In this document: positions 1 through 64,000 of the stretch, in pieces | Layout of the letters: every line of letters starts with the position of its first letter | Position numbering within the stretch: the first letter of the stretch is position 1 | Source of the DNA: a virus | Lineage: Duplodnaviria > Heunggongvirae > Uroviricota > Caudoviricetes | IMG/VR virus record: IMGVR_UViG_3300008262_000042 | Location: 803-64,802 of that record | Length of the DNA stretch: 64,000 nucleotides | Strand: one strand, 5' to 3' | Notes under the pieces: model-generated | Database searches by the model: none | Told to the model about the DNA's origin: nothing | Seen by the model: the letters and a program-made list of their open reading frames with translations, nothing else | Position numbers and translations under genes: made by a program

Positions 1-81
1 TGGGTTGGTATTGTGAATACTCTATATCCATCTTTTGTTTTGTCAATAGTAATACCATCAATAATGTATTTGTTGTCAATA

Positions 82-297
82 TTATTCATATTCAATTTCA
101 AATGTATCAGGATTAATATATTTTATTTTTTTACCACCAGTTAAATCAACAATCTTATCATCAGGTATTCTATTTTTAATGATAATATCTTTTAACTCCT
201 GTGGCATATCAGGATTATTTAGTATTTCATCACGTAGCTCTTCGTGTTTACGTGCTAATTCGGTTCCTTGCTCTATTAGTTTGTCTATTCTATTCAT
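82..297 (-). CDS. hypothetical protein (71 aa, acidic)
   Basis: ORF-track ORF on the minus strand, packed with neighbours; no recognisable motif. Confidence 0.35.
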   Translation of the reverse strand: MNRIDKLIEQGTELARKHEELRDEILNNPDMPQELKDIIIKNRIPDDKIVDLTGGKKIKYINPDTFEIEYE

Positions 298-422
298 TGA
301 TGATTTCTTTTAATCGTATAATTTCAGCAATCACGTCATCGCCTAATTCAATTTTAGACATTACGATTAAGTCCACAATTTGCTGTTCATATAGCTCAAG
401 TAGAGCATCTTTTGCTTGTTCT

Positions 423-800
423 TTATTCATAACTTTCTATTGTTTTATCGTTGTATACTATTGTGATTAGTTTGGTTGGTATTTTAAAAGGAGTGTTGTC
501 TACATTAGTTGGAACCATCATATCAGCTAAAGGACCATATTGTTCTTTCCAAATAGGAAGTGCTATTTTATGTCTCTCTTCCAAACTCAACTCACGTTCT
601 TCAATCTTTAATCCCCATTCTTCAGAGAACTTATTATCTGTTTTGATTTTGTTGATGAATAAACCTTGAGTCATTATCTCATCACTATTTGCTTTAGTAC
701 CAATAAATCCACCACCTACACCTGAAATCGGAAACCACTCTGACGTAAATAAATAATTCTTATACGACTCATCCAACAATTCTAATTGTTCGTTATTCAT
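423..800 (-). CDS. hypothetical protein, paralog family member A (125 aa)
   Basis: Paralogous to ORF 1371..1736. Shares N-terminus MNxEQxELLDE, core FSEEWGLKIEERELS and C-terminus IPTKLITxxYxDKTIESYE. About 50 nt at the 3' end is near-identical at nucleotide level. Confidence 0.5.
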   Translation of the reverse strand: MNNEQLELLDESYKNYLFTSEWFPISGVGGGFIGTKANSDEIMTQGLFINKIKTDNKFSEEWGLKIEERELSLEERHKIALPIWKEQYGPLADMMVPTNVDNTPFKIPTKLITIVYNDKTIESYE

Positions 801-1378
801 AACTTAATATTTTTAATAATATTATTGGCTCTCTTTAAATCAAACTCACATTTTTCTTTATATCTTTCTAATCTATCAAAGGTATATGCTTTTGTTGGTT
901 CGTCAGTTATTATATTTTCATTTGTTGTTGGGTACCCATCGTGTAATGTCCAATTATCTTGGTGAATATAAATCGGATTTAATTTACTGTGAGATGGTCT
1001 TATTAAGACAATTGTACCCCCATCTCTAAGAGTCGTTACATTATCAAATGACCATAATGTACCGCCGTTTTTAAGATATTCTTTAATATGTTTTTCTTTT
1101 TCAAACTCTTCAACCTTAGGGAATATAAGTTTTGCTAATTGGATTGGTGTGTAATTTATACGATCATATCCCATTGTAATGATTTCAAATTCAACCTCCA
1201 AACCCTCTTCAAGTGGTTTATATTTAACTTCACCATCTTCTAAATACTTGATTACATTACTATCAGAAGATAGTTCTGTGTACATCCAATGTGTTCCATG
1301 TGCGAATGAATGTAAATCTGACCATTTTACCATCCAAATACTGTCATCATTTCTTGTTAATATTCCTTTATTATTCAT
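797..1378 (-). CDS. hypothetical protein (193 aa)
   Basis: Long minus-strand ORF lying between the two paralogs; start overlaps the upstream stop. Confidence 0.45.
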   Translation of the reverse strand: MNNKGILTRNDDSIWMVKWSDLHSFAHGTHWMYTELSSDSNVIKYLEDGEVKYKPLEEGLEVEFEIITMGYDRINYTPIQLAKLIFPKVEEFEKEKHIKEYLKNGGTLWSFDNVTTLRDGGTIVLIRPSHSKLNPIYIHQDNWTLHDGYPTTNENIITDEPTKAYTFDRLERYKEKCEFDLKRANNIIKNIKL

Positions 1379-1736
1379 AACTTTCTATTGTTTTATCTTT
1401 GTAGGTTACTGTGATTAGTTTGGTTGGTATGTTATTTCTTTTCATCCATTCCTCTCTTGCTTTCGGTATTAGAGCATCCATTCCATACGGTTGAATTAGG
1501 GCAACTCTTTCCTCTTTACTCAATTCTCGTTCTTCAATCTTTAATCCCCATTCTTCAGAAAACTCTGTATCGGTTTTACATTTGTTAATAAATTCTTCTT
1601 TAGTCAACCAATAAGTAACATCATAATTTAATCCACCAATTTTACCTACCAATAGTCCATTTTCGTACTTAAATCCATTTTGTGACATACAAGACATATA
1701 CGCCTCATCCAACAATTCTTGTTGTTCTTTATTCAT
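1371..1736 (-). CDS. hypothetical protein, paralog family member A' (121 aa)
   Basis: Paralog of 423..800 (same conserved N-terminus, core and C-terminus). Confidence 0.5.
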   Translation of the reverse strand: MNKEQQELLDEAYMSCMSQNGFKYENGLLVGKIGGLNYDVTYWLTKEEFINKCKTDTEFSEEWGLKIEERELSKEERVALIQPYGMDALIPKAREEWMKRNNIPTKLITVTYKDKTIESYE

Positions 1737-1751
1737 GACCTCTCCATTTAA

Positions 1752-2027
1752 TTACTTGTACTTATAGTAAAACGAAAATCCTTTTTCTATAATGTAATAA
1801 TTAGAACCACTTAACCTTCTAACTGTATTATCTTCGCAATCGCATAGTGTGTAATACCTGATATTTCCAGATCTGTCACCTACCGCGTCGTGAGTTACAA
1901 CTGTACATACAATTCGCTCTTCTACTATTTCAAATGCGGTGTAAGCTATTATTATAAAAATAGCACTTACCGCAATAAGTACTATTGCAAATTTCCACTC
2001 TTTTAATGTACTTATAAATTTATTCAT
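1752..2027 (-). CDS. small membrane protein (91 aa)
   Basis: One hydrophobic transmembrane segment (FAIVLIAVSAIFIIIAY) followed by a Cys-containing tail. Confidence 0.4.
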   Translation of the reverse strand: MNKFISTLKEWKFAIVLIAVSAIFIIIAYTAFEIVEERIVCTVVTHDAVGDRSGNIRYYTLCDCEDNTVRRLSGSNYYIIEKGFSFYYKYK

Positions 2028-2050
2028 AACCTTCTATTATTTTGTTTTTA

Positions 2051-2695
2051 CTATTGTACAATAGTTTGAAATACGTACCTACTATATTTTCTATCGTCAA
2101 TTGTAATTACGATAAAATTTATACCTATAGTAAGATAAGATCTTAGATCTATCTCATGTCTACTACTAATACGGATCTTCTGATTAAATAGATTTCGACC
2201 TGTCATATTATATACTTCAACTCTTTGAACATTTACAGAGTTTCCAAAATCGCTCTTTAATATAGTACCTACTAGTTTAACTTCGTATATGTTGTTGCCA
2301 AATGGTATTCTAACGTAGTTACCTTGTACTAAGTTTAATACAGGTGAAATAAAATTAACTTCCAACCATCCCATATCAGGATTTGTAAAGTTAGGACATG
2401 AAGTCTCTGCTTTTGCTCTAAACAATACTGTAGTAGCAGTAGGTCTTGTTACTTTAATTACTACGCATCCATTAGCAGGTACTTGAATATCTATGGCAGG
2501 ATCTTGATCTGCTTTTGTTCTAATTCTCGCTTCACAATTTTGTTTATTGCATATCTCAGCAACATGCTCTCCATTAAAATACCCTTTGTATAGTACTTTA
2601 ATAACATTGTTTTCGAAGTGTTGTCCTCCATTTTGAGATTTTGTTGTTAGGTTAATAGTTAATAGTGTTAATAGGGTTACGATTACTTTTTTCAT
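2051..2695 (-). CDS. secreted protein with N-terminal signal peptide, possible T9SS C-terminal sorting domain
   Basis: MKKVIVTLLTLLTINLTT signal-like N-terminus; C-terminal ~70 aa beta-rich with a Gly/aromatic pattern resembling Por/T9SS sorting domains. Confidence 0.45.
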   Translation of the reverse strand: MKKVIVTLLTLLTINLTTKSQNGGQHFENNVIKVLYKGYFNGEHVAEICNKQNCEARIRTKADQDPAIDIQVPANGCVVIKVTRPTATTVLFRAKAETSCPNFTNPDMGWLEVNFISPVLNLVQGNYVRIPFGNNIYEVKLVGTILKSDFGNSVNVQRVEVYNMTGRNLFNQKIRISSRHEIDLRSYLTIGINFIVITIDDRKYSRYVFQTIVQ

Positions 2696-2717
2696 TTTAT
2701 TTATTATATTTTGTTTT

Positions 2718-2840
2718 TTACAAATGGTGTTTACCGCATTTCAAACTACCTCGATTTGCGGCTTGATGCGGAGTTAATGTTCTTTGGCATGATGCGAATA
2801 ATGCTGCTACTGTTAAAAGTACAAATAATTTTTTAAACAT
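2718..2840 (-). CDS. small lipoprotein (40 aa), not in the ORF track
   Basis: Hand translation of the minus strand gives MFKKLFVLLTVAALFASCQRTLTPHQAANRGSLKCGKHHL. It has a signal peptide plus lipobox-like FASC. It sits in the otherwise unexplained 147-nt gap upstream of the 548-aa secreted protein. Confidence 0.3.
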   Translation of the reverse strand: MFKKLFVLLTVAALFASCQRTLTPHQAANRGSLKCGKHHL

Positions 2841-2842
2841 GT

Positions 2843-4489
2843 TTAATTTGTTTTTAAGTGTTTGAATGAATATACATTAACTAGTCCGTTTCTATTAGTG
2901 AGTGTTACACGAATTAGGTTAACTCCTATTGAAGCAGATTGATTTATATTTACAGTATTGTAATTACTAATTTTTAATTTATTAGTGTATAATAATCTTC
3001 CAAGGGCATCAAACATTTCTATCTTTTGATCATAGGCTTTAGAGTCTGGAAGTTGGGTTATAATATCTCCGTTTGATGTTAGTCTAATATCTAAATTTGT
3101 TATAGGTCTATTAAATACAACATACTTCATTTCTTCTAAAGGAAGTTGACTATTGTAACTATTTCCCCATATCCAGAATTTAGATGCAGCTCCTCCATCT
3201 CCATCTACAACTAGATAATATGTCTTACCAATTTCTGAGGTGAAGCAGTGTTGTTGATTAAATTGTGTACCTGCTGTTGTACTATAAATTGCATTTCTTG
3301 GACAAGAGGTTAATGTCCATCTATTATCGTTACCATTTGCGGGTGTTGGACCTGTACATGGGTTATTATCATTATCCCTATTTGCATCAGTTACAACTAC
3401 ACTTTGTAATGTTATATTAGTGCCAGATATGCCACTTATAGTTAAGCATGTCCAGTTATCAGTTGCAGTATACTTTATCCAAACATCATTGTTATTTGCA
3501 CCATTCCATTGACACGTGGCTCCACTTATTGTTCCAAATCCATTTGTATTAGGTCCACTTAAAGAACCTGGCATTTGTGTACTTCCTGTCATTCCAGATG
3601 TAGTAGCGCATATAGGTGACTTACCATCCCATATAATTGGATTTGAACAGTTATCTCCAGTTGTGCCTTGATTAATTACATTAGGATCTCCAAAAGTTAA
3701 CGCTATTCTTTCAACACACGGTGGTGATGTAGTTGTTTCACTAAATATAACCTTCCATGTTCCATCTGCATTTATCCCATTATAAAGTGAATATACAGTA
3801 CCAACTCCATTAAATTGAGCATTGAAATATCCATTATTACCGCTCGTTAATAGTGGTGCACCTGTTAATAAATCATTAGATGTATTAGGATTATTTAAAC
3901 AAGTTGTAGATGATACTAGACTACCATTCGCATTGTTTAAACTAATTGGTGTGGGTAGATTTGCTTTAAAGCTTTTACGTGCATATGATAATACAGTATA
4001 CGAGAAGATAGTTGCATTAGATGCTAATTTATTATCAGTTGAACAAAACGTACGAGGAGCATTACCACAACCATTTCCGAATATCTCATCTCCGCCTCCA
4101 CTATCCCAAGCACTAACTATATATTTAACTGTAGTTCCAGCGGGTTGTGTAGGTATTGTTGCGAACACCGCATCTACTACTGGCGATCCAAAGTTATGAT
4201 CAAATACGGCTGATAGTACTTGTGTAGTTCCTAATCCTACTCCAAAAGCACCAGATGGGTTCGAACCATCTGTTGTATAATAGATTCTTGCTTGATTCCA
4301 AAAGAATTGGAACTCTATTTTGAATCCAATCTTAACTGATTGAGTTCTATCGGGAGTAAATACATCTCGAAACTTTAAGGTTCCTGTACCGATTGTGTTT
4401 GTAGATGCTTCATGATAAACATAGTTTGCTTCTGCAAAACAACTAAGTGTTAATAAAATAGTTGTAATAAATGTTAATAACCTCTTCAT
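2843..4489 (-). CDS. large secreted Asn/Gly/Thr-rich protein with T9SS-type C-terminal sorting domain (548 aa)
   Basis: Signal peptide MKRLLTFITTILLTLSCFAEA. C-terminus ...GRLLYTNKLKISNYNTVNINQSASIGVNLIRVTLTNRNGLVNVYSFK fits the Bacteroidota Por-secretion sorting-domain pattern. Confidence 0.5.
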   Translation of the reverse strand: MKRLLTFITTILLTLSCFAEANYVYHEASTNTIGTGTLKFRDVFTPDRTQSVKIGFKIEFQFFWNQARIYYTTDGSNPSGAFGVGLGTTQVLSAVFDHNFGSPVVDAVFATIPTQPAGTTVKYIVSAWDSGGGDEIFGNGCGNAPRTFCSTDNKLASNATIFSYTVLSYARKSFKANLPTPISLNNANGSLVSSTTCLNNPNTSNDLLTGAPLLTSGNNGYFNAQFNGVGTVYSLYNGINADGTWKVIFSETTTSPPCVERIALTFGDPNVINQGTTGDNCSNPIIWDGKSPICATTSGMTGSTQMPGSLSGPNTNGFGTISGATCQWNGANNNDVWIKYTATDNWTCLTISGISGTNITLQSVVVTDANRDNDNNPCTGPTPANGNDNRWTLTSCPRNAIYSTTAGTQFNQQHCFTSEIGKTYYLVVDGDGGAASKFWIWGNSYNSQLPLEEMKYVVFNRPITNLDIRLTSNGDIITQLPDSKAYDQKIEMFDALGRLLYTNKLKISNYNTVNINQSASIGVNLIRVTLTNRNGLVNVYSFKHLKTN

Positions 4490-4517
4490 AATTATGGGGT
4501 CTTTTTTGATTTAATAA

Positions 4518-4772
4518 TTAATACTTTTTTGCGATGTCAATAATCTTATCTATTTCTTCTGAAGATAAGCGATAGTAAATAGTTGCTAGTTTATTTATGG
4601 ATTCTTGGAAAAGTTGATGATCATATCCGTGTCCTTGAATTTCAAATTGAGGTGTACATAGACCATCTTCAATAAAAAGCTCTATCATTTCTTGTTTGTC
4701 GTGCTTCGTCATACTTTCATAGAATTCATACACGGCAATGTCTATGTCTGTTGAATGATCAAATGTTGGCAT
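4518..4772 (-). CDS. hypothetical protein (84 aa)
   Basis: Minus-strand ORF, no motif. Confidence 0.35.
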   Translation of the reverse strand: MPTFDHSTDIDIAVYEFYESMTKHDKQEMIELFIEDGLCTPQFEIQGHGYDHQLFQESINKLATIYYRLSSEEIDKIIDIAKKY

Positions 4773-4775
4773 ATT

Positions 4776-5015
4776 TTATGTTTTATTTATTGTGATTAAT
4801 ATTCCAGCTCGGCCGATTGCTAGTTCATAATTATTGAATCTATTGTCATGTACCCAACCGTAATCTTTGAATTTAAAAATAATAACTTCGCGATCTAAGT
4901 ACGTCGCGTGTATAGCGTTTGTTGCATAATCTATACAAAGATTAGACAAATGACCTAATTTCCATGAATCTTTAAATTCAGGTTCTAATTCTTCAGGAGA
5001 TATTATTAATAACAT
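4776..5015 (-). CDS. hypothetical protein (79 aa)
   Basis: Minus-strand ORF, no motif. Confidence 0.35.
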   Translation of the reverse strand: MLLIISPEELEPEFKDSWKLGHLSNLCIDYATNAIHATYLDREVIIFKFKDYGWVHDNRFNNYELAIGRAGILITINKT

Positions 5016-5124
5016 TTACAATACATATTAGAAATGTTTGTTCCAATACTGAACAGGTACCTCTTTTGCTATTTTTGTTTTTAGTTTTAAATACTTTACT
5101 AACAGTTTTTTACACTTTTTCTTT

Positions 5125-5481
5125 TTACTCTTTTTCATGTTTTATATGATTTAATAGTTTATTTCCTGTTTCACTTAGTTTATACACTATCTCTCCATCT
5201 TCATCTACAGATACATCTACCATATCCTTATCTACAAGTCCACTAAGTATTTCAGCAGAGAATTGTAATCCAGCTTGATCAAATATTCTATCATACTCCT
5301 CTTCAGTCATATAATATGATGGTCTTTTACCTTTTAGGTAATCTTCGTAAAAGATCTCGCAGTTGCTTTTTATTTCATCAATCCAAATTTCCAATAATCT
5401 AGAATCCATTTTGTCTGCTGGATCTTGCGTTAATTCTGTTTCATAAATTGTGTTTATGATCTCTTTTAAATACTCATGCAT
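5125..5481 (-). CDS. hypothetical acidic protein (118 aa)
   Basis: Minus-strand ORF; overlaps the start of the next gene by 8 nt. Confidence 0.4.
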   Translation of the reverse strand: MHEYLKEIINTIYETELTQDPADKMDSRLLEIWIDEIKSNCEIFYEDYLKGKRPSYYMTEEEYDRIFDQAGLQFSAEILSGLVDKDMVDVSVDEDGEIVYKLSETGNKLLNHIKHEKE

Positions 5482-5836
5482 TTGTTTTTATTTTATTTTT
5501 TATTGCTACGATATGTTTACAATCTCGACCTCTACCAAAACCATGAGCAGGACATGAGCAAGTCCAAAAAGACCCGCTTTGTACGATTTCATATTTATTT
5601 CCTTTGCTACCATCAACATTGTATCTTATGACTTCGTTTTTTATAGCAATTGGTATAGTCTTTTGTTCTGACTTTATCCACATTTTTTTTAATTCTTCCC
5701 AATCATATCGTCTAGATACCTCGTTCCAAATGCCATCTGCGATAATGTACCAGCGTTTTGTATACTGTCCAAATACGCAAACCGGTGGATATAAGCAAGT
5801 GAAACTTTTTGGGTGATCATTCATTTTTACAAACAT
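5474..5836 (-). CDS. SWIM zinc-finger protein (120 aa)
   Basis: C-terminal TCSCPAHGFGRGRDCKHI matches the SWIM CxCxnCxH signature. Confidence 0.55.
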   Translation of the reverse strand: MFVKMNDHPKSFTCLYPPVCVFGQYTKRWYIIADGIWNEVSRRYDWEELKKMWIKSEQKTIPIAIKNEVIRYNVDGSKGNKYEIVQSGSFWTCSCPAHGFGRGRDCKHIVAIKNKIKTNA

Positions 5837-6254
5837 TTTGTAAATTTATATAAATTAATTGATATGGTAAAATATTTACTCACTTTTTTTAAAAATTGTG
5901 TATTGGAAACCAATAAGTTATAACTGATTGATAACCAATACATATTCTCCAAACACATTAAAAGCTCATGGGTAGCTTAAAATATCTCATACTAGTTTAT
6001 ATTAGCTAAGATAAAATAGGCTACCCATGAGCTCCAAAATCATCATATGACTGTTTTTGCTTCATAGCATCTAATACTTTTTTCTATTTTCAATTCGAGT
6101 ATTAAGACTTTTGTACAAAGCGAACATTAAAATAAGTGTGACTGTTAAGACAAAAAAGAATTTCATGATACTAAGTATGAGGTTTTTAGAAAGAGGAGAG
6201 ATAAACTCTCCTCAATCCCATCAAAATTAACACACAGCCTTTGGACTGTTCATA
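5837..6254. promoter_or_regulatory. large intergenic regulatory region with palindromic motifs and a 14-bp perfect inverted repeat
   Basis: 418-nt gap. It contains TTTTTTTAAAAATTGT, TTGGAAACCAATAA, TTGATAACCAA, the arms agctcatgggtagc (5963-5976) and gctacccatgagct (6020-6033), and a terminator hairpin. Confidence 0.5.
6181..6213 (-). terminator. rho-independent terminator-like hairpin
   Basis: 8-bp GC-rich stem gaggagag/ctctcctc (6193-6200 / 6206-6213) with loop ataaa. On the minus strand it is followed by TTTCTAAAAACC. It lies 40 nt downstream of the 6255..6608 gene end. Confidence 0.5.
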
Positions 6255-6608
6255 TTAAGCATCTTTTTCTAAAGACGCTAATTCGTCTTTCAAGAAGTTA
6301 ACCTTTGCTTTATGAGATTCCAAAGCTTCTTCAGCTTCAGTAACTCTGTTTTTTGCAGAAATTAAGTTCTTTACATATTGATCTCTGTTTTCGATCTTTT
6401 GACCGTTATTTACTCTTGAAGATAATTGGGTTTCGAGAGCATCTTGCAATTTATCTTCGAAATTAACAGTATCGCCTTCGAGTGAATTGATTTGCGATTT
6501 AAGAGCTGATACTGCTTGTCTGTAGGCTTTTTGTGCTGTTACTTCAGCATCATCGCCTTTTAATAATGCTACGAATCCTTTGATAAACGAGTTTGTAATC
6601 TTTGACAT
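6255..6608 (-). CDS. coiled-coil protein (117 aa)
   Basis: Heptad-rich, Ala/Glu/Lys/Gln-rich sequence; followed by a terminator hairpin. Confidence 0.4.
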   Translation of the reverse strand: MSKITNSFIKGFVALLKGDDAEVTAQKAYRQAVSALKSQINSLEGDTVNFEDKLQDALETQLSSRVNNGQKIENRDQYVKNLISAKNRVTEAEEALESHKAKVNFLKDELASLEKDA

Positions 6609-6621
6609 AATTTTTGTTTTT

Positions 6622-8070
6622 TTAAAGTTTAAATTTTAATACCTTTGATTTTTGTTTGATTTCTAGTTTTACGGAAGAAACTACATTTAATTCTGTGTTA
6701 ATTTGTTTTTTTGTTTTTATGTGTATTAATTCTGATGATGTGTTATTGGGCTTCGAGATATAGTACTTATGCGCGTCAATCCGTGGGTATCGTGTATCAG
6801 TAGCCGTAATTACATCTGATCCTGAATATGCAGATTCCTCACATGTAGACATGTCGATGAAAGGAACCCATATCGGCATGCTGATGGAAGGATCCCATGT
6901 CAGTGGACGCTGTTTTACAAATTCTCCTGGTTTAAACCACCATGTGCTACCAGCTGAGAATGTTCCGCCGTCAGTTTCACTACTTTTAGATAGTTCAATT
7001 TGATAAGGTGTTGATTGATCGCTTTTCCCAATTTGTCTTATAATTCCTTTTTGAGGAAGAGGAATTGTAGCAAAGTGCCAACTTGTAATAGTTACTACAT
7101 CACCTACTTTATACTCTTGTTCAACGGATTGCTCTTTAGAAGTATTTACAGTTTCAGTATTAGAAGGTTCTGCAGGAGCAATACATTCTATAGGCATAGA
7201 TCTTCCTCTAAAATATGTTTCTTGTGTACACCTATACCATCCATCGTTAATTTCACCAATTTGGTAAACATATCCTATTACACCAGTTAGTGAACGTCCA
7301 TCCTTACTTGTTAAACTTACTATTTTTACCCAATCTCCTACTTTAGGCACCCACTCTTTTTTAGTTTCTTCTTCTTTAGTAACATCTAAAATTTTACCCC
7401 ATTTTCCTTTATACCAAATGTATCTATTACCTCCATTAATAGCATCATTACAAGACCAATAAGGTACTGTAGTACATTCTCCATCAGCAGTTCCATCAAG
7501 AGCAGAACAATAATTAGTTCCTATAGGGTATCTTTTAATAGCCATTTTAAGCAACTCGGTCTCATAATACTCTATAAAACCTTCTGCTCTTATCCACGTA
7601 TTTGATGAACCTTTAACATATAAAGCATATACACCATCTTTAAGTTCAATTTTAGATAGTTTTCTATTACCATATGCATGACCCGTACTTTTTTCCCAAC
7701 CAACTTTAGGATCGTCCCATCTATTTTCACCATGGGTTTGCCAAGAATTAATAATATCACATTCATATTCCATTTTAGGATCTATGCCAAAATCATGGAA
7801 TGTTTTAGTTTTTGGAATGTCAGGGGGAAATAGAGATACCAGCATTGATTTAGAAAAAGCTTCAGCTTCTTCTAATGTTTCGAACCACTTGATTGTTCCT
7901 TCTTTTATGTTTCTTTCACAAGCAAGATAGGTAGTATTATCATAGCGTATTTTACCATGATCAATTACCATCGCAATACATCCTGCATCAAATTTACGGA
8001 TACCTATTGCAGATGAACACATAGATACTACGTAAGTACCTGGTCTCCGCTCTTTACTTAAAGATTCCAT
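6622..8070 (-). CDS. hypothetical protein with tandem SH3/KOW-like repeats (482 aa)
   Basis: Internal repeats KVGDWVKIVSLTSKDGRSLTGVIGYV and KVGDVVTITSWHFATIP; N-terminal Cys-containing domain of unknown function. Confidence 0.4.
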   Translation of the reverse strand: MESLSKERRPGTYVVSMCSSAIGIRKFDAGCIAMVIDHGKIRYDNTTYLACERNIKEGTIKWFETLEEAEAFSKSMLVSLFPPDIPKTKTFHDFGIDPKMEYECDIINSWQTHGENRWDDPKVGWEKSTGHAYGNRKLSKIELKDGVYALYVKGSSNTWIRAEGFIEYYETELLKMAIKRYPIGTNYCSALDGTADGECTTVPYWSCNDAINGGNRYIWYKGKWGKILDVTKEEETKKEWVPKVGDWVKIVSLTSKDGRSLTGVIGYVYQIGEINDGWYRCTQETYFRGRSMPIECIAPAEPSNTETVNTSKEQSVEQEYKVGDVVTITSWHFATIPLPQKGIIRQIGKSDQSTPYQIELSKSSETDGGTFSAGSTWWFKPGEFVKQRPLTWDPSISMPIWVPFIDMSTCEESAYSGSDVITATDTRYPRIDAHKYYISKPNNTSSELIHIKTKKQINTELNVVSSVKLEIKQKSKVLKFKL

Positions 8071-8091
8071 AACTATTTTTTATTTGTTTGT

Positions 8092-8355
8092 TTATAACTT
8101 ACTTTCTAATAAAGACTTAAACGCAGTTTTCGATTGTATGCCTGATTGTCGATGAATCTCTAATCCATTTTTATATAATATGACTGTAGGTACGCTCGTA
8201 ATTTTTAATGAAGATACTTCATCGACATTTACATCAACATCTATTTGTTGTAATTGTACATTACTTCCGTAACTAGAACATACTTCATTAACAATGGGTT
8301 TAAAAGCTCTACAAGGGCCACACCATGCTGCTGTTACATATTTTACTAATATCAT
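8092..8355 (-). CDS. thioredoxin
   Basis: WCGPC active-site motif (AAWCGPCRAF) in an 87-aa thioredoxin-sized protein. Confidence 0.85.
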   Translation of the reverse strand: MILVKYVTAAWCGPCRAFKPIVNEVCSSYGSNVQLQQIDVDVNVDEVSSLKITSVPTVILYKNGLEIHRQSGIQSKTAFKSLLESKL

Positions 8356-8359
8356 ATTT

Positions 8360-8392
8360 TTAGATTTAAAAGAAAGCCCAATTAAGGGCTTT
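8360..8392 (-). terminator. terminator-like hairpin
   Basis: Stem aaagccc/gggcttt (8373-8379 / 8386-8392) with loop aattaa. It lies immediately downstream (minus sense) of the 8399..9373 stop, followed by a T-rich stretch. Confidence 0.4.
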
Positions 8393-8398
8393 TAGTTA

Positions 8399-9373
8399 TT
8401 ACTTATTTAGATTTAGCATAAATCCATTAGATCCTCCTAATACAGTTGACGGTACGCGCGGTACATCACCATTCGCATTTACCCAACGAATGTACTCAAC
8501 ATATGTTGGACTAAGTTCTCGTGTCTTTAATTTAATCGCTTCTGCTTCACCAGCTGCAGTAATAACCGCTTGGGCTGAATCACCCTTTGCCTTTGCAATC
8601 TTTGTCTCGGCTTCTGCTTGTGCTGTAATTTTATCAAGTTCAGCTTGTTGTGCCTTTTGAATCGCTTCTGTTTTAGACTTAATAACATCAGCCAATTCAT
8701 CTGGCGGAATTACACCAGGATTAATCTGTGTAACAGTAAAATATAGACTAAGTTCTTTATTTAATTCTTTTTCCACTTCTTGTTGATAGTGTTGTTTATT
8801 GTTAAAAATACTATCTATCGTATAGTTGTTACTAGCATTATTTAGTGCAATATTTGTTGCTGTTGCCAACCAATTATCCTCTAAATTTTTAAATTCACCA
8901 CCTTTTAAAAGATTAATATACAAATCAGCAGCTTTTTCTGGCTTTAGTGAATAGTTAAAACTTGGTGCAACTGTTATCGAGAATCCCCCTTTAGTTGTTA
9001 CTAAGAATTTATCATAAGCCACATGATTTTGTCTAATTGAATATTCTACGACATCGCTAATCCATGAATTATAATATACCCAACCCTTAACAGGTATTGC
9101 AACAGGTATACCTTTACTGTTACCAATTCTGTCAATTTTTAACCCTACATTACCCGCATCAATTCTTTGAACTGATATAGGATTAATAATCGATAAGAAG
9201 ATAGAAACTACAACTGTTATTACGAGTTTAACAATTGCCGCGGGGTTTAACTCTTTACTGCGATGTCCAAAACGATCAGGCTCGCTTTCTGTGTAATAAT
9301 TTTTAGAGTTAAATACGCCTAAGATGATACCGAGTACCAAAGTTGTCAAAATGAATGTGATAATTCCAATCAT
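8399..9373 (-). CDS. SPFH/band-7 (prohibitin/HflKC-like) membrane protein
   Basis: N-terminal TM helix, then an SPFH-like domain with a C-terminal Ala/Glu/Lys/Gln-rich coiled-coil (QQAELDKITAQAEAETKIAKAKGDSAQAVITAAGEAEAIKL). Confidence 0.65.
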   Translation of the reverse strand: MIGIITFILTTLVLGIILGVFNSKNYYTESEPDRFGHRSKELNPAAIVKLVITVVVSIFLSIINPISVQRIDAGNVGLKIDRIGNSKGIPVAIPVKGWVYYNSWISDVVEYSIRQNHVAYDKFLVTTKGGFSITVAPSFNYSLKPEKAADLYINLLKGGEFKNLEDNWLATATNIALNNASNNYTIDSIFNNKQHYQQEVEKELNKELSLYFTVTQINPGVIPPDELADVIKSKTEAIQKAQQAELDKITAQAEAETKIAKAKGDSAQAVITAAGEAEAIKLKTRELSPTYVEYIRWVNANGDVPRVPSTVLGGSNGFMLNLNK

Positions 9374-9402
9374 AACTGTGTTTTTTATTTGTTTTTAAAT
9401 GT

Positions 9403-9606
9403 TTACTTAATTAATGATCTAACGAATACATATGCAACGAACAACGCTGTTGCCATTGTTACTACGTATAGACAAACTCCAAAAGTATTTGCAATAGTGT
9501 TGGGTAGCGTGAGTAAATAGGCTGCGAGTTCTAATATGTAGACTGAACCCATAAAACCTATAATAAATAGGCTTAGAATCGTAATGATTTCTTTGAACTT
9601 TTCCAT
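9403..9606 (-). CDS. small two-TM membrane protein (holin candidate)
   Basis: 67 aa with two hydrophobic helices and a basic C-terminus (RSLIK); adjacent to the endolysin. Confidence 0.35.
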   Translation of the reverse strand: MEKFKEIITILSLFIIGFMGSVYILELAAYLLTLPNTIANTFGVCLYVVTMATALFVAYVFVRSLIK

Positions 9607-9753
9607 AACTTTTATTTTAATATTAAACGATATTTAGATACACGTAGACCACATGAATCGGGTGAGGTAGTTTCGTGTGTGCAGAACCTCTGTTAATCGA
9701 TATAAGTAAAAGTACGAATTATATTTTAATTAAAAAAATATTCGTTTTCGGTA

Positions 9754-10335
9754 TTATATATTAACATAATCTGTACCGGGAATAAAATCTCTTTTATTAT
9801 ATTTTTCGAGTAATTGTCTCCACGTGTAACCAAAATCTTTTTGAAAATGCGGTTTATCTTTAAAAGACTTCCAATCTCCGCCCCATTCCCAACCATTAGC
9901 TTTTAAAATATTTACAACTTCCATCCAATCAGCTCTTCCATCTTTATCAAAATCAATAGTATCTTCCCAAGATGCTGTTTCAAATGTGCCATTACCATCT
10001 CTATCACGTAAAAGAACAATATCAAGTGCTAACCTATAGTTGTGAATGCTCTGTCCGCCTTTAGCCTTTGTAATAACGCCTAATCGTCTTCCTTGTGCAT
10101 CAAATAATTTCGTTCTACCTTGCGCGTATAAAGCATTCTGTTCTGCAAATGATCTATAAGTATAAGCGAATCTACATATCGCCCTACCAGTTAAAGCGGG
10201 TACGATTTGATTCCTATATATGTTATCTACTTCTGTTCTAACTTTTGGATGCAGTAGTTGAATTCTTTGTAAAGTAATATTATCCATTGTCTTCGTTTTC
10301 ATTGGTGAAGAAATTAGATAGTATCTTTGAGACAC
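9754..10335 (-). CDS. endolysin, peptidase M15 family (L-alanyl-D-glutamate peptidase-like)
   Basis: Zn-binding motifs of M15 peptidases: GQSIHNYRLALDIV (SxHxxGxAxD) and DWxxxxDxPHF (GGDWKSFKDKPHF). Confidence 0.8.
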   Translation of the reverse strand: MSQRYYLISSPMKTKTMDNITLQRIQLLHPKVRTEVDNIYRNQIVPALTGRAICRFAYTYRSFAEQNALYAQGRTKLFDAQGRRLGVITKAKGGQSIHNYRLALDIVLLRDRDGNGTFETASWEDTIDFDKDGRADWMEVVNILKANGWEWGGDWKSFKDKPHFQKDFGYTWRQLLEKYNKRDFIPGTDYVNI

Positions 10336-10486
10336 CAGCGATAATCATAATAGCTAAAGATAAACCTTTATAGTCTACCATAAAACTAAATGTTGCAATA
10401 GTCATTGCTCCAGCTAATATAGAATCAGCCGCTTTTCTTATAGATTTAGGAGTGGGTTCCCAATATCCTTTCCACGAATATTTCAT
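10280..10486 (-). CDS. small membrane protein (holin/spanin-like)
   Basis: 68 aa with a hydrophobic core (AGAMTIATFSFMVDYKGLSLAIMIIAGV); overlaps the endolysin start. Confidence 0.3.
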   Translation of the reverse strand: MKYSWKGYWEPTPKSIRKAADSILAGAMTIATFSFMVDYKGLSLAIMIIAGVSKILSNFFTNENEDNG

Positions 10487-10529
10487 AAGCCTATACGTTT
10501 ATTATAAATATAAGCAAATGATAATATCG

Positions 10530-10736
10530 TTAAGCAGATATTACGTCAGCTATAATAGATTCCGATACTGATTTAACTTCGAAGTCCATGATACCACCAA
10601 GGTATTTTGTTATTCGAGCCTCAGCTTCAGTACAACTCATAGCATCAACTAGATATTGCACTATAACTTTTTTAATTTTACCGGACTTTTCATCTGCATG
10701 AGTGAATTGCACTTTTGCTAAAAAATACTTTTTCAT
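10530..10736 (-). CDS. hypothetical protein (68 aa)
   Basis: Minus-strand ORF. Confidence 0.3.
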   Translation of the reverse strand: MKKYFLAKVQFTHADEKSGKIKKVIVQYLVDAMSCTEAEARITKYLGGIMDFEVKSVSESIIADVISA

Positions 10737-10754
10737 TTATTGGTTGTTTGTTGT

Positions 10755-11093
10755 TTATTTCCAGAGTGCTTGAACAGCTATTATGATACAGCTTAAGATT
10801 ATGCACACGATTGTTTTAAGACTTACGCCTTCTTTGAATATTAACCAAGACAATGCTGAAAATACAACTACGCCAATTGCAAAACCTAACAATCTGCCTG
10901 GCCACATATCGCCTTTATAATAATCGGCGAAGTAGTGTACACTCTTATAGAACGCGAAAGCGGCTGGTATACCTGATAGATATATCAGCCACTCGTTCTG
11001 TTGCAGTATTTTATATTTGTAGGATCCTTGAAATGATACGAAACTTATAGCTTGTCCTAAAGCTCCGTACAAAATAGCTAATAGCATTTTCAT
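10755..11093 (-). CDS. membrane protein (112 aa, 3-4 TM)
   Basis: Multiple hydrophobic helices. Confidence 0.45.
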   Translation of the reverse strand: MKMLLAILYGALGQAISFVSFQGSYKYKILQQNEWLIYLSGIPAAFAFYKSVHYFADYYKGDMWPGRLLGFAIGVVVFSALSWLIFKEGVSLKTIVCIILSCIIIAVQALWK

Positions 11094-11126
11094 AACTGCC
11101 CGTTTTGTGCTTATTTGTGTAAGCGA

Positions 11127-11315
11127 TTAATCTTCTTCATTCACATTTAGATACAAACCAGTTGATCTATTACCACCTTCTTCTTCGATGGAGTTTTTAT
11201 AGTTCACGCCAGCTTTTTCTAATAGTGTATGAATCTCTTTTTTGATTTCTTTCAAACTGCTTATATATTCTTGCAGTTTCTTTTTTTCGTCCGGAGAAAG
11301 TTTGCTAAGTCTCAT
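11127..11315 (-). CDS. hypothetical protein (62 aa)
   Basis: Minus-strand ORF. Confidence 0.3.
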   Translation of the reverse strand: MRLSKLSPDEKKKLQEYISSLKEIKKEIHTLLEKAGVNYKNSIEEEGGNRSTGLYLNVNEED

Positions 11316-11324
11316 TAATATTTT

Positions 11325-11531
11325 TTAATAAATATTCGACAATTTAGCAATGTGTTCTGCTTGCTTAGGATCTTTTATGACAGCGATTTCATAGTCAGAT
11401 TTTCCACTTGATGTAATTACACCGGAATATCGTTGAGCGGAACTATGATTAACGCATGTGTCTTTATATCCCAATTGAACACGTTTTTCTGGTATTTCTG
11501 ATTGGCAAACTTTACAATACTTTTTTTGCAT
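11325..11531 (-). CDS. zinc-ribbon protein (68 aa)
   Basis: CKVCQ...CVNH Cys pairs. Confidence 0.35.
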   Translation of the reverse strand: MQKKYCKVCQSEIPEKRVQLGYKDTCVNHSSAQRYSGVITSSGKSDYEIAVIKDPKQAEHIAKLSNIY

Positions 11532-11668
11532 AACTTTAATTTTAATGGTTGATTACTTTGTTTTTACTAAATAATATAATGCGATTGTTAAAAATACCCA
11601 TAACGCGGATATTAACGCCATTTTTACGGCTAATTTTTCTTTTTTGTTCATAACTTTTGTTTTTGTGA

Positions 11669-12439
11669 TTATTGTCTTGTCGAATGTACGCTAATGACAT
11701 CGTCTTCTATAACTAGATATTCTCCGCTTGTGCCTAAACAGTCTATGCAATAGTACTTATTACCATACGCTTTCTGCACAGCTTTTAAATCTATACGATC
11801 TATTTCTGTGTGGCCGAATATCTGAATGTATTGTTTCTTTAATTCAGACTTTTTATTTGATTTAAGAAGAGCCGTAGGTCGTATCCATATAGGAGTCTGA
11901 TTCTTATCATTACCATACGGGTCCCATCCAGTGAATTCGAAAGCATGCGGTTTATACCTAAATAACTCGTTTAGTTCTACAGTGACATGCTCTACTGACC
12001 ATCCTCCTTCGCCGAACACATTATTCATAAACACAGTGCTTACACCTGCGTGGGTAAATAGATAGTTATTAAAGCTATATGCCATTTGTAAATGCTCTCG
12101 ATTTTGGTCAATGACATACTCGATTTGGTATTTGCCTACGCTTTGGTAACCAGAGGTACCAGTATATCCGATCTCTGGAAAGTAATGATGATCATGGTTG
12201 CCTATTAGTAATATTACTTCTATCCCTGATTTCTTTTTGAATTCAATTACATCGAGAAAGTTATTAATCTGTTCTTCGGTTTTTAAATCAAATGAATCGA
12301 AATAGTCTCCAACGAATATGATTCTATCTGGATGCTTTGAGAATGTGGTCTCCATATATGTGGCTAATTTCCAAGTGGAACGGCCATGTAAATCTCCAAA
12401 TACTAATGTTTTCATAATAAATTTTTTTAGTCCCACCAA
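11669..12439 (-). CDS. calcineurin-like metallophosphoesterase (Ser/Thr phosphatase-like)
   Basis: Metallophosphatase motifs GDLHG, GDYFD, GNHD in the canonical order. Confidence 0.8.
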   Translation of the reverse strand: MVGLKKFIMKTLVFGDLHGRSTWKLATYMETTFSKHPDRIIFVGDYFDSFDLKTEEQINNFLDVIEFKKKSGIEVILLIGNHDHHYFPEIGYTGTSGYQSVGKYQIEYVIDQNREHLQMAYSFNNYLFTHAGVSTVFMNNVFGEGGWSVEHVTVELNELFRYKPHAFEFTGWDPYGNDKNQTPIWIRPTALLKSNKKSELKKQYIQIFGHTEIDRIDLKAVQKAYGNKYYCIDCLGTSGEYLVIEDDVISVHSTRQ

Positions 12440-13014
12440 CCTTGACTACGCTCTTCCATTATTCTCCAAAGTAGTCTATGACACCGGTCTTGATTATATT
12501 TACTCACAAAAAACGCAAGTCTTTCTTTATTTGATAAGTCCTCGTTAGGGTATAATTTCTTAATTCGTCTGACAGCACCTTTATACTTAGTTAAATAATC
12601 ATCCCAGTTTTCAGAGTTAGTTTTTGTACTTATTGTAAAGTGATCTGAGCTATCTTCACAAGGCGTAAAAACAAGCTCGCTATCTTCGTAGTTGTATTTT
12701 TCAAATACATAATACTCTTCATGCTTACGTTCAATTAAGTTGAGTACCAAAGTCATATCACGATTATCCATAGGTACTCTAGTATGCCTGTTATGCTTAA
12801 CAATGTACTCTCTTTGGAACTCTATCTTCTTCTGTAATACCTTTGTAATGTAGTAATCGTCCCAATTTCTATCCTTGTAGAGAGTAGGCATCCATCTGAT
12901 AATGTTTGTTATGCCATCTATAAACTCTTTGAACCAGATAGGAGTGTGTCTACGCCAGGTCTTTCTATCCCATGCCGAATCTTTCGGGATTGGTAATTTA
13001 GTGTATTGCTTCAT
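12427..13014 (-). CDS. hypothetical protein (195 aa)
   Basis: Minus-strand ORF, Trp/Arg-rich; no motif. Confidence 0.4.
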   Translation of the reverse strand: MKQYTKLPIPKDSAWDRKTWRRHTPIWFKEFIDGITNIIRWMPTLYKDRNWDDYYITKVLQKKIEFQREYIVKHNRHTRVPMDNRDMTLVLNLIERKHEEYYVFEKYNYEDSELVFTPCEDSSDHFTISTKTNSENWDDYLTKYKGAVRRIKKLYPNEDLSNKERLAFFVSKYNQDRCHRLLWRIMEERSQGWWD

Positions 13015-13016
13015 AA

Positions 13017-13952
13017 TTACTTAGTTTCGTTTGTTAATGAATATGATACTTCTCCTGCTTTTTCTTCGACTAAAGTACCGTATTGTACTTCGTCATTAGT
13101 TAATTGGTAACCGAATTTGATTCCTGCTTGTCCGTTACGATTCTTAGAGAATATGATATATGTACCACCACCATCTTTATCTGACTCTCTACGCATTTCC
13201 ATATGAGCATCAGTAATATGCTTCATCTTATTGCTACCCACGAATACTCCGCTTTTGGTAACTTGTTGAATCAGCATGAATGTAGTATACGCTTTACGTT
13301 TATTATTCCCTTCGTTATTCATTACGCAAAGATCTACTAACCATTTTTCTGCGGCTGTTTGAGACATAGAGTTATCTTCCTTAACAGATGCGAGTACTTC
13401 TACGATACTATCTACAAGTACGTAATCGTAGCCCTCTTGCATAAGCTTTTCCATAACGTCTTTAAAGTTGTGGTTCATAAAGTCAGATGTGAATATAGTA
13501 TCTACTTCACCAAACACTGGAAATCTACGCATATATTTGAACATCTGAATCTTACTCATCTCAGCACACACAAATAAGCATTTTAAGTTTGGATTCTTTT
13601 TCTGCATATTTGACAATGTGTGAAGTAATACGGTAGTTTTACCCACACCTGGGTCACCTGTACACATAATGTTAGTCGCGACAGGCACACCGCCTTCGTG
13701 AGAAAACAACATATCTACGATAAGTCCACTACTATGGCATTTTAACATGCTGTCATTAACATCGAGTGAATTCAGCTTAACTACTTTTGAGAAATTAATA
13801 TCTTCGGCTTTTGCAACTTTTACGCCTTTTTTAATTGTGTGCGTACGTTTACCTTTGTTTGCTAAATATTGATCGACAGTGATGCCTAATTCCTTTGCTT
13901 TTAATTTCGCGTAATACATTTGTCCGTAACTCAATTTTGATTTTTTATTCAT
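13017..13952 (-). CDS. RecA-superfamily P-loop ATPase (RadA/KaiC/DnaB-like)
   Basis: Walker A GDPGVGKTT and Walker B YVLVDSI; N-terminal HTH-like segment. Confidence 0.5.
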   Translation of the reverse strand: MNKKSKLSYGQMYYAKLKAKELGITVDQYLANKGKRTHTIKKGVKVAKAEDINFSKVVKLNSLDVNDSMLKCHSSGLIVDMLFSHEGGVPVATNIMCTGDPGVGKTTVLLHTLSNMQKKNPNLKCLFVCAEMSKIQMFKYMRRFPVFGEVDTIFTSDFMNHNFKDVMEKLMQEGYDYVLVDSIVEVLASVKEDNSMSQTAAEKWLVDLCVMNNEGNNKRKAYTTFMLIQQVTKSGVFVGSNKMKHITDAHMEMRRESDKDGGGTYIIFSKNRNGQAGIKFGYQLTNDEVQYGTLVEEKAGEVSYSLTNETK

Positions 13953-14236
13953 AACTTATTTTTTTAGTTAAACGAGAAACGTAAAATTATAACAATGTTT
14001 TGAACTAAAAAAATTTTTTATAGGTTTTTTTAAAAATTGTCCATTGATAACCAAATAGTTAACCTAACTTATTGGAAACCAATAAATTGCAACTAATTGA
14101 CTATCAATCTGTTATATTACGAGCTCACCAGAAGCTCATGGTCAGCGCATAATTTTTGACGATATATGATCTATGGAAGTAAAAATAGCTGCCCAAATTT
14201 TACTTGGTGTGTTTAGGGAAGCTTCTATAATAGCCA
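13953..14236. promoter_or_regulatory. second intergenic regulatory region sharing the same motif set
   Basis: 284-nt gap with TTTTTTTAAAAATTGT, TTGATAACCAA, TTGGAAACCAATAA and AAGCTCATGG in the same relative order of blocks as 5837-6254. Confidence 0.45.
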
Positions 14237-14506
14237 TTAGGGCCTAGCAATATACTCTAATATGATTCTTGATAGCTCTTGAATAGCTTTTGTGTTCTCT
14301 TGCACTAAAGATGCCATTCTATCTCGCTCTTCGCTAATTAAATCAAGCATTTCCTCTTGAAGTTTATCTACCTTCTTTTCTAATTCACTATTTTTTTTCT
14401 CAAGTCTTTGCCATTGATTATAAGCAAAATATCCTAATACTAATGCTAAAGCACCTAATACCCCGTATTGAAGGAATTCGGTAGATAGTGAAATTTTTGG
14501 ATCCAT
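14237..14506 (-). CDS. membrane-anchored coiled-coil protein (89 aa)
   Basis: TM helix (VLGALALVLGYFAY) followed by coiled-coil. Confidence 0.35.
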   Translation of the reverse strand: MDPKISLSTEFLQYGVLGALALVLGYFAYNQWQRLEKKNSELEKKVDKLQEEMLDLISEERDRMASLVQENTKAIQELSRIILEYIARP

Positions 14507-14579
14507 CCTAATAGTCTAATTTTTACTAGCTTTGTATATTACCTTTTCTGTGTATAAATATACCGAAAGTCTTGTAAAT

Positions 14580-14960
14580 TTAGATATTGTAAAATAATCT
14601 TAAATAATTTATGCACTTTTTTGTATCTTTTTTTGCTCGCTTTTTTGCAGCTATTTCAAAAGGATGATCATCGTAATCAAACTTTTCAGCAAGCTTTTGA
14701 TATTGACTATCTGATTGCTTATAATGAGCATACTCTTCTATAATTGTTGATACTAAATACTCTAATTCTTCTGGCTTTTTTATGTCGCTATTTATATAGA
14801 TAATGTTTTCTAAGGGTTCATAATAACCATCTAGATCTTGATCTTCATGATCTTTAAACTTCTTATAGCTTATATGTGGATACGGTGCATATTTAGATCT
14901 ACCGTAATTTTGAATGCACCAATATAATACTTTATTAACATGTCCTTTATTCAATCTCAT
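14580..14960 (-). CDS. hypothetical protein with EEYAH motif (126 aa)
   Basis: IIEEYAHYK resembles the HEYAH motif of the next gene; possible degenerate metallopeptidase-like paralog. Confidence 0.3.
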   Translation of the reverse strand: MRLNKGHVNKVLYWCIQNYGRSKYAPYPHISYKKFKDHEDQDLDGYYEPLENIIYINSDIKKPEELEYLVSTIIEEYAHYKQSDSQYQKLAEKFDYDDHPFEIAAKKRAKKDTKKCINYLRLFYNI

Positions 14961-15559
14961 ATTCCCGATATTTGAAAAGCTTTTATTACTTTCTTACTCA
15001 TCTTTCTGTAATTCATTCTGAAGGTGGGTGACATAACATTAATTACACTTATATTTGTATATGGACTATTTTTAGGTGTACTCCAACGTCTTGTTGTTTT
15101 TATGTGATTATAAAACTGTACATATGCATTTGCCTTTTTTATATAATGATCTAAATCAATATCTAAATTAAACTTTTTGATTATATTTACAGATCGCTTT
15201 TCATTATCTAGTTCGAGATATTTTACTATATCGATATGTTTTTTGTAATCTCGTACTACTTCTTTTTTAGATAACCATGCATCCATCTTATTGACAGAAT
15301 CATATTTGATCATTTTTTTCCATATGTCACAATTATCCAACCACTGAGTCATATGCGCATACTCATGAACAAGTATCTCTAAACTATCTTCTCGATTCAT
15401 TGCGCATACTAGTTCTAAAGAGGATTCATCAAAATATCCAGAACATTTAATATTATTTGATAATCTTAGATATGAAACTGGTTTAAGTTTGCATTTTATT
15501 CCATATTTAGCACACTCTGATTTTACATGATCGATGAACGCTTTTGTATTTTTTGTCAT
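14957..15559 (-). CDS. putative HExxH zinc metallopeptidase-like protein (200 aa)
   Basis: LVHEYAHMTQW HExxH motif. Confidence 0.35.
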   Translation of the reverse strand: MTKNTKAFIDHVKSECAKYGIKCKLKPVSYLRLSNNIKCSGYFDESSLELVCAMNREDSLEILVHEYAHMTQWLDNCDIWKKMIKYDSVNKMDAWLSKKEVVRDYKKHIDIVKYLELDNEKRSVNIIKKFNLDIDLDHYIKKANAYVQFYNHIKTTRRWSTPKNSPYTNISVINVMSPTFRMNYRKMSKKVIKAFQISGI

Positions 15560-15563
15560 ATTA

Positions 15564-16010
15564 TTATTTAGTTAATTGATCTTTTACTTGTGATAGCGAT
15601 ATTAAGGTGATTCCAAATGGAAGCAGTACTATTATTATTGCTAAGTATGCTAATAAAGAAATTCCCCATATTATTGTAAGGAATATCCATTGTTCTATAA
15701 CCAATAAAAGTGCGTCTTTAAACTTTATAGATTCTAAGAATCCACTTAATATTAAAATGCAAAATCCTAAAGAGTAACATATGATTAATAAAAGAAATAG
15801 CACATATGTTATCTTAGTCACATAATAAATTAACTTAGCAAAAAAACTACTATTAGACCATAATATGCCTAATAATATTGATAAAGGAAATAATATTAGT
15901 GCAAAAAGTACACAAAATATATTAAGATAAGTTGAAATAAGTACACCGTAATGCACAAAATTAGATTCGAGTAACATAACTTTTATTTTGAATAGATACA
16001 AATATACCAC
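15564..16010 (-). CDS. polytopic membrane protein (148 aa)
   Basis: Almost entirely hydrophobic, 4-5 predicted TM helices. Confidence 0.45.
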   Translation of the reverse strand: MVYLYLFKIKVMLLESNFVHYGVLISTYLNIFCVLFALILFPLSILLGILWSNSSFFAKLIYYVTKITYVLFLLLIICYSLGFCILILSGFLESIKFKDALLLVIEQWIFLTIIWGISLLAYLAIIIVLLPFGITLISLSQVKDQLTK

Positions 16011-16049
16011 TATATTTCGATATGGTAAAATTTAAGTTTCTAGTGATAT

Positions 16050-16784
16050 TTAAACGTAGTCTACTAAATCTGAGAGATCGTCACTCGATTTATAATTTGT
16101 ATCTGCTTTTTCTATACTATCTTTATTTAGGTTATCTAATTCTACACCTAATTTTTTAATATGATCTATATAAAAACTATCTAATTGGTAAAATTCTTTT
16201 TTCTCTTGCTTCGCTTGCGGTAAATTTAAAGATATAGTTTCTACTTTTTCAACAACTGAATCTTCATAGAAATCTAAACAATGTAAGAATGAACAGTTAT
16301 AGCAAACAAATTCCATATTTTGTATTCTCCAATCACTTTTATCCCCATTCTTGAAGTTTAATAGTATCGGAATTTTATTATCTTCGACTCTTCTTTCTTC
16401 GAAGCCACATCTATTGCACTTCTCTTCTAGTTTTTCGTGTACTATTAAGTTGTCCTTTAATTTTTGTATACGTTCAGGACTGTATTTTTGATTTGGTTGA
16501 AGTATATTTTCCCAATTTATTCTTTGCTTTCCACCAACCCAACTACGACCTATAACCCCTTTCATAGCTTGATTCATATGTAGATCGAATAAGCTTTTAC
16601 CCGTTTCAGGATCTCTATACGCCTTAGCATACTTCTTGTATGTAGGATAACTTACTTCAAGAAATTCAGCCGCTTTTTTATTAGACGTGCTATTTGCCAT
16701 AGCTTTTCTAATATCCTCTTCTGTGAGTTCTATTCCTTTATATACCCAGTTCCCTATTTGGTTTTCAAACTTCTTTTCTTCCAT
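16050..16784 (-). CDS. HTH + zinc-finger (HNH-like) protein (244 aa)
   Basis: N-terminal HTH-like KKAAEFLEVSYPTYKKYAK; C-terminal CNRCGF...CYNCSF Cys pairs typical of HNH/zinc-ribbon nucleases. Confidence 0.35.
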   Translation of the reverse strand: MEEKKFENQIGNWVYKGIELTEEDIRKAMANSTSNKKAAEFLEVSYPTYKKYAKAYRDPETGKSLFDLHMNQAMKGVIGRSWVGGKQRINWENILQPNQKYSPERIQKLKDNLIVHEKLEEKCNRCGFEERRVEDNKIPILLNFKNGDKSDWRIQNMEFVCYNCSFLHCLDFYEDSVVEKVETISLNLPQAKQEKKEFYQLDSFYIDHIKKLGVELDNLNKDSIEKADTNYKSSDDLSDLVDYV

Positions 16785-16787
16785 AGA

Positions 16788-17204
16788 CTAATCTATTTTT
16801 GGATTGACTCTTCTCATTAGATTATATAAGTCATAAGGATTGTTTAAGTACACCTCTTCTCCTGTCATTTCAATTATAATTGGATTGATAGTGTTATCTT
16901 CTGGATTTATTCTTTCGTATAGATAAAATGATATTAGATTATAGCACTCTTTTCCATAACTAGTATAAAGTAATGCATCAATAACTTCTAAAAACTTATC
17001 ATCATAGTTAGATAGATCTATATTCAAATCATATTGTGATATTATAGATCTCGCTTGAATCTCCTCTAACGTATTAATTACTTGTTTAAACAACTCAAGT
17101 TTCTTATCAGCTTCTGATCTTCTCTTTCTTCTAACTACAGAATTTGTATTTAATATCTTATCTACTGTTATTTTTAAATCCTTATAATCATCCATTTGCA
17201 TCAA
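16788..17204 (-). CDS. hypothetical protein (138 aa)
   Basis: Minus-strand ORF. Confidence 0.35.
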   Translation of the reverse strand: MMQMDDYKDLKITVDKILNTNSVVRRKRRSEADKKLELFKQVINTLEEIQARSIISQYDLNIDLSNYDDKFLEVIDALLYTSYGKECYNLISFYLYERINPEDNTINPIIIEMTGEEVYLNNPYDLYNLMRRVNPKID

Positions 17205-17538
17205 TTTTTTTAAGTGATTTAGATTGCTTTGATTGTATCTTTGTGATTAGAGCATTAATTCTTGCACACTCTACGTAATCCTCTTTAGCAACATTCTCAG
17301 ATAAGCATGATGATAATGCAGATACCCAATCTTTTTTGTGTAAGTCCATATAGTAGCTACTATTATTTATTTCGAATAAAGTAGCATAATTACTTTTATT
17401 CTTGATAGCTTCTTCTATTGCATTTGGGGTTTCTTTAAGAACAAGAGTCTTTAAAGATTCTGAAGTTAGTAAATCTTCTGAATCATATGAGCTTAGGTTT
17501 TCAATATATGCTCTAACTTTTCTGTTGTTTTTTGCCAT
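17188..17538 (-). CDS. hypothetical protein (116 aa)
   Basis: Minus-strand ORF. Confidence 0.35.
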   Translation of the reverse strand: MAKNNRKVRAYIENLSSYDSEDLLTSESLKTLVLKETPNAIEEAIKNKSNYATLFEINNSSYYMDLHKKDWVSALSSCLSENVAKEDYVECARINALITKIQSKQSKSLKKIDANG

Positions 17539-17555
17539 AACTTTTGATTTTTATT

Positions 17556-17867
17556 TTATTTACTACCTTTAATAACGTCCATTAATATCTTTGAGATGGA
17601 GTTTAATGGTACTATAAAAGATATTACATTTTTGTATGGGTTTCTTTCATTATAATCTAAGGCAATACCTGAATCTCCAAATCTTTTTTGAAGAGCTACG
17701 CTTATTTTATTCGCCAACTCTTGAGTTTCTCTTGGATCTTCTGGTGGTTGACTCATTACGAATTGTAAGTTGATTCCTTTTTTTGTTGGAGCACTAGAGA
17801 TTTCAAACTGAAGTGTTAGGCTTTGTCCTAGTATTGTAATTGGGTATTTTGGGTTTAATGAGCTCAT
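17556..17867 (-). CDS. hypothetical protein (103 aa)
   Basis: Minus-strand ORF. Confidence 0.35.
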   Translation of the reverse strand: MSSLNPKYPITILGQSLTLQFEISSAPTKKGINLQFVMSQPPEDPRETQELANKISVALQKRFGDSGIALDYNERNPYKNVISFIVPLNSISKILMDVIKGSK

Positions 17868-17887
17868 CTATGTTTTCTTATAAATAT

Positions 17888-19063
17888 CTAAATTTTTATG
17901 AATTTACTTGTATAATATTCGTCGTCTAATCTAATTAGATTTTTTTCGTAAGTGTCTAAACTTTTAATAGTTATCTTAAATATATCTAATTCGAATTCTC
18001 CAATATCTCCAGACTCTATGATTATGTCAGCTAATTGTTGTATTATTCTAAAACTATCATTTGTTAGTTTATTTGCATCAAATTCAATTACTATATTATT
18101 TTCACTAATAGGATCATTAAATCCTTTTAATAACACTCTTTTACTTAAATCAAACTTTGTATTGCTTTGTTCATTTTCTATGTATGCTATAGTAATAACT
18201 TGCATTGTATCATCTATGTATATTCTATCGCACCACGGTTCAAGTATTTGTAAAGCTTGTAAAGTGCAGTTAGATACAACAAACGCTATATTATATTTAG
18301 TTGTTGATGATCTATTTCCCCATTTTCTAATATAATTACGATTTGATTTAACTTCTATTAGCTTTGTAGTATTAATATATTCTTCTGAAAATCTAGATGT
18401 TTTACTAACGAAATGATAGCAAATTGCATCTAATATAGTTATACATTCTAATCCTAAAAGTTTTAATCTCATTATTAGATCATCATCTTCACAAAACATA
18501 GGATTAAATAAATTATCCATTCCTTTAATGCTTAGTAATAGATTTCTAGATAAACACATAAAAAATGTTATGCCTTGCTCATATTTATTTTCATATGATT
18601 TTTGAGCTTCTTTTGCAAATTCGTAAAAACTACTAAGATTGAAGGTTTCAAGATCAATTCCAAAATCTCTAATAATCTTACCAGGTCTTTCATGGTCTGA
18701 GAAGATCGGTGGTTCAACAGTTGTATACGATATAACTTTATTTACACTTATGTGTTTTATTAGATTCTCTATAAAATTAGGAGCTAATACTATATCATTA
18801 TGTAAATAAACAACATACTCTTTTGTTGAAATCTCTGCAGCTTTATTAAATGTATCTGAAAATGTTCCATACTCTTTAGAATAATAATATTTTAAATAAG
18901 CGTCATTTAGTGAATCTAACCACTCATGTGTACCATCAGTTGATGCATAACTAACAAAACAAATCTCAATCTTTGGATAAAGTGCTCTTGTTGTTTTATA
19001 AAAATGTTTAGTATAGTCTAGATTATTTTTTAATCCAACTAATAATGAAATATTATTTTTCAT
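17888..19063 (-). CDS. glycosyltransferase, GT2-like (391 aa)
   Basis: N-terminal GT-A-like region with YLHNDIVLAP (DxD-like); first gene of the sugar island. Confidence 0.45.
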   Translation of the reverse strand: MKNNISLLVGLKNNLDYTKHFYKTTRALYPKIEICFVSYASTDGTHEWLDSLNDAYLKYYYSKEYGTFSDTFNKAAEISTKEYVVYLHNDIVLAPNFIENLIKHISVNKVISYTTVEPPIFSDHERPGKIIRDFGIDLETFNLSSFYEFAKEAQKSYENKYEQGITFFMCLSRNLLLSIKGMDNLFNPMFCEDDDLIMRLKLLGLECITILDAICYHFVSKTSRFSEEYINTTKLIEVKSNRNYIRKWGNRSSTTKYNIAFVVSNCTLQALQILEPWCDRIYIDDTMQVITIAYIENEQSNTKFDLSKRVLLKGFNDPISENNIVIEFDANKLTNDSFRIIQQLADIIIESGDIGEFELDIFKITIKSLDTYEKNLIRLDDEYYTSKFIKI

Positions 19064-19934
19064 TCTTAATACTTGTTAATAATTTATTATATAATTCAAT
19101 ATGTGAAATAGCAATCTTCTTACTGTCGCATAGCTCTATAATATTCGCAGGTTGATCTACTTCTATATTAAGAATATTTCCATGAATGTCTATTATATAC
19201 ATATAACCTGGAATTCCACAACACCATCCTTCAAGAGTCGTACGACCTAGTAGAATACCGCCTGTAAAGTGCATCTGCTTAACAATAGTTTCAGTATTCC
19301 ATCGCTTATCTAGATACTTTATATTAGGATGATTAAATTGAAATCTACTTTCACTCATTATATATAAATCCCAATCATTTTTAATACATTCATTAGCTAA
19401 GTGAGATATTGCACTAAATCGAATAGGATCTAATACTTCTCCTACAAATATTCCAGAATATCTATCTAGTTTATTTATATATTCTAAATTAAATCTGCTT
19501 TGATCTATTGGATTATATATCAAAGATACTTTACTCTCAGGTATATTATATTGATCTATTAGCATTTTCTTTATAGGCTCTCTTATAGCGATATAGTGAA
19601 AAATATTAGAGTCGATAATTGGATCTTCTGATCTTATTTCTGAATGTATTATACTTACGAGTGGTGTATTTTTAAAATTACTAAGCATATATGAATTAAC
19701 TTGTGGTTGACTTGCCACAATAATATCATATTTTTCATTAGTATCTATATTTGTTAAATCCAATTGTTTAATACCACTTAACTTTAATCTAGTTTGATCT
19801 GCATTATCAATATTACGTAAAGTAAATAACGTAACTTCATGGCCTAAATAATTTAATTCTCTAACTAATTCATAGTGATATAATTCACTTCCTCCTAAAC
19901 CATTTACATTTAAGCAACCAATTAATATCTTCAT
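19053..19934 (-). CDS. glycosyltransferase, GT4/GT-B N-terminal-like (293 aa)
   Basis: MKILIGCLNVNGLGGSELYHYELVREL matches the GT4 N-terminal GGxE pattern. Confidence 0.45.
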   Translation of the reverse strand: MKILIGCLNVNGLGGSELYHYELVRELNYLGHEVTLFTLRNIDNADQTRLKLSGIKQLDLTNIDTNEKYDIIVASQPQVNSYMLSNFKNTPLVSIIHSEIRSEDPIIDSNIFHYIAIREPIKKMLIDQYNIPESKVSLIYNPIDQSRFNLEYINKLDRYSGIFVGEVLDPIRFSAISHLANECIKNDWDLYIMSESRFQFNHPNIKYLDKRWNTETIVKQMHFTGGILLGRTTLEGWCCGIPGYMYIIDIHGNILNIEVDQPANIIELCDSKKIAISHIELYNKLLTSIKNEK

Positions 19935-20704
19935 AATGTCATTTTTTTATATACCTCTAATATACCTTGTTCTAATCCTATATAATCTATATTGTAAGGT
20001 ATAAGTTTATTTGATATATAGTCATCTATTTTAGCATTTTCAACATTTATATGTACTTTATAATCACTTAAATTATTTATTAAATTTGCTATCTCTAATA
20101 GACTAATAGATCTTGAATAAGCACAATCAACATCCTTAAGTAATAAACTTTGGTCATTTTCTATATAATATTCAATGACTTTAATTAAGTCTTTCATATA
20201 GAAAAAAGTCATTTTTTTATTTTGAATATTCATAGATTGTTTACCAATGTATCTTAGTAAATTTGCTCTTATAAATCTTGTATCTAACTCATACTCATTA
20301 AATACACCGAATATTCTTATATTATAAAAACCATCTTTTTGCAAAATAGAATTAGCTATTATTCTTTTACTTATACCATATGGAGATTCTGGACTATTGA
20401 TTTCTGCGCCTGATGCAAGATTAATAAACATTCCATAATTTTCTTTACATTGTAATAGATTATAGTACATTGTTAAATTATCATCAACTACATTCCAATC
20501 ATCTTTCTTAAGTCTACTTCCACCAACTATTGCACAATGTAATATAATATCAAAATATTGGCCTTTAAAATAATCTAATGTTGATTTAGACGATGTTAGA
20601 TCAAATAGATCTCGTGTATGAGCCACTATTTCATATTTGTCTTTTAACGCTAAATATAAGCTATAGCCTATATAACCTCTTGATCCGGTTATTAGTATTC
20701 GCAT
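19931..20704 (-). CDS. NAD(P)-dependent sugar epimerase/reductase (short-chain, RmlD-like)
   Basis: Rossmann N-terminus MRILITGSRGYIGYSLYLAL; ~257 aa, typical of NDP-sugar reductases/epimerases. Confidence 0.65.
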   Translation of the reverse strand: MRILITGSRGYIGYSLYLALKDKYEIVAHTRDLFDLTSSKSTLDYFKGQYFDIILHCAIVGGSRLKKDDWNVVDDNLTMYYNLLQCKENYGMFINLASGAEINSPESPYGISKRIIANSILQKDGFYNIRIFGVFNEYELDTRFIRANLLRYIGKQSMNIQNKKMTFFYMKDLIKVIEYYIENDQSLLLKDVDCAYSRSISLLEIANLINNLSDYKVHINVENAKIDDYISNKLIPYNIDYIGLEQGILEVYKKMTL

Positions 20705-21241
20705 TTATTTTTCTTTTGAATAATCACCGAACTCAACAATAATAGTACTTTTTCCATCTGTTCTATTTAAAGCATATTCGTAACTTGGAACAATATCTTT
20801 TGGTTCATGTAATTCAATAACTTGTATTGTTTTACACATAGATCTAAACGCATCAGAAAAATTACCCTTATGTTGATCTTGTGGATCTACTGGTCTTTCA
20901 CTACCTACTGCTACTCTTATAATTGCTTTTGGAGTGCATCTACCATCTGACATTAGTGAAAATTTATCTAAATGATTGATTATTTGATCTGTACCCATTA
21001 ATAAAAAATTCCATCTAGGTATTATAGAAACTGGTATATATCCATTTAAAGCTAATCCGTTTACTACACCGCATTGTAAATACTCAGCTACTGGAAATTC
21101 CATTTTTTTATTAGGACTAATATGTTCTAATGTATCATATAATCCGGTTCCAGCATATTCAACTGCTTGTCCTATGAATACAACCTTATCATTTAACGAT
21201 AACATAGTCATCGCTTTTTTTAACTCTTCAAAATATTTCAT
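20705..21241 (-). CDS. transketolase-like TPP enzyme, C-terminal (pyrimidine-binding) subunit
   Basis: 178 aa with the transketolase Pyr-domain pattern (FIGQAVEYAGTGLYDTL...EYLQCGVVNGLALNG); paired with the N-terminal subunit gene immediately upstream. Confidence 0.55.
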   Translation of the reverse strand: MKYFEELKKAMTMLSLNDKVVFIGQAVEYAGTGLYDTLEHISPNKKMEFPVAEYLQCGVVNGLALNGYIPVSIIPRWNFLLMGTDQIINHLDKFSLMSDGRCTPKAIIRVAVGSERPVDPQDQHKGNFSDAFRSMCKTIQVIELHEPKDIVPSYEYALNRTDGKSTIIVEFGDYSKEK

Positions 21242-21253
21242 AATTTGTATAAT

Positions 21254-21904
21254 TTAAAATTGAACTCGTTGACCAGCTCCAGCATGCGGATATTTTTTAT
21301 TTTCATATTCATAATAAACTAAATTTGATTGTTTATATATGCAATTATTTTTTATATCATTTATAAATCGATCTTTATCATCTATAAAATAGGGTGTAGA
21401 TCTTTTCCATACATCATCAGTTGGAGTTAATACAGATAATTTATTTGATTCTACTACGAACGTTATTGGTAGATTGTAGTTTCTAGAATATTTATATGCT
21501 TCATGAAAATTACCTGTCTCAGCAGACATATCACCTATCCAACACCAAACATGGCCGGTACTGCCTCTTAATTTATTTCCCAAAGCTATTCCAGTAGCTA
21601 TTGATGGAATTCCTCCTACAATAGAGCTACATATAAATTTATATTCTGGGAGTGTTTGAATCATGGATTTGCCCTTAATGATTTCATTCTTTAGAAGATC
21701 TGCAGGTATACCTTTTAATAAAGCTTGATAGTGATTTCTCCAAGTACAACATACCCAATCATTAGTAATATCTACACTATTAAATACGCTAACTATCTTT
21801 TCCTCATTTCCACTATATAAATGTATTGGAGCTTTTATTTTTTTATTATTAAATAGACTAGCTATTTCATTTTCAAATTCAATTAATTGTTCTATTGTTA
21901 CCAT
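21254..21904 (-). CDS. transketolase-like TPP enzyme, N-terminal (TPP-binding) subunit
   Basis: GHVWCWIGDMSAETGNFHEAYKYSRNYNLPITFVVESNKLSV resembles the TPP-binding GDG...N region of split transketolases. Confidence 0.55.
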   Translation of the reverse strand: MVTIEQLIEFENEIASLFNNKKIKAPIHLYSGNEEKIVSVFNSVDITNDWVCCTWRNHYQALLKGIPADLLKNEIIKGKSMIQTLPEYKFICSSIVGGIPSIATGIALGNKLRGSTGHVWCWIGDMSAETGNFHEAYKYSRNYNLPITFVVESNKLSVLTPTDDVWKRSTPYFIDDKDRFINDIKNNCIYKQSNLVYYEYENKKYPHAGAGQRVQF

Positions 21905-22854
21905 ATAAATTTGTTATTGTAGTAATTTACTATATTTTTTATTTCAATGTTAAATTTCTTTTTTGGTGTCCATCCTAAAGATCTAAGCTTATTATCATTT
22001 AATGCATATCGTATATCTTGACCTGGTCTACTATATGAAAAGTCTATGTAGTTTAAATATGACTCATGCTCTGGTATTCCGTAAAATTCAATTACTTGCT
22101 TAATAGTGTCTATGTTTTGTTGCTCAAATCCTCCAGATATATTATAAATTTCTCCAATAGTTCCCTTATCAATAATTGTTATAACTGCGTGAGCTGTATC
22201 TTCTGCGTGTAGCCAAGTTCTATAAGGTTCTCCATTATTATGTAAAGGTATTCTTCTCCCTAAATTCAAAAATTTAACAGCTTTAGGTATTAATTTTTCA
22301 ACATATTGCCCTATTCCATAATTATTTGTAGGTCTTAGTATTATATACGGTATATTATGTGTTCTACCCCAAGCCATTATTAGCATATCTGCAGCTGCTT
22401 TTGTAGCTGAATATGGATTTGATGGCTTAAGCATATCTATTTCTATATGCTCTCCTAATCCTATATCTCCATAAACTTCATCTGTACTAAAATGTATCAA
22501 TGTTGGTTTTTTTGAATTCTCAGCTCTATAATTCTTTATTAGCTCTAAAAGATTATGTACACCATCTATATTAGATTTTACAAACTCAGTACTACTTACA
22601 ATACTATTTCCAACATGAGTTTCTGCTGCTGTATTAATAACATAATCACAATCATATAAAAACGTAAGATCATTAATATCACAGTGTACAAAAGAAAAGT
22701 TTTTATATTTTTTAAACTCCTCTAATAGATATTTATTAGCCGCATATGTTATTTTATCTACGCCTTTCACATACCAACCTTTTTCTAAACATATTCTAGT
22801 TATGTAAGATCCTATAAATCCCAAACATCCAGTAATATATACTACTTTTATCAT
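21898..22854 (-). CDS. NDP-sugar 4,6-dehydratase (RmlB-like)
   Basis: N-terminal ITGCLGFIGSYITR (GxxGxxG) and catalytic YSATKAAADMLIMAW (YxxxK); 318 aa is typical of dTDP-glucose 4,6-dehydratases. Confidence 0.75.
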   Translation of the reverse strand: MIKVVYITGCLGFIGSYITRICLEKGWYVKGVDKITYAANKYLLEEFKKYKNFSFVHCDINDLTFLYDCDYVINTAAETHVGNSIVSSTEFVKSNIDGVHNLLELIKNYRAENSKKPTLIHFSTDEVYGDIGLGEHIEIDMLKPSNPYSATKAAADMLIMAWGRTHNIPYIILRPTNNYGIGQYVEKLIPKAVKFLNLGRRIPLHNNGEPYRTWLHAEDTAHAVITIIDKGTIGEIYNISGGFEQQNIDTIKQVIEFYGIPEHESYLNYIDFSYSRPGQDIRYALNDNKLRSLGWTPKKKFNIEIKNIVNYYNNKFIW

Positions 22855-22870
22855 TTTATAAAATATTAAT

Positions 22871-23599
22871 TTATATGTATTGATTAAAATGGGTTTTTAA
22901 TACCTCTTCTCTTTCATAATTAGTAATTCCAGTTAAATGAGCAATAAAACTTTCTTTAGTCCATTCATTTATTATTAAATTTTGTGCATTAGGTCCAGTT
23001 CGAACTGGATCATTTAACCACGTTTTAGTTTTTGTTAAACAAAGAGGAACGCTATTTAAGTATTTATGCTCTAAAATTTTAAAACAATTTACTATATCGT
23101 TATGTTGATGTATTATATTTAGTGTAATTTGTTCAGCCATAATATTATGTAAATAATATTGACTAGTTTCATAAAATTTATTGAATAAATCATTTACATC
23201 TTCTGTACGACGAATAATAAAATTCCCTGTGCTAAATCCATTTTTTCCAGCTGGACCTCCTTCATAGCATAACCAATCATATGAACTATAAAAAGTATGC
23301 TTACTATCTATCATATCATCTATAGTAATATTTGGATTTGTTATTATTGAATCTCCATCTAACCACATAACAACATCATATTGTTGTAATAATGTAAAAC
23401 ACTCCCAAGCTCTAACAAATCCTATATAAGATGTGCCTATATTTTTTTTAGTAAATCCACATTGTTCTATTTCATTAAAATGTCGTTTTATAATTAAGTC
23501 ATAACTATGTTGTTTACAATATTTTAATTTTGAATTTAATGTTAAATCTAAAACATTCCACATTGATTGATCAGCTCCAGTTACTACAACTTTATTCAT
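22871..23599 (-). CDS. putative nucleotide-diphospho-sugar transferase-like protein (242 aa)
   Basis: WLDGDSII DxD-like motif; weak. Confidence 0.3.
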   Translation of the reverse strand: MNKVVVTGADQSMWNVLDLTLNSKLKYCKQHSYDLIIKRHFNEIEQCGFTKKNIGTSYIGFVRAWECFTLLQQYDVVMWLDGDSIITNPNITIDDMIDSKHTFYSSYDWLCYEGGPAGKNGFSTGNFIIRRTEDVNDLFNKFYETSQYYLHNIMAEQITLNIIHQHNDIVNCFKILEHKYLNSVPLCLTKTKTWLNDPVRTGPNAQNLIINEWTKESFIAHLTGITNYEREEVLKTHFNQYI

Positions 23600-25242
23600 A
23601 TTAAATCTTTTAAATATATGTTATATAGTTTATCGTTATTATAAGCATACTTTAAGGCTACTTCAAAATTATGTTTAACATATATTAACATACTTTCATA
23701 GGTTTCTTCATTTAGATTATTAACTATGTTAATTAATTCATCTATTGTATTAAATGTAATAATACCGTTTGTATTAAAAAAATTACCAATATTTGTGCAA
23801 CCTCTATATATTGGGATAGTTCCAGTTAAAAAGCAATCTAATATTTTTTCTGTAAAATAATTATCTGAAATGCCATTCTCAATTGCAATTGAAAATCTAT
23901 AATCTTTTAATGCTTCTATTTTTCCTGTTACTTCATGATACCCAACGCCTCTAATATCTATTGTAGAACCTAGTTCTTTTAAAGAATTAACACACGCAAC
24001 TCTAAATCTATGGCCATCAGTAATAGTTTTATTAGAAGTTATAAAAGATACTAATTTTGTTTTTTCGTAAATATTATATAAACCTTCATCTGATAAAACT
24101 GGATATTCTAAGGAGTGCACATTCTTATTTAAGACAACCTCATATCCTCCATTTCTAAAAACAGCATTAGGTAACTCTAGTAATTGAGGATCATAGGTTA
24201 GTATACGATCAAATTTTTCATAATTTTTAAATACAATTTCATATACGCTATTATGTTCTAATAAGTGCCTAGGTTCGTGTATATCTGCAACTATTTTTCC
24301 TCGTTTAATAGGAATTTCTCCATTAATATACTTGATTATTTCTGTATCTTGAATTAAGGTAACATCAAATTCTCCATTTAATTGATTGTACACATAAGAA
24401 AATAATGTTGGAATCGTATTTCTTTCTCTATATTCTCCAAATACATTTACTAATGGAAGTTTATCTCCTGATAGTCCTTCTTTATATTTTTTTCTATTTC
24501 TAATTTCAACTTCAAACTTATGATTCTCTATTGATTGTCTTTCTTGAGATCTTACTTGGTTTTTTGGTGTCATATTATAAACGCATGTGAAGAAATCAGG
24601 TACGCCTATTTTATTTTTTGGACACATCTCTTGATAGATACAACCCCAAGCGACATCTATAGCATGCCAATAATAATCGCCTGTAATAAGCGATTTTAAA
24701 TCTATCTTATTTATACTTTTAAATAAAAATTTACGGTATGTTCTTAGATGACTCGCTTTAAACATATCTCTCCTATAGAGTTTATGATCATGTACAAAAT
24801 TTTCATGAGGTACACCATATACTGTAGATTCTATAAGTCTATCAGATCCATCATAACATACGAATCTACCATAAGTCATCCAATAATCATAGTCATTATA
24901 TAGTTTATTTAAGTTCGAAAGAGTGTTCTCATCAAAAAACCAATCGTCACCATCTAAATGCACTAATATATCATCATCGCTATCAGACGCAAAATCTATA
25001 TATTCAACATAATTATAAGCTGCTCCTTTATTTTCATCATTTCTTATTAACGTAAATCGACTATCATGCTCTATTATTGATTTTACTTTTTCATACGTGC
25101 CATCAATCGACGCATCATCTATATATAACACTTTAAAATTGTCATATGTTTGATTTATTATACTGGCTAAATTATATTCTACCCAATCTTCGTTATTATA
25201 TGAAGGCGTAATTATTACAAACCTATTTTGTTTTTCCATCAA
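23596..25242 (-). CDS. two-domain glycosyltransferase (GT2 N-terminal domain + second GT-like domain)
   Basis: Classic GT2 N-terminus FVIITPSYNNEDWVEYNLASIINQTYDNFKVLYIDDASIDGT; a long C-terminal extension carries a second transferase-like domain. Confidence 0.6.
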   Translation of the reverse strand: MMEKQNRFVIITPSYNNEDWVEYNLASIINQTYDNFKVLYIDDASIDGTYEKVKSIIEHDSRFTLIRNDENKGAAYNYVEYIDFASDSDDDILVHLDGDDWFFDENTLSNLNKLYNDYDYWMTYGRFVCYDGSDRLIESTVYGVPHENFVHDHKLYRRDMFKASHLRTYRKFLFKSINKIDLKSLITGDYYWHAIDVAWGCIYQEMCPKNKIGVPDFFTCVYNMTPKNQVRSQERQSIENHKFEVEIRNRKKYKEGLSGDKLPLVNVFGEYRERNTIPTLFSYVYNQLNGEFDVTLIQDTEIIKYINGEIPIKRGKIVADIHEPRHLLEHNSVYEIVFKNYEKFDRILTYDPQLLELPNAVFRNGGYEVVLNKNVHSLEYPVLSDEGLYNIYEKTKLVSFITSNKTITDGHRFRVACVNSLKELGSTIDIRGVGYHEVTGKIEALKDYRFSIAIENGISDNYFTEKILDCFLTGTIPIYRGCTNIGNFFNTNGIITFNTIDELINIVNNLNEETYESMLIYVKHNFEVALKYAYNNDKLYNIYLKDLI

Positions 25243-26551
25243 TAAATTTGTTTAATACAACTTCTATATAATCAATCTTTTCTTTATCTATTACTGGAGA
25301 TGTGCCTAGAAAGAATGTATCGGTTGTAACCTTTCTTGCGATTGGATATTTTTCTATTACTTCTTTTGGATCCATCAAACCCGCATACGCTGGTTGCAAC
25401 ATTATATTTCCAGCAAAATACGGTCTTGTTTGTATTTTATTAGATTCAAAAAATTTACAAATATCTGATCTTTTAAATGGAGCACCATCTTTTATAGTAA
25501 TTGGAAAAGCAAACCAATCTACATCTGCGCCTAATTGAGCTTCATGTAAGTGGAAATATTCATTATATTTAGAAAAAACATTATATAGGTTTTTATAGTT
25601 ATTTCTTCTTTTTATACCTATTTCCTCTAATTTTTCCATTTGCACTAATCCAATAGAGGCCTGTAATTCTATGGGTTTTAGATTATACCCTATTTCTTCA
25701 TATACATACTTATGATCAAATAATTCGTCTGGTATACTTGGCACCCAATTATTAAATCTGCAACCACATGCTCCATTTTCTAATAGATTCTGTTTACCAA
25801 TACAAAAACAACCTCTTCCCCATTCTCTAAAACTTCTTATAACTCTTTCTAGTATAGGATCGTCTACTGCTACAAATCCGCCTTCTCCCATAGTTATATG
25901 ATGCGCTGGATAGAAAGAACAACTTGCCATTTTACCGAAAGATCCTAAAGGTTTCCCTTCATAAGTTGAACCAAGTGCATCACAACAATCTTCAAGTAAT
26001 ACTAATTTGTATTTTTCTACAATCTCCATTAACCTTTTCATATTCGGAGGATTACCAAGAACATGCGCAAAAGTTATTATTTTTACATCTGGATTTTCTA
26101 TGCATGCTTGCTCTACTTGATCTAAATCTAAATTAAGTGTATCTAATTCTATGTCTACAAATATTGGCTTAAATCCTACTTGCAATATTGGATTTATAGT
26201 TGTTGGAAATCCAGCTATAGGCGTAATTACTTTGGTGCCTTTAGGTAAATTAGCATATCTTTTTGAAGTCATTGCTAACATCATCAATAGATTTGCGCTA
26301 GATCCACTATTTGTTAGTAAACCAAAATTTTTACCAAGTTTTTTAGGAAATTTTCTTTCAAACTTTGTAGCTTCAGCACCTAATACTAGCCACTCGCTTA
26401 ATAGAGTTTTAACAGCTACTATATACTCTGCTGAATCAAAATATGGACCTGCATATTGAACCCAATCTTCTCCAGCTTTCCATGATTTTTTGCTGTGTTT
26501 ATCTTTTATATATTGATCAACTAGTGATACTATTTCTTTTTCCGTAACCAT
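25223..26551 (-). CDS. DegT/DnrJ/EryC1-family PLP/PMP enzyme, E1 (DdhC/RfbH)-like NDP-4-keto-6-deoxyhexose 3-dehydrase
   Basis: Aspartate-aminotransferase-fold sugar-aminotransferase architecture (GSSANLLMM..., DALGSTYEGKPLGSFG). The position of the PLP lysine reads SFYPAHHITMGEGG (His instead of Lys). A Cys-rich segment GCFCIGKQNLLENGACGCRF follows. Confidence 0.65.
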   Translation of the reverse strand: MVTEKEIVSLVDQYIKDKHSKKSWKAGEDWVQYAGPYFDSAEYIVAVKTLLSEWLVLGAEATKFERKFPKKLGKNFGLLTNSGSSANLLMMLAMTSKRYANLPKGTKVITPIAGFPTTINPILQVGFKPIFVDIELDTLNLDLDQVEQACIENPDVKIITFAHVLGNPPNMKRLMEIVEKYKLVLLEDCCDALGSTYEGKPLGSFGKMASCSFYPAHHITMGEGGFVAVDDPILERVIRSFREWGRGCFCIGKQNLLENGACGCRFNNWVPSIPDELFDHKYVYEEIGYNLKPIELQASIGLVQMEKLEEIGIKRRNNYKNLYNVFSKYNEYFHLHEAQLGADVDWFAFPITIKDGAPFKRSDICKFFESNKIQTRPYFAGNIMLQPAYAGLMDPKEVIEKYPIARKVTTDTFFLGTSPVIDKEKIDYIEVVLNKFIDGKTK

Positions 26552-26558
26552 TTTTTAT

Positions 26559-26807
26559 TTATAAACTATTTAGATCTAAATTAGAGTTATTCATCTTAAT
26601 TATCAAATCCACAAGAGTGCTAATTTGTGTACTCTTTATAACATTATCGCAATTTATATTATTCCAATAATCATTGTATTTATCTCTTGGAATAGCATTC
26701 CAAACTTTACTTATTGGATTATAATGAAATATCCAATTAAATAAACAATCATTTTCTTCTGAATTTGGATATACATTTTCGTAATCCTGATAAGTATTTT
26801 GTTTCAT
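26559..26807 (-). CDS. hypothetical protein (82 aa)
   Basis: Minus-strand ORF. Confidence 0.3.
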   Translation of the reverse strand: MKQNTYQDYENVYPNSEENDCLFNWIFHYNPISKVWNAIPRDKYNDYWNNINCDNVIKSTQISTLVDLIIKMNNSNLDLNSL

Positions 26808-26810
26808 GCT

Positions 26811-27446
26811 TTATATTTTACTGTAAAAATTATTTTGTTGCTCTTGTTTAGCTATGTCTTTATTATGATGTAAACACCAATCTAAACTATCTGTAGGAAA
26901 CTCTGCTATATGAGAATAACCGACTATTCGTTCATGCACTTTTCCTTCCCATTTTATATTAACTTTATTTCTAACTATCCTACTTTGATAATCTGGCCAG
27001 TTAATTAGTCCATCAGGATCGACTCTCCAATTCCATACTTTTATATGCTCTTGTGTTAGTCCTTTAACCGTATTTGCTCTTGGTACCATGAATAGATCAA
27101 CTGGATTGCTATCTAATACTTGATGTAGATAGTACAACATATTCTCAGATAAAGTTTCGTCAGCATCTATGAAGTAAATATAATCTTTTTTACAATTACT
27201 TTTTAAATTATTTTTAAAGTCTGCGAAATTTTTATTTAGCTTATATGTTATATATCTTACTCTACTATCAGAATCAATAAGCTGTTCAATATACTTCTTT
27301 ATCGATAATGCATCGCTATCTGTACATTCATCTTGTTGAATTACAATCTCATCATTTTCTTTTATACAAGGTAACAACTGTTTAATAAGTCTTTTGAATT
27401 CTTTGTATTCGTTACAGCAAGTTATAGCGTAAGATATAGTTATCAT
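26811..27446 (-). CDS. glycosyltransferase family 2-like (211 aa)
   Basis: N-terminal ITISYAITCCNEYKEFKRLIKQL and DEIVIQQDE resemble the GT-A fold. Confidence 0.5.
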   Translation of the reverse strand: MITISYAITCCNEYKEFKRLIKQLLPCIKENDEIVIQQDECTDSDALSIKKYIEQLIDSDSRVRYITYKLNKNFADFKNNLKSNCKKDYIYFIDADETLSENMLYYLHQVLDSNPVDLFMVPRANTVKGLTQEHIKVWNWRVDPDGLINWPDYQSRIVRNKVNIKWEGKVHERIVGYSHIAEFPTDSLDWCLHHNKDIAKQEQQNNFYSKI

Positions 27447-27455
27447 TTTGATGAT

Positions 27456-27938
27456 TTATATTAAATCTAAATATTCTAATGCGCTTACATAATCTGTTCC
27501 AAAATATTGCATACTACTTGGATCTGATTTATGAGATTTGTTTTTAAATACTGGTTTCTTCTTTTCTTGTTTTGTTAATGGTATATTTTTAATTGCACAC
27601 CATTGAGCATCTTCTTTACAAGTTCCATTCATAAAAATAGTGCCTCTATCTAGTATATTAACTACGGTCGGGTACCACACTCTTCCTTCAGAATCTATTT
27701 TCTTAAGATCTTTATATAGTTCTGGCATCTCTGCTTCGAATGTTTCAAAATCAAATTCCCCTTCTCTTGCTAAATCGTTTGATTGATGTCCACAACCTAA
27801 ACACATATATGCATTGTGAAATTCATTCATAGCTATAGAGTAGCAAGCGCCTTTTTCTCCGCATAGAGGACAATCTATTAGGTTGTCTTTTACTTTATCC
27901 ATGTAACACCTCCTTTGTAGTAGTAGTAGTAGTTCCAT
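27456..27938 (-). CDS. zinc-ribbon protein (160 aa)
   Basis: CPLCGEKGAC...CLGCGH Cys pairs. Confidence 0.35.
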   Translation of the reverse strand: MELLLLLQRRCYMDKVKDNLIDCPLCGEKGACYSIAMNEFHNAYMCLGCGHQSNDLAREGEFDFETFEAEMPELYKDLKKIDSEGRVWYPTVVNILDRGTIFMNGTCKEDAQWCAIKNIPLTKQEKKKPVFKNKSHKSDPSSMQYFGTDYVSALEYLDLI

Positions 27939-28152
27939 TTGAATCTGTAGTAGTGTACCAAAAAGGCTGTCCAGGTGGGACAGTCGGAGAATATGGACTA
28001 GTCCATGGATTAACTCCTATAGGAGATGGTGCACAAGTACTGTCTACCTTGTCTACTTCTTTTATTGCCTTTTCAATATCTATTTTCATTTGGCTATCTG
28101 TTTGTGCTGCTAGATAACCTTTTAGCCAATATACAAATTGTTCGTGTGTCAT
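27895..28152 (-). CDS. hypothetical Pro/Thr-rich protein (85 aa)
   Basis: Contains a TTTTTT run encoded by a (gta)n microsatellite; overlaps the downstream ORF by 44 nt. Confidence 0.3.
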   Translation of the reverse strand: MTHEQFVYWLKGYLAAQTDSQMKIDIEKAIKEVDKVDSTCAPSPIGVNPWTSPYSPTVPPGQPFWYTTTDSNGTTTTTTKEVLHG

Positions 28153-28153
28153 G

Positions 28154-29467
28154 TTATTCTACTTTTGTAAGTTTTGGTAATTCTATTTTTTTCAATTTAG
28201 GTAACTGTAATTGAACAGGTTTTGGAAAAGTCGATAAATACTCTGAAAGTTTATCTTTCATTTTTTCCATTGAAAAGTTTGTCTTTGCATAATAGGCTTG
28301 TCTATTTGCTAAATCAGACTTATACTTATCATAGTTGTTATAAACTTGTTCTAAGGCCGTTTGTGCAGCTTTGGTATTAACTTTAAACCATTGCGATTCT
28401 GGAATTAACATATTTTCTGCGACTGCTGATCTATGGATATTTTGTAATTCCCCTGGTAACATTACGCAAAACTCTTCATTTAAGAAATCTATATGTCCTG
28501 ACCAATTTGATGCTATGATAGGTTTTTTACATACTGAGAATTCTAATAGAGGTCGGCCATAACCTTCACCATGACCAAAGTATATCATTGATTTTACTTT
28601 TGGGTGGTTATATAGATTGTTAATCTCTTCTTCAGATATTTCACCATGTAATAGATAGATATTTGGTAAATCTTTAGAGTTGACAGTATTTCTTATTTTA
28701 TCTATCATTTCTAAGAGGTCCTCTCTGTCTATGATGCTATTAGCTACTTTTGTAGTTTTTAATATTAAAGCAGGCTTATTTTTTTTATTTTTAAAAGTCT
28801 CTAAAAATATTTTTATAGTTCCAGATACATTCTTTCTATCTTCTCCAAAATCTCCTTGCAACCAATGACCAACAAATAAATAACAAAAATCTTCTTTAAC
28901 TTGACTTATTGTTTTAACTAATTTGGTATTTGTTAATTCTTTTTCTGGTATATGGAAATACTTATTAAGATCTACACCTTCAAAAAGAACTTCTATAGGT
29001 TTTTCAAGTTTAATCTCTCTTCTAACATTACCGTGATTATCTTTTTCTTGGAATTGAGAACTATTAAATACATTCTTTGCATGCTCTGAAGATACTAAAG
29101 TTAAATTCATTCTATTAACTCCGTCTATCCAAGTTGAATGTGCTATAGTAGTCTCAATACCCGCAGTTACACCAACATTCATTAACTTTCCAATTGGTTG
29201 GAATTCATTAGGTACTGTGATTTGAAACCAATAATCTGGTTGTACTGTTAGTTGATTATTTGGTAAAATAAGATCTTTTAAAAATCCCCATTCTTTTGCA
29301 TGATTTTCTATATATCCCCAACTTGTAGCTCCCCATCTTTGAGAAAGTATTTTTACATCCCAATCATCTTTTTTAAGTTCATATAGAGCCTTTACAAAAT
29401 CTCTAGCTCTTGATCCATATCCACTATTGGTATCGATAGGACAACTAATTACGCATAACGGTTTCAT
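28154..29467 (-). CDS. glycosyltransferase, GT4/GT-B-like (437 aa)
   Basis: C-terminal EGYGRPLLEFSVCKKPIIAS matches the GT4 E-x7-E donor-binding motif. Confidence 0.55.
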   Translation of the reverse strand: MKPLCVISCPIDTNSGYGSRARDFVKALYELKKDDWDVKILSQRWGATSWGYIENHAKEWGFLKDLILPNNQLTVQPDYWFQITVPNEFQPIGKLMNVGVTAGIETTIAHSTWIDGVNRMNLTLVSSEHAKNVFNSSQFQEKDNHGNVRREIKLEKPIEVLFEGVDLNKYFHIPEKELTNTKLVKTISQVKEDFCYLFVGHWLQGDFGEDRKNVSGTIKIFLETFKNKKNKPALILKTTKVANSIIDREDLLEMIDKIRNTVNSKDLPNIYLLHGEISEEEINNLYNHPKVKSMIYFGHGEGYGRPLLEFSVCKKPIIASNWSGHIDFLNEEFCVMLPGELQNIHRSAVAENMLIPESQWFKVNTKAAQTALEQVYNNYDKYKSDLANRQAYYAKTNFSMEKMKDKLSEYLSTFPKPVQLQLPKLKKIELPKLTKVE

Positions 29468-29468
29468 A

Positions 29469-30920
29469 TTAATATACTAATTTGTGTGTTATTTTTTTTC
29501 TTGGTAATTTTTCTATTTTTATGAATTCGAAGTCCTCTTTTGGCTTCCATTCACTAAAAGTTTTTTCTATAGATGATATGACATTTTTACTCATATTTGT
29601 ACTACTCATCATAGACTCATCTGATGTTGCCCAGTCTCTTCCTTTCATGCCTCTATGTATTCTATCTTCTGGAGTTAGGTTATATACATTCTCTATAGCA
29701 TTAGCCACATCTCTAAAATCGCATCTATCATCGAATATGTATGGCGTAGGTATAGAACCAACTATTGACATATTAGTAGGAAATACTGGCATTGCCCATA
29801 CTCCATGTTGTCTATATTTACCAAAATGATTAGAAGGGAAATCTTTTGTAAAATCTACCCAATTTCCTTTTTCATCTTCAAATCTAAGTTGATCTTGCAT
29901 ACCGCCTGTAACATTAGCAATGATCATAGTGCCAGCCATCATAGATTCTGTTAATGATAATCCCCAACCTTCATTAGATGATATTAACGCAGTAACGTCT
30001 GCGATATTATACATGTAATTTAATATATTAGTAGGTACCGCGCCTTGTTCAAATTTTACTTTTTGATATTCAGGATCACATAATAATTCAACTACTGCAT
30101 TAAGATTAGTTCCATTCTCATCCATAGCTTGCGTATGCAATAATAATGTACACTTCTTAGCTTTCTCTTTTCCTATGCTATCACAGAATAGTGCATATGC
30201 TGCGATAAGATCAGAAGTACACTTTCTACGAATATTTCTAGCATTATAGAAAACTACAAACTCTGGTTGATCTTCACCGAATAAGTTCTTTTTATATGAT
30301 TGTAAACCTTCATACTCCTCTTTCATAAATTCATTTATGGGGTAGAATAGTCTATCATTGATACCATGAGGAACGTAAGTAATAACTTTGTCTTTTGCTT
30401 TTTCTCCTAAAACTAATTCGTGGATATTTTTAGTTTGTTTAGATATTGACATTAATAAGTCACATGATTCATAATATGGCTTATTATATAAAGGAGCAGG
30501 ATAGTCATCCCAGATTGATAAGTATAGTATAGGTATTTTTTTTCTAATTTCATTTTCCATTTGAAATAACCACACCCAATATCTAGGATCAGTAAATAAC
30601 ATGATCGCATCGGGTTTTTCAATTTCTAGTATCTGTCTAACAATCTCTGGTGTTCCATATCCATTGCATGGATAAAGCGTCACAGAAGAGTCTGGGATAT
30701 TCATGGTCTTATTCGTATCTTCTGATAGATCAAACCTTTTGCCGTAATCTGGATGATTGATAGCAGCTCCTAAATTAACCCAATTGAATCTGTGAGAAGT
30801 GCCTATAACTATTTCTCTTGACATTGTAGCGATACCACTTGTCATTCGAAGATCGTCACTCATTAGTAAGATCTTCTTTCTTTTTGATTTTTCAATATAA
30901 CCTTCTGGTAAACTTTGCAT
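29469..30920 (-). CDS. glycosyltransferase, GT4/GT-B-like (483 aa)
   Basis: NEGWGLSLTESMMAGTMIIA matches the GT4 E-x7-E motif. Confidence 0.55.
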   Translation of the reverse strand: MQSLPEGYIEKSKRKKILLMSDDLRMTSGIATMSREIVIGTSHRFNWVNLGAAINHPDYGKRFDLSEDTNKTMNIPDSSVTLYPCNGYGTPEIVRQILEIEKPDAIMLFTDPRYWVWLFQMENEIRKKIPILYLSIWDDYPAPLYNKPYYESCDLLMSISKQTKNIHELVLGEKAKDKVITYVPHGINDRLFYPINEFMKEEYEGLQSYKKNLFGEDQPEFVVFYNARNIRRKCTSDLIAAYALFCDSIGKEKAKKCTLLLHTQAMDENGTNLNAVVELLCDPEYQKVKFEQGAVPTNILNYMYNIADVTALISSNEGWGLSLTESMMAGTMIIANVTGGMQDQLRFEDEKGNWVDFTKDFPSNHFGKYRQHGVWAMPVFPTNMSIVGSIPTPYIFDDRCDFRDVANAIENVYNLTPEDRIHRGMKGRDWATSDESMMSSTNMSKNVISSIEKTFSEWKPKEDFEFIKIEKLPRKKITHKLVY

Positions 30921-30926
30921 ATACTT

Positions 30927-31142
30927 TTATTTTCCGATTGCGTTTAGGATCTCACTTCCTGTATAGTGAGTATTATATGTTTGATGTATTTTGTATCTAT
31001 AATCTGCATCTGTCATATATAAGAACATTGATCTATGAACTAAATCTTGAAAATTAATTGATGTTCTTATACTCATAATTTTAAAGTCTTGATATATTTT
31101 ATCAGGCATCTTTACTGTTGTGGTAGAAAATTTTTTTTCCAT
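30927..31142 (-). CDS. hypothetical protein (71 aa)
   Basis: Minus-strand ORF. Confidence 0.3.
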   Translation of the reverse strand: MEKKFSTTTVKMPDKIYQDFKIMSIRTSINFQDLVHRSMFLYMTDADYRYKIHQTYNTHYTGSEILNAIGK

Positions 31143-31181
31143 ATCTTTTATTATAAATATACATAAATATGGAAATACACA

Positions 31182-32087
31182 TTATTTATTTTTATCACAA
31201 AGATCTGGACTTGCATTATATGGACAATACTTGCAAGACGAAGTATTTTTTTCGTATACTCTTTCTGTATTATACTTAGCTTCTGGAGTAAAACACTCTT
31301 TTATAAAGTTCTCAAAACCTTCATAAGCCTCTTTAACCTTTTTCTTTTTATTAGCAGGAACATACTCTTGAATTCTTGAGATTGGGAATTCAGAATTTTC
31401 ATAGATCTTTCTTTTAACAATAAAGAATTTAACATCTATTTTATCTTCAGGTATATTTAATGCTTTTGAATAGAAGTGTTTATATAATAGAATTTGTGTT
31501 AATTTAACTTTGTCCTTTTTTTCTTTTTCTCCCCAACCGCGTGTTGATGTTTTTATATCATATATTGTGTATGTATCAGTATTTTTATGATATAAGATAA
31601 AATCTATATAACCTTGTATTAATACATTAGGACTGTAATCAGTTACTTGTTGTAGTACTGGGATTTCTATACCAACTAATTCTGTATCTTTCTTTGAAAA
31701 ATATTTAGATCTATTCTTTTTAAACCACTCTATAGAGGCTATTCCATCTAATGTAAATTCTTTAAGTTCTTCTCTAGTTGTGTAATGCTCATTATTATTA
31801 CTTTCTAAATCTTTTTTGTAGTTATCTACCATTCGATTCTCAAGATATTCAGATAGATTTATTTTATCAGCCGCAACTATTGATTCATTATACATTACAC
31901 TTAAATAATGTTGTAAAGTTTCGTGTAAAGAAGTACCGTATAAAAGGTGTATTCCTGGTTTGAATACCTTTTTCTTCTTTACATACGCTAAGTACCATGA
32001 GTGAGGACAGCTACTATACATAGAAAATTGACTGTAAGATACACTCTTTTGATATGCGTAATTAATTTCTATTTTACTTTTTTCCAC
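31182..32087 (-). CDS. Cas4/RecB-family PD-(D/E)xK nuclease with Fe-S cysteine motif
   Basis: N-terminal Cys (SSCPHSW); PD-(D/E)xK motifs GYIDFILY and YDIKTS; C-terminal CKYCPYNASPDLC (CxxCx8C) as in Cas4/AddB nuclease domains. Confidence 0.6.
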   Translation of the reverse strand: MEKSKIEINYAYQKSVSYSQFSMYSSCPHSWYLAYVKKKKVFKPGIHLLYGTSLHETLQHYLSVMYNESIVAADKINLSEYLENRMVDNYKKDLESNNNEHYTTREELKEFTLDGIASIEWFKKNRSKYFSKKDTELVGIEIPVLQQVTDYSPNVLIQGYIDFILYHKNTDTYTIYDIKTSTRGWGEKEKKDKVKLTQILLYKHFYSKALNIPEDKIDVKFFIVKRKIYENSEFPISRIQEYVPANKKKKVKEAYEGFENFIKECFTPEAKYNTERVYEKNTSSCKYCPYNASPDLCDKNK

Positions 32088-32334
32088 GAACTATTTGTTG
32101 TATTTTTTTAAGATATAATATGTGATCCATACTTTCTTGAATAGCATGCTCTAACCATTCATCAAGAGATAAGTCTTCCCTATCCATATTAGTTCCATAC
32201 TTCTGTTTGCCAAATGACGCTCTATCAACAAAAGAATCAATTACTGAATCTACTACTGAATCTGTTTTTAGTATAGTCCTACTATTCTCGCTTGAGAAAG
32301 TTATTGATCTAGTTTCTTTTCTAAAATCTCCCAT
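32074..32334 (-). CDS. hypothetical protein (86 aa)
   Basis: Minus-strand ORF. Confidence 0.3.
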   Translation of the reverse strand: MGDFRKETRSITFSSENSRTILKTDSVVDSVIDSFVDRASFGKQKYGTNMDREDLSLDEWLEHAIQESMDHILYLKKIQQIVRGKK

Positions 32335-32336
32335 AA

Positions 32337-32561
32337 TTAGTCTTGTTTTTTTAATTCTTGAGGTAACATATCCTCGTTGATGTGTTTACACTTTGCACAT
32401 GCAAATACTGGAATTGGTATTAAAGCATCTTGTGGAGTACCAGTAATGAACTTAGATGCTTTTCTAATCATTAGTACTTCTGTAAATACAGAGCATCCAC
32501 ATTTTTCACAAATTACTCCAGTTGTTTTATCGAATGAGATATTTAGTTTTGGTTGTTGCAT
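32337..32561 (-). CDS. zinc-ribbon protein (74 aa)
   Basis: CEKCGC...CAKCKH Cys pairs. Confidence 0.35.
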   Translation of the reverse strand: MQQPKLNISFDKTTGVICEKCGCSVFTEVLMIRKASKFITGTPQDALIPIPVFACAKCKHINEDMLPQELKKQD

Positions 32562-32574
32562 TTTATTTATTTTA

Positions 32575-32823
32575 TTATTGTTGTTCTATGTGTTCAGAAA
32601 AAAAGTAATCACTTTCTGGGAAATCAAATATATGAAATCTATCTGTTAATTCAAATCTACTTGAATCAAAACAATTACAAGGTGCAGGAGGATCCACTTC
32701 CATTAATAGATAATTTCCGCTATTTGTTACACCATAAATAGTGTATTCTTTACCATTTTCGAGTAGACCAATTGCACCTCTAATACACTTAACTATTTGT
32801 CCTATTTTAATGATATTATCCAT
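32575..32823 (-). CDS. hypothetical protein (82 aa)
   Basis: Minus-strand ORF. Confidence 0.3.
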   Translation of the reverse strand: MDNIIKIGQIVKCIRGAIGLLENGKEYTIYGVTNSGNYLLMEVDPPAPCNCFDSSRFELTDRFHIFDFPESDYFFSEHIEQQ

Positions 32824-33268
32824 TATTTAATTTTTTAATATGGTTATATAAATCTACTAAATTTCCATCGAATTCATTCATTATAGTTTCTAGTGCTGTT
32901 ACATTTATTTTAAAAATCTTACAGAACTCGCTTTTTAATTTTTTTAGAGTGGTTGTTTCCTCTTTTTCAAAATCTTCTATAAGCTTTCTTCGTCTTTCCA
33001 TAAATAGACATCGAACTTCGTGTTCTTGATCAGCATTTTTACAGAGTTTTAATTTATCTTGCATTAAGTAATATTCATACTCGGCTTGATAATAGTAGTC
33101 TGATACATCAAAATCACCGCGGGCAATTCTTTCATATAATGGGTACTTATTACTTAGCACTTCTCTAGACTTATATCTTCTATGCCAATAGTATTGGTTA
33201 TATGAAACAGGTGTAAGCTTTGATAACTGCTCTTCTAAAAACTCTCTCGATAGTTTTGGTAAACTCAT
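32816..33268 (-). CDS. hypothetical protein (150 aa)
   Basis: Minus-strand ORF. Confidence 0.35.
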   Translation of the reverse strand: MSLPKLSREFLEEQLSKLTPVSYNQYYWHRRYKSREVLSNKYPLYERIARGDFDVSDYYYQAEYEYYLMQDKLKLCKNADQEHEVRCLFMERRRKLIEDFEKEETTTLKKLKSEFCKIFKINVTALETIMNEFDGNLVDLYNHIKKLNNG

Positions 33269-33933
33269 TTATCATTCCATTTGATGCCTTTATTAAAATG
33301 TCTTTCGTATATATGTAAATTAGTTATTAACCAATTCATATCTCCTACTTCATAACCAGTCTTTTCTGATACTAATTCCATAAGCTTTGAAAACGTATAG
33401 AAGTCATTACAAAATCCAAACCAAAGATCTATACTTCTAGCAAATACGCTTAATTCTAATTTATTATCTTTAACATAGAAATTAAGAACCATATTACATG
33501 GCGTATCATATTGGTATCTATCTAGTTCATCTAAATCATAATGGACAACTACTGCGCGTCTAGTATTTGGATCTTTTTTAAGAAGATCTATAACACGCTC
33601 TAGTTGATTATTTTTATTCCAAAAATATCCATAATTACTATTTACTTCTGTAGTACCATCTACCATCATATTTTTCCATATCTTTGCACGTTCAGCTATT
33701 TCGCTAGCATCTCTATCACCTTTAAGATACCATTCCCACTCATAATCTGCATACTCTTGTTTAAAGTTCCTTTTTGGATTTGTTATAACTCGCTCTAATA
33801 CATTCTCAACTCCAAAGCTTATATTAAATAGTGCTTTAGTACCAGCAAAGTTTGGCTTATCATAGCGATCTTCTATATACTCGTAAAAAGCTTGGAAAGC
33901 ATGATTTGCATTTTCAAATAACATATTGTTCAA
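33265..33933 (-). CDS. ThyA-fold pyrimidine hydroxymethylase, T4 gp42-like deoxycytidylate hydroxymethylase
   Basis: 222 aa, shorter than thymidylate synthase. Blocks EWEWY, KIWKNMMVDGTTEVNSNYGYFW, DPNTRRAVVVHY, TPCNMVLNFY (nucleophile Cys), ARSIDLWFGFCND and NLHIYERHF are collinear with T4 gp42 as recalled. Asp sits at the position that is Asn in thymidylate synthases. Confidence 0.65.
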   Translation of the reverse strand: MNNMLFENANHAFQAFYEYIEDRYDKPNFAGTKALFNISFGVENVLERVITNPKRNFKQEYADYEWEWYLKGDRDASEIAERAKIWKNMMVDGTTEVNSNYGYFWNKNNQLERVIDLLKKDPNTRRAVVVHYDLDELDRYQYDTPCNMVLNFYVKDNKLELSVFARSIDLWFGFCNDFYTFSKLMELVSEKTGYEVGDMNWLITNLHIYERHFNKGIKWNDK

Positions 33934-34399
33934 TTTTTATGAATTTTTTTAATAAATCTATTCCTGATGTATCTCTATATTGATCTAAATATACAACTCT
34001 TTTTATTCCTGATTGTAATATATATTTCGAGCATTCAATGCATGGAGATAATGTTACATATAATGTTGAATTTTGCACAGCATTTCCTGTCTTTGCAGCT
34101 TTTATCACCGCATTCATTTCAGCATGGAGTACTATACTTTTAGTAATTGTGCTCATTCCAGTTTCATGTAACTCTTCGCAACAATTATCCATTCCAGATG
34201 GAGTACCATTGTAACCTATACTAATAACATTACCATCTTTCTCTATCACTGCGCCTACTTTACTTCTTTTACAATGCGATAATGAAGATACTGCAATGGC
34301 CATAGTCATATATACCATGTCAAGTCTTCTTTGTTTAGAAGACTCCTGTACTTCCAAATCCTCCGGAGCCTCTTTCTGTATTTTTTTCTGGTAATTCAT
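33914..34399 (-). CDS. dCMP deaminase
   Basis: Zinc-binding HAEMNAV and PCIECSK (PCxxC) motifs of the cytidine/dCMP deaminase family. The real start is probably at an internal Met (MVYMTMA), which reduces overlap with the dUTPase. Confidence 0.85.
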   Translation of the reverse strand: MNYQKKIQKEAPEDLEVQESSKQRRLDMVYMTMAIAVSSLSHCKRSKVGAVIEKDGNVISIGYNGTPSGMDNCCEELHETGMSTITKSIVLHAEMNAVIKAAKTGNAVQNSTLYVTLSPCIECSKYILQSGIKRVVYLDQYRDTSGIDLLKKFIKIEQYVI

Positions 34400-34772
34400 C
34401 TACTAATTCTATGTTTTCGAAGTTAATTGGAATCAATACGAATTGCATGATTTTTTGTTCTGGTTGGATAGTTTGTGGTTGATTAGATACATTGAACACA
34501 TGTATATGAATCTCTCCAGTATAATCTGGGTCTACAAGCTGAGCACCATATATGAGGCCTTGTTTTGTTGAAACTCCGCTTTTATTCATAGCGACTAGCC
34601 CATATCCATTAGGAACATCAGCTTTGATACCGCTTGGGATCAACACAGACTCACCTGGCTGCAGTGTTTTTGGTTCTTGAATATAATCTTTAGGCAAATA
34701 AAAGTCTATGCCAGCGCTGTCGGGTGTGCCTCTGGAAGGTGTCTTTACTTCTCTGATTTTTTTAATTTTCAT
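34335..34772 (-). CDS. dut: dUTP diphosphatase (trimeric dUTPase)
   Basis: Motifs AGIDF, GLIYGAQLVDPDYTGEI and C-terminal RGSGGFGSTG. Confidence 0.9.
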   Translation of the reverse strand: MKIKKIREVKTPSRGTPDSAGIDFYLPKDYIQEPKTLQPGESVLIPSGIKADVPNGYGLVAMNKSGVSTKQGLIYGAQLVDPDYTGEIHIHVFNVSNQPQTIQPEQKIMQFVLIPINFENIELVDELPEKNTERGSGGFGSTGVF

Positions 34773-35047
34773 TGTTTATTTGTTTTTCTTTTTTTGTCCT
34801 TTTTTATTTTCCATTCAACTGTTAAATATGTGCCAAGAAATGCACCGATTATCGCAGCTATTATGTAAGATTGATTCTCCATATATTTAGTCACTGTAAT
34901 AGCACTAAAAAGGTATATCATAGATCCCCATATACCAGCTTGTATACTTTTTCTTTCTTCTATTTTTATGAAGTAAAGTGTCCAGCAAATATCAGCTATA
35001 GCCATCATAATTATGACCATTATAAAAGTGAGTATGTATGTAATCAT
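34769..35047 (-). CDS. membrane protein (92 aa, 3 TM)
   Basis: Three hydrophobic helices. Confidence 0.4.
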   Translation of the reverse strand: MITYILTFIMVIIMMAIADICWTLYFIKIEERKSIQAGIWGSMIYLFSAITVTKYMENQSYIIAAIIGAFLGTYLTVEWKIKKDKKRKTNKQ

Positions 35048-35050
35048 AAC

Positions 35051-35329
35051 TTATTTCTTTTTATTTTTTAAATAACTATCTAATGATGCCATATATGCAA
35101 CACAATCTAGATAGTTGTCTTCTTTATAATTCCAAGATGCTCTAGATAGTTTTAATGCAATTAATACATTATAAACATCAAACGCTGTAAATTCTTTTCT
35201 TGACATCTCTGAAGCGATTCTGGCAGTTTGTTCCATGCCTTCTTCAAAGGGTCCATACATACGTTCTTTTTCTTCGCCTCGCTCAAAGACGATTTCGTGT
35301 GCTTGTTCTAATATACTTTTTTCTTTCAT
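35051..35329 (-). CDS. hypothetical protein (92 aa)
   Basis: Minus-strand ORF. Confidence 0.35.
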   Translation of the reverse strand: MKEKSILEQAHEIVFERGEEKERMYGPFEEGMEQTARIASEMSRKEFTAFDVYNVLIALKLSRASWNYKEDNYLDCVAYMASLDSYLKNKKK

Positions 35330-35365
35330 AACTATAATATAATAATTTTATTTTTATTAAATAAA

Positions 35366-36253
35366 TCAATAATCGCAGTACTTTTTAAAATCGCTAAAGT
35401 CTCCCCATACCCGATTCGAATCAATATCGCTTGGTTTTAAATTTGGCTTCCTCATCGCTGGCGCTACATTCCAGAAATAATCGCCTTGATTCCCATGTTG
35501 TTTTAATACTTCCCATCCCTTTGCGTCATAAGTTAATACACAATCAAATGGTGGGACAACTCTTGAATTTTTGGTAAAAGCTTTATCGTAACTGTAGAAG
35601 TTAGCACGACCAAGTTCTCCTTCTTGGATATTTCTAGCAACAGCGACTGCGTTGAATTGGGTTTTTGGTAAAGCTATCTGTAAAGTTCTTGATAGTACGC
35701 CTGTAGAAAATACACTCCACAATGTTTCTATATTTGTATCTTTAAAATTATCGTAAAATACTCTAACGCCACCTGCAACAACCATCTCATGCTTAAGTCC
35801 AAATGGAAGATATTTTGCTCCCATTTTTTCAGCGAACTTCTTTGCCCATATATTTGCTGTTGGCATTGCTGGAATTCTTACAAATAACGGTATGCCTCCT
35901 TCCTCTATAGCTGTTAATTGATGTTCTGATGCTTTCTCTGACGCAGGCATTACTAAGTATAGTTTTTTATTATACTTCTTAGCTAGATAGCATAGAGAAT
36001 AAGGCGCATAACCAGTTCTTGGCGCTACATAAACTAGTGCATCCTCTTTTACTTGAGATATAAAGAAATCTGCCATCTTTGTTTTAGTACCATATTGAAA
36101 TTCACCATCATCTATGACATTAAATCCGTCTATTTGCTTTGTTACGAAAGTGTAATCATGATTATAATCTTTGGTGATGTTTAGATAGTACTCGAGATCT
36201 CTACCATTTGATTGGTCTAGACTGTCTTTTGTAGTGCACTTATTTAAGAACAT
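35366..36253 (-). CDS. hypothetical protein; possible PLP-dependent fold-type II (ACC deaminase/D-Cys desulfhydrase-like)
   Basis: Weak resemblance of KQIDGFNVIDDGEFQYGTKTKMADFFI to the KRDD...GGNKxRKLEFL PLP-lysine region; tentative. Confidence 0.25.
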   Translation of the reverse strand: MFLNKCTTKDSLDQSNGRDLEYYLNITKDYNHDYTFVTKQIDGFNVIDDGEFQYGTKTKMADFFISQVKEDALVYVAPRTGYAPYSLCYLAKKYNKKLYLVMPASEKASEHQLTAIEEGGIPLFVRIPAMPTANIWAKKFAEKMGAKYLPFGLKHEMVVAGGVRVFYDNFKDTNIETLWSVFSTGVLSRTLQIALPKTQFNAVAVARNIQEGELGRANFYSYDKAFTKNSRVVPPFDCVLTYDAKGWEVLKQHGNQGDYFWNVAPAMRKPNLKPSDIDSNRVWGDFSDFKKYCDY

Positions 36254-36316
36254 GGGCTATTTTTTTATAAATGTAATAAAAATAATTGAATTTAAGAACT
36301 ATATATCTAGGGTCAT

Positions 36317-36340
36317 AAAAAAAGCACCGAAGGTGCTTTT
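36317..36340 (-). terminator. rho-independent terminator (bidirectional-looking)
   Basis: Stem agcacc/ggtgct with loop gaa, flanked by an A-run and a T-run; on the minus strand it is followed by TTTTTTTAT; 25 nt after the 36363..36719 stop. Confidence 0.6.
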
Positions 36341-36362
36341 ATTAGATTTTATTATATTTTTA

Positions 36363-36719
36363 TCACTTTATATCAAAAAACTTTTTATTGTCAGCTGGCC
36401 AAAGAGTTTTCCTTCCTTCGGCAGATTGGGTTACTCTTACAGAAGCCTTGATAGCTTTAAGCTCATCTGAGTTTTCTTTCTTATAAGCGGCTGCAGCTTC
36501 TTGCGCTTTATCAAAATTTTTCTCTGGCACGGCTACTACAAAATAGCGACTTCCTTGGAACTTCTGTATCTGAGACTCTTGAGGATCGTAGGCTTTCATC
36601 GCATCTACAAATTTTCTAGCTGATGCTTGTACGCTCTTTGTCGATACTTCACTTAACGAATCTGCCTCTTTCAAAAGAGGATTATTTTGTAAGTATTTAT
36701 TATAGTCAAAATGGTTCAT
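36363..36719 (-). CDS. hypothetical protein (118 aa)
   Basis: Minus-strand ORF followed by a strong terminator. Confidence 0.4.
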   Translation of the reverse strand: MNHFDYNKYLQNNPLLKEADSLSEVSTKSVQASARKFVDAMKAYDPQESQIQKFQGSRYFVVAVPEKNFDKAQEAAAAYKKENSDELKAIKASVRVTQSAEGRKTLWPADNKKFFDIK

Positions 36720-36785
36720 TATATTATTGTTTTATATAAATATGCAAAAAAGCTCTTGAAAGAAGATTCTTTATTGTATAAATAA

Positions 36786-37547
36786 TTACACATATTTCCA
36801 TATATAACCACCAGCTATTTTTACTTTTCCTCTACAACAAGCGCTGATAGCTATCGATCCATAAACTTTTAAAGCTTCAGAAATAGCATTATATGTAGTA
36901 ATATACTCTCCATCTTTAGAGTACTGATTAATTTTTTTAGACATGCCATTATTACCTCCTCTGGATTTAATGGCGTTTTCAGGTTTACTCATACCGTTAT
37001 TTTTTCCACTAAACATCTCTTTGTATTTATCTTTTCTTTCTGGTGTATATGATTCTTTAATTTTTTTACGTCCCTCATCATTCATTTTCCACCCGCTCCA
37101 GTCTTTATCTCGTCTTTCTTTGGTCCATATTAATTTTATTCTATTCTCAGGTTTTTTATTAAAGTGATTATCACCAGATATACTTTTAGAAAACAGTATT
37201 CTAGCCTCTTCATATTCTTTAGAATTGGGAATGTATCTATTTCCATATCTATCTTGATTACACATTCCCCAAAAAGATCTTGTTAGTTTAATATTATTTG
37301 AATATAAGTTCGCTAATATTCTATGAGCTAAAAAATGTTCTCTAGCGGTTAAAGGAACTATATTTGGGTGATTTAAGTCATAAGCATGACCTTTTCCTCC
37401 CATACACTTAGGAGTTATATGATGTCCCTCATAGTATACACCTAAATCTCCGTTAGTTTTTTTCCATAATTTCGAATTAGTTTTTCTTATTTCTAATTCA
37501 TTTTTTGCTCTTTGACAAATTTCATTATATATCTTTTTATAGTCCAT
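36786..37547 (-). CDS. HNH homing endonuclease with NUMOD-like repeats
   Basis: HNH motif GHHITPKCMGGKGHAYDLNHPNIVPLTAREHFLAH; C-terminal repeated NGMSK modules typical of free-standing phage homing endonucleases. Confidence 0.7.
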   Translation of the reverse strand: MDYKKIYNEICQRAKNELEIRKTNSKLWKKTNGDLGVYYEGHHITPKCMGGKGHAYDLNHPNIVPLTAREHFLAHRILANLYSNNIKLTRSFWGMCNQDRYGNRYIPNSKEYEEARILFSKSISGDNHFNKKPENRIKLIWTKERRDKDWSGWKMNDEGRKKIKESYTPERKDKYKEMFSGKNNGMSKPENAIKSRGGNNGMSKKINQYSKDGEYITTYNAISEALKVYGSIAISACCRGKVKIAGGYIWKYV

Positions 37548-37667
37548 AAAAATAAAAATGGTCCAAAAAACAAAGGAGCTCTAACCTTCCTAAGTTTAAT
37601 GGACCAATAAGTTTATTATAGATAGCTAGTTAGAGTAGCAATTCTATCTATAATAAATATGTGGTAA

Positions 37668-39290
37668 TTATATTCCCATCATTCCATTCATAGGATTTTT
37701 ATTATTATCATTTTTATCTTCTACAGAAAAAACAACCGATTCTGTTGTGAGGATTGTACCTGCTACTGATGTTGCATTACGTAGTGCAGTAATTACAACT
37801 TTAGTTGGATCTATAATACCAGCTTCTATAGCGTTAACAATTTTATGATTTTTTGCATCATATACTTCACCTTCGCCTGGTACTCTATTCCACCAATCCT
37901 CAATACCTGCGTTTGATAGGATCGTTTTAAATGGTGCCTGAAGTGCCTCTCTTACGATGTCTTTTGCGATTGTTGAAGTAGTGGTGTGTTCATTTACATA
38001 ATTCAAAGATAGCCTATATAATACACTGCCGCCTCCAGGAACAATACCATCAGCTAATGCAGCTTTTGTGGCAAATAGCGCGTCTTCTAATCTATCTTTT
38101 TTCTCTTTTATTTCAATATCAGAGTTTCCTCCTACATTAATGATTGCTACTCCGCCTACCATTTTGCCTAAACGTTCTTGTAACTTTTCTTTCTCAAAGA
38201 ATGATGTCGCTCTATCAATTTGATCTTTGATTTCAATTGCTCTACTTTCAATAGCTGCTTCATCTCCTTTTCCGTCTACGATTGTTGTTTCTTCTTTTGA
38301 TACATTAACTAATTTACAAGATCCTAATTGTGCACTTAATTGAGTAACATTAATTTTATCTAGTTTATGACCTTTATCTTTTGAGATTACTTGCGCTCCT
38401 GTTAAAATTGCAATATCTTCTAAAATTAAAGTCTTTCTTTCTCCAAAATCTGGAGCTTTAACTGCACACACTTGCACTATTCCTCTCATTTTGTTTACAA
38501 TCATAGTAGCTAACGCTTCTTCTCCAAAGTCTTCTGCTACAATAAGCAACGACCTATTATTAGTATTAGCAATCTGTAAAACTGGAAGTAGCTCTTGTGC
38601 AGTAGAAATTCTACCATCATAGAGTAATATATAAGGATTTTCTAAGTTCGCTTGCATAGTAGTATTATTCGTAACAAAGTACGGGGATTTATAACCTCTA
38701 CTAAATTGCATACCTTCAACTACTTCTAAACTAGTTTCACCACTTTTAGATTCTTCAATAGTAACTACGCCATCTCTTCCAACTTTTTGTATTGCTTCTG
38801 AGATTAGGTAACCCACTTCTTCATCATTATTTCCAGAGATTGTTGCAACTTGTTTAATTTGATCTTCTGTAGAAATATCAATCGAAACTTTCTTAACTTC
38901 TTGAATTACTTCTTGAATTAAATTATCAATTTCATTTTTAACTTCAACTGCATTATTCCCCTGTCTAATTTCTTTTAAGCCAGCTTTTACCATTGTTGAA
39001 GCAATTATAGTTGATGTTGTTGTACCATCTCCTGCTTCATTAGCTGATTTAATAGACACCTGTTTAACTAATTGTGCTCCAATATCCTCAATATCATCTT
39101 CTAATTTATTAAATGACTTTGCAACGCTTACGCCATCTTTTGTAATTTTTACTTCTCCATTTTGCTCTCTAATCAAAACAGTACGTCCTCCTGGTCCTAA
39201 TGTAGAAGATACTGATGCGTTTAATTTTTCTACTCCAGCTAATAGACGTTCTTTAAGATCTTGTCCAAAAACATTTTTTGTTGTACTCAT
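37668..39290 (-). CDS. groL: chaperonin GroEL (Cpn60)
   Basis: 540 aa; N-terminus [10 protein letters not shown]...; GroEL-wide collinearity including GDGTTT and AVKAPGFG-like AVKAPDFG; Gly/Met-rich C-terminal tail NPMNGMMGI. Confidence 0.9.
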
Positions 39291-39296
39291 AATTTT

Positions 39297-39590
39297 TTAG
39301 TTTTCTAATATTGCTAATATTTCTGTTTCTTTGATTAAGATATAATCTTCGTTATTTAATGTGATTGCCATAGATCCCATTTTAGGAATTAATACTTTTT
39401 GGCCAGGTACTAATTTTGTTTTGTAATAATCACCTCTATGCCAATTGTAAGTATCACTAGCGCTTACAACTTCGCCCATTTCAGGTTTTTCTTTACCCAT
39501 GTCTGGAATAACAATGTTTCCATAGGTAACCTCTTGTTCTTCTATTTTTTTTAGAACTACGATTCCATTTAGTGGAGTTAACATATTCAT
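39297..39590 (-). CDS. groS: co-chaperonin GroES (Cpn10)
   Basis: 97 aa, immediately upstream of groL; LNGIVVLKKIEEQEVTYGNIVIPD and GEVVSAS pattern of GroES. Confidence 0.75.
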   Translation of the reverse strand: MNMLTPLNGIVVLKKIEEQEVTYGNIVIPDMGKEKPEMGEVVSASDTYNWHRGDYYKTKLVPGQKVLIPKMGSMAITLNNEDYILIKETEILAILEN

Positions 39591-39602
39591 TTTTATTTTT
39601 GT

Positions 39603-39818
39603 TTATTTGGTTAATAACTCTTGTTCTTTTTCTTCAACTAACTCTAGATCTTCTATTTTATCACAAAAGTATAATTTGCCATCTTTTCTAAAGACACTAT
39701 TAGCATCTAGCCATTCTTTAACTAGATCTACGTCTTTAACGTAAGATTCCTCATACACTTTCTTTAACAGAAATAGGTCTTCGTTAATTTTTAAAAATTG
39801 TTTGCAGATTGAAAACAT
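39603..39818 (-). CDS. hypothetical protein (71 aa)
   Basis: Minus-strand ORF. Confidence 0.3.
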   Translation of the reverse strand: MFSICKQFLKINEDLFLLKKVYEESYVKDVDLVKEWLDANSVFRKDGKLYFCDKIEDLELVEEKEQELLTK

Positions 39819-39844
39819 AACTTAAGCACTCAGGAAGATACGTA

Positions 39845-40315
39845 TTAATTGATTTGTACTTTTTTTACTTGTTTTTGTTCAGAGAAAGGAACGCTAATAG
39901 TTAGTAAACCTTTATCTAATTTTGCGGTTAATTTTGATAAATCGAATTTAGATGCTAATTTCCATCCTAAATCGAATGAACCTTTTTTAATTCCTTTGTA
40001 AATTACTTGTGTGTCTGGAGTATCTTTCTTTTGATACGTAATTCTTAGCGTATCGCCTTCAGTTAAGATTTCAATGTCTTCTTTGTTTAAACCAACCGCG
40101 GCGACATCAAATACGATTCCTTCTTCAGTTTCGTAAATGTCTGTGGGGTGTGATACTTTTTGTAATAAATCTGTGAATGTGGATGATGTGTTGAAGAAAT
40201 CTCTCCACAATAGATCGAACTGATCCAATGAAAATGGTCTAATGTACGTCATGTCGTTTTGTTTTGTGTTCCCGTTATAGGTGAACTGTTTAATAATTGT
40301 TTTTTTAAAATTCAT
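39845..40315 (-). CDS. small heat-shock protein (Hsp20/alpha-crystallin)
   Basis: 156 aa; alpha-crystallin-domain-like EDIEILTEGDTLRITYQK...GLLTISVP. Confidence 0.7.
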   Translation of the reverse strand: MNFKKTIIKQFTYNGNTKQNDMTYIRPFSLDQFDLLWRDFFNTSSTFTDLLQKVSHPTDIYETEEGIVFDVAAVGLNKEDIEILTEGDTLRITYQKKDTPDTQVIYKGIKKGSFDLGWKLASKFDLSKLTAKLDKGLLTISVPFSEQKQVKKVQIN

Positions 40316-40386
40316 AACTTGCCTACCTGAGTGCTTTATTTTTAATAAATATATTACTTTTTTATAAATTATAGCATTTTTAATTC

Positions 40387-42693
40387 CTAGTGACCATCGC
40401 GAAGATTCTTAGCAATCGCAGGTGGAGCAACTAATTCTATGCTTAACTTTGTTGTATTCTCCATTTTATCTTGGACTATTTTAGCTGCTTCTTCTGCTTT
40501 AGATTCTTCTACTTCCATTACGAGCTGATCATGTATCTGTGCTATTACTTGGCCTCTTATATTTTTATTTTTAAATTCTCTATTTATCGCAATCGCTGCT
40601 CGATTTACTATAGAAGCCGCTAGACTTTGAATTTGGAAATTCATAGAGTTATTTAATCCATTAACATAATCTCTAACTATGCCTTTAGCTTTATCTTTTC
40701 CGTATTTATATTCTAATTGTTTTTTGAATTCCCAATCGAATAAACTTTCACCAAATACTTCATGTAATTTTTTAACTTTTGGTAAATGCCTAATTCTTCC
40801 AACTTGACTTGTTATATAACCGCTATCTTTTGCTTTTTGTTTAGATTGTTCCATCCACTTCTTAAGTTCTGGAAATCCGTTTAGATAACCATCAACAAGT
40901 TTTTGTGCTTCTTTTTTAGTTACTCCAATTGTCATACCTAATGCATACGCTCCCATACCATATGGTATACCTAATGAATATGATTTGGCTTTATTTCTTA
41001 ATTGAGGTGCTACCTTTTTTAAGAAGTTTGGAGATTTTTTATCTGGTGAGTACTGATCTAATTTCTCTGTTTTAATAGCGATAGTAGAGTAGAAGTCCCA
41101 GTTGTTTCTAAAAATATCTTTAAGTCCATCATCTCCTGATACGTGAGAAAACACTTTAGGTTCAAGAGATTCATAGTCACAGTCTATGAAAATGTTGCCC
41201 TCTTTTGGTACAAAGAATGCACGAATCATATTATTGTATTCTATAACGATTGGATCATCATCACCTTCTTCTTTAGGTCTAGGTAGCTGTTGAGCATCAG
41301 ATCCATATCTACCAGAAACTGTAGCATGTTGTTTGTAGTAGAAGTAATAGTTTCCTAACTCTTCATTTTCTAAGAAACGATCAATATACGTAGATTTTAT
41401 TTTAAGTAGTTTGTTATATATACGTAAGCTTTTTGCCCATGGGTGCTTATCTGCTATTGATTGTATTAGATCATCATCAAATTGTGGCTTACCTGTTTTT
41501 GTTGAAGATAATGGTTTAATACCTAAAGCAGCAAAAGCTATCTCTCCCATATGGTCTTTTGACTGTATGTTAAAATAACTACCATTATTATTATCTTTCC
41601 ATAATTTTACACAAACCTTTATAATCACATCTTCAGATAACAACTTCTCATCTCCTGTAAGAAAGAAGTTTTTTACGTCACCATCAGGTAAGTTTGCTAC
41701 TGAATTAGCATTTATGGAATATTTACCACTTGCTGATCTTGGAAACTCTAATTTTAATTCATCTATAAGTTCTTGAGCAAATGTGCCTTTACTATTAGGT
41801 GGATATGCTTCCATAGCTTTGTAGACTATCCAGGTGCGCACTGCTTGCTTTTCTAATAAAGCTTCAATAACTATATTATGGTATTTTTTTAGATCTTCTG
41901 CGATCTTTGTTTTAGCTTCTGTTATAAGCGGCATATCTAATCTAACACCACATTCTTCCATAGGTATTGTAACTTCTTTATATAGTGGCATTACTTCATC
42001 TTCATAAAAGAATTTTACTAGACCTTCTTTTTCTAATATTGTAGAAAAGTAGTAGAATATTCTTAAAGCTAAATCAGTATCTGCAATAGCATATTTTGCT
42101 AGTATTTCTAAATCTGCTTTATAAATTTCATAGTTATCTTTTGATGTAGATCCACCATTCTTTTTTATTGATGCTTTTAGTTCTATTTGCTCTTCATTCG
42201 CTTCTTTTTCTACATCAAGACCTATTTCTTCTTGAACCATTTTAGCAATTTCTTTTAATGCAAAAGGTGAATTAGATCCAAATCCAGCGCCTTCCTCTTT
42301 AACAGTATGAACCATTAGCATCGTATCTGCGTGTATGTATGGAGTTAGATCTATTCCATAGAAACATTTTACGAATCTACAGTCAAAGGACAGATTGTGC
42401 CCAATAATACTTTTACTAGTAAGTAGTTGAATGATTTTTTTAGCAATATCATGACAAAGCTCACCATGTATTTGATGATCTTTTAATTCATCATTTTCAA
42501 ATACCATAGTAGGTAAATAATATCCTGAGCCTGGTGAAGTACTTACAGAAAAACCAATTATTTTTCCAGTTCTAGGATTTAATGAATTGGTTTCAGTATC
42601 GAATGATATTAGATTTGATTCTAAAACATATTTAGCAAGATCCTTTATTTTTTCTAAAGAATCTACTAATACATAACTTTTTTGTGTAGACAT
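40387..42693 (-). CDS. family A DNA polymerase with 3'-5' exonuclease domain
   Basis: Exo I LISFDTETNSL; Pol motif A IDCDYESLEPKVFSHV, motif B KAKSYSLGIPYGMG, motif C QIHDQLVMEV. Confidence 0.9.
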   Translation of the reverse strand: MSTQKSYVLVDSLEKIKDLAKYVLESNLISFDTETNSLNPRTGKIIGFSVSTSPGSGYYLPTMVFENDELKDHQIHGELCHDIAKKIIQLLTSKSIIGHNLSFDCRFVKCFYGIDLTPYIHADTMLMVHTVKEEGAGFGSNSPFALKEIAKMVQEEIGLDVEKEANEEQIELKASIKKNGGSTSKDNYEIYKADLEILAKYAIADTDLALRIFYYFSTILEKEGLVKFFYEDEVMPLYKEVTIPMEECGVRLDMPLITEAKTKIAEDLKKYHNIVIEALLEKQAVRTWIVYKAMEAYPPNSKGTFAQELIDELKLEFPRSASGKYSINANSVANLPDGDVKNFFLTGDEKLLSEDVIIKVCVKLWKDNNNGSYFNIQSKDHMGEIAFAALGIKPLSSTKTGKPQFDDDLIQSIADKHPWAKSLRIYNKLLKIKSTYIDRFLENEELGNYYFYYKQHATVSGRYGSDAQQLPRPKEEGDDDPIVIEYNNMIRAFFVPKEGNIFIDCDYESLEPKVFSHVSGDDGLKDIFRNNWDFYSTIAIKTEKLDQYSPDKKSPNFLKKVAPQLRNKAKSYSLGIPYGMGAYALGMTIGVTKKEAQKLVDGYLNGFPELKKWMEQSKQKAKDSGYITSQVGRIRHLPKVKKLHEVFGESLFDWEFKKQLEYKYGKDKAKGIVRDYVNGLNNSMNFQIQSLAASIVNRAAIAINREFKNKNIRGQVIAQIHDQLVMEVEESKAEEAAKIVQDKMENTTKLSIELVAPPAIAKNLRDGH

Positions 42694-42695
42694 AA

Positions 42696-42896
42696 CTATT
42701 CTTCTTTTTTACTTTTTTTATTTTTGTATGGAAATAATTCGTTTAGCTTTTCTTGTCTTCGAGTACAACCGCAATCCTCTTCTCCTAATGCTTCTGCTAT
42801 TACAGCTGCTAACTTATCGATTTGGAGTAGTTCTGTAAATTTTGCTACAGTATCACCAAGACCTTCAGACTCAACTTTCTTTTTTTCCTTCTTCAT
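42696..42896 (-). CDS. hypothetical protein (66 aa)
   Basis: Minus-strand ORF with a CGC Cys pair. Confidence 0.3.
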   Translation of the reverse strand: MKKEKKKVESEGLGDTVAKFTELLQIDKLAAVIAEALGEEDCGCTRRQEKLNELFPYKNKKSKKEE

Positions 42897-43059
42897 CTTG
42901 TTTACCTTTGATGTATAATAATACTGCTAATACGTTATTTGCTAAAATATCTATATGTTTTTTCATTCTATTTATTTCGTATCTTTGATATACTTGTAAT
43001 ACTAATAATAGAATGCATATAATAAAATACAAATTTTGTTGGTTTAATGTAAAAGTCAT
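42871..43059 (-). CDS. small membrane protein (62 aa)
   Basis: One TM helix. Confidence 0.3.
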   Translation of the reverse strand: MTFTLNQQNLYFIICILLLVLQVYQRYEINRMKKHIDILANNVLAVLLYIKGKQDEEGKKES

Positions 43060-43187
43060 TTTTTGTTTAAATATAACTATATTATCTTATAAAATAAAAT
43101 AAATATTTTTAGTAGAATTATGTTACGTAACTTGAAATCTAAATTTCCAACCACGATATAATCCTCTTTCATATATGAAATGCGTTA

Positions 43188-45050
43188 TTAAAACTCATTT
43201 ACAGTACACGCACCACCAGCACAAGCAACTTCATTTTTTAAATCCGTAGTATCATCATACTCTATAACTTTAGATAGATCTATATTTGTTAAGTGTTCTA
43301 CCATTTCATTATACTTTTCTTCAGTACAATCTTCAAAAGGAGCTTGAATATATGTGTGATCTGAATACGGTAATACGGATAATCCATTATAGTATTTTCT
43401 ATTTTCCCACATCCATTTACCTACATTATCCCATTCTCCTTGTTTTATAGATACAGTTGCAGAAATATTGTGAGTATTTTGTCCCGTTACGTGACCTGGT
43501 TTTATCCAATTAGTATAAAAAAACTTAACTCGTTCTAGTAGATCAATTGCAGATTCTGTTCTTAGAATTGATCCAACTGGTGCTTTTTGTGGTACAGAAA
43601 TAACTGCGGTATCATGTGGTCTAAAATACTCGTCTTCTACTAATTCTGGATGGTGGATAGATAGGTGTGTATAGATTGCTTCATTTTTACCTACTCTTAT
43701 TCTTCTAATATAGTGATCATTATGCCAAGCGTGGATTCCACTAGAAGTTCCTAAGGTTAAAGATGATGTTCCAGAAGGTTTGATAGTAGTGCATCTCGCA
43801 GCTGTATTGATACCTAGTATTTTTGCTACTCTTTCATTTTCTTTTCTTACAACATCAGCTGCTTCTTTTAGATCTAGATTTTGTGCCTTTCCTGATCCAA
43901 TACCTGTCATACCAACTCCAATAAGTGCTTCTTTTTCAGTTGTACGTTGCCAAATAGGTCTCAAATAATGGAAATTAGTATAAGATGCTTGTAAAGTTCC
44001 TATAAACGCTGCAGCTTTTACTCTATTGTTAAGATCTTCTTGTGATTGTACATCACTGACATTAACTTCGCATAAATTACAGAATTGATAAGGACGTAAA
44101 GCAATTTCGCAACACGGGTTTGTTCCCCAATCTTTATCGTTTGAGAAATAAATTCCAGGTTCTCCTGCTCCAGAAGCTTCTATTTTTTTCCATAAATTAA
44201 AAAAGAATTCTTCTGTTATTTTATTTCTAAGTAATACAGCTGAATTATTTGCTCTTCCTCTTTGAGGATTTTGTTCCCACCATGCTCCTGATTTTGCTGC
44301 GATCATATCTTGATCATCTGCGCTGAATAAGCAAATTAAAGCGGCTCTTCTAATTCCTCCAGCTAATACTGCGTCTGCAATATGACATACTATATCATGT
44401 ACTTCTATGGTAGTTAATTTGTCATTATCTTCTTTTCTAGATAAGATACCTTCTAACTTAACTAAACATTCTTTTAATGGTTGTGGACCTGGTGCTTTAC
44501 CTCCAGAAGTAATAAGTGCAGCACCTTTTGGTCTAATGTCTGAGAAATCAAAATTAATTACTGATCCTCCTCCAAAATATGATTTGATTAATACTTTAAC
44601 AGCGTCTGCCCAACCTTCGATACTATCACTTATTAGGTATCTTCTATGCTTTTTTTGGTTTGGTTTTCTTATCTCTGGAAGTTTATCAATATGATGAGAT
44701 TGTACTGAATATCCTACGCCTGTTCCGCCTAATAAAAGAAACATAATCTCTGAAAAAGATCTTAGATCGTCAATTGGAAGATAAGCGCAGTTATATATTC
44801 TATTAGGAGAAATTTCTATTGATTTACCAGCAAATTGCATACTTCTCATTGAAGGTAAAATCATCTTATTATAAACTAGCTCATACGCGTCTTCTATTTC
44901 ATTTAACAAATTAGGAAACTTTTTAATATGCATTTCCTTATTTCTATCTACTAATTCTTCCCAAGACTCTCTTCTATTTACTAATTTGTTAAATTTTGCA
45001 TACTTCATGTATACAGTTAAATCACTAAGAATGCTTTGCGTAATGTGCAT
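43188..45050 (-). CDS. ribonucleotide reductase catalytic protein (probably class II, adenosylcobalamin-dependent NrdJ-like)
   Basis: Active-site block NPCCEIALRPYQFCNLCEVN (NPCGE...CNL pattern of RNRs). Single 620-aa gene with no adjacent small subunit or activase. Confidence 0.7.
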   Translation of the reverse strand: MHITQSILSDLTVYMKYAKFNKLVNRRESWEELVDRNKEMHIKKFPNLLNEIEDAYELVYNKMILPSMRSMQFAGKSIEISPNRIYNCAYLPIDDLRSFSEIMFLLLGGTGVGYSVQSHHIDKLPEIRKPNQKKHRRYLISDSIEGWADAVKVLIKSYFGGGSVINFDFSDIRPKGAALITSGGKAPGPQPLKECLVKLEGILSRKEDNDKLTTIEVHDIVCHIADAVLAGGIRRAALICLFSADDQDMIAAKSGAWWEQNPQRGRANNSAVLLRNKITEEFFFNLWKKIEASGAGEPGIYFSNDKDWGTNPCCEIALRPYQFCNLCEVNVSDVQSQEDLNNRVKAAAFIGTLQASYTNFHYLRPIWQRTTEKEALIGVGMTGIGSGKAQNLDLKEAADVVRKENERVAKILGINTAARCTTIKPSGTSSLTLGTSSGIHAWHNDHYIRRIRVGKNEAIYTHLSIHHPELVEDEYFRPHDTAVISVPQKAPVGSILRTESAIDLLERVKFFYTNWIKPGHVTGQNTHNISATVSIKQGEWDNVGKWMWENRKYYNGLSVLPYSDHTYIQAPFEDCTEEKYNEMVEHLTNIDLSKVIEYDDTTDLKNEVACAGGACTVNEF

Positions 45051-45152
45051 TTTAAAATTAAATTTTTAAGTTCAAACAATATTTTTTACCCTCAAGTATT
45101 TAACTTGAGAAAATAGCTCTTCAATGTGTTAGCTAATTATTACCCGTAGGTA

Positions 45153-45341
45153 TTAAGGATTGTTACCAGTGTCAGTACTAGTAGCAGTTGCAGACAAATT
45201 AGATACGCCAGATTTAGCGTTTCTAGAATTGCTTTTATTTACTCTTTCTGCAAAGAAATATCCAACGTATTTAACTGGATTTTCTACAATTCTAAAGTTA
45301 TTGCCTTTAACAGATTTTATAAATTTTGTAAGTAAGCTCAT
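45153..45341 (-). CDS. hypothetical protein (62 aa)
   Basis: Minus-strand ORF. Confidence 0.3.
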   Translation of the reverse strand: MSLLTKFIKSVKGNNFRIVENPVKYVGYFFAERVNKSNSRNAKSGVSNLSATATSTDTGNNP

Positions 45342-45385
45342 AATATACCGTTATTTGTACTAATAAATATGCGACTTTTTGATAG

Positions 45386-46765
45386 TTATAATCCAAGTTC
45401 GAAAAACTTATTAGATAAATATTTTTTCTCCTCTTGATCTATTTTAGAAAATCCAGATTTTCCATTTTTTTCTGATTCTACTACTAAATCACCATCATCT
45501 AATTCAGAAGAATCGATTTCTATGTGGCCATTTGCGGTATTAATTTTAGCTGCGAATGTCATACCATCAGACCCAAATCTATTCTTAATAACATGTATTC
45601 TACCAGTACCTGCAAGCTTATCACCTCTTTTTCTTGACAATGACATCGCAAAGTCAGCAATCATTATTTTATCATATGATCCTGCGATTTTATCTGCTTC
45701 AATAATATCATCTTTCGAACCAGTTCTATTTACTTGAGATACAGTCCATATAGGCGTCTTTAGTTGCCTTGCTAAACCCTTAATTGATGTATATACGTCA
45801 TCGATTTGATCTTTTCTTTCTGATGATTTCGATCTAGATCTAAGTAAGTCTACATAGTCTATGATAATCAAATCTGGTTTGTGTCCTAGAGTTGTGCACT
45901 TTTGAATATGGCTTTCTATTGTTGAAGGCGTAGTTTTACCCATAGGAAACTCTCTAATAATCAATTTAGCGGGTAAACTATCTACAGTACTTTCAATCAA
46001 AGATCTATATTCTTTTTTATGTATATTTTGGAATTCTATTCCAGTAAGCATTGAGTCATATCTTTTTGCTACGTACTCTTGTGATAGTTCTAATGTGTAG
46101 TGACAAACATTATAACCTGCTTTTACAGCCCAAGCGCCAAGATTAATTAAGAACCAAGATTTACCACCACCTGGAGATCCTAAAACCATGCCTAAATCTC
46201 CAGCGCCTAATCCACCCATTAGTAATTCATTAATATGTGGCCAAACAGTAGGAACTGCGCCTCTTTCTTCTAATCTATATCTAGTTTCTATATCTTTTTC
46301 GTATTCATGACCTAGATCTCTGCTTTGTCCAGCTTTTAGAGCATTATCAATAATATTTCTAATATCATCGTATTGACCTTTTGATAGTAATTCTACAGAA
46401 TTCATCAAAGCTTTCTTTAGCTGTTGATTTTTACAGAAGTTGCTAAACTCTATTTCAACATACTCTTGATCTTCATTAATAGCTTTTAATGATTCCTTTA
46501 ATTGCTCAACGACAGTGATTCTTAATATTTCATTCTCTATCTTTTTTACTTCTACGGATAAGTACTCTGGAGTTGGATTAGTATGATATTTAGAATAATA
46601 TTTTAAAGTCTCTTCTACAATCCATTTATGCGCTGGATTATCAAACTCTTCTGGATTAAGGAGATCATACACTCCATGAAGAAACTCTTTATGTTTTAAA
46701 AGAGATGATATAACTTTTATTTGGAATGAAATTCCGTACGCTTGTAACGTATTTAATGTACCCAT
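45386..46765 (-). CDS. DnaB-family replicative helicase
   Basis: Walker A GSPGGGKSWFLINL, Walker B LIIIDYVDLL, SQVNR arginine-finger region; 459 aa. Confidence 0.8.
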   Translation of the reverse strand: MGTLNTLQAYGISFQIKVISSLLKHKEFLHGVYDLLNPEEFDNPAHKWIVEETLKYYSKYHTNPTPEYLSVEVKKIENEILRITVVEQLKESLKAINEDQEYVEIEFSNFCKNQQLKKALMNSVELLSKGQYDDIRNIIDNALKAGQSRDLGHEYEKDIETRYRLEERGAVPTVWPHINELLMGGLGAGDLGMVLGSPGGGKSWFLINLGAWAVKAGYNVCHYTLELSQEYVAKRYDSMLTGIEFQNIHKKEYRSLIESTVDSLPAKLIIREFPMGKTTPSTIESHIQKCTTLGHKPDLIIIDYVDLLRSRSKSSERKDQIDDVYTSIKGLARQLKTPIWTVSQVNRTGSKDDIIEADKIAGSYDKIMIADFAMSLSRKRGDKLAGTGRIHVIKNRFGSDGMTFAAKINTANGHIEIDSSELDDGDLVVESEKNGKSGFSKIDQEEKKYLSNKFFELGL

Positions 46766-46766
46766 A

Positions 46767-47783
46767 TTAATTTGTATATTTACTAAGTTGTTGAAAATGA
46801 TTGTATAACCACATTCTTGGATCTTTGATGCTAGCGCCTAAATCATCTGCTTCATATAATTTTATGAACTCTGGAGTATTAAACTCTTTATATGGGCTAT
46901 CTAACATCTCTGAAATGCTATTAATATCTTCATCAGGGATATTAGGGTTATGCAAATCCATTAGTAATTTATTAATTTTAATTTGACTTTTAAAGTTTAA
47001 TATATTTGTATGGACTTTTTTATTACCCTTAGAACAAATATCAAGCACAGTCTCTAGTTCTACTACATCTTCTTTAGCTAACTGAGGAAACTCTTTAATA
47101 AGCGTTTTAGGGCCTAATCCTCCAACTCCAGGAACGTTATCACCAGTATCTCCTAATAACATCTTTTGCATTAGAAAATTATTAGGATGCACTTTATATT
47201 CTGATAGTACTTTTGCAGGCGTATAGAATATCTTTTTTGTAGGAGAATACACAGTTATTCTATCGTCTACTAATTGTAAATAATCTCTATCGCTAGATAG
47301 TATCGTAACTTGTTTTCCATAAGATTTCGCTAAATATCCAATTACATCGTCTGCTTCTACTTTATCAATAGCTAGAATATCAACTGGTAAACATCTTAGG
47401 TAATCAATTAATCTAACTATTTGATTAGTGATAGATTCTGACTCTTCTTCTTGACTTTCATAGTGATCCCAATTAGTAATTCTTTTTATGCCTCTATTCG
47501 CTTTATACTCTGGATAGATATATCTTTTATTCGTTGATGAACCTTTTCCATCAAAAACTAAGATTACTCTTGTAGGTCTTACGAGATCTATAGCATTACC
47601 AACTGATCTTAAAAATCCAGTCAATCCTCCAATTGGAGTTAGATTTTTATTCATATGTTGTATTACGGCAAATGATCTCATAAAAGTATTTAGTGAGTCT
47701 ACCATAAGCACACGACTATCTAATGTCAACTCTTCTTTTTCTTGCGTTAAAGAGTTGAATAATTCTTTATATTCTTTTTTCAT
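46767..47783 (-). CDS. 5'-3' exonuclease / flap endonuclease (T4 RNase H-like)
   Basis: PIN-like N-terminus (LMVDSLNTF, VFDGKGSS), H3TH motif GDTGDNVPGVGGLGPKT. Confidence 0.8.
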   Translation of the reverse strand: MKKEYKELFNSLTQEKEELTLDSRVLMVDSLNTFMRSFAVIQHMNKNLTPIGGLTGFLRSVGNAIDLVRPTRVILVFDGKGSSTNKRYIYPEYKANRGIKRITNWDHYESQEEESESITNQIVRLIDYLRCLPVDILAIDKVEADDVIGYLAKSYGKQVTILSSDRDYLQLVDDRITVYSPTKKIFYTPAKVLSEYKVHPNNFLMQKMLLGDTGDNVPGVGGLGPKTLIKEFPQLAKEDVVELETVLDICSKGNKKVHTNILNFKSQIKINKLLMDLHNPNIPDEDINSISEMLDSPYKEFNTPEFIKLYEADDLGASIKDPRMWLYNHFQQLSKYTN

Positions 47784-47792
47784 TACTTATTT

Positions 47793-48863
47793 TTATTCTG
47801 AATCATCATAAGCCACTGATGTTTCTACTGATTCTTCAATTAATTCAAAATCAATTGACCCAAATAAATTCATCCAATCTTCTGAATGATCATTTTTGTA
47901 TTTATTTACTGATGCTGGAGTATCGTCGATAAAGCCATGAGGTGTCATTATTACCTTTGTAACAGCTGTAACTCCAGTTACGTGATTCTTATCACATGAA
48001 ATTCTAGTTCTTTTAGCAAATTCTATATCTTTACCACCTTTGCTTGCTTTAATTTTATTGGTACCAGCTTTAGCTACATTACCAAATGTAATAACAAGAG
48101 AAGCATCAAAGTACATAGTATTACCGCCTTTATTTTGTAGAGTTGGTTGACTCATCGGATTATCTGGTTTAGCAACCCATACTTTATTTATCGCAATAAG
48201 TGTATTTGTATATGGTTGACTTTCCTTTCTTGATAATACAATTCTTTGATTAATGAAGTTACCAAATTGTTGTGACATAGCTCCAGCATTCCATTCATTA
48301 TTATTAGTAGACTTCTCTACAGACATTCTACATGGAATAGAACCAACTGAATCCCAAAAGAAACACAAATCATATGGTAAATTACCCTTTTTTTGTTCAT
48401 CTAAAATATCAGCTATAAAAGCAGCAACGTCTTCAACACAATTTAATTTTTCTCTATCTACAAATATAAAAAAGCCATCATAGTCAGATACAACTCCATC
48501 TTCATTTGCTACTTCATTAAATTGTAGTCCCATTAGTCTTGCGTGTTCCCATGACCACTTCATCTCTGTGATAATGAATACAGGCAATATATTCATCTTT
48601 TGACATGATACAGCGGCTTCTAATAAAGCTGTAGTCTTCCCTGTATCTGAGTGACCTCTTAATAGACTAATATGTCCAACTGGTAGACCTGGGATTTGTA
48701 ACGCCTCTTGAAAAGATTTTGATAGGGGTATCCATCTATCATCTTTAAACTTAACAGAAGTTGTATTTAGATTTTTCTTCTTTTTAAAGTTATCTAAATT
48801 AAATTGCCCTTTTATTGCGCCTGAAATTGCACCATTCAGGCTTGGTTTTTTTTCTTTTGCCAT
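47793..48863 (-). CDS. RecA-superfamily ATPase (UvsX/RecA-like recombinase candidate)
   Basis: Walker A LLRGHSDTGKTT, Walker B FFIFVDRE; acidic C-terminus; placed between the SSB and FEN genes. Confidence 0.5.
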   Translation of the reverse strand: MAKEKKPSLNGAISGAIKGQFNLDNFKKKKNLNTTSVKFKDDRWIPLSKSFQEALQIPGLPVGHISLLRGHSDTGKTTALLEAAVSCQKMNILPVFIITEMKWSWEHARLMGLQFNEVANEDGVVSDYDGFFIFVDREKLNCVEDVAAFIADILDEQKKGNLPYDLCFFWDSVGSIPCRMSVEKSTNNNEWNAGAMSQQFGNFINQRIVLSRKESQPYTNTLIAINKVWVAKPDNPMSQPTLQNKGGNTMYFDASLVITFGNVAKAGTNKIKASKGGKDIEFAKRTRISCDKNHVTGVTAVTKVIMTPHGFIDDTPASVNKYKNDHSEDWMNLFGSIDFELIEESVETSVAYDDSE

Positions 48864-48871
48864 ATTAGATT

Positions 48872-48899
48872 AAAATGCCCCTCGTTTGAGGGGCTTTTT
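48872..48899 (-). terminator. rho-independent terminator (GC-rich hairpin)
   Basis: 7-bp stem gcccctc/gaggggc with loop gttt and a flanking T-run; lies between the SSB gene end (48908) and the next gene start (48863). Confidence 0.6.
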
Positions 48900-48907
48900 A
48901 TTAGTTT

Positions 48908-49717
48908 TTAGAAATTAAAAAGATCATCTATCTTTTCATCTACACTCGTCTTTGTAGTGCCTAAGGTAAATTTACCAGCTGGTTTTTCTTCTTTTTCCCA
49001 AGGTAAATCTCCTTTTTGAGGCTGTGTTTCTGTTTCATCTTCAACCTCGCTCTCAGGGTTTAGGTAGTTTAGTAGAGCTGTTTTCATCTCATCATATCCA
49101 TACTTTTTAAATTGGGCTACTGGATTTGGTTGTTCAGTTAGCCACTTTTTAACTTGTTCAGGATCTTGAGATAATGGAGTGATTTTTGTTCTTACACGAA
49201 CTGTAGATTTGTTGTAAGTCAATCCTGTTGATTCTTTTCCTAAAGTTTCAATCGTAATATCACGACCTTCAATAGGATCTGTGTAGTCTCCAACGTCTTC
49301 ATCCTCAGCGATAGAGATTAAGTCCATGAAGATTTGCTTACCAATTCCCCAAAGCATAACGCCTTTTTCTTCCTCGCCTCTTACAATAACAGGAACAAAG
49401 ACTCTCATCTTAGGTTCTAATTTTTTGGCTAACATCCAATCTTCTCTGTTAGAAGACTTTCTTAAGCCTTGAGCAAATTCTACAATGGGATCCTTTTCTC
49501 CAAAGTTGGATAAAGCAATCATTGTTTTACTTCCAATTTCATAGTGGAAATAAAGTTCTTTAAATGGATTTGATTTGTCGTAGCACGATGGCACAATTCG
49601 TACCGTGTGTTTACCTACTGTAGGAGCCCATAAAGTTTTTTGCATGTCTCCTTTTTGTGAACCTTTCGGGTTTTGCAACGCATGCAAACGCTGCTTTAGC
49701 ATTTCTATATTCATCAT
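48908..49717 (-). CDS. single-stranded DNA-binding protein, T4 gp32-like
   Basis: 269 aa; N-terminal basic region, Cys/His-containing core (VRIVPSCYDKSNPFKELYFHYEIG), acidic C-terminal tail ending DEKIDDLFNF. Confidence 0.6.
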   Translation of the reverse strand: MMNIEMLKQRLHALQNPKGSQKGDMQKTLWAPTVGKHTVRIVPSCYDKSNPFKELYFHYEIGSKTMIALSNFGEKDPIVEFAQGLRKSSNREDWMLAKKLEPKMRVFVPVIVRGEEEKGVMLWGIGKQIFMDLISIAEDEDVGDYTDPIEGRDITIETLGKESTGLTYNKSTVRVRTKITPLSQDPEQVKKWLTEQPNPVAQFKKYGYDEMKTALLNYLNPESEVEDETETQPQKGDLPWEKEEKPAGKFTLGTTKTSVDEKIDDLFNF

Positions 49718-49774
49718 AATCTTTATTTAACTGTAACAAATGTACATATAAAATCGATAGTAAAAAAATTTATT

Positions 49775-50212
49775 TTACAAGTTCACGATTTTTTTTATTT
49801 CGGTATTCAACTTTTTAAACTTATTATCTTGGACTAATAAGATACAGTTTTTGTAGTCTGGCCAATTGATGGGAAATCTGCTGTCTAATACACCGTTATT
49901 TAATGTCATAATCAATGCATTCAGCGAGTTTATTGTGTATAGAGTGTTAGTTTCTTTTTTTCTATGAACAAGTATCGTATTTTTAATGATTCTTGGTTGT
50001 TGATCAGATTCTTCTATATTATATGTGCACAACAGTTCATTAGTGTCTGGTGAGCTTAATACAAATATTTTTTTATATAATACTGCGTACTCTCTATTTA
50101 TAGATTCAATTAATTGATTTAAGTCCTCTTCTGTGGTAAATGTACAGAATAATTTATTCCTAAGCATCTCTTTTGTTACTATACTATTTTTTATGAATTC
50201 AATTTTTTCCAT
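49775..50212 (-). CDS. hypothetical protein (145 aa)
   Basis: Minus-strand ORF. Confidence 0.35.
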   Translation of the reverse strand: MEKIEFIKNSIVTKEMLRNKLFCTFTTEEDLNQLIESINREYAVLYKKIFVLSSPDTNELLCTYNIEESDQQPRIIKNTILVHRKKETNTLYTINSLNALIMTLNNGVLDSRFPINWPDYKNCILLVQDNKFKKLNTEIKKIVNL

Positions 50213-50222
50213 CTATAAATAT

Positions 50223-51509
50223 TTACCCGTTTTGTAAAAAGTAGTTTTTTCCGTGTTTGTGCTTAGTTGGCGTATTATTTTGTTCTAAAATCTTTTTTAT
50301 TTCAACTAATAGTTCTTTTCCATCTTCTACTGAATAATCGAATAAAAACGCGTCATACGTTATTAGTACTAACCTTGTCTTTTTGTTTTGTAATATGTCT
50401 TTTATTTTTAGTATCTTATCAACGTTATATTTTGTTTCTAAATTCTGTACGTAATAATTTAACAATTTGCTTGGATTCATATCCTCTTCTCTCTTTAACT
50501 TAATTCCAGTAGGCAGTTCTAGGGACTCACCAGGTGCGCATGATTCGCTTAAAAAATTTGCTAATAGTAACATTCTATTAAAGAATGGGATGTGCTGGTG
50601 ATCTTCTGGTACGCTCCCATACAGATTCTTAAAGCTTATTGCTTTTGACTGTTTATATTCTTCTTCTGTTAGCGTATCTTTTTTAAAATACTGCTTTCCT
50701 AGATACTCATGTACTGAGCTATTTGGAAATTCATATTTAACTTCATTTGCAATGATTCTTAGATGATACGCATCAAAATCAAATTCTACAAAAAAGTCAT
50801 TATCAGGAATTATGCAAGATCGATGCGGTTCATCTTTTGGTATTGCTAAAAAGTTAACGCCATTAAATGTATTAGTTGGTCTTCCTGTTTGGTTATATAG
50901 ATTATATCTAGTGTATACTTTATCTTCTTTTATAGATATTTTTGGATTACTTATATTATTTATGCTAACAAAATCTTCATATTTTACTTTTATAGGATTT
51001 TTTTCTACATAAGAATAAGCTTCTATTAATCTATCTAGATTTTTTATAGGTCTTGCTTTTTTTATTATAGCATGATATTCACTATATACATGTTCTAAGT
51101 GTTCATAATGTTTTACTATCGGTATCATTGAATTTAATTCTTCCGAATCATAATACTTTCTATCATACTCAGATTGTATCTTTGTTTTTATTTCTAGTTC
51201 TTTATTATCAAAGAATAGTAAATCTATTAAGTTATCAGTATCTATATAATAAGAGTGACGTTTTTTATCAAGTACATAAACTTTATTGTGTTTTCTTATA
51301 AAATCTTTTACTATATTTTCTGGAATAGAGAATGCTTCAGAATGATTTACACATATTATATAACCCTTATCATTAGTTCTATAATAGTATGCACACGCTG
51401 TGGTGAGGCTCGGATGAAAATTATAGTTATTTGGGATTATTTGTAGAAAACACTCTTGAGAATGCTCAAGCATTTCAAGTTGCTCTATAGTCTCGATAAT
51501 AAAATACAT
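50223..51509 (-). CDS. minimal family-A DNA polymerase-like protein (polymerase domain only, 428 aa)
   Basis: Collinear PolA motifs: TGRPTNTFNGVNFLAIP (cf. TGRLSSSDPNLQNIP), motif A EFDFDAYHLRIIAN, motif B KAISFKNLYGS, motif C LITYDAFLFD. PolA-like spacing; no exonuclease domains. Confidence 0.5.
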   Translation of the reverse strand: MYFIIETIEQLEMLEHSQECFLQIIPNNYNFHPSLTTACAYYYRTNDKGYIICVNHSEAFSIPENIVKDFIRKHNKVYVLDKKRHSYYIDTDNLIDLLFFDNKELEIKTKIQSEYDRKYYDSEELNSMIPIVKHYEHLEHVYSEYHAIIKKARPIKNLDRLIEAYSYVEKNPIKVKYEDFVSINNISNPKISIKEDKVYTRYNLYNQTGRPTNTFNGVNFLAIPKDEPHRSCIIPDNDFFVEFDFDAYHLRIIANEVKYEFPNSSVHEYLGKQYFKKDTLTEEEYKQSKAISFKNLYGSVPEDHQHIPFFNRMLLLANFLSESCAPGESLELPTGIKLKREEDMNPSKLLNYYVQNLETKYNVDKILKIKDILQNKKTRLVLITYDAFLFDYSVEDGKELLVEIKKILEQNNTPTKHKHGKNYFLQNG

Positions 51510-51562
51510 ATAACCTTTATTTTTACAAATATATGTAAAATAATAATAGCAATAAAATTAAT

Positions 51563-52228
51563 TTATTGGGTGACTCTACCGAATTTTGCGTAATCTTCCG
51601 CAATAAAAGCTTTTATACCTAAGAAAGTCTTATCTAAATTTTCTACCAATCTTTTATTAGTATCTACGATTCCAGCTCTAATATCATATTGTGATAGCCT
51701 AATTGTATTTAATGGTCCAGTTAATTTCCAAAATATATTCTCTATTTGATAATAAGTAACATCATATGGTACTGTGCCATTACCAATAGCATCATACTCA
51801 TTTCCAGAAATTTCTTTTACATATCCATTTTCATTTATTCTTTTTACAAAATACCTAATTATTGATCCTTTTCTATAATCTTCTTCAGTAGGTTTTGGGA
51901 AATAAGACGTTGGTTCAGATTTGAATTCTGAAGATATTACTTCTCCTGTTGATGATATTGTAGTACTCTTTAATCTTGTATTGAATGCGAATTGTTGTCT
52001 TTGCGCTTGTGTATTAGCTACTGAAGCAAGTCCTGGTGTATTTGCGTACTCTGATATTCTTACTAAAGGCTTATTACTACCAATAACAGGGTTTGCTCCC
52101 GAAAAGAATTTACCGTCATATGTAGCATAGTATTTTCCTGAATAAGGTGCTCCATCTAACAAGAATTCATTTCCGCTAGTTATTAAATTTGTCTTTACTC
52201 TAAATGATGGATAATATCTTATTGGCAT
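51563..52228 (-). CDS. putative baseplate/tail structural protein (221 aa)
   Basis: Position at the distal end of the tail module; no motif. Confidence 0.3.
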   Translation of the reverse strand: MPIRYYPSFRVKTNLITSGNEFLLDGAPYSGKYYATYDGKFFSGANPVIGSNKPLVRISEYANTPGLASVANTQAQRQQFAFNTRLKSTTISSTGEVISSEFKSEPTSYFPKPTEEDYRKGSIIRYFVKRINENGYVKEISGNEYDAIGNGTVPYDVTYYQIENIFWKLTGPLNTIRLSQYDIRAGIVDTNKRLVENLDKTFLGIKAFIAEDYAKFGRVTQ

Positions 52229-52246
52229 ATTTTAAATTATAAACTA

Positions 52247-55200
52247 TTAAACAATTATCCCTGTTATTTTAGATATTTTTCTACCAACTTGTTCTGCTAG
52301 TGAATTTTGGCTATTTCCTCCAATTAATACATTTGTATTATTTATTCTTCTTTTTATAAATATAGCAGCTAATTCATCTGCTTTTCTAGTACCATTATTA
52401 TATGCGCTAATTATTTCTTTAGAAAAACCTTGAAACCACCCTGGACCATTCCAAGTTGCGTATACAAAATTAAAATAAAGTCTACCATCTGATTTTATTA
52501 AAGTTTGAATCTCTTTATTAGGAACAAATGTTGATAGATTATAATTAAATATTGGTTGCATAATTTCAACAGCTAATTCTAATAATTCAGACTTTAATGG
52601 ATCATTAGGAATATATGACCAAGGCCAACTATTTCTTGCGTTAGCTTGATCAATTTTACCCCAAAATCTTTTACATGGGCCACAATCTGATATTACGCTT
52701 CCGCCTCTCTCTCTATCTAAACCATACATCGTTTCTCCACTTGTTCCATATCGACTATCTCGTACTCTACCGTCTTTTAACATATCTGGATGGTAGTATC
52801 CGCCTTCTAAATTTGTTATTACGGCTATTGTAACTTCTCTAAAAGACGTCATATTTGCTGTTACTAAACTAGGTTTAAATGTCGCTCCAGCTGATGTTAT
52901 TATAGATTGTTGGCTAAAAGCAGCTTGATTTATTATTTCAAATTCAACCTTATCTTGTTTGCCTACCTTTGACATATAGTCTCCTGCGCTCTTTAAATAG
53001 TACATATTACTTTTTACAGATGTAGTCCATCTATTCGATTCTATAGAATGATCTAATCCAGTAACTACAAAGCCTACAGATCTAATTACATCTTTTGCTG
53101 AATTATTCTTAGAATAAGAGTATGGTAATAAATTCTCATTTATAGTAAAACCATTCATTATACCTAATCCTGAAATCCCATCAGTAGTAAATGTTAGAGA
53201 TAATGGCATTAGCATCGTTCCATTTGTTCCCGTGTCTTTATTTTTTGCTTTAAGAACTCTATCTATATAATAGCTAGTAGCATGATTTACTAAATCTTCA
53301 GCAGTTGCAGATGATCTATAAAAGCAATCTATAGCATAATTAAATCTTTGCGCTGATTCTATTTCTGTTTGATTTTTTGATTCATCATTAGATTTAGAAG
53401 CGGCTGCTATTATTGGTTTATATCTATCTATAGCATAATTACTTAATTTACCATATGCAGTTGCATCTGTACTATTAGTGGTTTGAGAACCAACATCAGC
53501 ATTTGCAGAAATAGCTACAACATTTGCTATTCTAGTTGATATATCAGTGTTTATTTGTAAACTCGTTGCTATTGATTCTTTACCATACAATGGCAAATCA
53601 TATTCATTGTTTTGTAAGATTTTATTACCTTCTTCAGCTGATGGAATATCTTGATCATCTACAACATAAAAACAGTTAGAATCATCATCATAGGCTAATC
53701 GTAAATAATTAAAAGTTCCAGTAGATTTACAAAAATCAGATAATAGTTCTTCTATCATAGATTTAAAATACACTGCATTTGTTTCATCTTTACTAGAATG
53801 CGATCTAATTAAATTTAATAAATAATCGATACTAATTAAACAATTTAAAAAACGTCCTCTATAGGCTGCTGTATTTGATCCACTAATTTTAAAATCCTTA
53901 ACTATATCAGATATTGAGTCGCCTGTCCATACGGGTACGCCATCTATGCTGTCATTTTTAACTATAGTAGGATCAAATAATTTTTTAAATGAATCTTTAT
54001 TTCCAGTAAAAGGCACTATAAATTTGAATGGATCAGTACATAACATAGTATCATTAGATTGACATACATTAGACCAAGTATTAAAATCTAAATAAAATAT
54101 TGGCTTATTTTTATTTTCAGTTTCATAAAGTAAACAACAGTGGTTAATCAAAAAGAAAAACCAACTTAATGGTATATAAGTGGGATAGTGTATATTTGCA
54201 TTTTCAAAAAGATCTTGACTTTGATAATACGGTATTAAGTAAGAAGAGAACATAGATTTATAATCTATAGCGTACTTATCTATAAGATTTGCCAAAGATC
54301 CATCACTATCATCTATATTAGGATTTTTCATTATATTTCTATGAAAACCCATATAAGATTCTACTTCAAATTTTATATTTTCATTTTTATAATACGCTCC
54401 ATCTTTAGTAATATAGCCTTTTATAGTATTTTTATAATTATCATCAATAAGATTAGCTATATTATTAGAAAAAGCTCCATTAAGATGAATGTTATTTAAA
54501 AAATCTTTATTTTTTTTATTTGCCCATTTTATTTCAGTTATTTTAGCTTCTCCTAGTGATCCAATCGAAGACGCTATAGTATTTAATTGAATAGTCCTAA
54601 GTATACACTCTATTTGCGATCTATACTGACTAGCTTCACTTTTTTGTAAAGCGCTTGAATCGATTTTTGCATATTCATCTAATTGTTTTTCTAATTCTTG
54701 TCTACCAGTATTTGCTTGCGCTGTATTATTAGGATCTGCTATTTGCGCAAATTCGAATTTAGATTTTGCTTGTATACTTCCTATTAAACTAAAATCATTA
54801 ATCGCTACTGATATTCTAAGTGTATGTATAACACTTTCACTTCTAGAAATTTCTATATTTTTACCAGTTTCATTATCTATTGGAGATCTAGAATACCATA
54901 GATTCTTAACAGGTATATCGGCGTATGCCCATAGAGTAACCTGGTCGTTATAATGATTTTTAAAAAAAACTACTACGTTATATTTACTTTTATTATCATT
55001 AACATATTCGTATACTGCGTTTTTTATTAGTTGTAAGTTTTGTTGAGTTTTTTCTGACTTTAAGTTAAATGTAATCGCTTTACTATTTATTCCATGTTGA
55101 TTTTTATCTATTTGTAATTGTGGATATAATGAATGTCTTATTTTTATTTTATACTCTTCATCAAAATATGATAAACTTACGACACCTGTTTGTTGAAGCG

Positions 55201-56830
55201 AGGCCCCCGAAAATATAGTTGTTAAAGTGCTATTCCCGCCTATATCTTCTAATTTATATTTTTCTATAATAAATTTTGAATCACTTGGTTTTATTGTATT
55301 TGTATCTAACGCATATTTTATATTATCGCCGAATCTAAAAGATTCACGATTATCAGGATTACTTGGATCTGGTCTTTGTACAACACTATCTACGTTTAAA
55401 TTAAAAGTAATACCAATCCCACTACTCAAAGTTGGATCTGGTGAATAATCGACTACTGTTTTATATTTACGAAAATAATAAAGCTTAGTTGGATTACTTG
55501 GATCAGCTCTTTTATCTTGAATATACACATCCACAATATCGCCTTCAGCGTAATGCCCTCTTTTATCTTCTTTAACTACTGATGAATTATTACTTACTAA
55601 ATATTCATCAATTGTTAATGGTTGTGTATTAGTGATCAAAGTTCTTGTTGCAGCGTCTATAATTCTACCATATTGATCACAATCATAATTACCTATTTTG
55701 TCTTTATATTTATAAGTTTTTTGTTTATCTGAGTAAAATTCATATCCTTCCCACGTTGCTGTGCCTTTAGCAACTTGTACATTATTTTCAATTGTATTTA
55801 TGAGAAGCCTCTTATTTATATAGTTAACTACACATTGAGGAAAATTATTTATATTCTGAGATTCTGCTGTATTAACTGCTTGTATTTTATCTTTTAATTC
55901 TGCTTCTCTTTTAAGTTTATTTATTTTAGTAACTACATTTGCAATATTTTCTATTGCGATTAATAAAGATTTAGGTAAATTAGTAATACCATTAATTCTT
56001 ATAGATTCTCCTAAATAACCAAGTGCTTGTAATTTTAAAGTACAATCATATCCTCCATTAATATTGGATGTAAAAGTAAAATTAGTGACTATACCTAGCA
56101 TAGCATCATAATTACCATCAGTATCTCTAACGGCTTTCATTATTTTATATCTAATCTTATCTTTATCTAATCCTTGTTCAAATGGATCTATTGCACTATC
56201 CTCTGTCTTTTTTAATTGTGAAACTTTTAGTATATCCTCAATATTAGTAGATGATGCTACATTCTTACTATTTGTTTTATAGTAATACGTATTTCCCCAT
56301 TCTAAAAACATTGTATAACCTAACTTAAAATACAACATATCTACTAAGTCTAGTTGCATTTTATCATTTACTGTAAATTGTATATCAGCACTTCTTATAG
56401 ATCCTAGTTTACCTTGAGTTATAATTTTTGCACTTTTTATACCTGGCATTGGTCTATAACCGTATTCTTGTACTTCTTTTGCTCCTAATAATTGATAAGC
56501 ACCATTATTTTCTATTCCACTTCTTAGATCATAATTAGCTTTTCCATCAACTGATTTGTATGCAGAAGTGCCTCCAAATAACACATACTGCTTAGCTAAA
56601 GTACTAGCCTCAAGTGCTTGAGGAAAGTCTCTATTTATTTTTTCTATAAACTCTTTTTTTATGTCTATCGAAGATACTAATCTAACCCATCCAGTTTTAT
56701 TTGCTAAATAAAGTAAATTACCATCATCTCTAACATCTTTAGAATTCATTTTAGATCTAACCATTAATTGATTATGCACCCATTCAGGTATTCTATAACC
56801 AAAAATGTTATCTAGATTTATATATCCCAT
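52247..56830 (-). CDS. large tail/baseplate protein with C-terminal GH108-like muramidase domain (1527 aa)
   Basis: C-terminal ~190 aa contain NLEGGYYHPD...RYGTSGETMYGLDR, matching the GH108 lysozyme EGGY...GG.T..GI signature; the rest is a long Asn/Ser/Thr-rich fibre/baseplate-like protein. Confidence 0.5.
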   Translation of the reverse strand: MGYINLDNIFGYRIPEWVHNQLMVRSKMNSKDVRDDGNLLYLANKTGWVRLVSSIDIKKEFIEKINRDFPQALEASTLAKQYVLFGGTSAYKSVDGKANYDLRSGIENNGAYQLLGAKEVQEYGYRPMPGIKSAKIITQGKLGSIRSADIQFTVNDKMQLDLVDMLYFKLGYTMFLEWGNTYYYKTNSKNVASSTNIEDILKVSQLKKTEDSAIDPFEQGLDKDKIRYKIMKAVRDTDGNYDAMLGIVTNFTFTSNINGGYDCTLKLQALGYLGESIRINGITNLPKSLLIAIENIANVVTKINKLKREAELKDKIQAVNTAESQNINNFPQCVVNYINKRLLINTIENNVQVAKGTATWEGYEFYSDKQKTYKYKDKIGNYDCDQYGRIIDAATRTLITNTQPLTIDEYLVSNNSSVVKEDKRGHYAEGDIVDVYIQDKRADPSNPTKLYYFRKYKTVVDYSPDPTLSSGIGITFNLNVDSVVQRPDPSNPDNRESFRFGDNIKYALDTNTIKPSDSKFIIEKYKLEDIGGNSTLTTIFSGASLQQTGVVSLSYFDEEYKIKIRHSLYPQLQIDKNQHGINSKAITFNLKSEKTQQNLQLIKNAVYEYVNDNKSKYNVVVFFKNHYNDQVTLWAYADIPVKNLWYSRSPIDNETGKNIEISRSESVIHTLRISVAINDFSLIGSIQAKSKFEFAQIADPNNTAQANTGRQELEKQLDEYAKIDSSALQKSEASQYRSQIECILRTIQLNTIASSIGSLGEAKITEIKWANKKNKDFLNNIHLNGAFSNNIANLIDDNYKNTIKGYITKDGAYYKNENIKFEVESYMGFHRNIMKNPNIDDSDGSLANLIDKYAIDYKSMFSSYLIPYYQSQDLFENANIHYPTYIPLSWFFFLINHCCLLYETENKNKPIFYLDFNTWSNVCQSNDTMLCTDPFKFIVPFTGNKDSFKKLFDPTIVKNDSIDGVPVWTGDSISDIVKDFKISGSNTAAYRGRFLNCLISIDYLLNLIRSHSSKDETNAVYFKSMIEELLSDFCKSTGTFNYLRLAYDDDSNCFYVVDDQDIPSAEEGNKILQNNEYDLPLYGKESIATSLQINTDISTRIANVVAISANADVGSQTTNSTDATAYGKLSNYAIDRYKPIIAAASKSNDESKNQTEIESAQRFNYAIDCFYRSSATAEDLVNHATSYYIDRVLKAKNKDTGTNGTMLMPLSLTFTTDGISGLGIMNGFTINENLLPYSYSKNNSAKDVIRSVGFVVTGLDHSIESNRWTTSVKSNMYYLKSAGDYMSKVGKQDKVEFEIINQAAFSQQSIITSAGATFKPSLVTANMTSFREVTIAVITNLEGGYYHPDMLKDGRVRDSRYGTSGETMYGLDRERGGSVISDCGPCKRFWGKIDQANARNSWPWSYIPNDPLKSELLELAVEIMQPIFNYNLSTFVPNKEIQTLIKSDGRLYFNFVYATWNGPGWFQGFSKEIISAYNNGTRKADELAAIFIKRRINNTNVLIGGNSQNSLAEQVGRKISKITGIIV

Positions 56831-56832
56831 AA

Positions 56833-57141
56833 CTATCTATTTAAGTTTTCTTTTTTATATTGATTTATTACTGATATTGGATTAGCTGGTATTCTTATTT
56901 GTGCTCCTATTGGTGGATATATTGAATCACCAGGTAAAGAATTTGCAGATGCTATTATACGCCATAAGTTCATATCTCCATAAAAATCTAGAGCTAGTAA
57001 ATCTAATCTATCTCCAAGAGTTGTTATAACATAATTATCCCCTTGAACTACAGGAATGCTCGGATATACATTAGTTTCATAGTATTGTATACCTGTATCT
57101 GTTTGTTTTTTTATTGGAGTATTTTCGTATTTATATGACAT
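56833..57141 (-). CDS. LysM-like baseplate protein (P2 gpX-like)
   Basis: 102 aa; LGDRLDLLALDFYGDMNLWRIIASANSL resembles a LysM fold. Confidence 0.35.
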   Translation of the reverse strand: MSYKYENTPIKKQTDTGIQYYETNVYPSIPVVQGDNYVITTLGDRLDLLALDFYGDMNLWRIIASANSLPGDSIYPPIGAQIRIPANPISVINQYKKENLNR

Positions 57142-57142
57142 A

Positions 57143-58894
57143 TTATTGAGGTCTTAATTCTCTATTTATTTTAAATCTTAATTGATTTATATCAAATTCA
57201 TTATTAGCATTTTGTAATAATGTTCTATTTACTAGATTAGTCGCAAATGAACTTACAGCTGTGTTATTAGTCGGTATATTACTACTTATCGTACCTATAT
57301 TAGTATTATTAGCTTTTAAACTTTCTGTATTTTTTTCTTTATTATATTTTTGTAAAGTCGTATTCGCTAATATTGTTTCATCTTCAGGTAATTGTTTACC
57401 TCCAATTCTCATAAATCTTTTTGGTAACATACTATGAATTGGTTTAAATGATATACTAACATCAAGATAGTGTGGAAGTTGTCTACCATCTTCTATATCC
57501 CATGAAGTTTCATTCGCGATAGTTATATTAACGCTTTCTAATAATCCTGGAACTCTATAAAAATAATCACCTACAGTTATCTTAACTACAGATGATCTCA
57601 TAATACCACTATTCGAATAATCTGGATATACTTGAGATGCTAATGCATTTAGCTTACTATATAAAGGTAAAAGTTCATCTTTTGATTGCGCAGCTATTCT
57701 AAATGCATATTGTATATTTCTAGTAAATCCTTCATATATATAAAAGTCTTCACCTCTTCCTATATACTTAAAAGCGTTTATTGTTGCTTGGTGACCATCT
57801 GTAATTCCACTTGTCAATAGTGCTCTAAATTGTAAAAACATAGATGAACCGACTTCATCATTGCTTAAGCATTCAAATCCAAACTTAATAAGATCATCAT
57901 TCGCATTACCATTAGTCCATGGATCTCCAGTATTAAGCGCACCTATATCCTTTACATTTATCTTATCTACTATACTATCAGTACCATATGTATAAAATCT
58001 ATAGTCAATAGTATCTTGATCTGCCACTAATAAGTTTTCTAGACCAACTACTGATCTCATTCTTCTACTCGCACCTCTAGTCTTTTTTGTATATATTTGA
58101 TCATATGTCGCAAATCCTTCTGTAGCAGCTTTTGTTGTATCTTCGTATCTTCTAATAGTTGTACTACCTATTCCATAAACTGATCCAGGACCGCCTAAGT
58201 AGTTTTGTATTATATTTCTATCTAGCGATAGACCTAATTGGTTTATTTTATTTATTCCACCAAGTACTCCGCTTTCTCTAGTAACTGGCGTTAACTTTAG
58301 TTGCTGTAATAATAATAATCTATTCTCTAGTCGTACTCTCTCACTATCCATCGTTAATTGACTTCCTACAGTCTTAGCGTAGTATTTAGAAACAGTATCG
58401 ATAGGCATTAAACCTTGTCTTTGTATATGTAAACCAGAGCCTGCATAACCTACTTGCTCTAAAGTGTTTAAACCATCATTATATAGTCTAGTGTTTTCTA
58501 ATATATTATATCCATTTATATTTTGACCAAATATATTTACGCTAGTACCAGTTTCCATTTTAGGATTAGTCAACTGTAATCCTATTTGTTTTTTTATAAA
58601 TGCGTCCCCTCTAGGCTTATCGCTTAAAAACTTTCTTATTCTAGTCTTGTCTATTTCTGCTGATAATGTTACTGTTCTACTTCCTAATTGGATTGTTGTA
58701 GATCCGCCTCTTATAGGATAATCTAAGCCAGTTCTATTTAATGAATAAAAATTTCTTATATTATTTGGAGCATTTTCATCATCTATAGGAAATTGCATAT
58801 AAGGTTGCCCAGACCATCCGCTATCGCGTCTATCAAAAGCAGCAACCCCGTATTTTAAATCCTTTAAACTAGTTCTTAGATCTATTAGTGGCAT
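57143..58894 (-). CDS. tail/baseplate protein (583 aa)
   Basis: Position immediately downstream of the tape-measure gene; no specific motif. Confidence 0.35.
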   Translation of the reverse strand: MPLIDLRTSLKDLKYGVAAFDRRDSGWSGQPYMQFPIDDENAPNNIRNFYSLNRTGLDYPIRGGSTTIQLGSRTVTLSAEIDKTRIRKFLSDKPRGDAFIKKQIGLQLTNPKMETGTSVNIFGQNINGYNILENTRLYNDGLNTLEQVGYAGSGLHIQRQGLMPIDTVSKYYAKTVGSQLTMDSERVRLENRLLLLQQLKLTPVTRESGVLGGINKINQLGLSLDRNIIQNYLGGPGSVYGIGSTTIRRYEDTTKAATEGFATYDQIYTKKTRGASRRMRSVVGLENLLVADQDTIDYRFYTYGTDSIVDKINVKDIGALNTGDPWTNGNANDDLIKFGFECLSNDEVGSSMFLQFRALLTSGITDGHQATINAFKYIGRGEDFYIYEGFTRNIQYAFRIAAQSKDELLPLYSKLNALASQVYPDYSNSGIMRSSVVKITVGDYFYRVPGLLESVNITIANETSWDIEDGRQLPHYLDVSISFKPIHSMLPKRFMRIGGKQLPEDETILANTTLQKYNKEKNTESLKANNTNIGTISSNIPTNNTAVSSFATNLVNRTLLQNANNEFDINQLRFKINRELRPQ

Positions 58895-58906
58895 ATTATT
58901 TTTTTA

Positions 58907-60832
58907 TTACATTTGTTTTATTTCTGGAGAACTGCTTCCTTTAATTCCTGGAGCTTGGTTTGCTGCTCTACTAGAATCTATACTAGGATTATTTGCATTG
59001 TGTTTATGTGTATTTGATGAAATCAGTCTATTATCTACAAGATTATTAACAACTACGGTTGTCATAGATTGATTATTTCTAATATCATATGGATTTACTG
59101 CTTTTGTATTTGTATTACTTGCAGTAGCATTTGTAGCTGCAGCTTGTGATATAGTAGCTGCTCCAAAATCTCCTCCTACTGATCTAATTCTACTTGCCAT
59201 ATCTGCTCCTCCTGATTTGAAAACAGCTGCTTTTGTCATCCACTTATTCTTATCTGTAAATGGTAAAACGGCCACAACTTCAAATAAATCTCCAATAAGT
59301 CCAGATACCATTTCAACTGCGCCAGCAATAGCATCTCTAACCCATTTTATTATCCCCTGTATAGTACTTGGATTAGTTAACATATTTACAAAACCTTCAA
59401 TTTTTTCTATAATACCCGATTTTTCTATAAAATCAACAACTGATTGTTTTATTTTTTCTATAAAAGCCATTAACTTTTCTTGTGTAGAAGCCTGTTGCAT
59501 AGATTGGAAAGCTTGTTCTCCCATGGCTTCTGCCATTGCTTTCTCATTACCATATCTTTTAAGACCTAATTGGTACATTTCTCTGGCGTTCTCTGTTCCT
59601 TTTGCGCCTATACTAGCATATAATTCTTGCTTTTTAAGCATATCTGCTAGTTGATCTCTTGACATTCCCATGGATTGTGCAAAAGATTCTGCAGCTATTC
59701 TATTCATTTTTAGAAATTCTGCACTAGATCCAACTTGTCTATTTATTTCTGCTGCAGCACCTGCAAGATCATTATTTAAAAATAATTCTCTAGCCTTATT
59801 AAAATTCAGCTCTTTACCAGTTAGTATTTGAGCTTCCATTTCTTTAGATATACTAGACTCAAAATCTAGAAATGAATCAGCCATAGATTCTAGATCTTTC
59901 ATTTCCATTCCCATAGCTTTTATTGTCAATAGACTTTTAGTAAGCTGAGATGGATATTTAGAGAATCTTAAGCCTAAAACACCTGAAAGACTTGTTACTT
60001 CTTTTAATACTTGTTGATAATTAAATTGTATGCCAGTTGCTCTTTCAAGACCTTTTACTTGTGCTAATACGCCTTTAACTACGCCTTGTGTTGATTTTCC
60101 TGTTATACTAGAAACTTCAGCTAATCTTGAACGAGTATCTAACTCTAATCCTGCAAATTCTTTTAGCTTTATGTTTGTTTGTAATGTCTCATCAGATAAT
60201 TTATTATTTATACCTAATTGACCTGCTAATTCTGAATAAGATTCTAATAATTTTTTAGAAGTAATAAATACATCTCCTTGATTTAGTGATATATCTTGAA
60301 AATGCCTATTTAGTTGCCTTGCTTGACCGCTTGTCATTCCAAGATTTCTGCCAGCTTTAACTATAGCATCATCTACTCCTACTACAACATCGAGCAAAGC
60401 TGAAAATCCATCTATTAGACCGCCAACTAAACCACCTATAAATGGTATGTTTTTAGCCATACTAGATATTCCTCCTGTAAGCCCAGATACTACACCTCCT
60501 CCTTCTGGAGTTAACGCTTTAAGACCTGAAGTAGCTGCTGAAAGTGCGCCTTGCATTACATTTTTTATAGCATTTTTTGCTTTACTAAAACCCACTACTA
60601 AAGCTGTAGCTATAATAGCAGGATCTAATATATTTTGCATAATTGTTTTTCCTGCTGCTTTTATACCAGCTGCTAATACTTTCCATTTACCTACATTTGT
60701 AACTTTTCCTGTAGCGTCTACTGTTTTTCTTGCGGCGAAACTCATTGCGTTATACGCTTCTTCTCCTACACCAAGATTATCAGCAAATATTTTCATTAAA
60801 TTTCCCGATATACCTAATTGTTTAGAAACCAT
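58907..60832 (-). CDS. tail tape-measure protein, C-terminal part (641 aa)
   Basis: Gly/Ala-rich hydrophobic segments (GGGVVSGLTGGISSMAKNIPFIGGLVGGLIDGFSALLDVVVG), long helical regions, position downstream of the chaperone-like ORFs. Confidence 0.5.
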   Translation of the reverse strand: MVSKQLGISGNLMKIFADNLGVGEEAYNAMSFAARKTVDATGKVTNVGKWKVLAAGIKAAGKTIMQNILDPAIIATALVVGFSKAKNAIKNVMQGALSAATSGLKALTPEGGGVVSGLTGGISSMAKNIPFIGGLVGGLIDGFSALLDVVVGVDDAIVKAGRNLGMTSGQARQLNRHFQDISLNQGDVFITSKKLLESYSELAGQLGINNKLSDETLQTNIKLKEFAGLELDTRSRLAEVSSITGKSTQGVVKGVLAQVKGLERATGIQFNYQQVLKEVTSLSGVLGLRFSKYPSQLTKSLLTIKAMGMEMKDLESMADSFLDFESSISKEMEAQILTGKELNFNKARELFLNNDLAGAAAEINRQVGSSAEFLKMNRIAAESFAQSMGMSRDQLADMLKKQELYASIGAKGTENAREMYQLGLKRYGNEKAMAEAMGEQAFQSMQQASTQEKLMAFIEKIKQSVVDFIEKSGIIEKIEGFVNMLTNPSTIQGIIKWVRDAIAGAVEMVSGLIGDLFEVVAVLPFTDKNKWMTKAAVFKSGGADMASRIRSVGGDFGAATISQAAATNATASNTNTKAVNPYDIRNNQSMTTVVVNNLVDNRLISSNTHKHNANNPSIDSSRAANQAPGIKGSSSPEIKQM

Positions 60833-60840
60833 CTTTTCAT

Positions 60841-61371
60841 TTATAACTGCCTTTTCTCCTTCTTCTGTTTGTCTTCTTTTTCTCCTTCTTCTGTTTGTCT
60901 TCTAGCTAGTTCTAATTGTTTTTCTTGGGCATAAAGCGCTACAGCTTGTATATCGCCTTTACTTTTTAGTATTCCCATCATTGCTTTTTCTATATCATGA
61001 CTTTTGCCTTGAGCGGCTAATCTAGCTCTTTGGGATTCTACGATATTTTTTGCGTCTGCTAATGCATCTTTAGTTTGTTGATCAAAATCTTTATTTAAGT
61101 CAACTAGTTTCTTCTCTTCTATATACTCTTTTTGTTTTAATTTAAGAAGTTCCTGATTAGTTTGTCTTAGATTTATTGAATCTTTAGATAATGTGGCTAA
61201 TCTTGCTTCAATTTTTAAATACGCATTATCCATCTTTTTTAAATCAGATAATGCGTTTTTTAGCAGATTATTATAATCCCCTTGATCCTCTAATAGCTCT
61301 TTTAAATCCCTAATCAAATCTTTTGATGACATTCCTGGATTTTGTGAGCCTGGTGTTGGTGGTGTTGCCAT
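60841..61371 (-). CDS. tail tape-measure protein, N-terminal coiled-coil part (176 aa), separated from the C-terminal part by a tandem duplication
   Basis: Coiled-coil. Its stop lies 8 nt from the start of ORF 58907..60832. Deleting one copy of the perfect tandem repeat at about 60852-60903 joins the two ORFs in frame. Confidence 0.45.
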   Translation of the reverse strand: MATPPTPGSQNPGMSSKDLIRDLKELLEDQGDYNNLLKNALSDLKKMDNAYLKIEARLATLSKDSINLRQTNQELLKLKQKEYIEEKKLVDLNKDFDQQTKDALADAKNIVESQRARLAAQGKSHDIEKAMMGILKSKGDIQAVALYAQEKQLELARRQTEEGEKEDKQKKEKRQL

Positions 61372-61405
61372 TGTATTATACTATACAAATAAATATGTAT
61401 CTAAA

Positions 61406-61729
61406 TTATTTTTTAGATTTAGCTGCGGTAGTCTTATAAGAATATTCCTTAGATGCTTGTACGACTGCATCCGGTATCTTTATTTTTGAGGGATCAGTGT
61501 TTTCTGTAATTTGGTTATTTTGCTGATCTCTCATATCTTCTAGTTTTTTGAGATACTCATTAATTTTTTTTATATTATACTTTCTATGCTGTATTGGCAT
61601 ATCCCAAACTTCAGACCATGAGAATCCCCCTCCGCCATGATAAGTTAATTCAAAACACTCTGTCATAAAAATAGCACGGTATTCCGCCCCAGGAAAGAGC
61701 GGAACCCATATTATTTGTGCGTTATCCAT
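61406..61729 (-). CDS. tail assembly chaperone-like protein (107 aa)
   Basis: Position between the tube and tape-measure genes. Confidence 0.3.
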   Translation of the reverse strand: MDNAQIIWVPLFPGAEYRAIFMTECFELTYHGGGGFSWSEVWDMPIQHRKYNIKKINEYLKKLEDMRDQQNNQITENTDPSKIKIPDAVVQASKEYSYKTTAAKSKK

Positions 61730-61730
61730 A

Positions 61731-62498
61731 TTAGTCTTCTATTTGTGGAAAGAAGAATCCTACGCCCATTGGCAAATCAGTTGTAATCTCTTCGCCATTT
61801 TTTAGTGTGAAAGTAATCTTTGTATCAATATCAGGAGTATTCTTAGCAATATCTTGTCTAAGAGCAATTGCATCTCTAGCTAATAGGTAACCTTCATCAA
61901 TAAACTCTCTTACTGTTTTAGTTGAATAATCTCCATTAACAGACGTTATTTGATGTTTAAGCCTTGTACTTAATTCTCCTATTTCTGTCTTAGCAATCTT
62001 TTTCATACCTTTGATCTCATCATCTATTTTCTTATCATCAGCTATTGTAAGTATCTTATATGTTACTGTATTTTTTGAGTAAGGTAATTCAAAGCTAAAT
62101 TCATTTTTATCTGAAAATTTAGAAAAGTCTAATTCTTTATATTTTAAATCTTGCAGATCTACTACTACAGTTTCTTCTTCTTCTAGACTACTTGCTTTAT
62201 ACTTAAATGAATAATCTTTTCCATAACCTAATATACGAGCTGCTATCAGAAGCGCATTCCGATCACCCAGAGTTAAATCCTCATAGTTTATTTCTGATTT
62301 GATAAGAGACTTAAGCATACGTTCAATCGCGATGCCCTGACGTAACAGGTTCACATTGGTGAGAATGTCTTCAGTTTTAGCTGTCATATATGCCATTTCT
62401 ACAGCTCCTGAAGATAGTGGATTTTCTTTTGCATATAACTTTCCTTTACTAGGAAGATCGATCATTTCTGTTGGGATCGAAAATTTTTTTTCTGCCAT
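61731..62498 (-). CDS. tail assembly/tube-associated protein (255 aa)
   Basis: Position; stop and next start overlap (TAATATGG). Confidence 0.3.
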   Translation of the reverse strand: MAEKKFSIPTEMIDLPSKGKLYAKENPLSSGAVEMAYMTAKTEDILTNVNLLRQGIAIERMLKSLIKSEINYEDLTLGDRNALLIAARILGYGKDYSFKYKASSLEEEETVVVDLQDLKYKELDFSKFSDKNEFSFELPYSKNTVTYKILTIADDKKIDDEIKGMKKIAKTEIGELSTRLKHQITSVNGDYSTKTVREFIDEGYLLARDAIALRQDIAKNTPDIDTKITFTLKNGEEITTDLPMGVGFFFPQIED

Positions 62499-62539
62499 GT
62501 TGTTTTTATATAAATATACGAATATATAATTTTCTGCAT

Positions 62540-62568
62540 AAAAAAACCTCTCGAGTAGAGAGGCTTTT
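62540..62568 (-). terminator. rho-independent terminator (bidirectional-looking)
   Basis: Stem cctctc/gagagg with loop gagta, flanked by A6 and T-run; on the minus strand it is followed by TTTTTTTATG; 27 nt after the tube gene stop. Confidence 0.6.
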
Positions 62569-62594
62569 CTTTTTGTTATTATCTAGATTATTTA

Positions 62595-63080
62595 TTAGAA
62601 GTTCAAAATACAATAATCCATTCCTAAAGTTAAACTAATTTCAGTTGGATCTTGTACTGAGAAATCATAAGATCCGAAGTTTGTTTCTTTGATGAAAGCG
62701 CCCTTAACGATCCACTCAGATACGATGTCACCAACAGGTCCAATGATATTTAAGCTACAATCTTTCTTATAGAAGTCAGAATAACCATCACGACCTGTAA
62801 CAGACTCATGATGTAATCTTACCCATTCCATAACAGCTTGTTGTCCGCTTGGGCTAATTGGATTGTATAGCGTTAAAGCCATATCTCTCCATTCAGCTTT
62901 ACCTTTTAGCTTACGATATACGTTGATATGATCTAACTTTATCTCGTTTAAAGTAACACCAGGAGCATCTGCTTTTTTAATCATGAATGTAGGTATACCA
63001 TCTATATAAAATATAAATCTATTCTGAACTGTTGGTTCAAACGAGGTAAACATTAATTCACTTGTATCTAGTATTGGCAT
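62595..63080 (-). CDS. tail tube protein
   Basis: 161 aa, immediately downstream of the sheath gene, followed by a strong terminator, which suggests high expression. Confidence 0.5.
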   Translation of the reverse strand: MPILDTSELMFTSFEPTVQNRFIFYIDGIPTFMIKKADAPGVTLNEIKLDHINVYRKLKGKAEWRDMALTLYNPISPSGQQAVMEWVRLHHESVTGRDGYSDFYKKDCSLNIIGPVGDIVSEWIVKGAFIKETNFGSYDFSVQDPTEISLTLGMDYCILNF

Positions 63081-63117
63081 CTCTTAATTATTTTATTTTC
63101 TATAAATATGCTCTATA

Positions 63118-63357
63118 TTATTTTTTCTTTGCTGCAGCTTCTTTCTTTTTCTTAGCTTCGGCTTCTTTTTTCTTTTTTGCTTCAGCTTCCTTTTTTTTCT
63201 TATCTTCAGCTTCTTTCTTTTTCTTAGCGTCAGTTTCTTTTTTCTTATCTTCTTTTTTAGCTCCTTCTGATAAGATGCTTAGTTGAGACTTAATGCTCTC
63301 ATAAAGTGCTTTAGGAACTCTGATTCTCAATACTGTATTATCGCTTATATTTTTCAT
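63118..63357 (-). CDS. Lys/Glu/Ala-rich tandem-repeat protein (79 aa)
   Basis: Protein repeats KKKKEAEAKKKKEAEA encoded by a roughly 24-nt DNA tandem repeat (about 5 copies). Confidence 0.4.
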   Translation of the reverse strand: MKNISDNTVLRIRVPKALYESIKSQLSILSEGAKKEDKKKETDAKKKKEAEDKKKKEAEAKKKKEAEAKKKKEAAAKKK

Positions 63358-63377
63358 TTTTATTTTTTTATATTATA

Positions 63378-64000
63378 TTAAGAGAAGCTAGCGCCTGTCG
63401 GTAAAATGTTAAAGTTTAAGTAAATGTATTCAGCAGCTCTTGTTGGTTGTAAGTAAATAGTACCAATAAGTTGATTTCTATCAATAACGTCAGGGGTGTT
63501 ATTAGTTTCATCCATTATTACTTGGAATGCATATAGACCTTGACGTTGTTGAACAGTCTCTAAATACGGGTTAACTTGGTTTAAGAATTTATTTCTTGTT
63601 GATTGAGTGTTTGGTTCGAATACCAATGTTTCTCCTATTTGACCGATATAGTCTTTTAGTGATATTAATAGTCTTCTTACGTTTACTCTGTCTAAAGCAG
63701 ATGCTTTTGATTGTAGAGTCTTTTGACCATATATTACTGTACCAACTCCAGGGAAATTAGCGATTGGATTCACTTTTCCTTGATATAGTGTATTTCTTTG
63801 ATTAACGCTTAACTTTCTTTCTGGTTGAAGTACTGTACCCATTCCACCTCTATTAAGACCTGCTGGTGCGAACCATTCTGCAGATACTTTATCATTATAT
63901 TCGTATATAGCTGGAACTAGTGTTGAAGCAGGAATAAAGTTTAATTTACCTGTTTCTCTACTTCTAACTTGTAACCATGGCCAGTATGCTGCAGCGTATG
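63378..64000 (-). CDS. contractile tail sheath protein (C-terminal portion; gene continues beyond the window end)
   Basis: The frame stays open upstream of the annotated Met to the window edge. C-terminal sheath-domain pattern GVGTVIYGQKTL, ALDRVNVRRLLISLK, FEPN, MDETNNTPDVIDRNQL, IYLQPTRAAEYIYLNFNI. Confidence 0.7.
   Translation of the reverse strand, partial: YAAAYWPWLQVRSRETGKLNFIPASTLVPAIYEYNDKVSAEWFAPAGLNRGGMGTVLQPERKLSVNQRNTLYQGKVNPIANFPGVGTVIYGQKTLQSKASALDRVNVRRLLISLKDYIGQIGETLVFEPNTQSTRNKFLNQVNPYLETVQQRQGLYAFQVIMDETNNTPDVIDRNQLIGTIYLQPTRAAEYIYLNFNILPTGASFS

Follow-up and report, generated by a model that had tools for sequence, protein, structure and literature searches.

A conserved glycosyltransferase frame around a variable deoxysugar cassette in an aquatic Immutovirus-like myophage: a possible phage-owned glycan-building operon

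Sugar-gene islands are known from several phages. The lytic cyanomyophage P-SSM2 carries 24 'LPS' genes (PMC1079782), phage S-SM2 has a sugar cluster, and pelagimyophages harbor hypervariable islands rich in glycosyltransferase (GT) genes (PMC7029224). The closest cultured relative of the virus studied here, the Flavobacterium myophage immuto, has an island that is syntenic with the one analyzed in this work, and homologues of the first GT (GT A) of the island studied here number at least 8000 in metagenomes. The original prediction, which considered such a locus not typical of myovirus-like phages, is not supported in view of these cases.

The island spans positions 17888-30920 (~13 kb) of the window, i.e., the whole 64-kb stretch of DNA analyzed. 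It lies on the minus strand throughout and forms one tightly packed, gap-free string of genes, with gaps or overlaps of ≤20 nt between neighbors; position 30920 is the start of the first GT gene and 17888 the stop of the last GT2 gene. Pfam and NCBIfam profile searches, with PHROG used as well, revealed seven GT genes with eight GT domains, a 4,6-dehydratase, an E1/RfbH 3-dehydrase, a truncated TPP enzyme pair resembling pyruvate dehydrogenase (PDH) E1, and a short SDR. The predicted island of GT and deoxysugar genes inside a phage genome was thus confirmed with exact coordinates, as were most GT and dehydratase assignments; the count of "at least six" GTs becomes seven genes, and three small ORFs (85, 82 and 148-160 aa) must be added to the gene list. 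The surroundings are clearly those of a phage (DNA polymerase A, GroEL/ES, RNR, DnaB, a UvsX-like protein, SSB, baseplate hub and endolysin). The island is located between replication genes and a putative lysis region with a multi-TM holin-like ORF and an M15 endolysin; structural genes do not adjoin it. Five independent samples gave the same island at 99.99-100% nucleotide identity, which rules out misassembly or a host fragment. A PD-(D/E)XK nuclease (301 aa; PF12705, 68.3 bits) and a 71-aa ORF (30927..32087, minus strand) precede the island. They always lie directly upstream of GT A (the nuclease in 81 loci, the ORF in 32) and are boundary markers, which does not imply membership in the glycan system.

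The island consists of two parts, a frame (GT-GT-Zn-ribbon-GT2 ... GT2) and the central variable cassette that it encloses. Aquatic Immutovirus-like myophages, a very large group, inherit the frame vertically: it is common to all 80 IMG/VR relatives examined, its genes are 39-61% identical to those of immuto, a range that includes the values for DNA polymerase and GroEL (52-53%), and its GC content (0.315 vs 0.318) is the genome's own. GT A (29469..30920, 483 aa; PF00534, 39.5 bits), the first gene, is a GT-B glycosyltransferase of the retaining GT4 type; it shares 61% identity with immuto gp181 and was found in 80 of 80 loci. Its AlphaFold model (pLDDT 84) matched GlgM, HepE, MshA and BshA in Foldseek, and its best PDB profile match was chlorovirus NY-2A B736L (E=2.2e-9). 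GT B (28154..29467, 437 aa) is GT1/GT4-like and matched phrog_2170 'glycosyltransferase' over its full length (E=1.6e-17), with PF00534 at only 21.4 bits, under the cut-off; it is 54% identical to immuto gp180 and was found in 68 loci. The Zn-ribbon protein (27456..27938, 148-160 aa, CPLCG...CLGCG; 60 loci) is 39% identical to immuto gp179. Its four CxxC-pair cysteines (C11, C14, C34 and the second of CLGCG) are invariant or nearly so, a fifth, C20, is nearly invariant, and its model (pLDDT 93) gave no fold match in PDB or BFVD except an orthologue. The left frame ends with a GT2 (26811..27446, 211 aa; PF00535, 52.6 bits) that is 45% identical to immuto gp178 and present in 56 loci. The right-hand GT2 (17888..19063, 391 aa; PF00535, 46.1 bits), the last gene of the island, carries a C-terminal domain of ~160 aa beyond the recognized GT2 part; its full length aligns with immuto gp169 at 41% identity, and it closes the cassette in 13 loci.

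The cassette is almost never the same twice among relatives: its proteins across ~45 loci fell into 139 clusters, 81 of them singletons. Its GC content is 0.279 vs 0.318 for the genome, so that recent host acquisition, for which a GC comparison had been proposed, applies at most to this part and not to the genome-like frame. The first cassette gene codes for an 82-aa protein (26559..26807) with a homologue in locus L003 only and no Pfam or PHROG match. Three GTs are encoded further on. The first is a two-domain protein (23596..25242, 548 aa) with an N-terminal GT2 (PF00535, 80.9 bits) and a C-terminal fucosyltransferase-like GT10 domain (PF00852, 43.1 bits), and has homologues in L003, L005, L049, L082 and several TPP-module loci. 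The second is a GT34/DUF273-like enzyme (22871..23599, 242 aa; PF05637, 35.8 bits against a cut-off of 23; PF03314, 25.2 bits), and the third a GT4-like enzyme (19053..19934, 293 aa; PF13439, 47.6 bits) of which only the N-terminal domain was recognized, with an orthologue in L082.

Interspersed with these GTs are the sugar-pathway genes. The predicted E1-like 3-dehydrase (25223..26551, 442 aa) proved to be a true E1/RfbH-type, PMP- and [2Fe-2S]-dependent NDP-4-keto-6-deoxyhexose 3-dehydrase: it scored 458.6 bits with the NF011936 RfbH equivalog (cut-off 423 bits), matched Yersinia E1 (PDB 3BCX, E=1e-97), and in that alignment kept the active-site His220 (SFYPAHHITMGEGG) and the four Fe-S cysteines. 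Homologues 69-86% identical to it occur in 13 related loci. The RmlB-like NDP-glucose 4,6-dehydratase (21898..22854, 318 aa) was likewise upheld by TIGR01181 (E=2.8e-87), although its 292.8 bits fall under the equivalog cut-off of 365 bits. With only 61 bits against the CDP-type model, it looks dTDP-type, whereas characterized E1 enzymes work on CDP-sugars. The split TPP enzyme had been called transketolase-like; it is instead PDH-E1 alpha/beta-like, although only distantly related to PDH E1. The truncated alpha subunit (21254..21904, 216 aa; PF00676 (E1_dh), 59.9 bits; TIGR03182, E=6.8e-23) belongs to phrog_34187 and has 1952 homologues; its GDM...N TPP/Mg motif is family-invariant and aligns to GDG...NN of B. 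stearothermophilus E1 alpha. The pyrimidine-binding beta subunit (20705..21241, 178 aa; NF006667, E=9.6e-12) covers only positions 6-154 of the 327 in that model and lacks the C-terminal domain, and its catalytic Glu aligns (PvaE vs PlnE). The predicted short SDR, of the extended type (19931..20704, 257 aa), was recovered by PF01370 (48.7 bits; RmlD_sub_bind, 31 bits). Neither an E3 reductase partner of E1 nor a sugar-1-phosphate nucleotidyltransferase was found in the 64-kb window by profile searches; hence, the pathway must draw on the host or on genes in the rest of the ~180-kb genome.

The assignments support the proposal that the island could derive a modified deoxysugar from an NDP-hexose and transfer it. 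Two-carbon branching of such sugars is known: AviB1/B2 and Plm8/9 are PDH-E1 alpha/beta-like pairs that place a pyruvate-derived C2 branch onto C4 of NDP-4-keto-deoxyhexoses, and YerE of the yersiniose pathway performs the same branching, after which a ketoreductase yields a hydroxyethyl branch (PMC4753412, PMC4802897). Judged from gene content alone, the cassette product is probably a yersiniose-like, C4-branched 3,6-dideoxyhexose. In the order that we infer, the RmlB-like enzyme would convert host NDP-glucose into NDP-4-keto-6-deoxyglucose by oxidation and dehydration; E1/RfbH would strip the 3-OH using PMP, [2Fe-2S] and electrons supplied by a host reductase; the minimal TPP pair would decarboxylate pyruvate and add the two-carbon unit to the C4 carbonyl; and the SDR, as the proposed ketoreductase, would reduce the resulting acetyl branch at C4 to 1-hydroxyethyl. 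The window pair is likened to AviB1/B2 and Plm8/9 by their published descriptions, and differs from YerE, which is of the acetolactate-synthase-like TPP family.

The distribution of the module in other viruses bears on this assignment. The cassette core (E1, 4,6-dehydratase, TPP alpha/beta and SDR) is a mobile module that recurs in 151 viral contigs. In all of 80 viral loci TPP alpha and beta were neighbors; the 4,6-dehydratase was immediately upstream of TPP alpha in 75 and the SDR downstream of TPP beta in 72. An E1/DegT-family homologue accompanied 65 of the 80, most being 52-85% identical to the window E1 and ~12 only 30-34%. The chromosome of Pelagibacter HIMB1412 likewise has a TPP alpha/beta pair with a 4,6-dehydratase immediately before it. 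It is improbable, but conceivable, that the cassette product is an ordinary 3,6-dideoxyhexose resembling abequose, paratose or tyvelose, with the SDR as the 4-ketoreductase and the TPP pair doing another job, e.g., supplying or cleaving a different intermediate. E1, 4,6-dehydratase and a reductase are the canonical set for such sugars, 13 relatives have E1 without the TPP pair, and the best NCBIfam matches of the SDR, all with weak scores, are 4-reductases and epimerase-reductases (GDP-fucose synthase, RmlD). However, dehydratase and SDR enclose the pair in 72-75 of the 80 loci, and the 4-keto sugar is what known C2-branching enzymes take as substrate (PMC4802897). Furthermore, in the sister locus L052 E1 and the dehydratase are followed by two unrelated ORFs (an HpcH/HpaI-aldolase-like and a 131-aa protein), then a 582-aa acetolactate-synthase-like TPP enzyme, and an SDR 46% identical to that of the window. 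The pair has thus undergone non-orthologous displacement by an enzyme of YerE's own family, which argues for the branched sugar.

The locus as a whole is best explained as a phage-owned, cytoplasmic operon for glycan building, with two parts. The frame would probably use host nucleotide sugars to build a shared core glycan on a conserved acceptor, and the cassette would supply strain-specific outer sugars and the GTs that attach them, here the GT2-GT10 fusion and the GT34- and GT4-like enzymes. A conserved acceptor is suggested by the conservation of the frame across a lineage, and a cytoplasmic one by what the gene sets lack: neither the island nor the 339 cassette ORFs of relatives code for a polytopic membrane protein, no membrane assembly or export protein was found among those ORFs, and no Wzx, Wzy, phosphoglycosyl-transferase or ABC-transporter family was among the top cassette families. 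The acceptor may tentatively be placed among phage-encoded proteins, i.e., virion surface proteins and/or a small Ser/Thr/Pro-rich frame protein. This 85-aa protein (27895..28152) belongs to the phrog_28500 family (HMM of the family N-terminus, E=1e-17), whose members have a hypervariable low-complexity middle between two conserved parts, the N-terminal ~40 aa and the C-terminal tail. It has the highest Ser+Thr density of all window ORFs and occupies the same position, between frame GTs, in ~22 relatives, with a variable part of 23-115 aa; that it is a glycan acceptor is speculative. The chlorovirus GT as nearest PDB sequence relative of GT A also counts for a phage-protein acceptor. Counted against it are the distance of the island from the structural genes and the absence of the Ser/Thr-rich protein from most frame-carrying loci. 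The acceptor is the weakest link and sets our rating of the whole explanation, a probability of roughly 0.4.

Bacterial O-antigen pathways also use soluble GT2 and GT4 enzymes on undecaprenyl-linked acceptors, so GTs without TM segments do not exclude a host lipid acceptor. It is rather unlikely that the phage GTs modify undecaprenyl-linked O-antigen, capsule or general O-glycosylation intermediates at the inner membrane face and that the initiating transferase, flippase and ligase of the host export the altered glycan, with receptors changed and superinfection or progeny re-adsorption blocked. Comparable islands of cyanomyophages and pelagimyophages have been interpreted in this way (PMC1079782, PMC7029224), GT2 and GT4 enzymes with 3,6-dideoxyhexose pathways are classical O-antigen components, and hypervariability is expected of a receptor-competition trait. 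Among cellular genomes, the TPP pair has its nearest relatives in SAR11 and SAR202, where they lie in glycan loci that include GT2 genes. Yet 185,579 reference prokaryote genomes yielded no member of the close TPP-module subfamily, and a relaxed motif scan gave only 39-50% homologues in other gene contexts. Moreover, genes for an initiating phosphoglycosyl transferase, flippase, polymerase, ligase or ABC exporter are absent from the island and the 339 cassette ORFs, each host's specific export machinery would have to accept exotic, ever-changing sugars, and the hosts of this lineage, across which the frame GTs are conserved, are presumably diverse in their surface glycans.

The third option put forward originally, besides virion protein and host surface, was DNA hypermodification, in which the GTs would put sugars, including the rare deoxysugar, on hydroxymethylated pyrimidines and so evade restriction. 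The "nearby hydroxymethylase" found some support: a thymidylate-synthase homologue at 33265-33933, 2.3 kb upstream of the island, has Asp where E. coli ThyA has Asn177, the dCMP-specific signature of hydroxymethylases/methylases. A dCMP deaminase and a dUTPase-family protein adjoin it, the PD-(D/E)XK nuclease directly precedes the island, and DNA hypermodification with diverse glycans by phage GTs has precedent (Pyle et al. 2024, as cited in PMC12619734). However, of the 80 loci, all of which have the frame, only 9, those of the closest relatives, carry the thymidylate-synthase-like gene near the island. The T4 alpha- and beta-glucosyltransferases were not among the top 50 structural matches of the GT4-type GT A. 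Seven GTs and a multi-step sugar pathway exceed, to our knowledge, any characterized DNA-glycosylation system. Finally, immuto has orthologues of all five frame genes, and LC-UV-MS of its DNA detected only dA, dC, dT and 7-formamidomethyl-7-deazaguanine, with no glycosylated nucleoside (PMC10516641); hence, there is no hydroxymethyl-pyrimidine acceptor in that phage. Sugar transfer to DNA is thus disfavored, and we consider it very improbable.

If the acceptor is a phage protein, the island would give the virus a variable 'glycan coat'. There is precedent for this: virus-encoded soluble GTs, with clade-specific sugar clusters, decorate virions (PMC10117803), as also summarized for mycobacteriophages in PMC12619734. 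Islands similar to ours have already been published for lytic cyanomyophages and pelagimyophages; what is distinctive here is a frame conserved across the lineage around a highly variable sugar cassette.

Profile searches bore out the original prediction that this phage carries an island of sugar-biosynthesis and glycosyltransferase (GT) genes; the interpretation placed on it is partly supported. From 30920 to 17888, fifteen ORFs follow one another on the minus strand, separated or overlapping by no more than 20 nt. Assigned by profile searches and listed in transcription order, their products are a GT1/GT4-type GT (GT A, 29469-30920), a second GT (GT B, 28154-29467), an 85-aa Ser/Thr/Pro-rich protein (27895-28152), a Zn-ribbon protein (27456-27938), a GT2 (26811-27446), an 82-aa ORF (26559-26807), an E1/RfbH 3-dehydrase (25223-26551), a GT2-GT10 fusion (23596-25242), a GT34-like GT (22871-23599), an RmlB-like 4,6-dehydratase (21898-22854), the alpha (21254-21904) and beta (20705-21241) subunits of a TPP enzyme, a 257-aa SDR (19931-20704), a GT4-like GT (19053-19934) and a terminal 391-aa GT2 (17888-19063). 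Seven GT genes with eight domains and five sugar-pathway genes are thus transcribed in one direction.

The setting is that of a large phage. The window has ~31% GC, and every plausible gene of at least 100 aa lies on the minus strand. Around the island we found genes for DNA polymerase A, GroEL/GroES, Hsp20, class II ribonucleotide reductase, DnaB, a 5′-3′ exonuclease, a UvsX-like recombinase, SSB, a baseplate hub and an M15 endolysin. The window yielded no integrase and contains no tRNA gene. When the island (17888-30920) and window positions 1-25000 were compared by megablast with 50,697 phage records, the sole match was a 45-bp chance hit, and relatives were therefore sought at the protein level. 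The closest cultured relative is the Flavobacterium myophage vB_FspM_immuto (Immutovirus; hereafter immuto), with 53% protein identity in DNA polymerase and 52% in GroEL. As in immuto, the phage's own GroEL, GroES and Hsp20 genes (37668-39590 and 39845-40315, minus strand) adjoin the DNA polymerase A gene. A 125-aa ORF (423-800, minus strand) shares 77% identity over 53 aa with a segment (L001, 9251-9409) of a 423-aa gene that is annotated in immuto as 'thymidylate synthase' and that may be a fusion or carry a wrong annotation. The island is located between replication genes and a putative lysis region. The only multi-TM ORF nearby, a holin-like one of 148 aa (15564-16010, minus strand), lies outside the island, 1.9 kb downstream, and the M15 peptidase endolysin gene (9754-10335, minus strand) 7.6 kb downstream; since GH19, holin and lysozyme genes likewise follow the island of a more distant relative (L082), the island may abut a lysis module. 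Scans for promoters and terminators returned no more sites than in shuffled sequence.

An assembly artefact or a misplaced host fragment could have produced such an island. This was ruled out by independent near-identical assemblies and by the same gene order in L082, at ~75% nucleotide identity. Five independent samples (JGI, ENA, NCBI) each gave a contig whose GT A protein is letter-for-letter identical. At the DNA level, identity of these contigs to the window is 99.76-100%; for the four that reach into the island it is 99.99-100%. Three cover the island as far as the start of the GT4-like gene, at ~19.5 kb, and leave the terminal GT2 gene (17888-19063) uncovered.

The island of immuto is syntenic, with the order PD-(D/E)XK nuclease, small ORF, GT, GT, Zn-ribbon protein, GT2, cassette and terminal GT2. 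The genes at both ends, here called the frame, are orthologues of those of immuto (GT A 61%, GT B 54%, Zn-ribbon protein 39%, GT2 45% and terminal GT2 41% identity), and the genes in the middle, the cassette, are unrelated. A scan of IMG/VR with GT A yielded at least 562 confirmed relatives, of which the best 80 loci were fetched. The string nuclease, small ORF, GT A, GT B, Zn-ribbon protein and GT2 was present in all 80, wherever the contig extended far enough. Past the GT2 gene, nearly every locus was unlike the others: 339 cassette ORFs grouped into 139 sequence clusters, of which 81 had a single member. Representatives of 136 clusters, classified with Pfam, included FkbM-, TylF- and C-methyltransferases, GT2s, SDR dehydratases and epimerases, DegT enzymes, hexapeptide acyltransferases, GDP-mannose dehydratase, UDP-galactopyranose mutase, NeuB with UDP-GlcNAc 2-epimerase, and one acetolactate-synthase-type TPP enzyme. 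A metagenome protein search returned at least 8000 homologues of GT A, which indicates a very abundant environmental phage group.

Base composition agrees with a frame inherited vertically around an exchangeable cassette. The frame (GC 0.315, GC3 0.207) matches the rest of the window (GC 0.318, GC3 0.205), and recent acquisition of the whole island from a host, which the original prediction had proposed to examine by GC content and codon usage, is rejected for the frame. The cassette is mildly AT-shifted (GC 0.279, GC3 0.148, with all nine genes below the mean); despite this shift, its codon-usage divergence (JS 0.019) falls within the genome's own spread, as judged from blocks of nine genes drawn at random from that genome (mean 0.0145, sd 0.005).

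What the cassette could make was deduced from its enzymes. The E1 assignment is the strongest of the island: the predicted protein scores 458.6 bits on the NCBI RfbH equivalog (cut-off 423), can be aligned over its full length to Yersinia pseudotuberculosis E1 (PDB 3BCX, E = 1e-97) and, in that alignment, keeps the active-site His that replaces the aminotransferase lysine as well as the four [2Fe-2S] cysteines. The dehydratase matches TIGR01181 (E = 2.8e-87) with a score under the equivalog cut-off, and its profile score favours a dTDP-type over a CDP-type enzyme. The two TPP genes, originally read as a split transketolase-like enzyme, are better described from profile matches and subunit lengths as a truncated pyruvate-dehydrogenase-E1 (PDH-E1) alpha/beta pair. 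At 216 aa, the alpha subunit compares with ~320-370 aa in the matched full-length E1 alpha models and structures. The match of the 178-aa beta subunit is confined to positions 6-154 of a 327-position model, hence the C-terminal domain is absent. Alignments show that the pair retains the TPP/Mg motif and the catalytic glutamate. It belongs to the PDH-E1 family rather than to the YerE family, and sits at the pathway-appropriate place between dehydratase and SDR. A nucleotide mismatch was noted, since the dehydratase scores as dTDP-type and known E1 enzymes use CDP-sugars. No nucleotidyltransferase was found in the 64-kb window, and no dedicated E3 (AscD/DdhD) reductase among the window ORFs scanned, which were the long ones and some short ones, many below 120 aa lying outside the scan. 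A host reductase would have to replace the missing E3; SpnQ provides a precedent for such a substitution.

Particularly telling is a sister phage locus, L052 (16082-19813), in which the TPP pair has undergone a natural non-orthologous displacement. Here, three genes between dehydratase and SDR replace the split pair, namely a HpcH/HpaI-aldolase-like ORF, a 131-aa ORF and a 582-aa acetolactate-synthase-like TPP enzyme of the family to which YerE belongs. The flanking genes code for an E1 (456.6 bits to RfbH), a dehydratase of the same type and an SDR family member at 46% identity. The aldolase may supply the 2-oxoacid donor. In published pathways, the TPP-dependent flavoprotein YerE adds the two-carbon branch of yersiniose; AviB1/AviB2 and Plm8/Plm9, which are PDH-E1 alpha/beta-like, transfer a pyruvate-derived C2 unit to C4 of NDP-4-keto-deoxyhexoses; and a ketoreductase then turns the acetyl branch into a hydroxyethyl group (PMC4753412, PMC4802897). 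From the gene set of the module, the TPP swap in L052 and this chemistry, we infer a four-step route: i) the dehydratase would convert NDP-glucose to a 4-keto-6-deoxy sugar, ii) E1 would convert this to a 3,6-dideoxy-4-keto sugar, iii) the TPP pair would add the branch to give a 4-C-acetyl sugar, and iv) the SDR would reduce the latter to a 4-C-(1-hydroxyethyl) sugar. The predicted product is a yersiniose-like branched octose, that is, a C4-branched 3,6-dideoxyhexose.

The TPP genes extend well beyond the immuto-like phages. In metagenomes, the alpha subunit has 1952 homologues; the top 120 are 66-99% identical and of constant length. The subunit is also encoded on 151 IMG/VR viral contigs, including genomes of 200-450 kb. 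Among 80 viral loci fetched with it, the beta gene follows directly in all 80, an RmlB-like dehydratase gene precedes in 75, an SDR gene follows in 72, and 65 carry an E1/DegT-family homologue (most at 52-85% identity, ~12 at only 30-34%). An immuto-like frame surrounds the module in only ~20 of the 80. The five genes thus make up a mobile module that unrelated large phages have in common. Beside its E1/dehydratase/TPP/SDR module, one different large phage (L084, 3989-16106 of a 182-kb contig) has a second split transketolase-like pair, a C-methyltransferase, a GHMP kinase and a HAD-nucleotidyltransferase fusion, and its sugar pathway is apparently more elaborate and self-sufficient. A strict motif scan of GTDB had suggested that the alpha family is confined to phages; a relaxed scan overturned this, with homologues at 39-50% identity in SAR11, SAR202 and SAR86. 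These more distant cellular homologues come mostly from SAR11, SAR202 and gammaproteobacterial SAGs and MAGs. At 21 cellular loci (L173-L193), the beta gene is adjacent in 15, several loci ending at a contig edge, and E1 is absent. The one cellular locus annotated for gene order, on the Pelagibacter HIMB1412 chromosome (L181, 3868-6013), reads GT2, GT2, SDR, unknown, 4,6-dehydratase, TPP alpha and TPP beta. The dehydratase directly before the TPP pair indicates that this pairing is general. Together, these cellular loci suggest widespread C-branched sugars in marine bacterial surface glycans.

As to the molecule that is glycosylated, an autonomous polysaccharide pathway is counted against by three null results: no island protein has a convincing transmembrane segment; none of the 339 cassette ORFs of the relatives encodes a polytopic membrane protein; and initiating transferases (WbaP/WecA), flippases, polymerases and ABC exporters are absent among the top cassette Pfam families. 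The reading to which we give most weight, at a probability of roughly 40%, is that the acceptor is a phage protein or the virion. For a phage-encoded acceptor speak the lineage-wide conservation of the frame, precedents of virion glycosylation, and the presence of a Ser/Thr-rich protein inside the frame. In the Megavirinae, soluble virus-encoded GTs and clade-specific clusters for rare bacterial-type sugars decorate virions (PMC10117803), and glycosylated capsid and tail-tube proteins of mycobacteriophages are summarised in PMC12619734.

The 85-aa protein (27895-28152) has the highest Ser+Thr density among the window ORFs and belongs to the phrog_28500 family, whose members (e.g., L008 7879-8214 and L017 3190-3681, in relatives) are conserved over the N-terminal ~40 aa and in a C-terminal K-x-x-L-(N/H)-D tail, with 23-115 hypervariable residues rich in Ser, Thr, Gly, Asn and Pro in between. 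The protein looks like a mucin-type acceptor or linker. Only ~22 of 60 loci have such a gene in the position between GT B and the Zn-ribbon gene, and the protein therefore cannot be the sole acceptor. PHROGs labels both this small protein and the TPP enzyme 'unknown function'. The Zn-ribbon protein (27456-27938) gave an AlphaFold model with a pLDDT of 93, for which a fold search of PDB and BFVD returned no structural relative except an orthologue; judged from the model, it may have a new fold. The model of GT A has a GT4-type GT-B fold resembling GlgM, HepE, MshA and BshA, and its best PDB sequence match is the chlorovirus GT B736L. The fold search retrieved generic GT4 enzymes only and was uninformative on the acceptor.

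Phage GTs could instead remodel the host envelope, a role that we consider possible and somewhat less probable than a phage acceptor. It is the published interpretation of the cyanomyophage and pelagimyophage islands (PMC1079782, PMC7029224). Undecaprenyl-linked intermediates are, moreover, the usual substrates of soluble GT2 and GT4 enzymes, while the absence of membrane and export proteins weighs on any complete polysaccharide route. DNA as the acceptor, in a glycosylation system like that of T4 or the related ones of Pyle et al. 2024, is improbable. In its favour, a thymidylate synthase (TS) homologue of 222 aa (33265-33933, minus strand), which lacks the last ~50 ThyA residues, carries Asp where Asn177 stands in E. 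coli ThyA, and its neighbours (33914-34399 and 34335-34772) are a dCMP deaminase and a dUTPase-family gene. We take this Asp to be a dCMP-specificity signature, as for ThyA N177D and T4 gp42, so that the protein probably acts on dCMP, as a hydroxymethylase or a methylase, and not as a thymidylate synthase. The nearby hydroxymethylase of the original prediction is thus plausible, with a methylase as the other candidate, and the phage DNA may carry a modified cytosine, whereas immuto replaces G with a 7-deazaguanine. A TS homologue is, however, found near the island in only 9 of the 80 relatives, the closest ones, with Asp in all. GT A, as a GT4-type GT-B enzyme like GlgM, HepE and B736L, also counts against a DNA acceptor, and in immuto, which has all five frame genes, LC-UV-MS of the DNA detected only dA, dC, dT and 7-formamidomethyl-7-deazaguanine (fdPreQ1) (PMC10516641). 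The remaining probability falls to an acceptor other than phage protein, host envelope or DNA.

A more specific form of the phage-protein reading, which we put forward tentatively, is a serotype locus: the conserved GTs would prime a phage protein, which could be part of the virion, the mucin-like 85-aa protein or both, and the exchanged cassette would cap it with strain-specific rare sugars. The cap would here be the branched octose, made by a minimal PDH-E1-like carboligase so far found mainly in phages. Were the serotype-locus reading true, virion surface glycans would diversify much like bacterial O-antigens.

Islands of this kind are not new. The premise that they are foreign to lytic myophages was wrong, since they have been known in lytic aquatic myophages since 2005. 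Few 'auxiliary' gene sets of large aquatic phages are as common as sugar and GT islands, and to our knowledge no function has been demonstrated for any. In the literature searched, we found no description of the lineage-wide frame-plus-cassette design, of a phage-borne E1/dehydratase/minimal-TPP/SDR module with a predicted branched dideoxyhexose, or of the hypervariable Ser/Thr-rich protein inside the frame. The island is valuable chiefly because, with a cultured relative and a compact enzyme set, the role of a phage sugar island becomes directly testable; since immuto has the same conserved frame, the acceptor can be approached experimentally. The predicted two-subunit TPP carboligase, which is unusually small, should interest enzymology and glycoengineering, and the frame-plus-cassette design, with thousands of environmental variants, is a natural experiment in glycan diversification. 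Public metagenome annotations name the TPP subunits 'pyruvate dehydrogenase E1', so that a tally of central-carbon auxiliary metabolic genes could include them by mistake.

The cyanomyophages P-SSM2 and S-SM2 and the pelagimyophage host-recognition cluster likewise represent big nucleotide-sugar/GT clusters in lytic-type aquatic myophages, and are also hypervariable between relatives; export machinery is not reported for them, and their function is unproven (PMC1079782, PMC7029224). S-SM2 and P-TIM68 carry a fused relative of the TPP pair at 35-37% identity. The present lineage is, in contrast, Immutovirus-like, with DNA polymerase A and GroEL/ES, and not T4-like. Unlike their clusters, this island does not lie among tail-fibre genes, and has a two-sided conserved GT frame and the E1/dehydratase/TPP/SDR module. 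With a bacterial O-antigen or capsule locus, it shares clustered sugar-synthesis and GT genes, but not the initiating phosphoglycosyl transferase, flippase and polymerase, ABC exporter or chain-length regulator. Soluble virus-encoded GTs, working in the cytoplasm independently of lipid carriers, are common to it and to virion glycosylation systems (mycobacteriophage capsid and tail tube, chlorovirus capsid, Megavirinae fibrils); in contrast to those systems, the island is not beside structural genes, and its sugar chemistry differs. The yersiniose A/B pathway of Yersinia O-antigens (DdhB, E1/E3, YerE, YerF) follows the same chemical logic as the predicted module, and by the NCBI equivalog model the phage E1 is a true orthologue of the Yersinia enzyme. 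The phage-encoded version differs in using a split, truncated PDH-E1-like pair instead of the flavoprotein YerE and, by profile score, a dTDP-type instead of a CDP-type dehydratase, and in having neither E3 nor nucleotidyltransferase in the window. AviB1/AviB2 (avilamycin) and Plm8/Plm9 (paulomycin), compared by description, are likewise two-subunit PDH-E1-like TPP enzymes in deoxysugar gene sets, but they belong to actinomycete antibiotic pathways, and the phage subunits, at 216 and 178 aa, are far smaller, the beta subunit being without its C-terminal domain. The immuto island has the same gene order, with frame proteins 39-61% identical. Its cassette, without E1, this type of 4,6-dehydratase or the TPP pair, instead encodes aminotransferases, a methyltransferase, a mannosyltransferase, an acetyltransferase-like 'pilin glycosylation protein' and an epimerase, a gene content that points to a different, amino-sugar product.

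Follow-up and report, generated by a model that had tools for sequence, protein, structure and literature searches.

A phage glycosyltransferase island with a predicted E1-type 3-dehydrase and a putative route to a C-branched 3,6-dideoxy sugar

Yersiniose and erwiniose, which are C-branched 3,6-dideoxy sugars, are rare determinants of O-antigens, and related branched sugars are found in actinomycete antibiotics. The enzymes for yersiniose A (DdhA-D, YerE, and YerF) and its erwiniose and JanthE relatives act in the same order: a dehydratase and E1, then ThDP-dependent branching, then a reductase. The acceptor for YerE, ErwE, and related enzymes is the product of E1, CDP-4-keto-3,6-dideoxyglucose. 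In the alphaKADH2 systems (AviB1/AviB2, Pau11/Pau12 = Plm8/Plm9, and KbDH-alpha/beta), for which all reports come from natural-product clusters of actinomycetes, a two-subunit enzyme that resembles PDH-E1 transfers a pyruvate-derived C2 branch to a keto sugar, and ketoreduction follows. The described 3-dehydrases include E1 of Yersinia pseudotuberculosis (AscC/DdhC/RfbH; CDP-6-deoxy-L-threo-D-glycero-4-hexulose 3-dehydrase; PDB 3BCX); SpnQ, the TDP-4-keto-2,6-dideoxyglucose 3-dehydrase for the forosamine of spinosyn; and ColD, the GDP-4-keto-6-deoxymannose 3-dehydratase (2GMS). E1 and SpnQ each have a four-Cys [2Fe-2S] cluster, and SpnQ, which uses PMP in a dTDP pathway, runs on general ferredoxin/flavodoxin reductase pairs. 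ColD, in contrast, lacks the Fe-S loop and relies on transamination to regenerate PMP. We found no description of a viral pathway for C-branched 3,6-dideoxy sugars in the searchable literature. A 2022 review of giant-virus glycans has no match for the term "3-dehydrase", and the passages of it that were consulted name only 2,6- and 4,6-dideoxy (amino) sugars; a 2025 review of ThDP enzymes lists viruses as unexplored.

Here we compare these systems with a locus in a 64-kb window (the whole stretch of DNA that was analyzed, from a genome of roughly 170 kb). We read the source as a large Flavobacterium-type phage in a clade of Immutovirus-related myophages. The island genes to which we assign functions below all lie on the minus strand. 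We give a probability of roughly 0.7 to the following explanation: the locus encodes a functional, reductase-fed E1 that works with a ThDP-dependent branching enzyme and an SDR to make a yersiniose-like sugar, which the island's glycosyltransferases put on a glycan. The sequence comparisons establish family membership, conserved residues, shared gene order, co-occurrence, and purifying selection, whereas the cluster itself, the source of electrons, the carrier nucleotide, the chemistry of branching, and the target glycan are inferred.

The candidate E1 gene (25223-26551) is a minus-strand ORF of 442 codons with an ATG start, exactly where the preliminary description had placed it, and the DegT/DnrJ/EryC1 architecture that had been claimed for its product is evident from Pfam (PF01041 DegT_DnrJ_EryC1, E = 9e-77). 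The protein scores 458.6 bits against the RfbH equivalog of NCBIfam (NF011936; cutoff 423), and all of the aminotransferase models in NCBIfam are far under their cutoffs. Its top matches in PDB are the Yersinia E1 structures 3BCX and 3BB8 (E = 1e-97 across residues 5-433, 40% identity). This similarity is far beyond chance, and the identity to a solved E1 should be decisive for the fold. Bit scores are 331 for E1, 174 for ColD (E = 3e-50), and 161 for 9WVY, which is the nearest 3-dehydratase in PDB that is neither E1 nor ColD. dN/dS values of 0.07-0.18 against viral homologs indicate that the gene is under purifying selection. The earlier identification as an E1-like 3-dehydrase holds up: the RfbH equivalog, the E1 structures, the catalytic histidine, and four cysteines all agree. 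Judged from its sequence, the product is a full-length E1/RfbH-type NDP-4-keto-6-deoxyhexose 3-dehydrase that would depend on PMP and a [2Fe-2S] cluster.

A histidine was said to replace the Schiff-base lysine of the aminotransferases. By a check that was set beforehand, this is correct: in our alignment, His217 (codon at 25901-25903, within SFYPAHHITMGEGG, residues 212-225) lies opposite His220 of E1 and His188 of ColD. The Schiff-base position is pinned by 3BB8, which is the H220K mutant of E1 and reads AKH there. His217 is invariant in 67 of 67 unique sequences, with the Schiff-base Lys of DegT/WecE aminotransferases (the S-x-x-x-K region) replaced throughout. Asp191, Tyr214, and Phe347 are also invariant in these sequences, and they match D194, Y217, and F345 of E1 (numbering checked against the PDB sequence), which mutagenesis of E1 reportedly defined as dehydrase-state residues.

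These residues bear on whether the protein might act in vivo mainly as a 4-aminotransferase, by a side activity like that of SpnQ, and so yield a 4-amino-4,6-dideoxy sugar. SpnQ transaminates (with glutamate and PLP) if its reductase is absent, and PHROGs places the phage protein among aminotransferases. Also, at the syntenic slot of E1, Flavobacterium phage immuto has a WecE-like aminotransferase. But wild-type E1 and ColD did not transaminate under such conditions, E1 H220K was non-catalytic, every homolog has His instead of Lys, and the dehydrase-state residues are those of E1. Furthermore, the acceptor that the co-occurring ThDP enzymes (see below) require is a 4-keto sugar rather than a 4-amino one. 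We consider an aminotransferase role to be very unlikely.

The resemblance of a Cys cluster (GCFCIGKQNLLENGACGC, residues 247-264) to the iron-sulfur site of E1 is borne out by the alignment, in the second check that was set beforehand: C190 (codon at 25982-25984), C248, C250, and C262 align with C193, C251, C253, and C261 of E1, and the loop C248-X1-C250-X11-C262 is encoded at 25766-25810. The predicted ligand set is C190-X57-C248-X1-C250-X11-C262. For comparison, the [2Fe-2S] motif that Agnihotri reportedly described in 2004, C-X57-C-X1-C-X7-C, agrees with the PDB sequence of E1. All four cysteines are invariant in 65 viral homologs, which reach down to 42% identity (64-86% inside the clade). 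The C-X57-C spacing is exact and invariant as well, and the last spacer, which is X7 in Yersinia E1, is X11 or X12 in every viral copy. C264, the final cysteine in the CGC pair, is retained in just 36 of the 67 sequences; because it is poorly conserved, we do not count it as a ligand. What had been called a "Cys-rich insertion" is the E1-specific Fe-S loop. ColD has a gap across it, and it has only four residues more than the loop of Yersinia E1. This extra length relative to the sole structurally characterized E1 does count against our explanation. Overall, the phage protein is like Yersinia E1 in its length, the catalytic His, the four cysteines, and the D/Y/F residues, and we infer that C190, C248, C250, and C262 bind a [2Fe-2S] cluster.

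The partner enzyme is encoded at 21898-22854 (318 aa). The preliminary description called this 4,6-dehydratase adjacent to E1, but it lies downstream within one operon-like block, separated from E1 by 2.4 kb that contain two glycosyltransferase genes. Also, the partner is not of the CDP type but of the RmlB (dTDP) type: it scores 292.8 bits against TIGR01181 (under that model's cutoff) versus 61 bits for the CDP-type model TIGR02622, and its ten best matches in PDB are all dTDP-glucose 4,6-dehydratases. The translation contains STDEVYG and YSATK (the TDE and YxxxK motifs). These features argue that it is a true NDP-glucose 4,6-dehydratase, which would supply the 4-keto-6-deoxy substrate. Of 59 related loci, 49 have an ortholog of it along with E1 (here and below, the contigs behind such counts are related and not independent of one another). 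Yersinia E1, by contrast, is paired with a CDP-glucose 4,6-dehydratase. The mismatch between a 3-dehydrase that scores as CDP-type RfbH and a dTDP-type dehydratase counts against our explanation. Because the partner is of the dTDP type, the nucleotide carrier may differ from CDP.

An E3-type reductase had been envisaged as a partner for E1, but motif scans found none encoded in the 64-kb window. Crude six-frame motif scans of the window also found no plant-type or adrenodoxin-type ferredoxin, FNR, flavodoxin, Rieske protein, or 4Fe-4S protein, and no nucleotidyltransferase. The locus thus differs from that of Yersinia E1 in having no E3 (AscD) or cytidylyltransferase nearby, and from the yersiniose A genes in that the window has no equivalents of ddhA or ddhD. 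With no E3, ferredoxin, flavodoxin, or nucleotidyltransferase in the window, two necessary inputs must have an outside source, and this counts against our explanation. Similarly, 80 related flanks yielded neither an E3 nor a plant-type ferredoxin; four relatives have an LdpA-like 4Fe-4S protein. In some relatives, ORFs of about 327 aa directly 3' of E1 were E3 candidates by their FNR-like RxYS motif. We rejected them: they have a 4,6-dehydratase/epimerase fold, or neither a Pfam match nor a ferredoxin motif. The only match in the redox scan of the window was a thioredoxin (8092-8391), which presumably serves the class II RNR.

Could the enzyme manage without a reductase, as ColD does? In that case the enamine would be hydrolyzed, PMP would be regenerated from glutamate, and the Cys loop would be structural or vestigial. 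The window's dearth of E3, ferredoxin, and flavodoxin genes fits with this, freedom from a redox partner would profit a phage, and the protein shares its fold and the His-for-Lys replacement with ColD, to which it has a highly significant match (30% identity). However, the loop that ColD is missing is intact in the phage protein, the four cysteines and the X57 spacing are invariant while the neighboring non-ligand C264 drifts, and the bit scores given above favor E1 over ColD. SpnQ, moreover, is an Fe-S dehydrase that works without a dedicated E3. We think that ColD-like chemistry is quite unlikely. SpnQ is instead the best functional analogy for electron supply to the phage E1 (we compared them by description), although it differs in its 2,6-dideoxy substrate. 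Since there is no E3 nearby, host ferredoxin or flavodoxin reductase pairs are the most likely source of electrons, in the fashion of SpnQ. If so, this would be a compact E1 variant that looks independent of a reductase.

By analogy to the E1 family, from which these mechanistic steps are taken, the RmlB-like dehydratase would make NDP-4-keto-6-deoxy-D-glucose, to which PMP would be joined as a Schiff base. His217 would take the C4' proton of PMP, and the 3-OH would be expelled. The resulting glucoseen intermediate would be reduced by two single electrons via the [2Fe-2S] cluster, to give NDP-4-keto-3,6-dideoxyglucose.

Between the genes for the 4,6-dehydratase and an SDR, and overlapping or abutting their neighbors, are two genes for what appears to be a minimal ThDP-dependent enzyme. 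The 216-aa alpha subunit (21254-21904) resembles PDH-E1-alpha (PF00676, E = 2.6e-16; TIGR03182, E = 6.8e-23), and its matches to PDH E1-alpha proteins in PDB span the region of the GD..N ThDP motif, with GD-x27-N retained. The 178-aa beta subunit (20705-21241) resembles the pyrimidine-binding PDH-E1-beta (NF006667, E = 9.6e-12; PDB matches 1IK6 and 1UM9_B). It has a Glu that aligns with the Glu in FPVAE of solved E1-beta chains, which is probably the cofactor-activating Glu. A single family, phrog_34187 (function unknown), matches the alpha subunit with its N-terminal half and the beta subunit with its C-terminal half. Side-by-side genes for an alpha subunit (with the ThDP/Mg motif) and a beta subunit in a deoxysugar cluster match the alphaKADH2 layout. 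The sizes do not match: set against the described sizes of the AviB and Pau proteins (325 aa for Pau11 and 345 aa for Pau12), the phage subunits fall short by about one third to one half, which counts against our explanation, and the beta subunit has no C-terminal domain (Transketolase_C in Pfam). The mini alpha family has about 1,950 members, and the 120 members that were listed are 208-222 aa. A search of genome contigs with the mini alpha subunit found one locus only, in a Pelagibacteraceae (SAR11-type) single-cell assembly, where an alpha/beta pair lies inside a glycan island without E1.

By comparison with AviB1/B2, Pau11/12, and KbDH, we predict that the pair transfers a pyruvate-derived C2 unit onto a keto sugar. 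The gene set of the cassette matches the logic of two-carbon branching at C-4 of yersiniose or paulomycose, with a split PDH-E1-like alpha/beta enzyme in place of the YerE-type flavoprotein and a dTDP-type dehydratase. Specifically, the minimal enzyme would decarboxylate pyruvate and add an acetyl branch to C-4 of the 4-keto product of E1. Reduction of this branch by the SDR would then leave a 1-hydroxyethyl group, as in a yersiniose-like sugar. The SDR (19931-20704, 257 aa) is short and has the epimerase fold (PF01370, E = 8.5e-13); we found no relative of it in PDB, and we predict that it acts as a ketoreductase, either on the branch or at C-4. One point counts against this order of events: in avilamycin and paulomycin biosynthesis, the branch was proposed to be added once the sugar has been transferred, rather than to the NDP-sugar.

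The preliminary description expected a 3,6-dideoxyhexose-type product. Because the ThDP alpha/beta enzyme and the SDR share the cassette, a C-4-branched derivative is likelier than the plain form. For the end product to be a plain 3,6-dideoxyhexose (of the paratose, abequose, or tyvelose type), the alpha/beta pair would have to serve an unrelated reaction. The SDR could then be a simple C-4 ketoreductase, and both the SAR11-type locus and the 21 of 59 related loci with no ThDP enzyme seen in the fetched flank are consistent with this. In the other 38 loci, however, a ThDP enzyme lies beside E1 (YerE/JanthE type in 32, an alpha/beta pair in 10), and two unrelated ThDP architectures substitute for each other in sister phages. 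The SDR family follows the ThDP enzyme: it is found in 23 of the 38 loci with one and in two of the 21 without. Given also that the alpha/beta genes are wedged between the dehydratase and the SDR, and that the E1 product is the acceptor for all characterized YerE-like enzymes, we regard a plain dideoxyhexose as unlikely.

The nearest cultured relative by protein search is Flavobacterium phage immuto (PolA, 53% identity), and a megablast search with the 8.5-kb island found no match among 50,697 phage records; the clade is without a close cultured representative. Sister phages have E1 at the same syntenic slot, with YerE/JanthE-type ThDP enzymes and aldolases instead of the alpha/beta pair. Their JanthE-type enzyme (578 bits to JanthE, 8RPH, with the CDG motif) is encoded next to DmpG/DmpF-like genes, which would make 4-hydroxy-2-oxovalerate as its donor. 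More tentatively, and with the odds somewhat against it, the E1-anchored island may be hypervariable across a clade that is widespread in fresh and marine waters, with ThDP enzymes (the minimal alpha/beta enzyme, which would branch ketones, among them) swapped to make yersiniose-, erwiniose-, and JanthE-type sugars for the virion or possibly DNA.

A 3,6-dideoxyhexose-type product had been called unusual for a virus. This is true of characterized biochemistry but not of sequence data: 176 IMG/VR contigs have a relative, virome AMG lists name ascC/ddhC/rfbH, and several cyanophage records in GenBank have a relative of E1, one of which is already annotated as an E1-type 3-dehydrase. Since E1 homologs were labeled earlier in cyanophages and viromes, the enzyme itself belongs to a known family, and the novelty lies in its branched-sugar context within a phage. 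If our explanation is correct, then tailed phages that infect abundant aquatic Bacteroidota produce exotic sugars of their own, varied by module like O-antigen loci, which would point to strong selection on the phage-made glycan (as a virion shield, to change the host surface, or to protect DNA). The minimal two-subunit ThDP carboligases, with about 2,000 metagenome members, would be candidate biocatalysts for tertiary alcohols. If swapping across the clade is real, these would be the first branched-chain sugars made by viruses. The gene context would also hint at what JanthE-type enzymes act on in nature.

About eight glycosyltransferases of the island, which seem to be soluble (no membrane-embedded proteins were found among the island proteins), would build the sugar into a glycan, for which virion proteins are the most likely site. 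T9SS sorting domains were suspected in two ORFs (2051-2695 and 2843-4489), and we dropped them because Pfam gave no support. We retain DNA glycosylation as a minority possibility, since genes for a dCMP deaminase, a dUTPase, and a divergent ThyA-like protein are found at a distance of 7-9 kb. A DNA glycan is less likely because about eight glycosyltransferases seem too many and because the ThyA homolog does not keep its synteny with the island in sister phages. At the end of the island are a GT2 (17888-19063; PF00535, E = 6.6e-12) and a GT4 glycosyltransferase (19053-19934; PF13439, E = 2.6e-12). Between the dehydratase and E1 are a GT34-like protein of 242 aa (22871-23599; PF05637, E = 9.3e-9) and a 548-aa fusion of GT2 and GT10-C (23596-25242; PF00535, E = 1.3e-22; PF00852, E = 4.7e-11). 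Two GT-B glycosyltransferases of 483 and 437 aa (28154-30920) belong to the conserved backbone of the island. Both match the glycosyltransferase family phrog_2170 (PF00534 is recorded for the 483-aa protein and is weak for the 437-aa protein), and their orthologs in immuto are annotated as glycosyltransferases. Upstream of E1 is a conserved GT2 gene (26811-27446; PF00535, E = 6.8e-14), which is found in 72 of 89 loci; in this window, an 82-aa ORF (26559-26807) lies between it and E1.

The minus strand at 25223..26551 encodes a 442-amino-acid open reading frame with an ATG start. The protein matches the Pfam family DegT_DnrJ_EryC1 (E = 9e-77) and scores above the cutoff of the NCBIfam equivalog for RfbH (458.6 versus 423 bits), while every NCBIfam model for sugar aminotransferases scored far under its own cutoff. 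Across all PDB sequences, the top matches are the two entries for E1 from Yersinia pseudotuberculosis (3BCX and 3BB8, E = 1e-97, residues 5-433); ColD comes next (about 1e-50), and the true aminotransferases are at 1e-30 or weaker. The ORF, the Pfam and RfbH hits, and the PDB matches all agree with the preliminary description, which proposed a DegT/DnrJ/EryC1-type 3-dehydrase (E1) with a histidine in place of the catalytic lysine and a cysteine cluster.

The relevant segments of the phage E1 are SFYPAHHITMGEGG (residues 212-225) and GCFCIGKQNLLENGACGC (residues 247-264). 3BB8 reads AKH where 3BCX reads AHH, so 3BB8 is the H220K mutant, and His217 of the phage protein is therefore equivalent to His220 of Yersinia E1. 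For residue numbering, we rebuilt the Yersinia sequence from a printed alignment, and we found D194, Y217, H220, and F345 at the expected positions. Its cysteines (192, 193, 251, 253, 257, and 261) agree with the published motif C-X57-C-X1-C-X7-C, whose four ligands correspond to C193, C251, C253, and C261. We aligned the phage protein with Yersinia E1, ColD, and six metagenomic homologs in MAFFT. His217 is the same in all of them and lies opposite His188 of ColD; C190, C248, C250, and C262 lie opposite the four E1 ligands; and ColD has a gap across the entire cysteine loop. Because there is no lysine at the Schiff-base position and the cysteines are not out of register with the E1 ligands, the assignment stands: judged by its sequence, the protein is a member of the E1 family.

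We also compared 67 unique sequences (65 viral homologs, the phage protein itself, and Yersinia E1). H217, H218, C190, D191, Y214, C248, C250, C262, and F347 are unchanged in all 67. Of the cysteine cluster that had been likened to the [2Fe-2S] site of E1, C248, C250, and C262 hold up, but C264, the final cysteine of its "CGC", does not, as it is kept in only 36 of 67 sequences. The spacing from C190 to C248 is exactly 57 residues in every sequence. From C250 to C262 it is 11 residues in 55 sequences, 12 in another 11, and 7 only in Yersinia; the longer Fe-S loop is present even in the distant copy from cyanophage S-H68. With synonymous sites near saturation, dN/dS between E1 and its homologs is 0.07-0.18. 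In these comparisons, E1 is shown to be under purifying selection, with the catalytic and ligand residues all conserved.

E1 lies within a 13-kb sugar-gene island in which every gene is on the minus strand. In order of transcription, the island comprises two GT-B glycosyltransferases (29469-30920 and 28154-29467), small ORFs (27895-28152 and 27456-27938), a GT2 (26811-27446), an 82-amino-acid ORF (26559-26807), E1, a GT2+GT10 fusion (23596-25242), a GT34-like glycosyltransferase (22871-23599), a 4,6-dehydratase with STDEVYG and YSATK motifs (21898-22854), a protein of 216 amino acids like the alpha chain of pyruvate dehydrogenase (PDH) E1 (21254-21904), a PDH-E1-beta-like protein of 178 amino acids (20705-21241), a 257-amino-acid SDR (19931-20704), a GT4 (19053-19934), and another GT2 (17888-19063). 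We saw no convincing transmembrane segment in any protein of the island. Within the 64-kb window, a motif scan found no nucleotidyltransferase, ferredoxin, flavodoxin, or FNR/E3-like gene. The small ORF at 27895-28152 (85 amino acids) has a Thr-rich C-terminal tail, TTTDSNGTTTTTTKE, and is conserved in few relatives only; it could be a substrate for glycosylation or a spurious ORF.

The dehydratase scores 293 bits on the dTDP-glucose model versus 61 bits on the CDP-glucose model, and dTDP-glucose 4,6-dehydratases fill the first ten places among its PDB matches. Hence E1 is RfbH-like but its partner is RmlB-like, and these would point to differing nucleotide types. An E1 homolog that is 42% identical and also has the X11 Fe-S loop is encoded by Synechococcus phage S-H68, a T4-like cyanophage. 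There it lies in a distinct sugar island (MK016663.1 21673-38671) together with genes for a dTDP-glucose 4,6-dehydratase, a 3,5-epimerase, a small cytidylyltransferase, and GT11 and GT25 enzymes. Hence phages that are unrelated to one another share the pairing of E1 with an RmlB-type dehydratase.

The alpha-like ORF aligns with PDH E1-alpha across the ThDP/Mg-binding region (GDM...x27...N). In its alignment with E1-beta, the beta-like ORF covers the pyrimidine-binding domain; it is without the C-terminal transketolase-C domain. The Glu within its FPVAE lies opposite a Glu of a solved E1-beta chain, and it is probably the cofactor-activating residue. The short alpha subunit is not a truncation artefact: its family has about 1,950 homologs, and the 120 listed span 208-222 amino acids. 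A fused form is present in PHROGs as phrog_34187 (405 positions, no assigned function), whose halves match the two ORFs. A Pelagibacteraceae single-cell genome carries the pair as well, in a glycan island that lacks E1 (L091:9998-11128); there the pair adjoins radical SAM enzymes, a split transketolase, and a GHMP kinase.

In the literature, a 4-keto deoxysugar gains a two-carbon branch at C-4 in one of two ways, and in both the acetyl branch is then ketoreduced. One uses YerE, a single-chain ThDP flavoprotein that converts CDP-3,6-dideoxy-4-keto-glucose (the E1 product) towards yersiniose A. The other uses a PDH-E1-like alpha/beta pair (AviB1/B2, Pau11/12 = Plm8/9, and KbDH) and has been reported only from actinomycete natural-product clusters; a 2025 review names viruses as unexplored. 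These characterized enzymes are full length (325 amino acids for Pau11 and 345 for Pau12), versus 216 and 178 amino acids for the pair in the window.

E1 is syntenic with both a true 4,6-dehydratase and ThDP enzymes. We propose the following pathway. By analogy with the families, a host NDP-glucose would be dehydrated to NDP-4-keto-6-deoxyglucose; E1 would form its PMP ketimine, with His217 deprotonating C4' and the 3-OH departing; two electrons would arrive through the [2Fe-2S] cluster; and NDP-4-keto-3,6-dideoxyglucose would be released. According to a recent review, a four-Cys [2Fe-2S] cluster is present in both E1 and SpnQ, ColD has none, and a His replaces the catalytic Lys; E3 reduces E1, and SpnQ relies on general ferredoxin or flavodoxin reductase pairs. 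The phage enzyme would draw on host ferredoxin or flavodoxin systems in the manner of SpnQ. From the gene context, the small alpha/beta enzyme would then place a pyruvate-derived acetyl group on C-4, the SDR would reduce this branch, and the soluble glycosyltransferases would assemble a glycan with a yersiniose-like sugar. The glycan might instead modify the host surface or DNA, but because the island has many glycosyltransferases and no membrane components, we favor a virion protein as the target. Glycosylation of virion proteins is known in mycobacteriophages.

Sister phages keep the backbone PD-(D/E)XK nuclease, GT-B, GT-B, small ORF, GT2, and E1, while the cassette downstream of E1 is variable. 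We compared 59 viral loci that extend 8 kb or more downstream of E1 (related contigs, whose counts are non-independent). An RmlB-like dehydratase ortholog is encoded in 49 of them and a ThDP enzyme in 38 (32 YerE-type, 10 the alpha/beta pair, and 4 both); the SDR family at 19931-20704 follows the ThDP enzymes (23 of 38 loci with one versus 2 of 21 without), and one YerE-like subtype is strictly linked to a DmpF-like acetaldehyde dehydrogenase (14/18 versus 0/41 loci). Even so, the pattern is coherent, with two unrelated ThDP architectures substituting for each other beside a constant pair of E1 and dehydratase.

The best structural match of the DmpF-linked subtype is JanthE (8RPH), at 578 bits (the next match has 233 bits), and the two have an unusual CDG motif in common. 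In one related locus (L007:17947-21314), the JanthE-type lyase gene is directly upstream of genes for DmpF-like and DmpG-like (4-hydroxy-2-oxovalerate aldolase) proteins, in the same island as E1; the lyase is also found in L018, L021, L034, L042, L043, and L062-L066. Aldolases of the DmpG or HpcH type produce 4-hydroxy-2-oxo acids. Such acids are taken by JanthE and ErwE, and the physiological substrates of JanthE are reported as unknown. The context in L007 suggests 4-hydroxy-2-oxovalerate as the donor and an NDP-4-keto-3,6-dideoxyhexose as the acceptor.

In a cultured relative, Flavobacterium phage vB_FspM_immuto, a WecE-type aminotransferase (NC_055915.1 53026-54225; L090:13027-14226) fills the slot of E1 and is followed by methyltransferase and PglD-like/acetyltransferase-like genes. 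This makes the island an exchangeable sugar cassette that is headed by a DegT-family enzyme and sits behind a conserved GT-B/GT-B/GT2 backbone that is shared with immuto. A nucleotidyltransferase, absent from the window, is encoded in one relative. Four relatives encode an LdpA-like protein of 385-390 amino acids with two 4Fe-4S motifs (L023:13106-14266, L069:18848-20008, L075:15478-16635, and L089:14554-15726); it is absent from the window and could be a phage-borne electron donor for E1.

The enzyme adds one more member to a well-known family. GenBank (S-H68), JGI, and virome AMG lists already label viral copies as such, and PHROGs keeps them in a generic "aminotransferase" family. The preliminary view that this is unusual for a virus holds for characterized biochemistry and not for sequence data. 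In the searchable literature, we came across no account of a virus with a pathway to a branched-chain or 3,6-dideoxy sugar. Compared with the known E1 system, this one is phage-borne, has an X11/X12 Fe-S loop, is partnered by a dTDP-type dehydratase, has no E3 in the window, and is set beside a minimal two-subunit ThDP enzyme, a type for which the only reports are from actinomycete antibiotic pathways. It is the combination of these features that departs from what is known.

Nine metagenome contigs carry the identical E1 protein in an unchanged gene order, and there are over 120 related protein clusters at 81-90% identity. In IMG/VR, 176 viral contigs carry a relative at 64-86% identity, and several of these contigs are 160-197 kb long. 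In the window itself, GC is about 30% and the minus strand carries nearly every gene; none of 50,697 phage records is a close relative at the DNA level. The family A DNA polymerase of the window is 53% identical to PolA of immuto (Immutovirus, 160 kb). The window also encodes a class II RNR, a DnaB-like helicase, thioredoxin, an M15 peptidase, and large tail proteins. An SPFH/Band 7 membrane-scaffold protein (8399-9373, minus strand) accompanies the phage's own GroEL (37668-39290, minus strand), and GroEL is also found in immuto.

A 222-amino-acid protein of the thymidylate synthase family (33265-33933, minus strand) is under all NCBIfam cutoffs for ThyA and adjoins the dCMP deaminase and dUTPase genes (33914-34399 and 34335-34772). 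It may be ThyA or a dNMP hydroxymethylase, and the latter would imply modified DNA bases. The proteins at 2051-2695 and 2843-4489 (both minus strand) have N-terminal segments like signal peptides and may be secreted or on the surface; their best family match is a weak one to Fn3-associated, and Pfam gave no support to an early idea that they carry a T9SS sorting domain. Finally, the 295-amino-acid protein at 35366-36253 (minus strand) has no match in Pfam or NCBIfam and a sole match to phrog_7093, "threonine dehydratase" (E = 7e-22), and it may be a divergent PLP-fold enzyme.

Follow-up and report, generated by a model that had tools for sequence, protein, structure and literature searches.

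The window analysed here is 64 kb of the roughly 180-kb genome of an uncultivated freshwater phage, which is 70% A+T and had no DNA-level match among 50,697 phage records. Within the window, a chain of overlapping minus-strand genes runs, in order, through mem92, the dUTPase, the dCMP deaminase, the ThyA-like gene and o150, with successive overlaps of 4, 65, 11 and 4 nt. The cluster contained the following features:

32816..33268, minus strand: o150, a conserved 150-aa protein whose gene has a 4-nt overlap with the stop codon of the ThyA-like gene
33265..33924, minus strand: ThyA-fold enzyme, predicted folate-dependent deoxycytidylate 5-hydroxymethyltransferase (219 aa from ATG; PF00303, E = 1.6e-29)
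33914..34399, minus strand: dCMP deaminase of the ComEB / T4 cd type (PF00383, 2.6e-25; phrog_174, 2.5e-55)
34335..34772, minus strand: predicted trimeric dUTPase-family dNTP pyrophosphatase (PF00692, 7.2e-23; phrog_135, 1e-39)
34769..35047, minus strand: mem92, a small hydrophobic protein of 92 aa (Pfam matches all sub-threshold)
35051..35329, minus strand: DUF6378 protein, all-alpha (PF19905, 3e-12)
35366..36253, minus strand: PLP-dependent fold-type II enzyme of the phage subfamily containing M6 gp52 (phrog_7093, 6.9e-22)

An initial reading of the letters alone (hereafter the sequence-only reading) had placed a dCMP deaminase and a dUTPase next to the ThyA-like gene, and both were recovered directly upstream of it. 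Because these two genes belong to the overlapping chain, they are probably translationally coupled to the ThyA-like gene. The same overlap argument makes translational coupling of o150 probable. Searches of Pfam, PHROG and NCBIfam with o150 gave zero matches, and in many loci of the family the ThyA-like gene is followed directly by an o150 homologue (38–72% identity). The place of mem92 in the module was uncertain; it is called at 79 aa in other assemblies, and was found in only 11 of 69 related loci, mostly those of the closest relatives. The cluster is at its most unusual just upstream, in the PLP enzyme and DUF6378 genes, which the sequence-only reading had missed. A phage dCMP hydroxymethylase module is a known kind of system, and the PLP neighbour gene was unexpected.

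The ThyA-like enzyme

The minus-strand ORF at 33265..33933 had been described as a short ThyA-fold enzyme collinear with T4 gp42, and both descriptions held. Its 222-aa product, read from a TTG at 33933 (gene callers start at the ATG at 33924), matched Pfam Thymidylat_synt at the E-value listed above and was collinear with T4 gp42 (PDB 1b49), residues 58–215 aligning with 53–224. The best PDB matches by phmmer were bacterial thymidylate synthases (TS; 8e-22), with T4 gp42 a weaker match (2.3e-15), and identity to T4 gp42 was only 24%. We therefore placed the protein in a separate Asp177 lineage that has no close member with a characterised activity. Among isolates, the best homologue (45% identity) came from Bacteroides phages with automatic annotation, and all relatives are automatically annotated as ‘thymidylate synthase’. 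All NCBIfam TS equivalog cut-offs were missed, the best score being 88 bits against cut-offs of 108–576.

Residues 143 to 209 of the 222-aa protein have the same numbers as their E. coli equivalents, and the key residues of the protein are E65, Y101, R125/R126, D143, C146, N147, R166, S167, D169, D177, H207 and Y209. The general catalytic set of ThyA (E. coli Glu58, Tyr94, Cys146, Arg166, His207, Tyr209) was present, and the columns of E65, Y101, C146, R166, S167, H207 and Y209 were invariant when the protein was aligned to T4 gp42 and to E. coli ThyA. The Cys of TPCNMV, named as the nucleophile in the sequence-only reading, aligned with E. coli Cys146. The Asp that the same reading took as the specificity residue was mislocated, however. 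The Asp of RSID (in ARSIDLWFGF) is Asp169, in a column that does not vary across TS, T4 gp42 and the dUMP hydroxymethylases, whereas the E. coli Asn177 position lies eight residues downstream, at the Asp of FCNDF. FCND177F aligned gap-free with E. coli LPFN177I and T4 FRND (T4 Asp179). Thus, because the Asn177 equivalent is also an Asp, the dCMP hydroxymethylase conclusion survives the mislocated residue.

The alignment with T4 gp42, the SPO1 dUMP hydroxymethylase and ThyA, which had been proposed as a check, gave Asp and not Asn at the specificity position, and no ThyA-type C-terminus. Position 177 split the references into those with Asp (T4 gp42, VPE25, Xp12) and those with Asn (SPO1 gp29, ViI-like, M6-like, E. 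coli ThyA). Asp at this position denotes a cytosine substrate, N177D corresponding to dCMP (PMC13326640, PMC8670742, PMC5175136), and metavirome contigs with modified cytosine are enriched in Asp177, with dCMP deaminase and domains of the PRA-PH/MazG type alongside (PMC8670742). Position 143 was acidic as well (YD143TPC here, SDFMC in T4, in a loop one residue longer than in E. coli); an acidic residue at the L143 equivalent is a trait of T4-like hm-dCMP synthases (PMC13326640, PMC8670742). The rule for position 143 is imperfect, in that the 5mC-making Xp12 enzyme has Asn there and not a hydrophobic residue.

The remaining positions were read in the same way. Replacement of Asp169 by Asn marks a 5-hydroxy-dCMP synthase of the flavin type (PMC13326640). 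R166-S167 and R125-R126 were both present; Ser167/Arg126 denotes a deoxyribose substrate, and the CMP-preferring MilA has Ala/Lys instead (PMC5175136). Position 147, which is His in E. coli, was Asn, a residue that the dUMP hydroxymethylases also have. The protein stopped 7 residues beyond query 215, where the TS alignment ends shortly after the His207/Tyr209 block; the stretch after the aligned core is ~50 residues in E. coli TS and the Xp12 enzyme, and 22 in T4 gp42. All of the full-length family members among metagenomic relatives (140/140) carried D143, N147, D169 and D177, and given this conservation the signature is not due to chance.

Read against the published residue rules, Asp177, Asp143, Asp169, Ser167/Arg126 and the missing TS C-terminal segment bore out the dCMP hydroxymethylase assignment. 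Together with Cys146, this signature argues against a TS, a dUMP hydroxymethylase or a 5-hydroxy-dCMP synthase, and it makes an Xp12-type dCMP methylase unlikely. We concluded that the prediction of a folate-dependent deoxycytidylate 5-hydroxymethyltransferase of the T4 gp42 type is well supported by the sequence.

Neighbouring genes and the wider window

The dCMP deaminase shows HAE and PCxxC zinc motifs in its translation. It has alternative ATG starts at 34318 and 34303, and other assemblies call it at 129–134 aa. Every close relative has the deaminase gene beside the ThyA-like gene, and marine relatives at 45–49% identity lack it. In the dUTPase, PF00692 covers positions 2–129 of 129, and the five conserved motifs of trimeric dUTPase are visible (AGIDF, NKSG, VDPDYTGE, KIMQF, RGSGGFGSTG). 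Its score against the NCBIfam dut equivalog, 99.6 bits, was near-canonical and just below the cut-off of 103. The dUTPase slot in 65 related loci held a trimeric dUTPase (37 loci) or a MazG-like pyrophosphatase (PF03819; 27 loci), never both. T4 gp56 dCTPase matched the all-alpha dUTPase_2 family, and the dUTPase_2 and MazG families belong to one superfamily.

No other gene accompanied the ThyA-like gene as constantly as DUF6378, which almost all related loci carried, those at 45–49% identity included, and often directly beside it. The AlphaFold model of the protein (pLDDT 91.5) has five helices, and a search of the PDB gave no significant match.

The PLP enzyme is 295 aa long and falls in phrog_7093, of which M6 gp52 is itself a full-length member (2.2e-159). 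M6 gp52 is the decarboxylase in thymidine hypermodification, and its substrates are DNA bases conjugated to amino acids. Comparison with M6 gp52 by hhalign gave 90% probability (E = 1.5e-6) at an identity of about 18–21%. Its structure model (pLDDT 84, pTM 0.84) had threonine deaminase, serine racemase and CysK as top Foldseek matches (E about 1e-9), with probability 1.00 to threonine deaminase and CysK. The invariant Lys57 aligned with Lys36 of M6 gp52, the proposed PLP lysine, and the two proteins have in common a subfamily-specific C-terminal motif, PPFxCxxxYDAKxW...FWN. The enzyme thus agrees with M6 gp52 in sequence family, in fold-type II fold and in an aligned Schiff-base lysine. Identity across the family was 73–89%. 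The gene clusters with DUF6378, an NTPase and the ThyA-like gene even where the last is only 45–47% identical, and it is missing from one subclade of relatives that retains the ThyA-like core. Other members of the PLP subfamily are fused into, or lie directly after, N6_N4 DNA methyltransferase genes (79 of 80 IMG/VR loci, and many multidomain representatives). Membership of phrog_7093 hints at an hmC that is further modified.

Which genes lie between GroEL and DUF6378 varies among relatives, the slot being filled by a mosaic of X290, X321 and PALP. X290 is found in the same cluster of many relatives, and its N-terminal 120 residues weakly resemble the N-domain of T4 beta-glucosyltransferase (hhalign 91.6%, E = 8e-7); X290 and X321 were both absent from the 64-kb window.

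Our searches of the 64-kb window for other genes of an hmC system returned no gp56 or MazG homologue that could serve as a dCTPase, no kinase domain of an hm-dNMP kinase (T4 gp1 type) in minus-strand ORFs of at least 90 aa, and no DHFR. In agreement with the sequence-only reading, phmmer with the T4 and VPE25 beta-glucosyltransferases found nothing of the T4 type in the same 64 kb. The sugar island that had been noted nearby was also there. It spans ~17.9–30.9 kb, begins 2.3 kb from the ThyA-like gene, and holds at least eight glycosyltransferase-domain ORFs, a DegT aminotransferase and dehydratases/epimerases; the glycosyltransferases are of generic GT-A/GT-B types.

Predicted pathway and alternative readings

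By the chemistry of TS and T4 gp42, Cys146 would attack C6 of dCMP, Asp177 would recognise and protonate cytosine N3/N4, and 5,10-methylene-tetrahydrofolate would supply a one-carbon unit to C5. Because the TS C-terminal arm for hydride transfer is missing and the residue at 143 is acidic, water would be expected to capture the exocyclic methylene, yielding 5-hydroxymethyl-dCMP and tetrahydrofolate. The dUTPase and the deaminase may remodel the pyrimidine pool of this A+T-rich phage. The dUTPase-family enzyme would convert dUTP, and possibly dCTP, to the monophosphate, and the deaminase would turn part of the dCMP into dUMP, from which a thymidylate synthase encoded elsewhere would make dTMP. 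A kinase, not found in the window, would phosphorylate the hm-dCMP, the family-A polymerase of the phage would incorporate it, and the virion DNA would carry 5-hmC for some or all C, possibly decorated afterwards.

Gene content, the active-site signature, its conservation and synteny are established. From these we infer the identity of the product, the extent of C replacement and any decoration, as well as the step from the enzyme to hmC replacing C in the virion. Because the active-site residues match those of the T4 enzyme that makes hm-dCMP, the phage DNA probably contains 5-hydroxymethylcytosine or a derivative. We assign a probability of about 0.65 to the whole reading, in which a dCMP hydroxymethylase and its pool-remodelling neighbours lead to 5-hmC for some or all C in virion DNA. 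Besides the active-site signature, it is favoured by the C-terminus, shorter than that of T4 gp42, by the lack of a DHFR in the window, by the pairing of an Asp177 ThyA-like gene with a trimeric dUTPase in VPE25, by the MazG-like enzyme that takes the dUTPase slot in relatives, and by X290 in many of them. Against it count the low identity to T4 gp42, the imperfect rule for position 143, Asn at 147, and the failure to find a recognisable dCTPase, dNMP kinase or DNA glucosyltransferase in the window; with an NTPase that scores much as a canonical dUTPase, removal of dCTP and hence full replacement of C are unsupported.

The PLP gene suggests an extension of this explanation, in which the cluster would be a cytosine counterpart of the thymidine hypermodification of M6 and ViI. 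Here hm-dC would be an intermediate, an amino-acid-derived group would be added after replication, and the PLP enzyme (35366..36253) would process that group, for example by decarboxylation. The shared PHROG, lysine, C-terminal motif and confident fold-type II model point this way, as do the persistence of the PLP gene beside divergent ThyA-like genes, the link of its subfamily to DNA methyltransferase genes, and the X290/X321/PALP mosaic, which is as expected of interchangeable decoration genes. However, Pfam searches and phmmer with M6 and PaMx11-like proteins gave no 5-hydroxymethyl DNA kinase or aGPT-Pplase in the window, and both are required in M6 and ViI. The absence of X290 and X321 from the window, the relative subclade with a ThyA-like core and no PLP gene, and the low identity to M6 gp52 also weigh against it, and our literature searches gave no cytosine counterpart. 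We therefore regard such hypermodification as rather unlikely, and as slightly less likely still the specific version in which the Asp177 enzyme makes 5-hmdC and the PLP enzyme helps to build an amine-bearing side chain via transferases unrelated to the kinase and aGPT-Pplase, with X290 and X321 as candidates. If that were true, amino-acid-type hypermodification, so far known only for thymidine, would extend to cytosine, and the genes of the GroEL–DUF6378 mosaic would be hmC-decoration modules that can replace one another.

Readings in which the enzyme or its product differs were less probable again. Reductive methylation to 5-methyl-dCMP, giving 5mC DNA as in Xanthomonas phage Xp12, would fit the Asp177 and Asp169 that the Xp12 enzyme has in common with ours, its position beside a dCMP deaminase, and the report that TS N177D mutants produce 5-methyl-dCMP (PMC8670742). 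But the Xp12 enzyme has a TS-like C-terminal segment and a DHFR neighbour, whereas the ThyA-like protein ends shortly past the TS alignment, has Asp at 143 as in T4 gp42, and has no DHFR gene found in the window. Truncation of the TS C-terminus abolishes hydride transfer, which also counts against this improbable route. Even less credible was a hydroxymethyluracil route, in which the overlapping deaminase would convert hm-dCMP to hm-dUMP and T, not C, would be replaced. The 11-nt overlap of the deaminase and ThyA-like genes and the presence of a dUTPase are in keeping with it, and characterised relatives of the PLP enzyme act on 5-hmdU-derived bases (PMC8989533). However, the characterised hmU phages that we compared all use an Asn177 dUMP hydroxymethylase, and deamination of hm-dCMP would therefore be unprecedented. 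Moreover, marine relatives have the ThyA-like, MazG and PLP genes without a deaminase nearby, and no dTTP-excluding enzyme was seen. We gave just as little credence to another ThyA-family activity, even though the automatic annotations and best PDB matches are to TS and the His147-to-Asn change recalls dUMP hydroxymethylases. A canonical TS is contradicted by Asp177, by the lack of the C-terminal 50 residues and by equivalog cut-offs missed by a wide margin. In our alignment, the dUMP hydroxymethylases of SPO1, Bue1 and PA_LZ03 had Asn177 in G(T/M/A)xxxN, a one-residue loop insertion and a C-terminal extension of ~100–150 aa; the ThyA-like protein lacks both the insertion and the long extension of the SPO1, ViI and M6 enzymes. 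A flavin-dependent 5-hydroxy-dCMP synthase (RB69 gp48 type) is opposed by Asp169, kept here and in 140/140 relatives, and a nucleoside-antibiotic CMP hydroxymethylase by the deoxy-type Ser167/Arg126, unlike the residues of MilA.

Comparison with known systems

The closest cultured phages, Bacteroides phages BF503P2 and BF486P2, have a short ThyA-like protein with FCND (44–45% identity) and dut nearby. They differ in being about 53 kb and in having two Asp177 paralogues that flank dut. Between the paralogues, three ORFs were scanned and gave no Pfam match; neither phage appeared among the tblastn matches of the PLP protein in the phage collection, and the papers searched gave nothing on their DNA chemistry.

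Among enzymes with other products, that of Xp12 has Asp177, Asp169 and a dCMP deaminase neighbour in common with ours, but it is 289 aa with a TS tail, has Asn at 143 and a DHFR neighbour, and makes 5-methyl-dCMP. The 5-hydroxy-dCMP synthases RB69 gp48 and DLP3 gp80 (PMC13326640) likewise have the ThyA fold, N177D and an acidic 143; in contrast to the ThyA-like protein and its 140 relatives, which have Asp169, they carry D169N and use flavin and O2. The PLP enzyme was compared with M6 gp52, not with ViI gp226. Both stand alongside a pyrimidine hydroxymethylase gene and agree in PHROG 7093, fold type II, lysine and C-terminal motif. At about 18–21% identity they differ in their partner hydroxymethylase, predicted to be of the cytosine type here and of the uracil type in M6, and neither of the two enzymes that make the substrate of the decarboxylase, the kinase and the amino-acid transferase, was found in the window.

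The metavirome contigs found by MetaGPA (PMC8670742) resemble the cluster in their Asp177 TS homologues and dCMP deaminase, and their MazG/PRA-PH-type enzyme has a counterpart in relatives of the window; in the window itself a trimeric dUTPase takes its place. Theirs are associated with a carbamoyltransferase and 5-carbamoyloxymethylcytosine, and there is no carbamoyltransferase here. In Enterococcus phage VPE25, whose cytosines are modified (bisulfite-resistant; PMC4999554), an Asp177 ThyA-like gene also adjoins a trimeric dUTPase. The VPE25 protein is 31% identical and has a longer C-terminus, and its gene lies adjacent to a T4-like beta-glucosyltransferase in a cluster without dCMP deaminase, DUF6378 or PLP genes.

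T4 differs in the 24% identity of gp42, in Thr at position 147 (Asn here) and in a C-terminal stretch of 22 residues against 7. It also has a dedicated all-alpha dCTPase, gp56, together with the dNMP kinase gp1 and with glucosyltransferases, and searches of the window found none of the three. Its partner genes are dispersed, genes 42 and 56 being 9 kb apart, so the likeness to the T-even complex drawn by the sequence-only reading stands for function and not for gene position. T4 gp42 (EC 2.1.2.8; PDB 1B5E, 1B49) and the ThyA-like protein nonetheless have in common the ThyA fold, the Cys nucleophile with an Asp three residues before it, Asp177 (FRND in T4, FCND here), Asp169, Ser167, Arg126 and a shortened C-terminus, and T4 too encodes a dCMP deaminase.

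Gene module around the ThyA-like gene

All long ORFs of the window were found on the minus strand. The genes on which the analysis turns are as follows.

33265..33933 (-): ThyA-like gene, 222 aa from a TTG start (Pfam Thymidylat_synt 1.6e-29; PHROG 160 2.6e-41)
33914..34399 (-): dCMP deaminase, directly upstream of the ThyA-like gene (PF00383 2.6e-25)
34335..34772 (-): trimeric dUTPase, upstream of the deaminase (PF00692 7.2e-23)
35366..36253 (-): PLP enzyme (fold-type II), 295 aa, upstream of the ThyA-like gene (no Pfam match; PHROG 7093 6.9e-22)

The sequence-only reading had placed a dCMP deaminase and a dUTPase beside the ThyA-like gene, and both Pfam matches bore this out. Against the NCBIfam dUTPase equivalog, the dUTPase-family NTPase scored 99.6, just below the cut-off of 103. 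In other assemblies the ThyA-like gene starts at an ATG (33924), giving a protein of 219 aa. Overlaps of 4, 65, 11 and 4 nt join, in order, a small membrane protein gene, the dUTPase, the deaminase, the ThyA-like gene and o150 (a 150-aa ORF), suggesting one translationally coupled unit.

Between 31 and 38 kb, promoter-like sites were not more frequent than in shuffled sequences, and terminator-like hairpins were in modest excess (5, against a shuffle mean of 2.4). One hairpin with a 9-bp palindromic stem (36320..36340; AAAAGCACC GAA GGTGCTTTT) is located in the gap of 109 nt immediately upstream of the PLP gene and may be a terminator or transcription-unit boundary. Two ORFs resemble HNH/NUMOD-type homing endonucleases (16050..16784 (-) and 36786..37547 (-)); the latter separates the GroEL and PLP genes, and only some relatives have such an ORF, sometimes elsewhere. 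The 86-aa ORF o86 (32074..32334 (-)) carries the motif KYGT..DR.DLS.DEWL.H and matched no family. Distant marine relatives have homologues ~45–48% identical to it near their ThyA-like cluster, encoded on the opposite strand (e.g. locus L073, 13286-13561 (-)).

Specificity residues and identity of the ThyA-like protein

We aligned the ThyA-like protein with enzymes whose specificity is known or strongly implied: T4 gp42, VPE25, Xp12, SPO1 gp29, ViI-like and M6-like enzymes, and E. coli ThyA, whose numbering we use. In a phmmer search of the PDB, the query segment RSIDLWFGFCND aligned without gaps to E. coli RSCDVFLGLPFN; thus, the Asp of RSID is Asp169, a residue that the alignment showed to be invariant across TS, T4 gp42 and the dUMP hydroxymethylases. 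The equivalent of Asn177 is the Asp of FCNDF, eight residues further on. Residues 143–209 of the 222-aa form coincide with the E. coli numbers (D143, C146, N147, R166, S167, D169, D177, H207, Y209). The earlier claim of an Asp at the specificity position was therefore correct, and the alignment with T4 gp42, SPO1 and ThyA gave Asp, not Asn, at position 177; the particular Asp cited, that of RSID, was the wrong residue.

Asp177 is found in T4 gp42 (hmC), in VPE25, whose cytosines are bisulfite-resistant (PMC4999554), and in Xp12 (5mC). Asn177 is found in SPO1 gp29 and the ViI-like and M6-like enzymes, which all yield hmU, and also in E. coli ThyA. The four published diagnostic positions are listed below. 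All 140 of the 140 full-length relatives retrieved carried D143, N147, D169 and D177.

Table. Diagnostic positions in ThyA-fold enzymes, their published meaning, and the state in the ThyA-like protein
N177D: dCMP substrate (PMC13326640, PMC8670742); Asp
Acidic residue at the Leu143 position: typical of T4-like hm-dCMP synthases (PMC13326640); Asp
D169N: flavin/O2-dependent 5-hydroxy-dCMP synthase (PMC13326640); Asp kept
Ser167 / Arg126' vs Ala / Lys: deoxy- vs ribonucleotide (PMC5175136); Ser / Arg

The protein ends 7 residues after the end of the TS alignment (query 215), just beyond the His207/Tyr209 block, and missed every NCBIfam TS equivalog cut-off. Taken together, the residue signature, the C-terminus and the TS cut-offs point to a folate-dependent dCMP hydroxymethylase.

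Other members of the fold were weighed against this assignment. In phmmer searches the protein was only 24% identical to T4 gp42 and closer to bacterial TS; a canonical TS was ruled out by Asp177, the short C-terminus and the failed equivalog cut-offs. Retention of Asp169 ruled out a 5-hydroxy-dCMP synthase, Ser167/Arg126 a CMP hydroxymethylase, and Asp177, together with the lack of an insertion and of a tail, a dUMP hydroxymethylase. The Xp12 enzyme, a methylase, shares Asp177, and its position 143 is Asn rather than a hydrophobic residue, so the rule that Leu143 means methyl and an acidic residue hydroxymethyl is not strict. Because this rule is not clean, the case against a methylase falls mainly on the C-terminus and DHFR: the Xp12 enzyme, whose reaction requires hydride transfer, keeps a TS-like C-terminal tail and has an adjacent DHFR, whereas the ThyA-like protein has neither, and no DHFR was found in the window. 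An Xp12-type methylase thus appears unlikely from these sequence features.

Two other phages offered further ThyA-fold examples. The protein of Agathobaculum phage AB434P2 (L007, 3838-4500) is labelled a deoxyuridylate hydroxymethyltransferase, yet its equivalent of Asn177 is Asp (FPYD); judged by this residue, its annotated substrate is probably wrong. Bacteroides phage BF503P2 (L001, 53 kb) has two ThyA-fold paralogues, 9118-9924 and 11998-12678, both with Asp177, flanking a dut gene.

Conserved neighbors and the PLP enzyme

The proteins searched included 798 homologues of the ThyA-like protein at E <= 1e-10, and 69 comparison loci were fetched from IMG/VR. Their conserved order was PolA, Hsp20, GroES, GroEL, a variable slot, (PLP enzyme), DUF6378, NTPase, dCMP deaminase, ThyA-like gene, o150, ..., PD-(D/E)XK nuclease, and the glycosyltransferase genes GT483 and GT437. 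In the window, GroEL (540 aa), GroES (97 aa) and the small heat-shock protein Hsp20 stand in a row beside the family-A DNA polymerase (37668..40315 (-)), a trio kept across the family. When 20 kb was compared by megablast with a set of 50,697 phage records, no DNA-level match to a cultured relative appeared.

DUF6378 (35051..35329 (-), 92 aa) was the most constant partner of the ThyA-like gene and often its immediate neighbor, across relatives at 45–98% identity, those of only 45–49% included. Its model was confidently all-alpha and had no structural match. A role as the missing MazG-type dCTPase found no support: hhalign gave no match to the MazG-like family of the relatives, the PDB profile search was empty, and the best Foldseek match had E 0.76. 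DUF6378, in another phage, and DUF1599 ('nucleotide modification associated domain 1' in Pfam) have each been published beside ThyX genes. At one relative's locus (L023, 5247-5816), DUF6378 is fused in frame with a MazG-like domain.

The NTPase slot between DUF6378 and the deaminase/ThyA-like gene held a trimeric dUTPase in 37 of 65 loci, a MazG-like protein (PF03819) in 27, neither in one and both in none, counts that are not independent because many of the loci are near-duplicates from different samples. This exclusivity is a non-orthologous displacement. The all-alpha dUTPase_2 family, which T4 dCTPase gp56 matches, belongs with MazG to one superfamily. In MetaGPA, contigs with modified cytosine showed co-occurrence of PRA-PH/MazG-type domains, Asp177 TS and dCMP deaminase (PMC8670742). 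This co-occurrence and the kinship of gp56 and MazG suggest that the slot supplies dNTP-to-dNMP conversion for the pathway.

The variable slot, from GroEL to DUF6378, is a mosaic of X290+X321+PLP, X290+PLP, X290 alone or, as in the window, PLP alone. X290 (L073:6708-7580) and X321 (L073:7577-8542), two extra cluster genes of relatives, matched nothing in Pfam or NCBIfam and have homologues in many of the loci L015-L079; X321 was present only alongside the PLP gene. HMMs built from both detected neither in the window, and by hhalign neither matched the M6 / PaMx11-like kinase or aGPT-Pplase. Over its N-terminal 120 residues X290 shows a weak similarity to the T4 beta-glucosyltransferase N-domain (hhalign 91.6%, E 8e-7), and the remainder has GDSHS / DxxH-like motifs. 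The likeness is a lead, not proof, because the X290 profile matched no sequence in the PDB.

The PLP enzyme was linked to a known DNA-modifying protein. M6 gp52, a full-length member of PHROG 7093 (2.2e-159), has been shown experimentally to decarboxylate Calpha-glycinyl-thymidine in DNA to 5-aminoethyl-dU (PMC8989533). Profile alignment of the PLP family with gp52 gave 90% probability, the invariant Lys57 aligned with Lys36 of gp52, which is proposed to form the Schiff base, and the C-terminal motif PPFxCxxxYDAKxW...FWN was common to both. The structures matched by its AlphaFold model (pLDDT 84, pTM 0.84), at E about 1e-9, were threonine deaminase, serine racemase and CysK. Erythrobacter phage R6L and Microcystis phage Mae-JY30 have closer homologues that exceeded the Pfam PALP threshold; these either form one protein with an N6_N4 DNA methyltransferase or are encoded after it. 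In several of 44 multidomain proteins among the best 150 cluster representatives the PLP domain is inserted inside a ParB-methyltransferase. In three distinct settings, then, the PLP subfamily is linked with DNA-modifying enzymes. Within the window's lineage the PLP enzyme is 73–89% conserved, above the ThyA-like protein; the gene is kept in the cluster of 45–47% marine relatives and missing from one subclade. Further processing of hmC by a PLP-linked route is thus a possibility raised by these similarities, not an established step. Our literature search found no description of a cytosine-side PLP/hydroxymethylase pairing, the DUF6378 partnership or the dUTPase/MazG displacement.

In 79 of 80 further IMG/VR loci (L080-L159), a ParB / N6_N4 DNA methyltransferase either contains a fused PLP fold-type II domain or is directly followed by one, forming a widespread phage/prophage module (e.g. 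L008, Erythrobacter phage R6L gp1; L009:4087-5678, Microcystis phage Mae-JY30). We know of no described function for this module.

Predicted pathway and comparison with known systems

The large sugar island previously noticed near the ThyA-like gene proved real and Pfam-supported, at about 17.9–30.9 kb (17888..30920 (-)). It holds at least 8 ORFs with glycosyltransferase domains (GT1/GT2/GT4/GT10/GT34), including a GT2-GT10 fucosyltransferase fusion, as well as a DegT aminotransferase, a GDP-mannose-4,6-dehydratase-like gene, an epimerase/reductase and two adjacent TPP-enzyme fragments (E1_dh, Transket_pyr). The island may act on DNA, as a glycosylation machinery, on the virion or on the host surface; synteny of GT483 and GT437 is kept in the close family, and they are absent beside the ThyA-like gene of distant relatives.

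When essentially every minus-strand ORF >= 90 aa of the window was scanned with Pfam, the matches comprised replication and chaperone genes, among them PolA, class II RNR, DnaB, FEN, gp32-like and RecA-like proteins, GroEL/GroES and Hsp20, and no MazG/gp56-type dCTPase, dNMP kinase, second ThyA/ThyX, DHFR, P-loop DNA kinase or aGPT-Pplase. When T4 gp56, T4/VPE25 beta-GT, M6 gp51/53/54/55 and PaMx11-like gp46/49/50 were run by phmmer against the window's 431 stop-to-stop ORFs, the dUTPase was the sole match. Within the 64-kb window, then, the earlier statement that no T4-type glucosyltransferase is seen held for the T4 and VPE25 queries, and the dCTPase and hm-dNMP kinase that the sequence-only reading had proposed to look for were not found by these searches. 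The window is roughly one third of a ~180-kb genome, identical or near-identical proteins lying on contigs of up to 179,597 bp, and beyond its ends the window-end proteins led to tail/structural genes or small ORFs only. Given this coverage, and a window with neither dCTPase nor kinase, full replacement of C is something that we infer.

In the pathway we propose, the dUTPase, identified by its domain, would convert dUTP and possibly dCTP to the monophosphate. The ThyA-like enzyme is predicted with high confidence from its signature to convert dCMP and CH2-THF to hm-dCMP and THF. The deaminase, also identified by its domain, would turn dCMP into dUMP and so feed dTMP in a 70% A+T genome. The hm-dCMP would be phosphorylated, by a kinase not found in the window, and then incorporated by the phage PolA; post-replicative decoration of hmC is a speculative last step.

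If the prediction is true, the large phages of an abundant uncultivated lineage (about 160–190 kb, 30% G+C, GroEL/GroES encoded), with relatives across many IMG/VR samples, have non-canonical cytosine, and the T-even strategy reaches well beyond enterobacterial hosts. Such cytosine would alter the behavior of the DNA in restriction-, bisulfite- and nanopore-based virome work. The residue checklist (143, 169, 177, Ser167/Arg126, C-terminus) sorts virome 'thymidylate synthase' annotations by substrate and product. Three leads stand out: a hypermodification-type PLP enzyme beside a cytosine-type hydroxymethylase, the constant DUF6378, and the swap of dUTPase and MazG-like proteins in one slot. 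By sequence comparison the ThyA-like protein is not an orthologue of gp42, and a complete T4-type system is not established; the protein represents a new lineage within a known class of enzymes, and MetaGPA had already described its context statistically.
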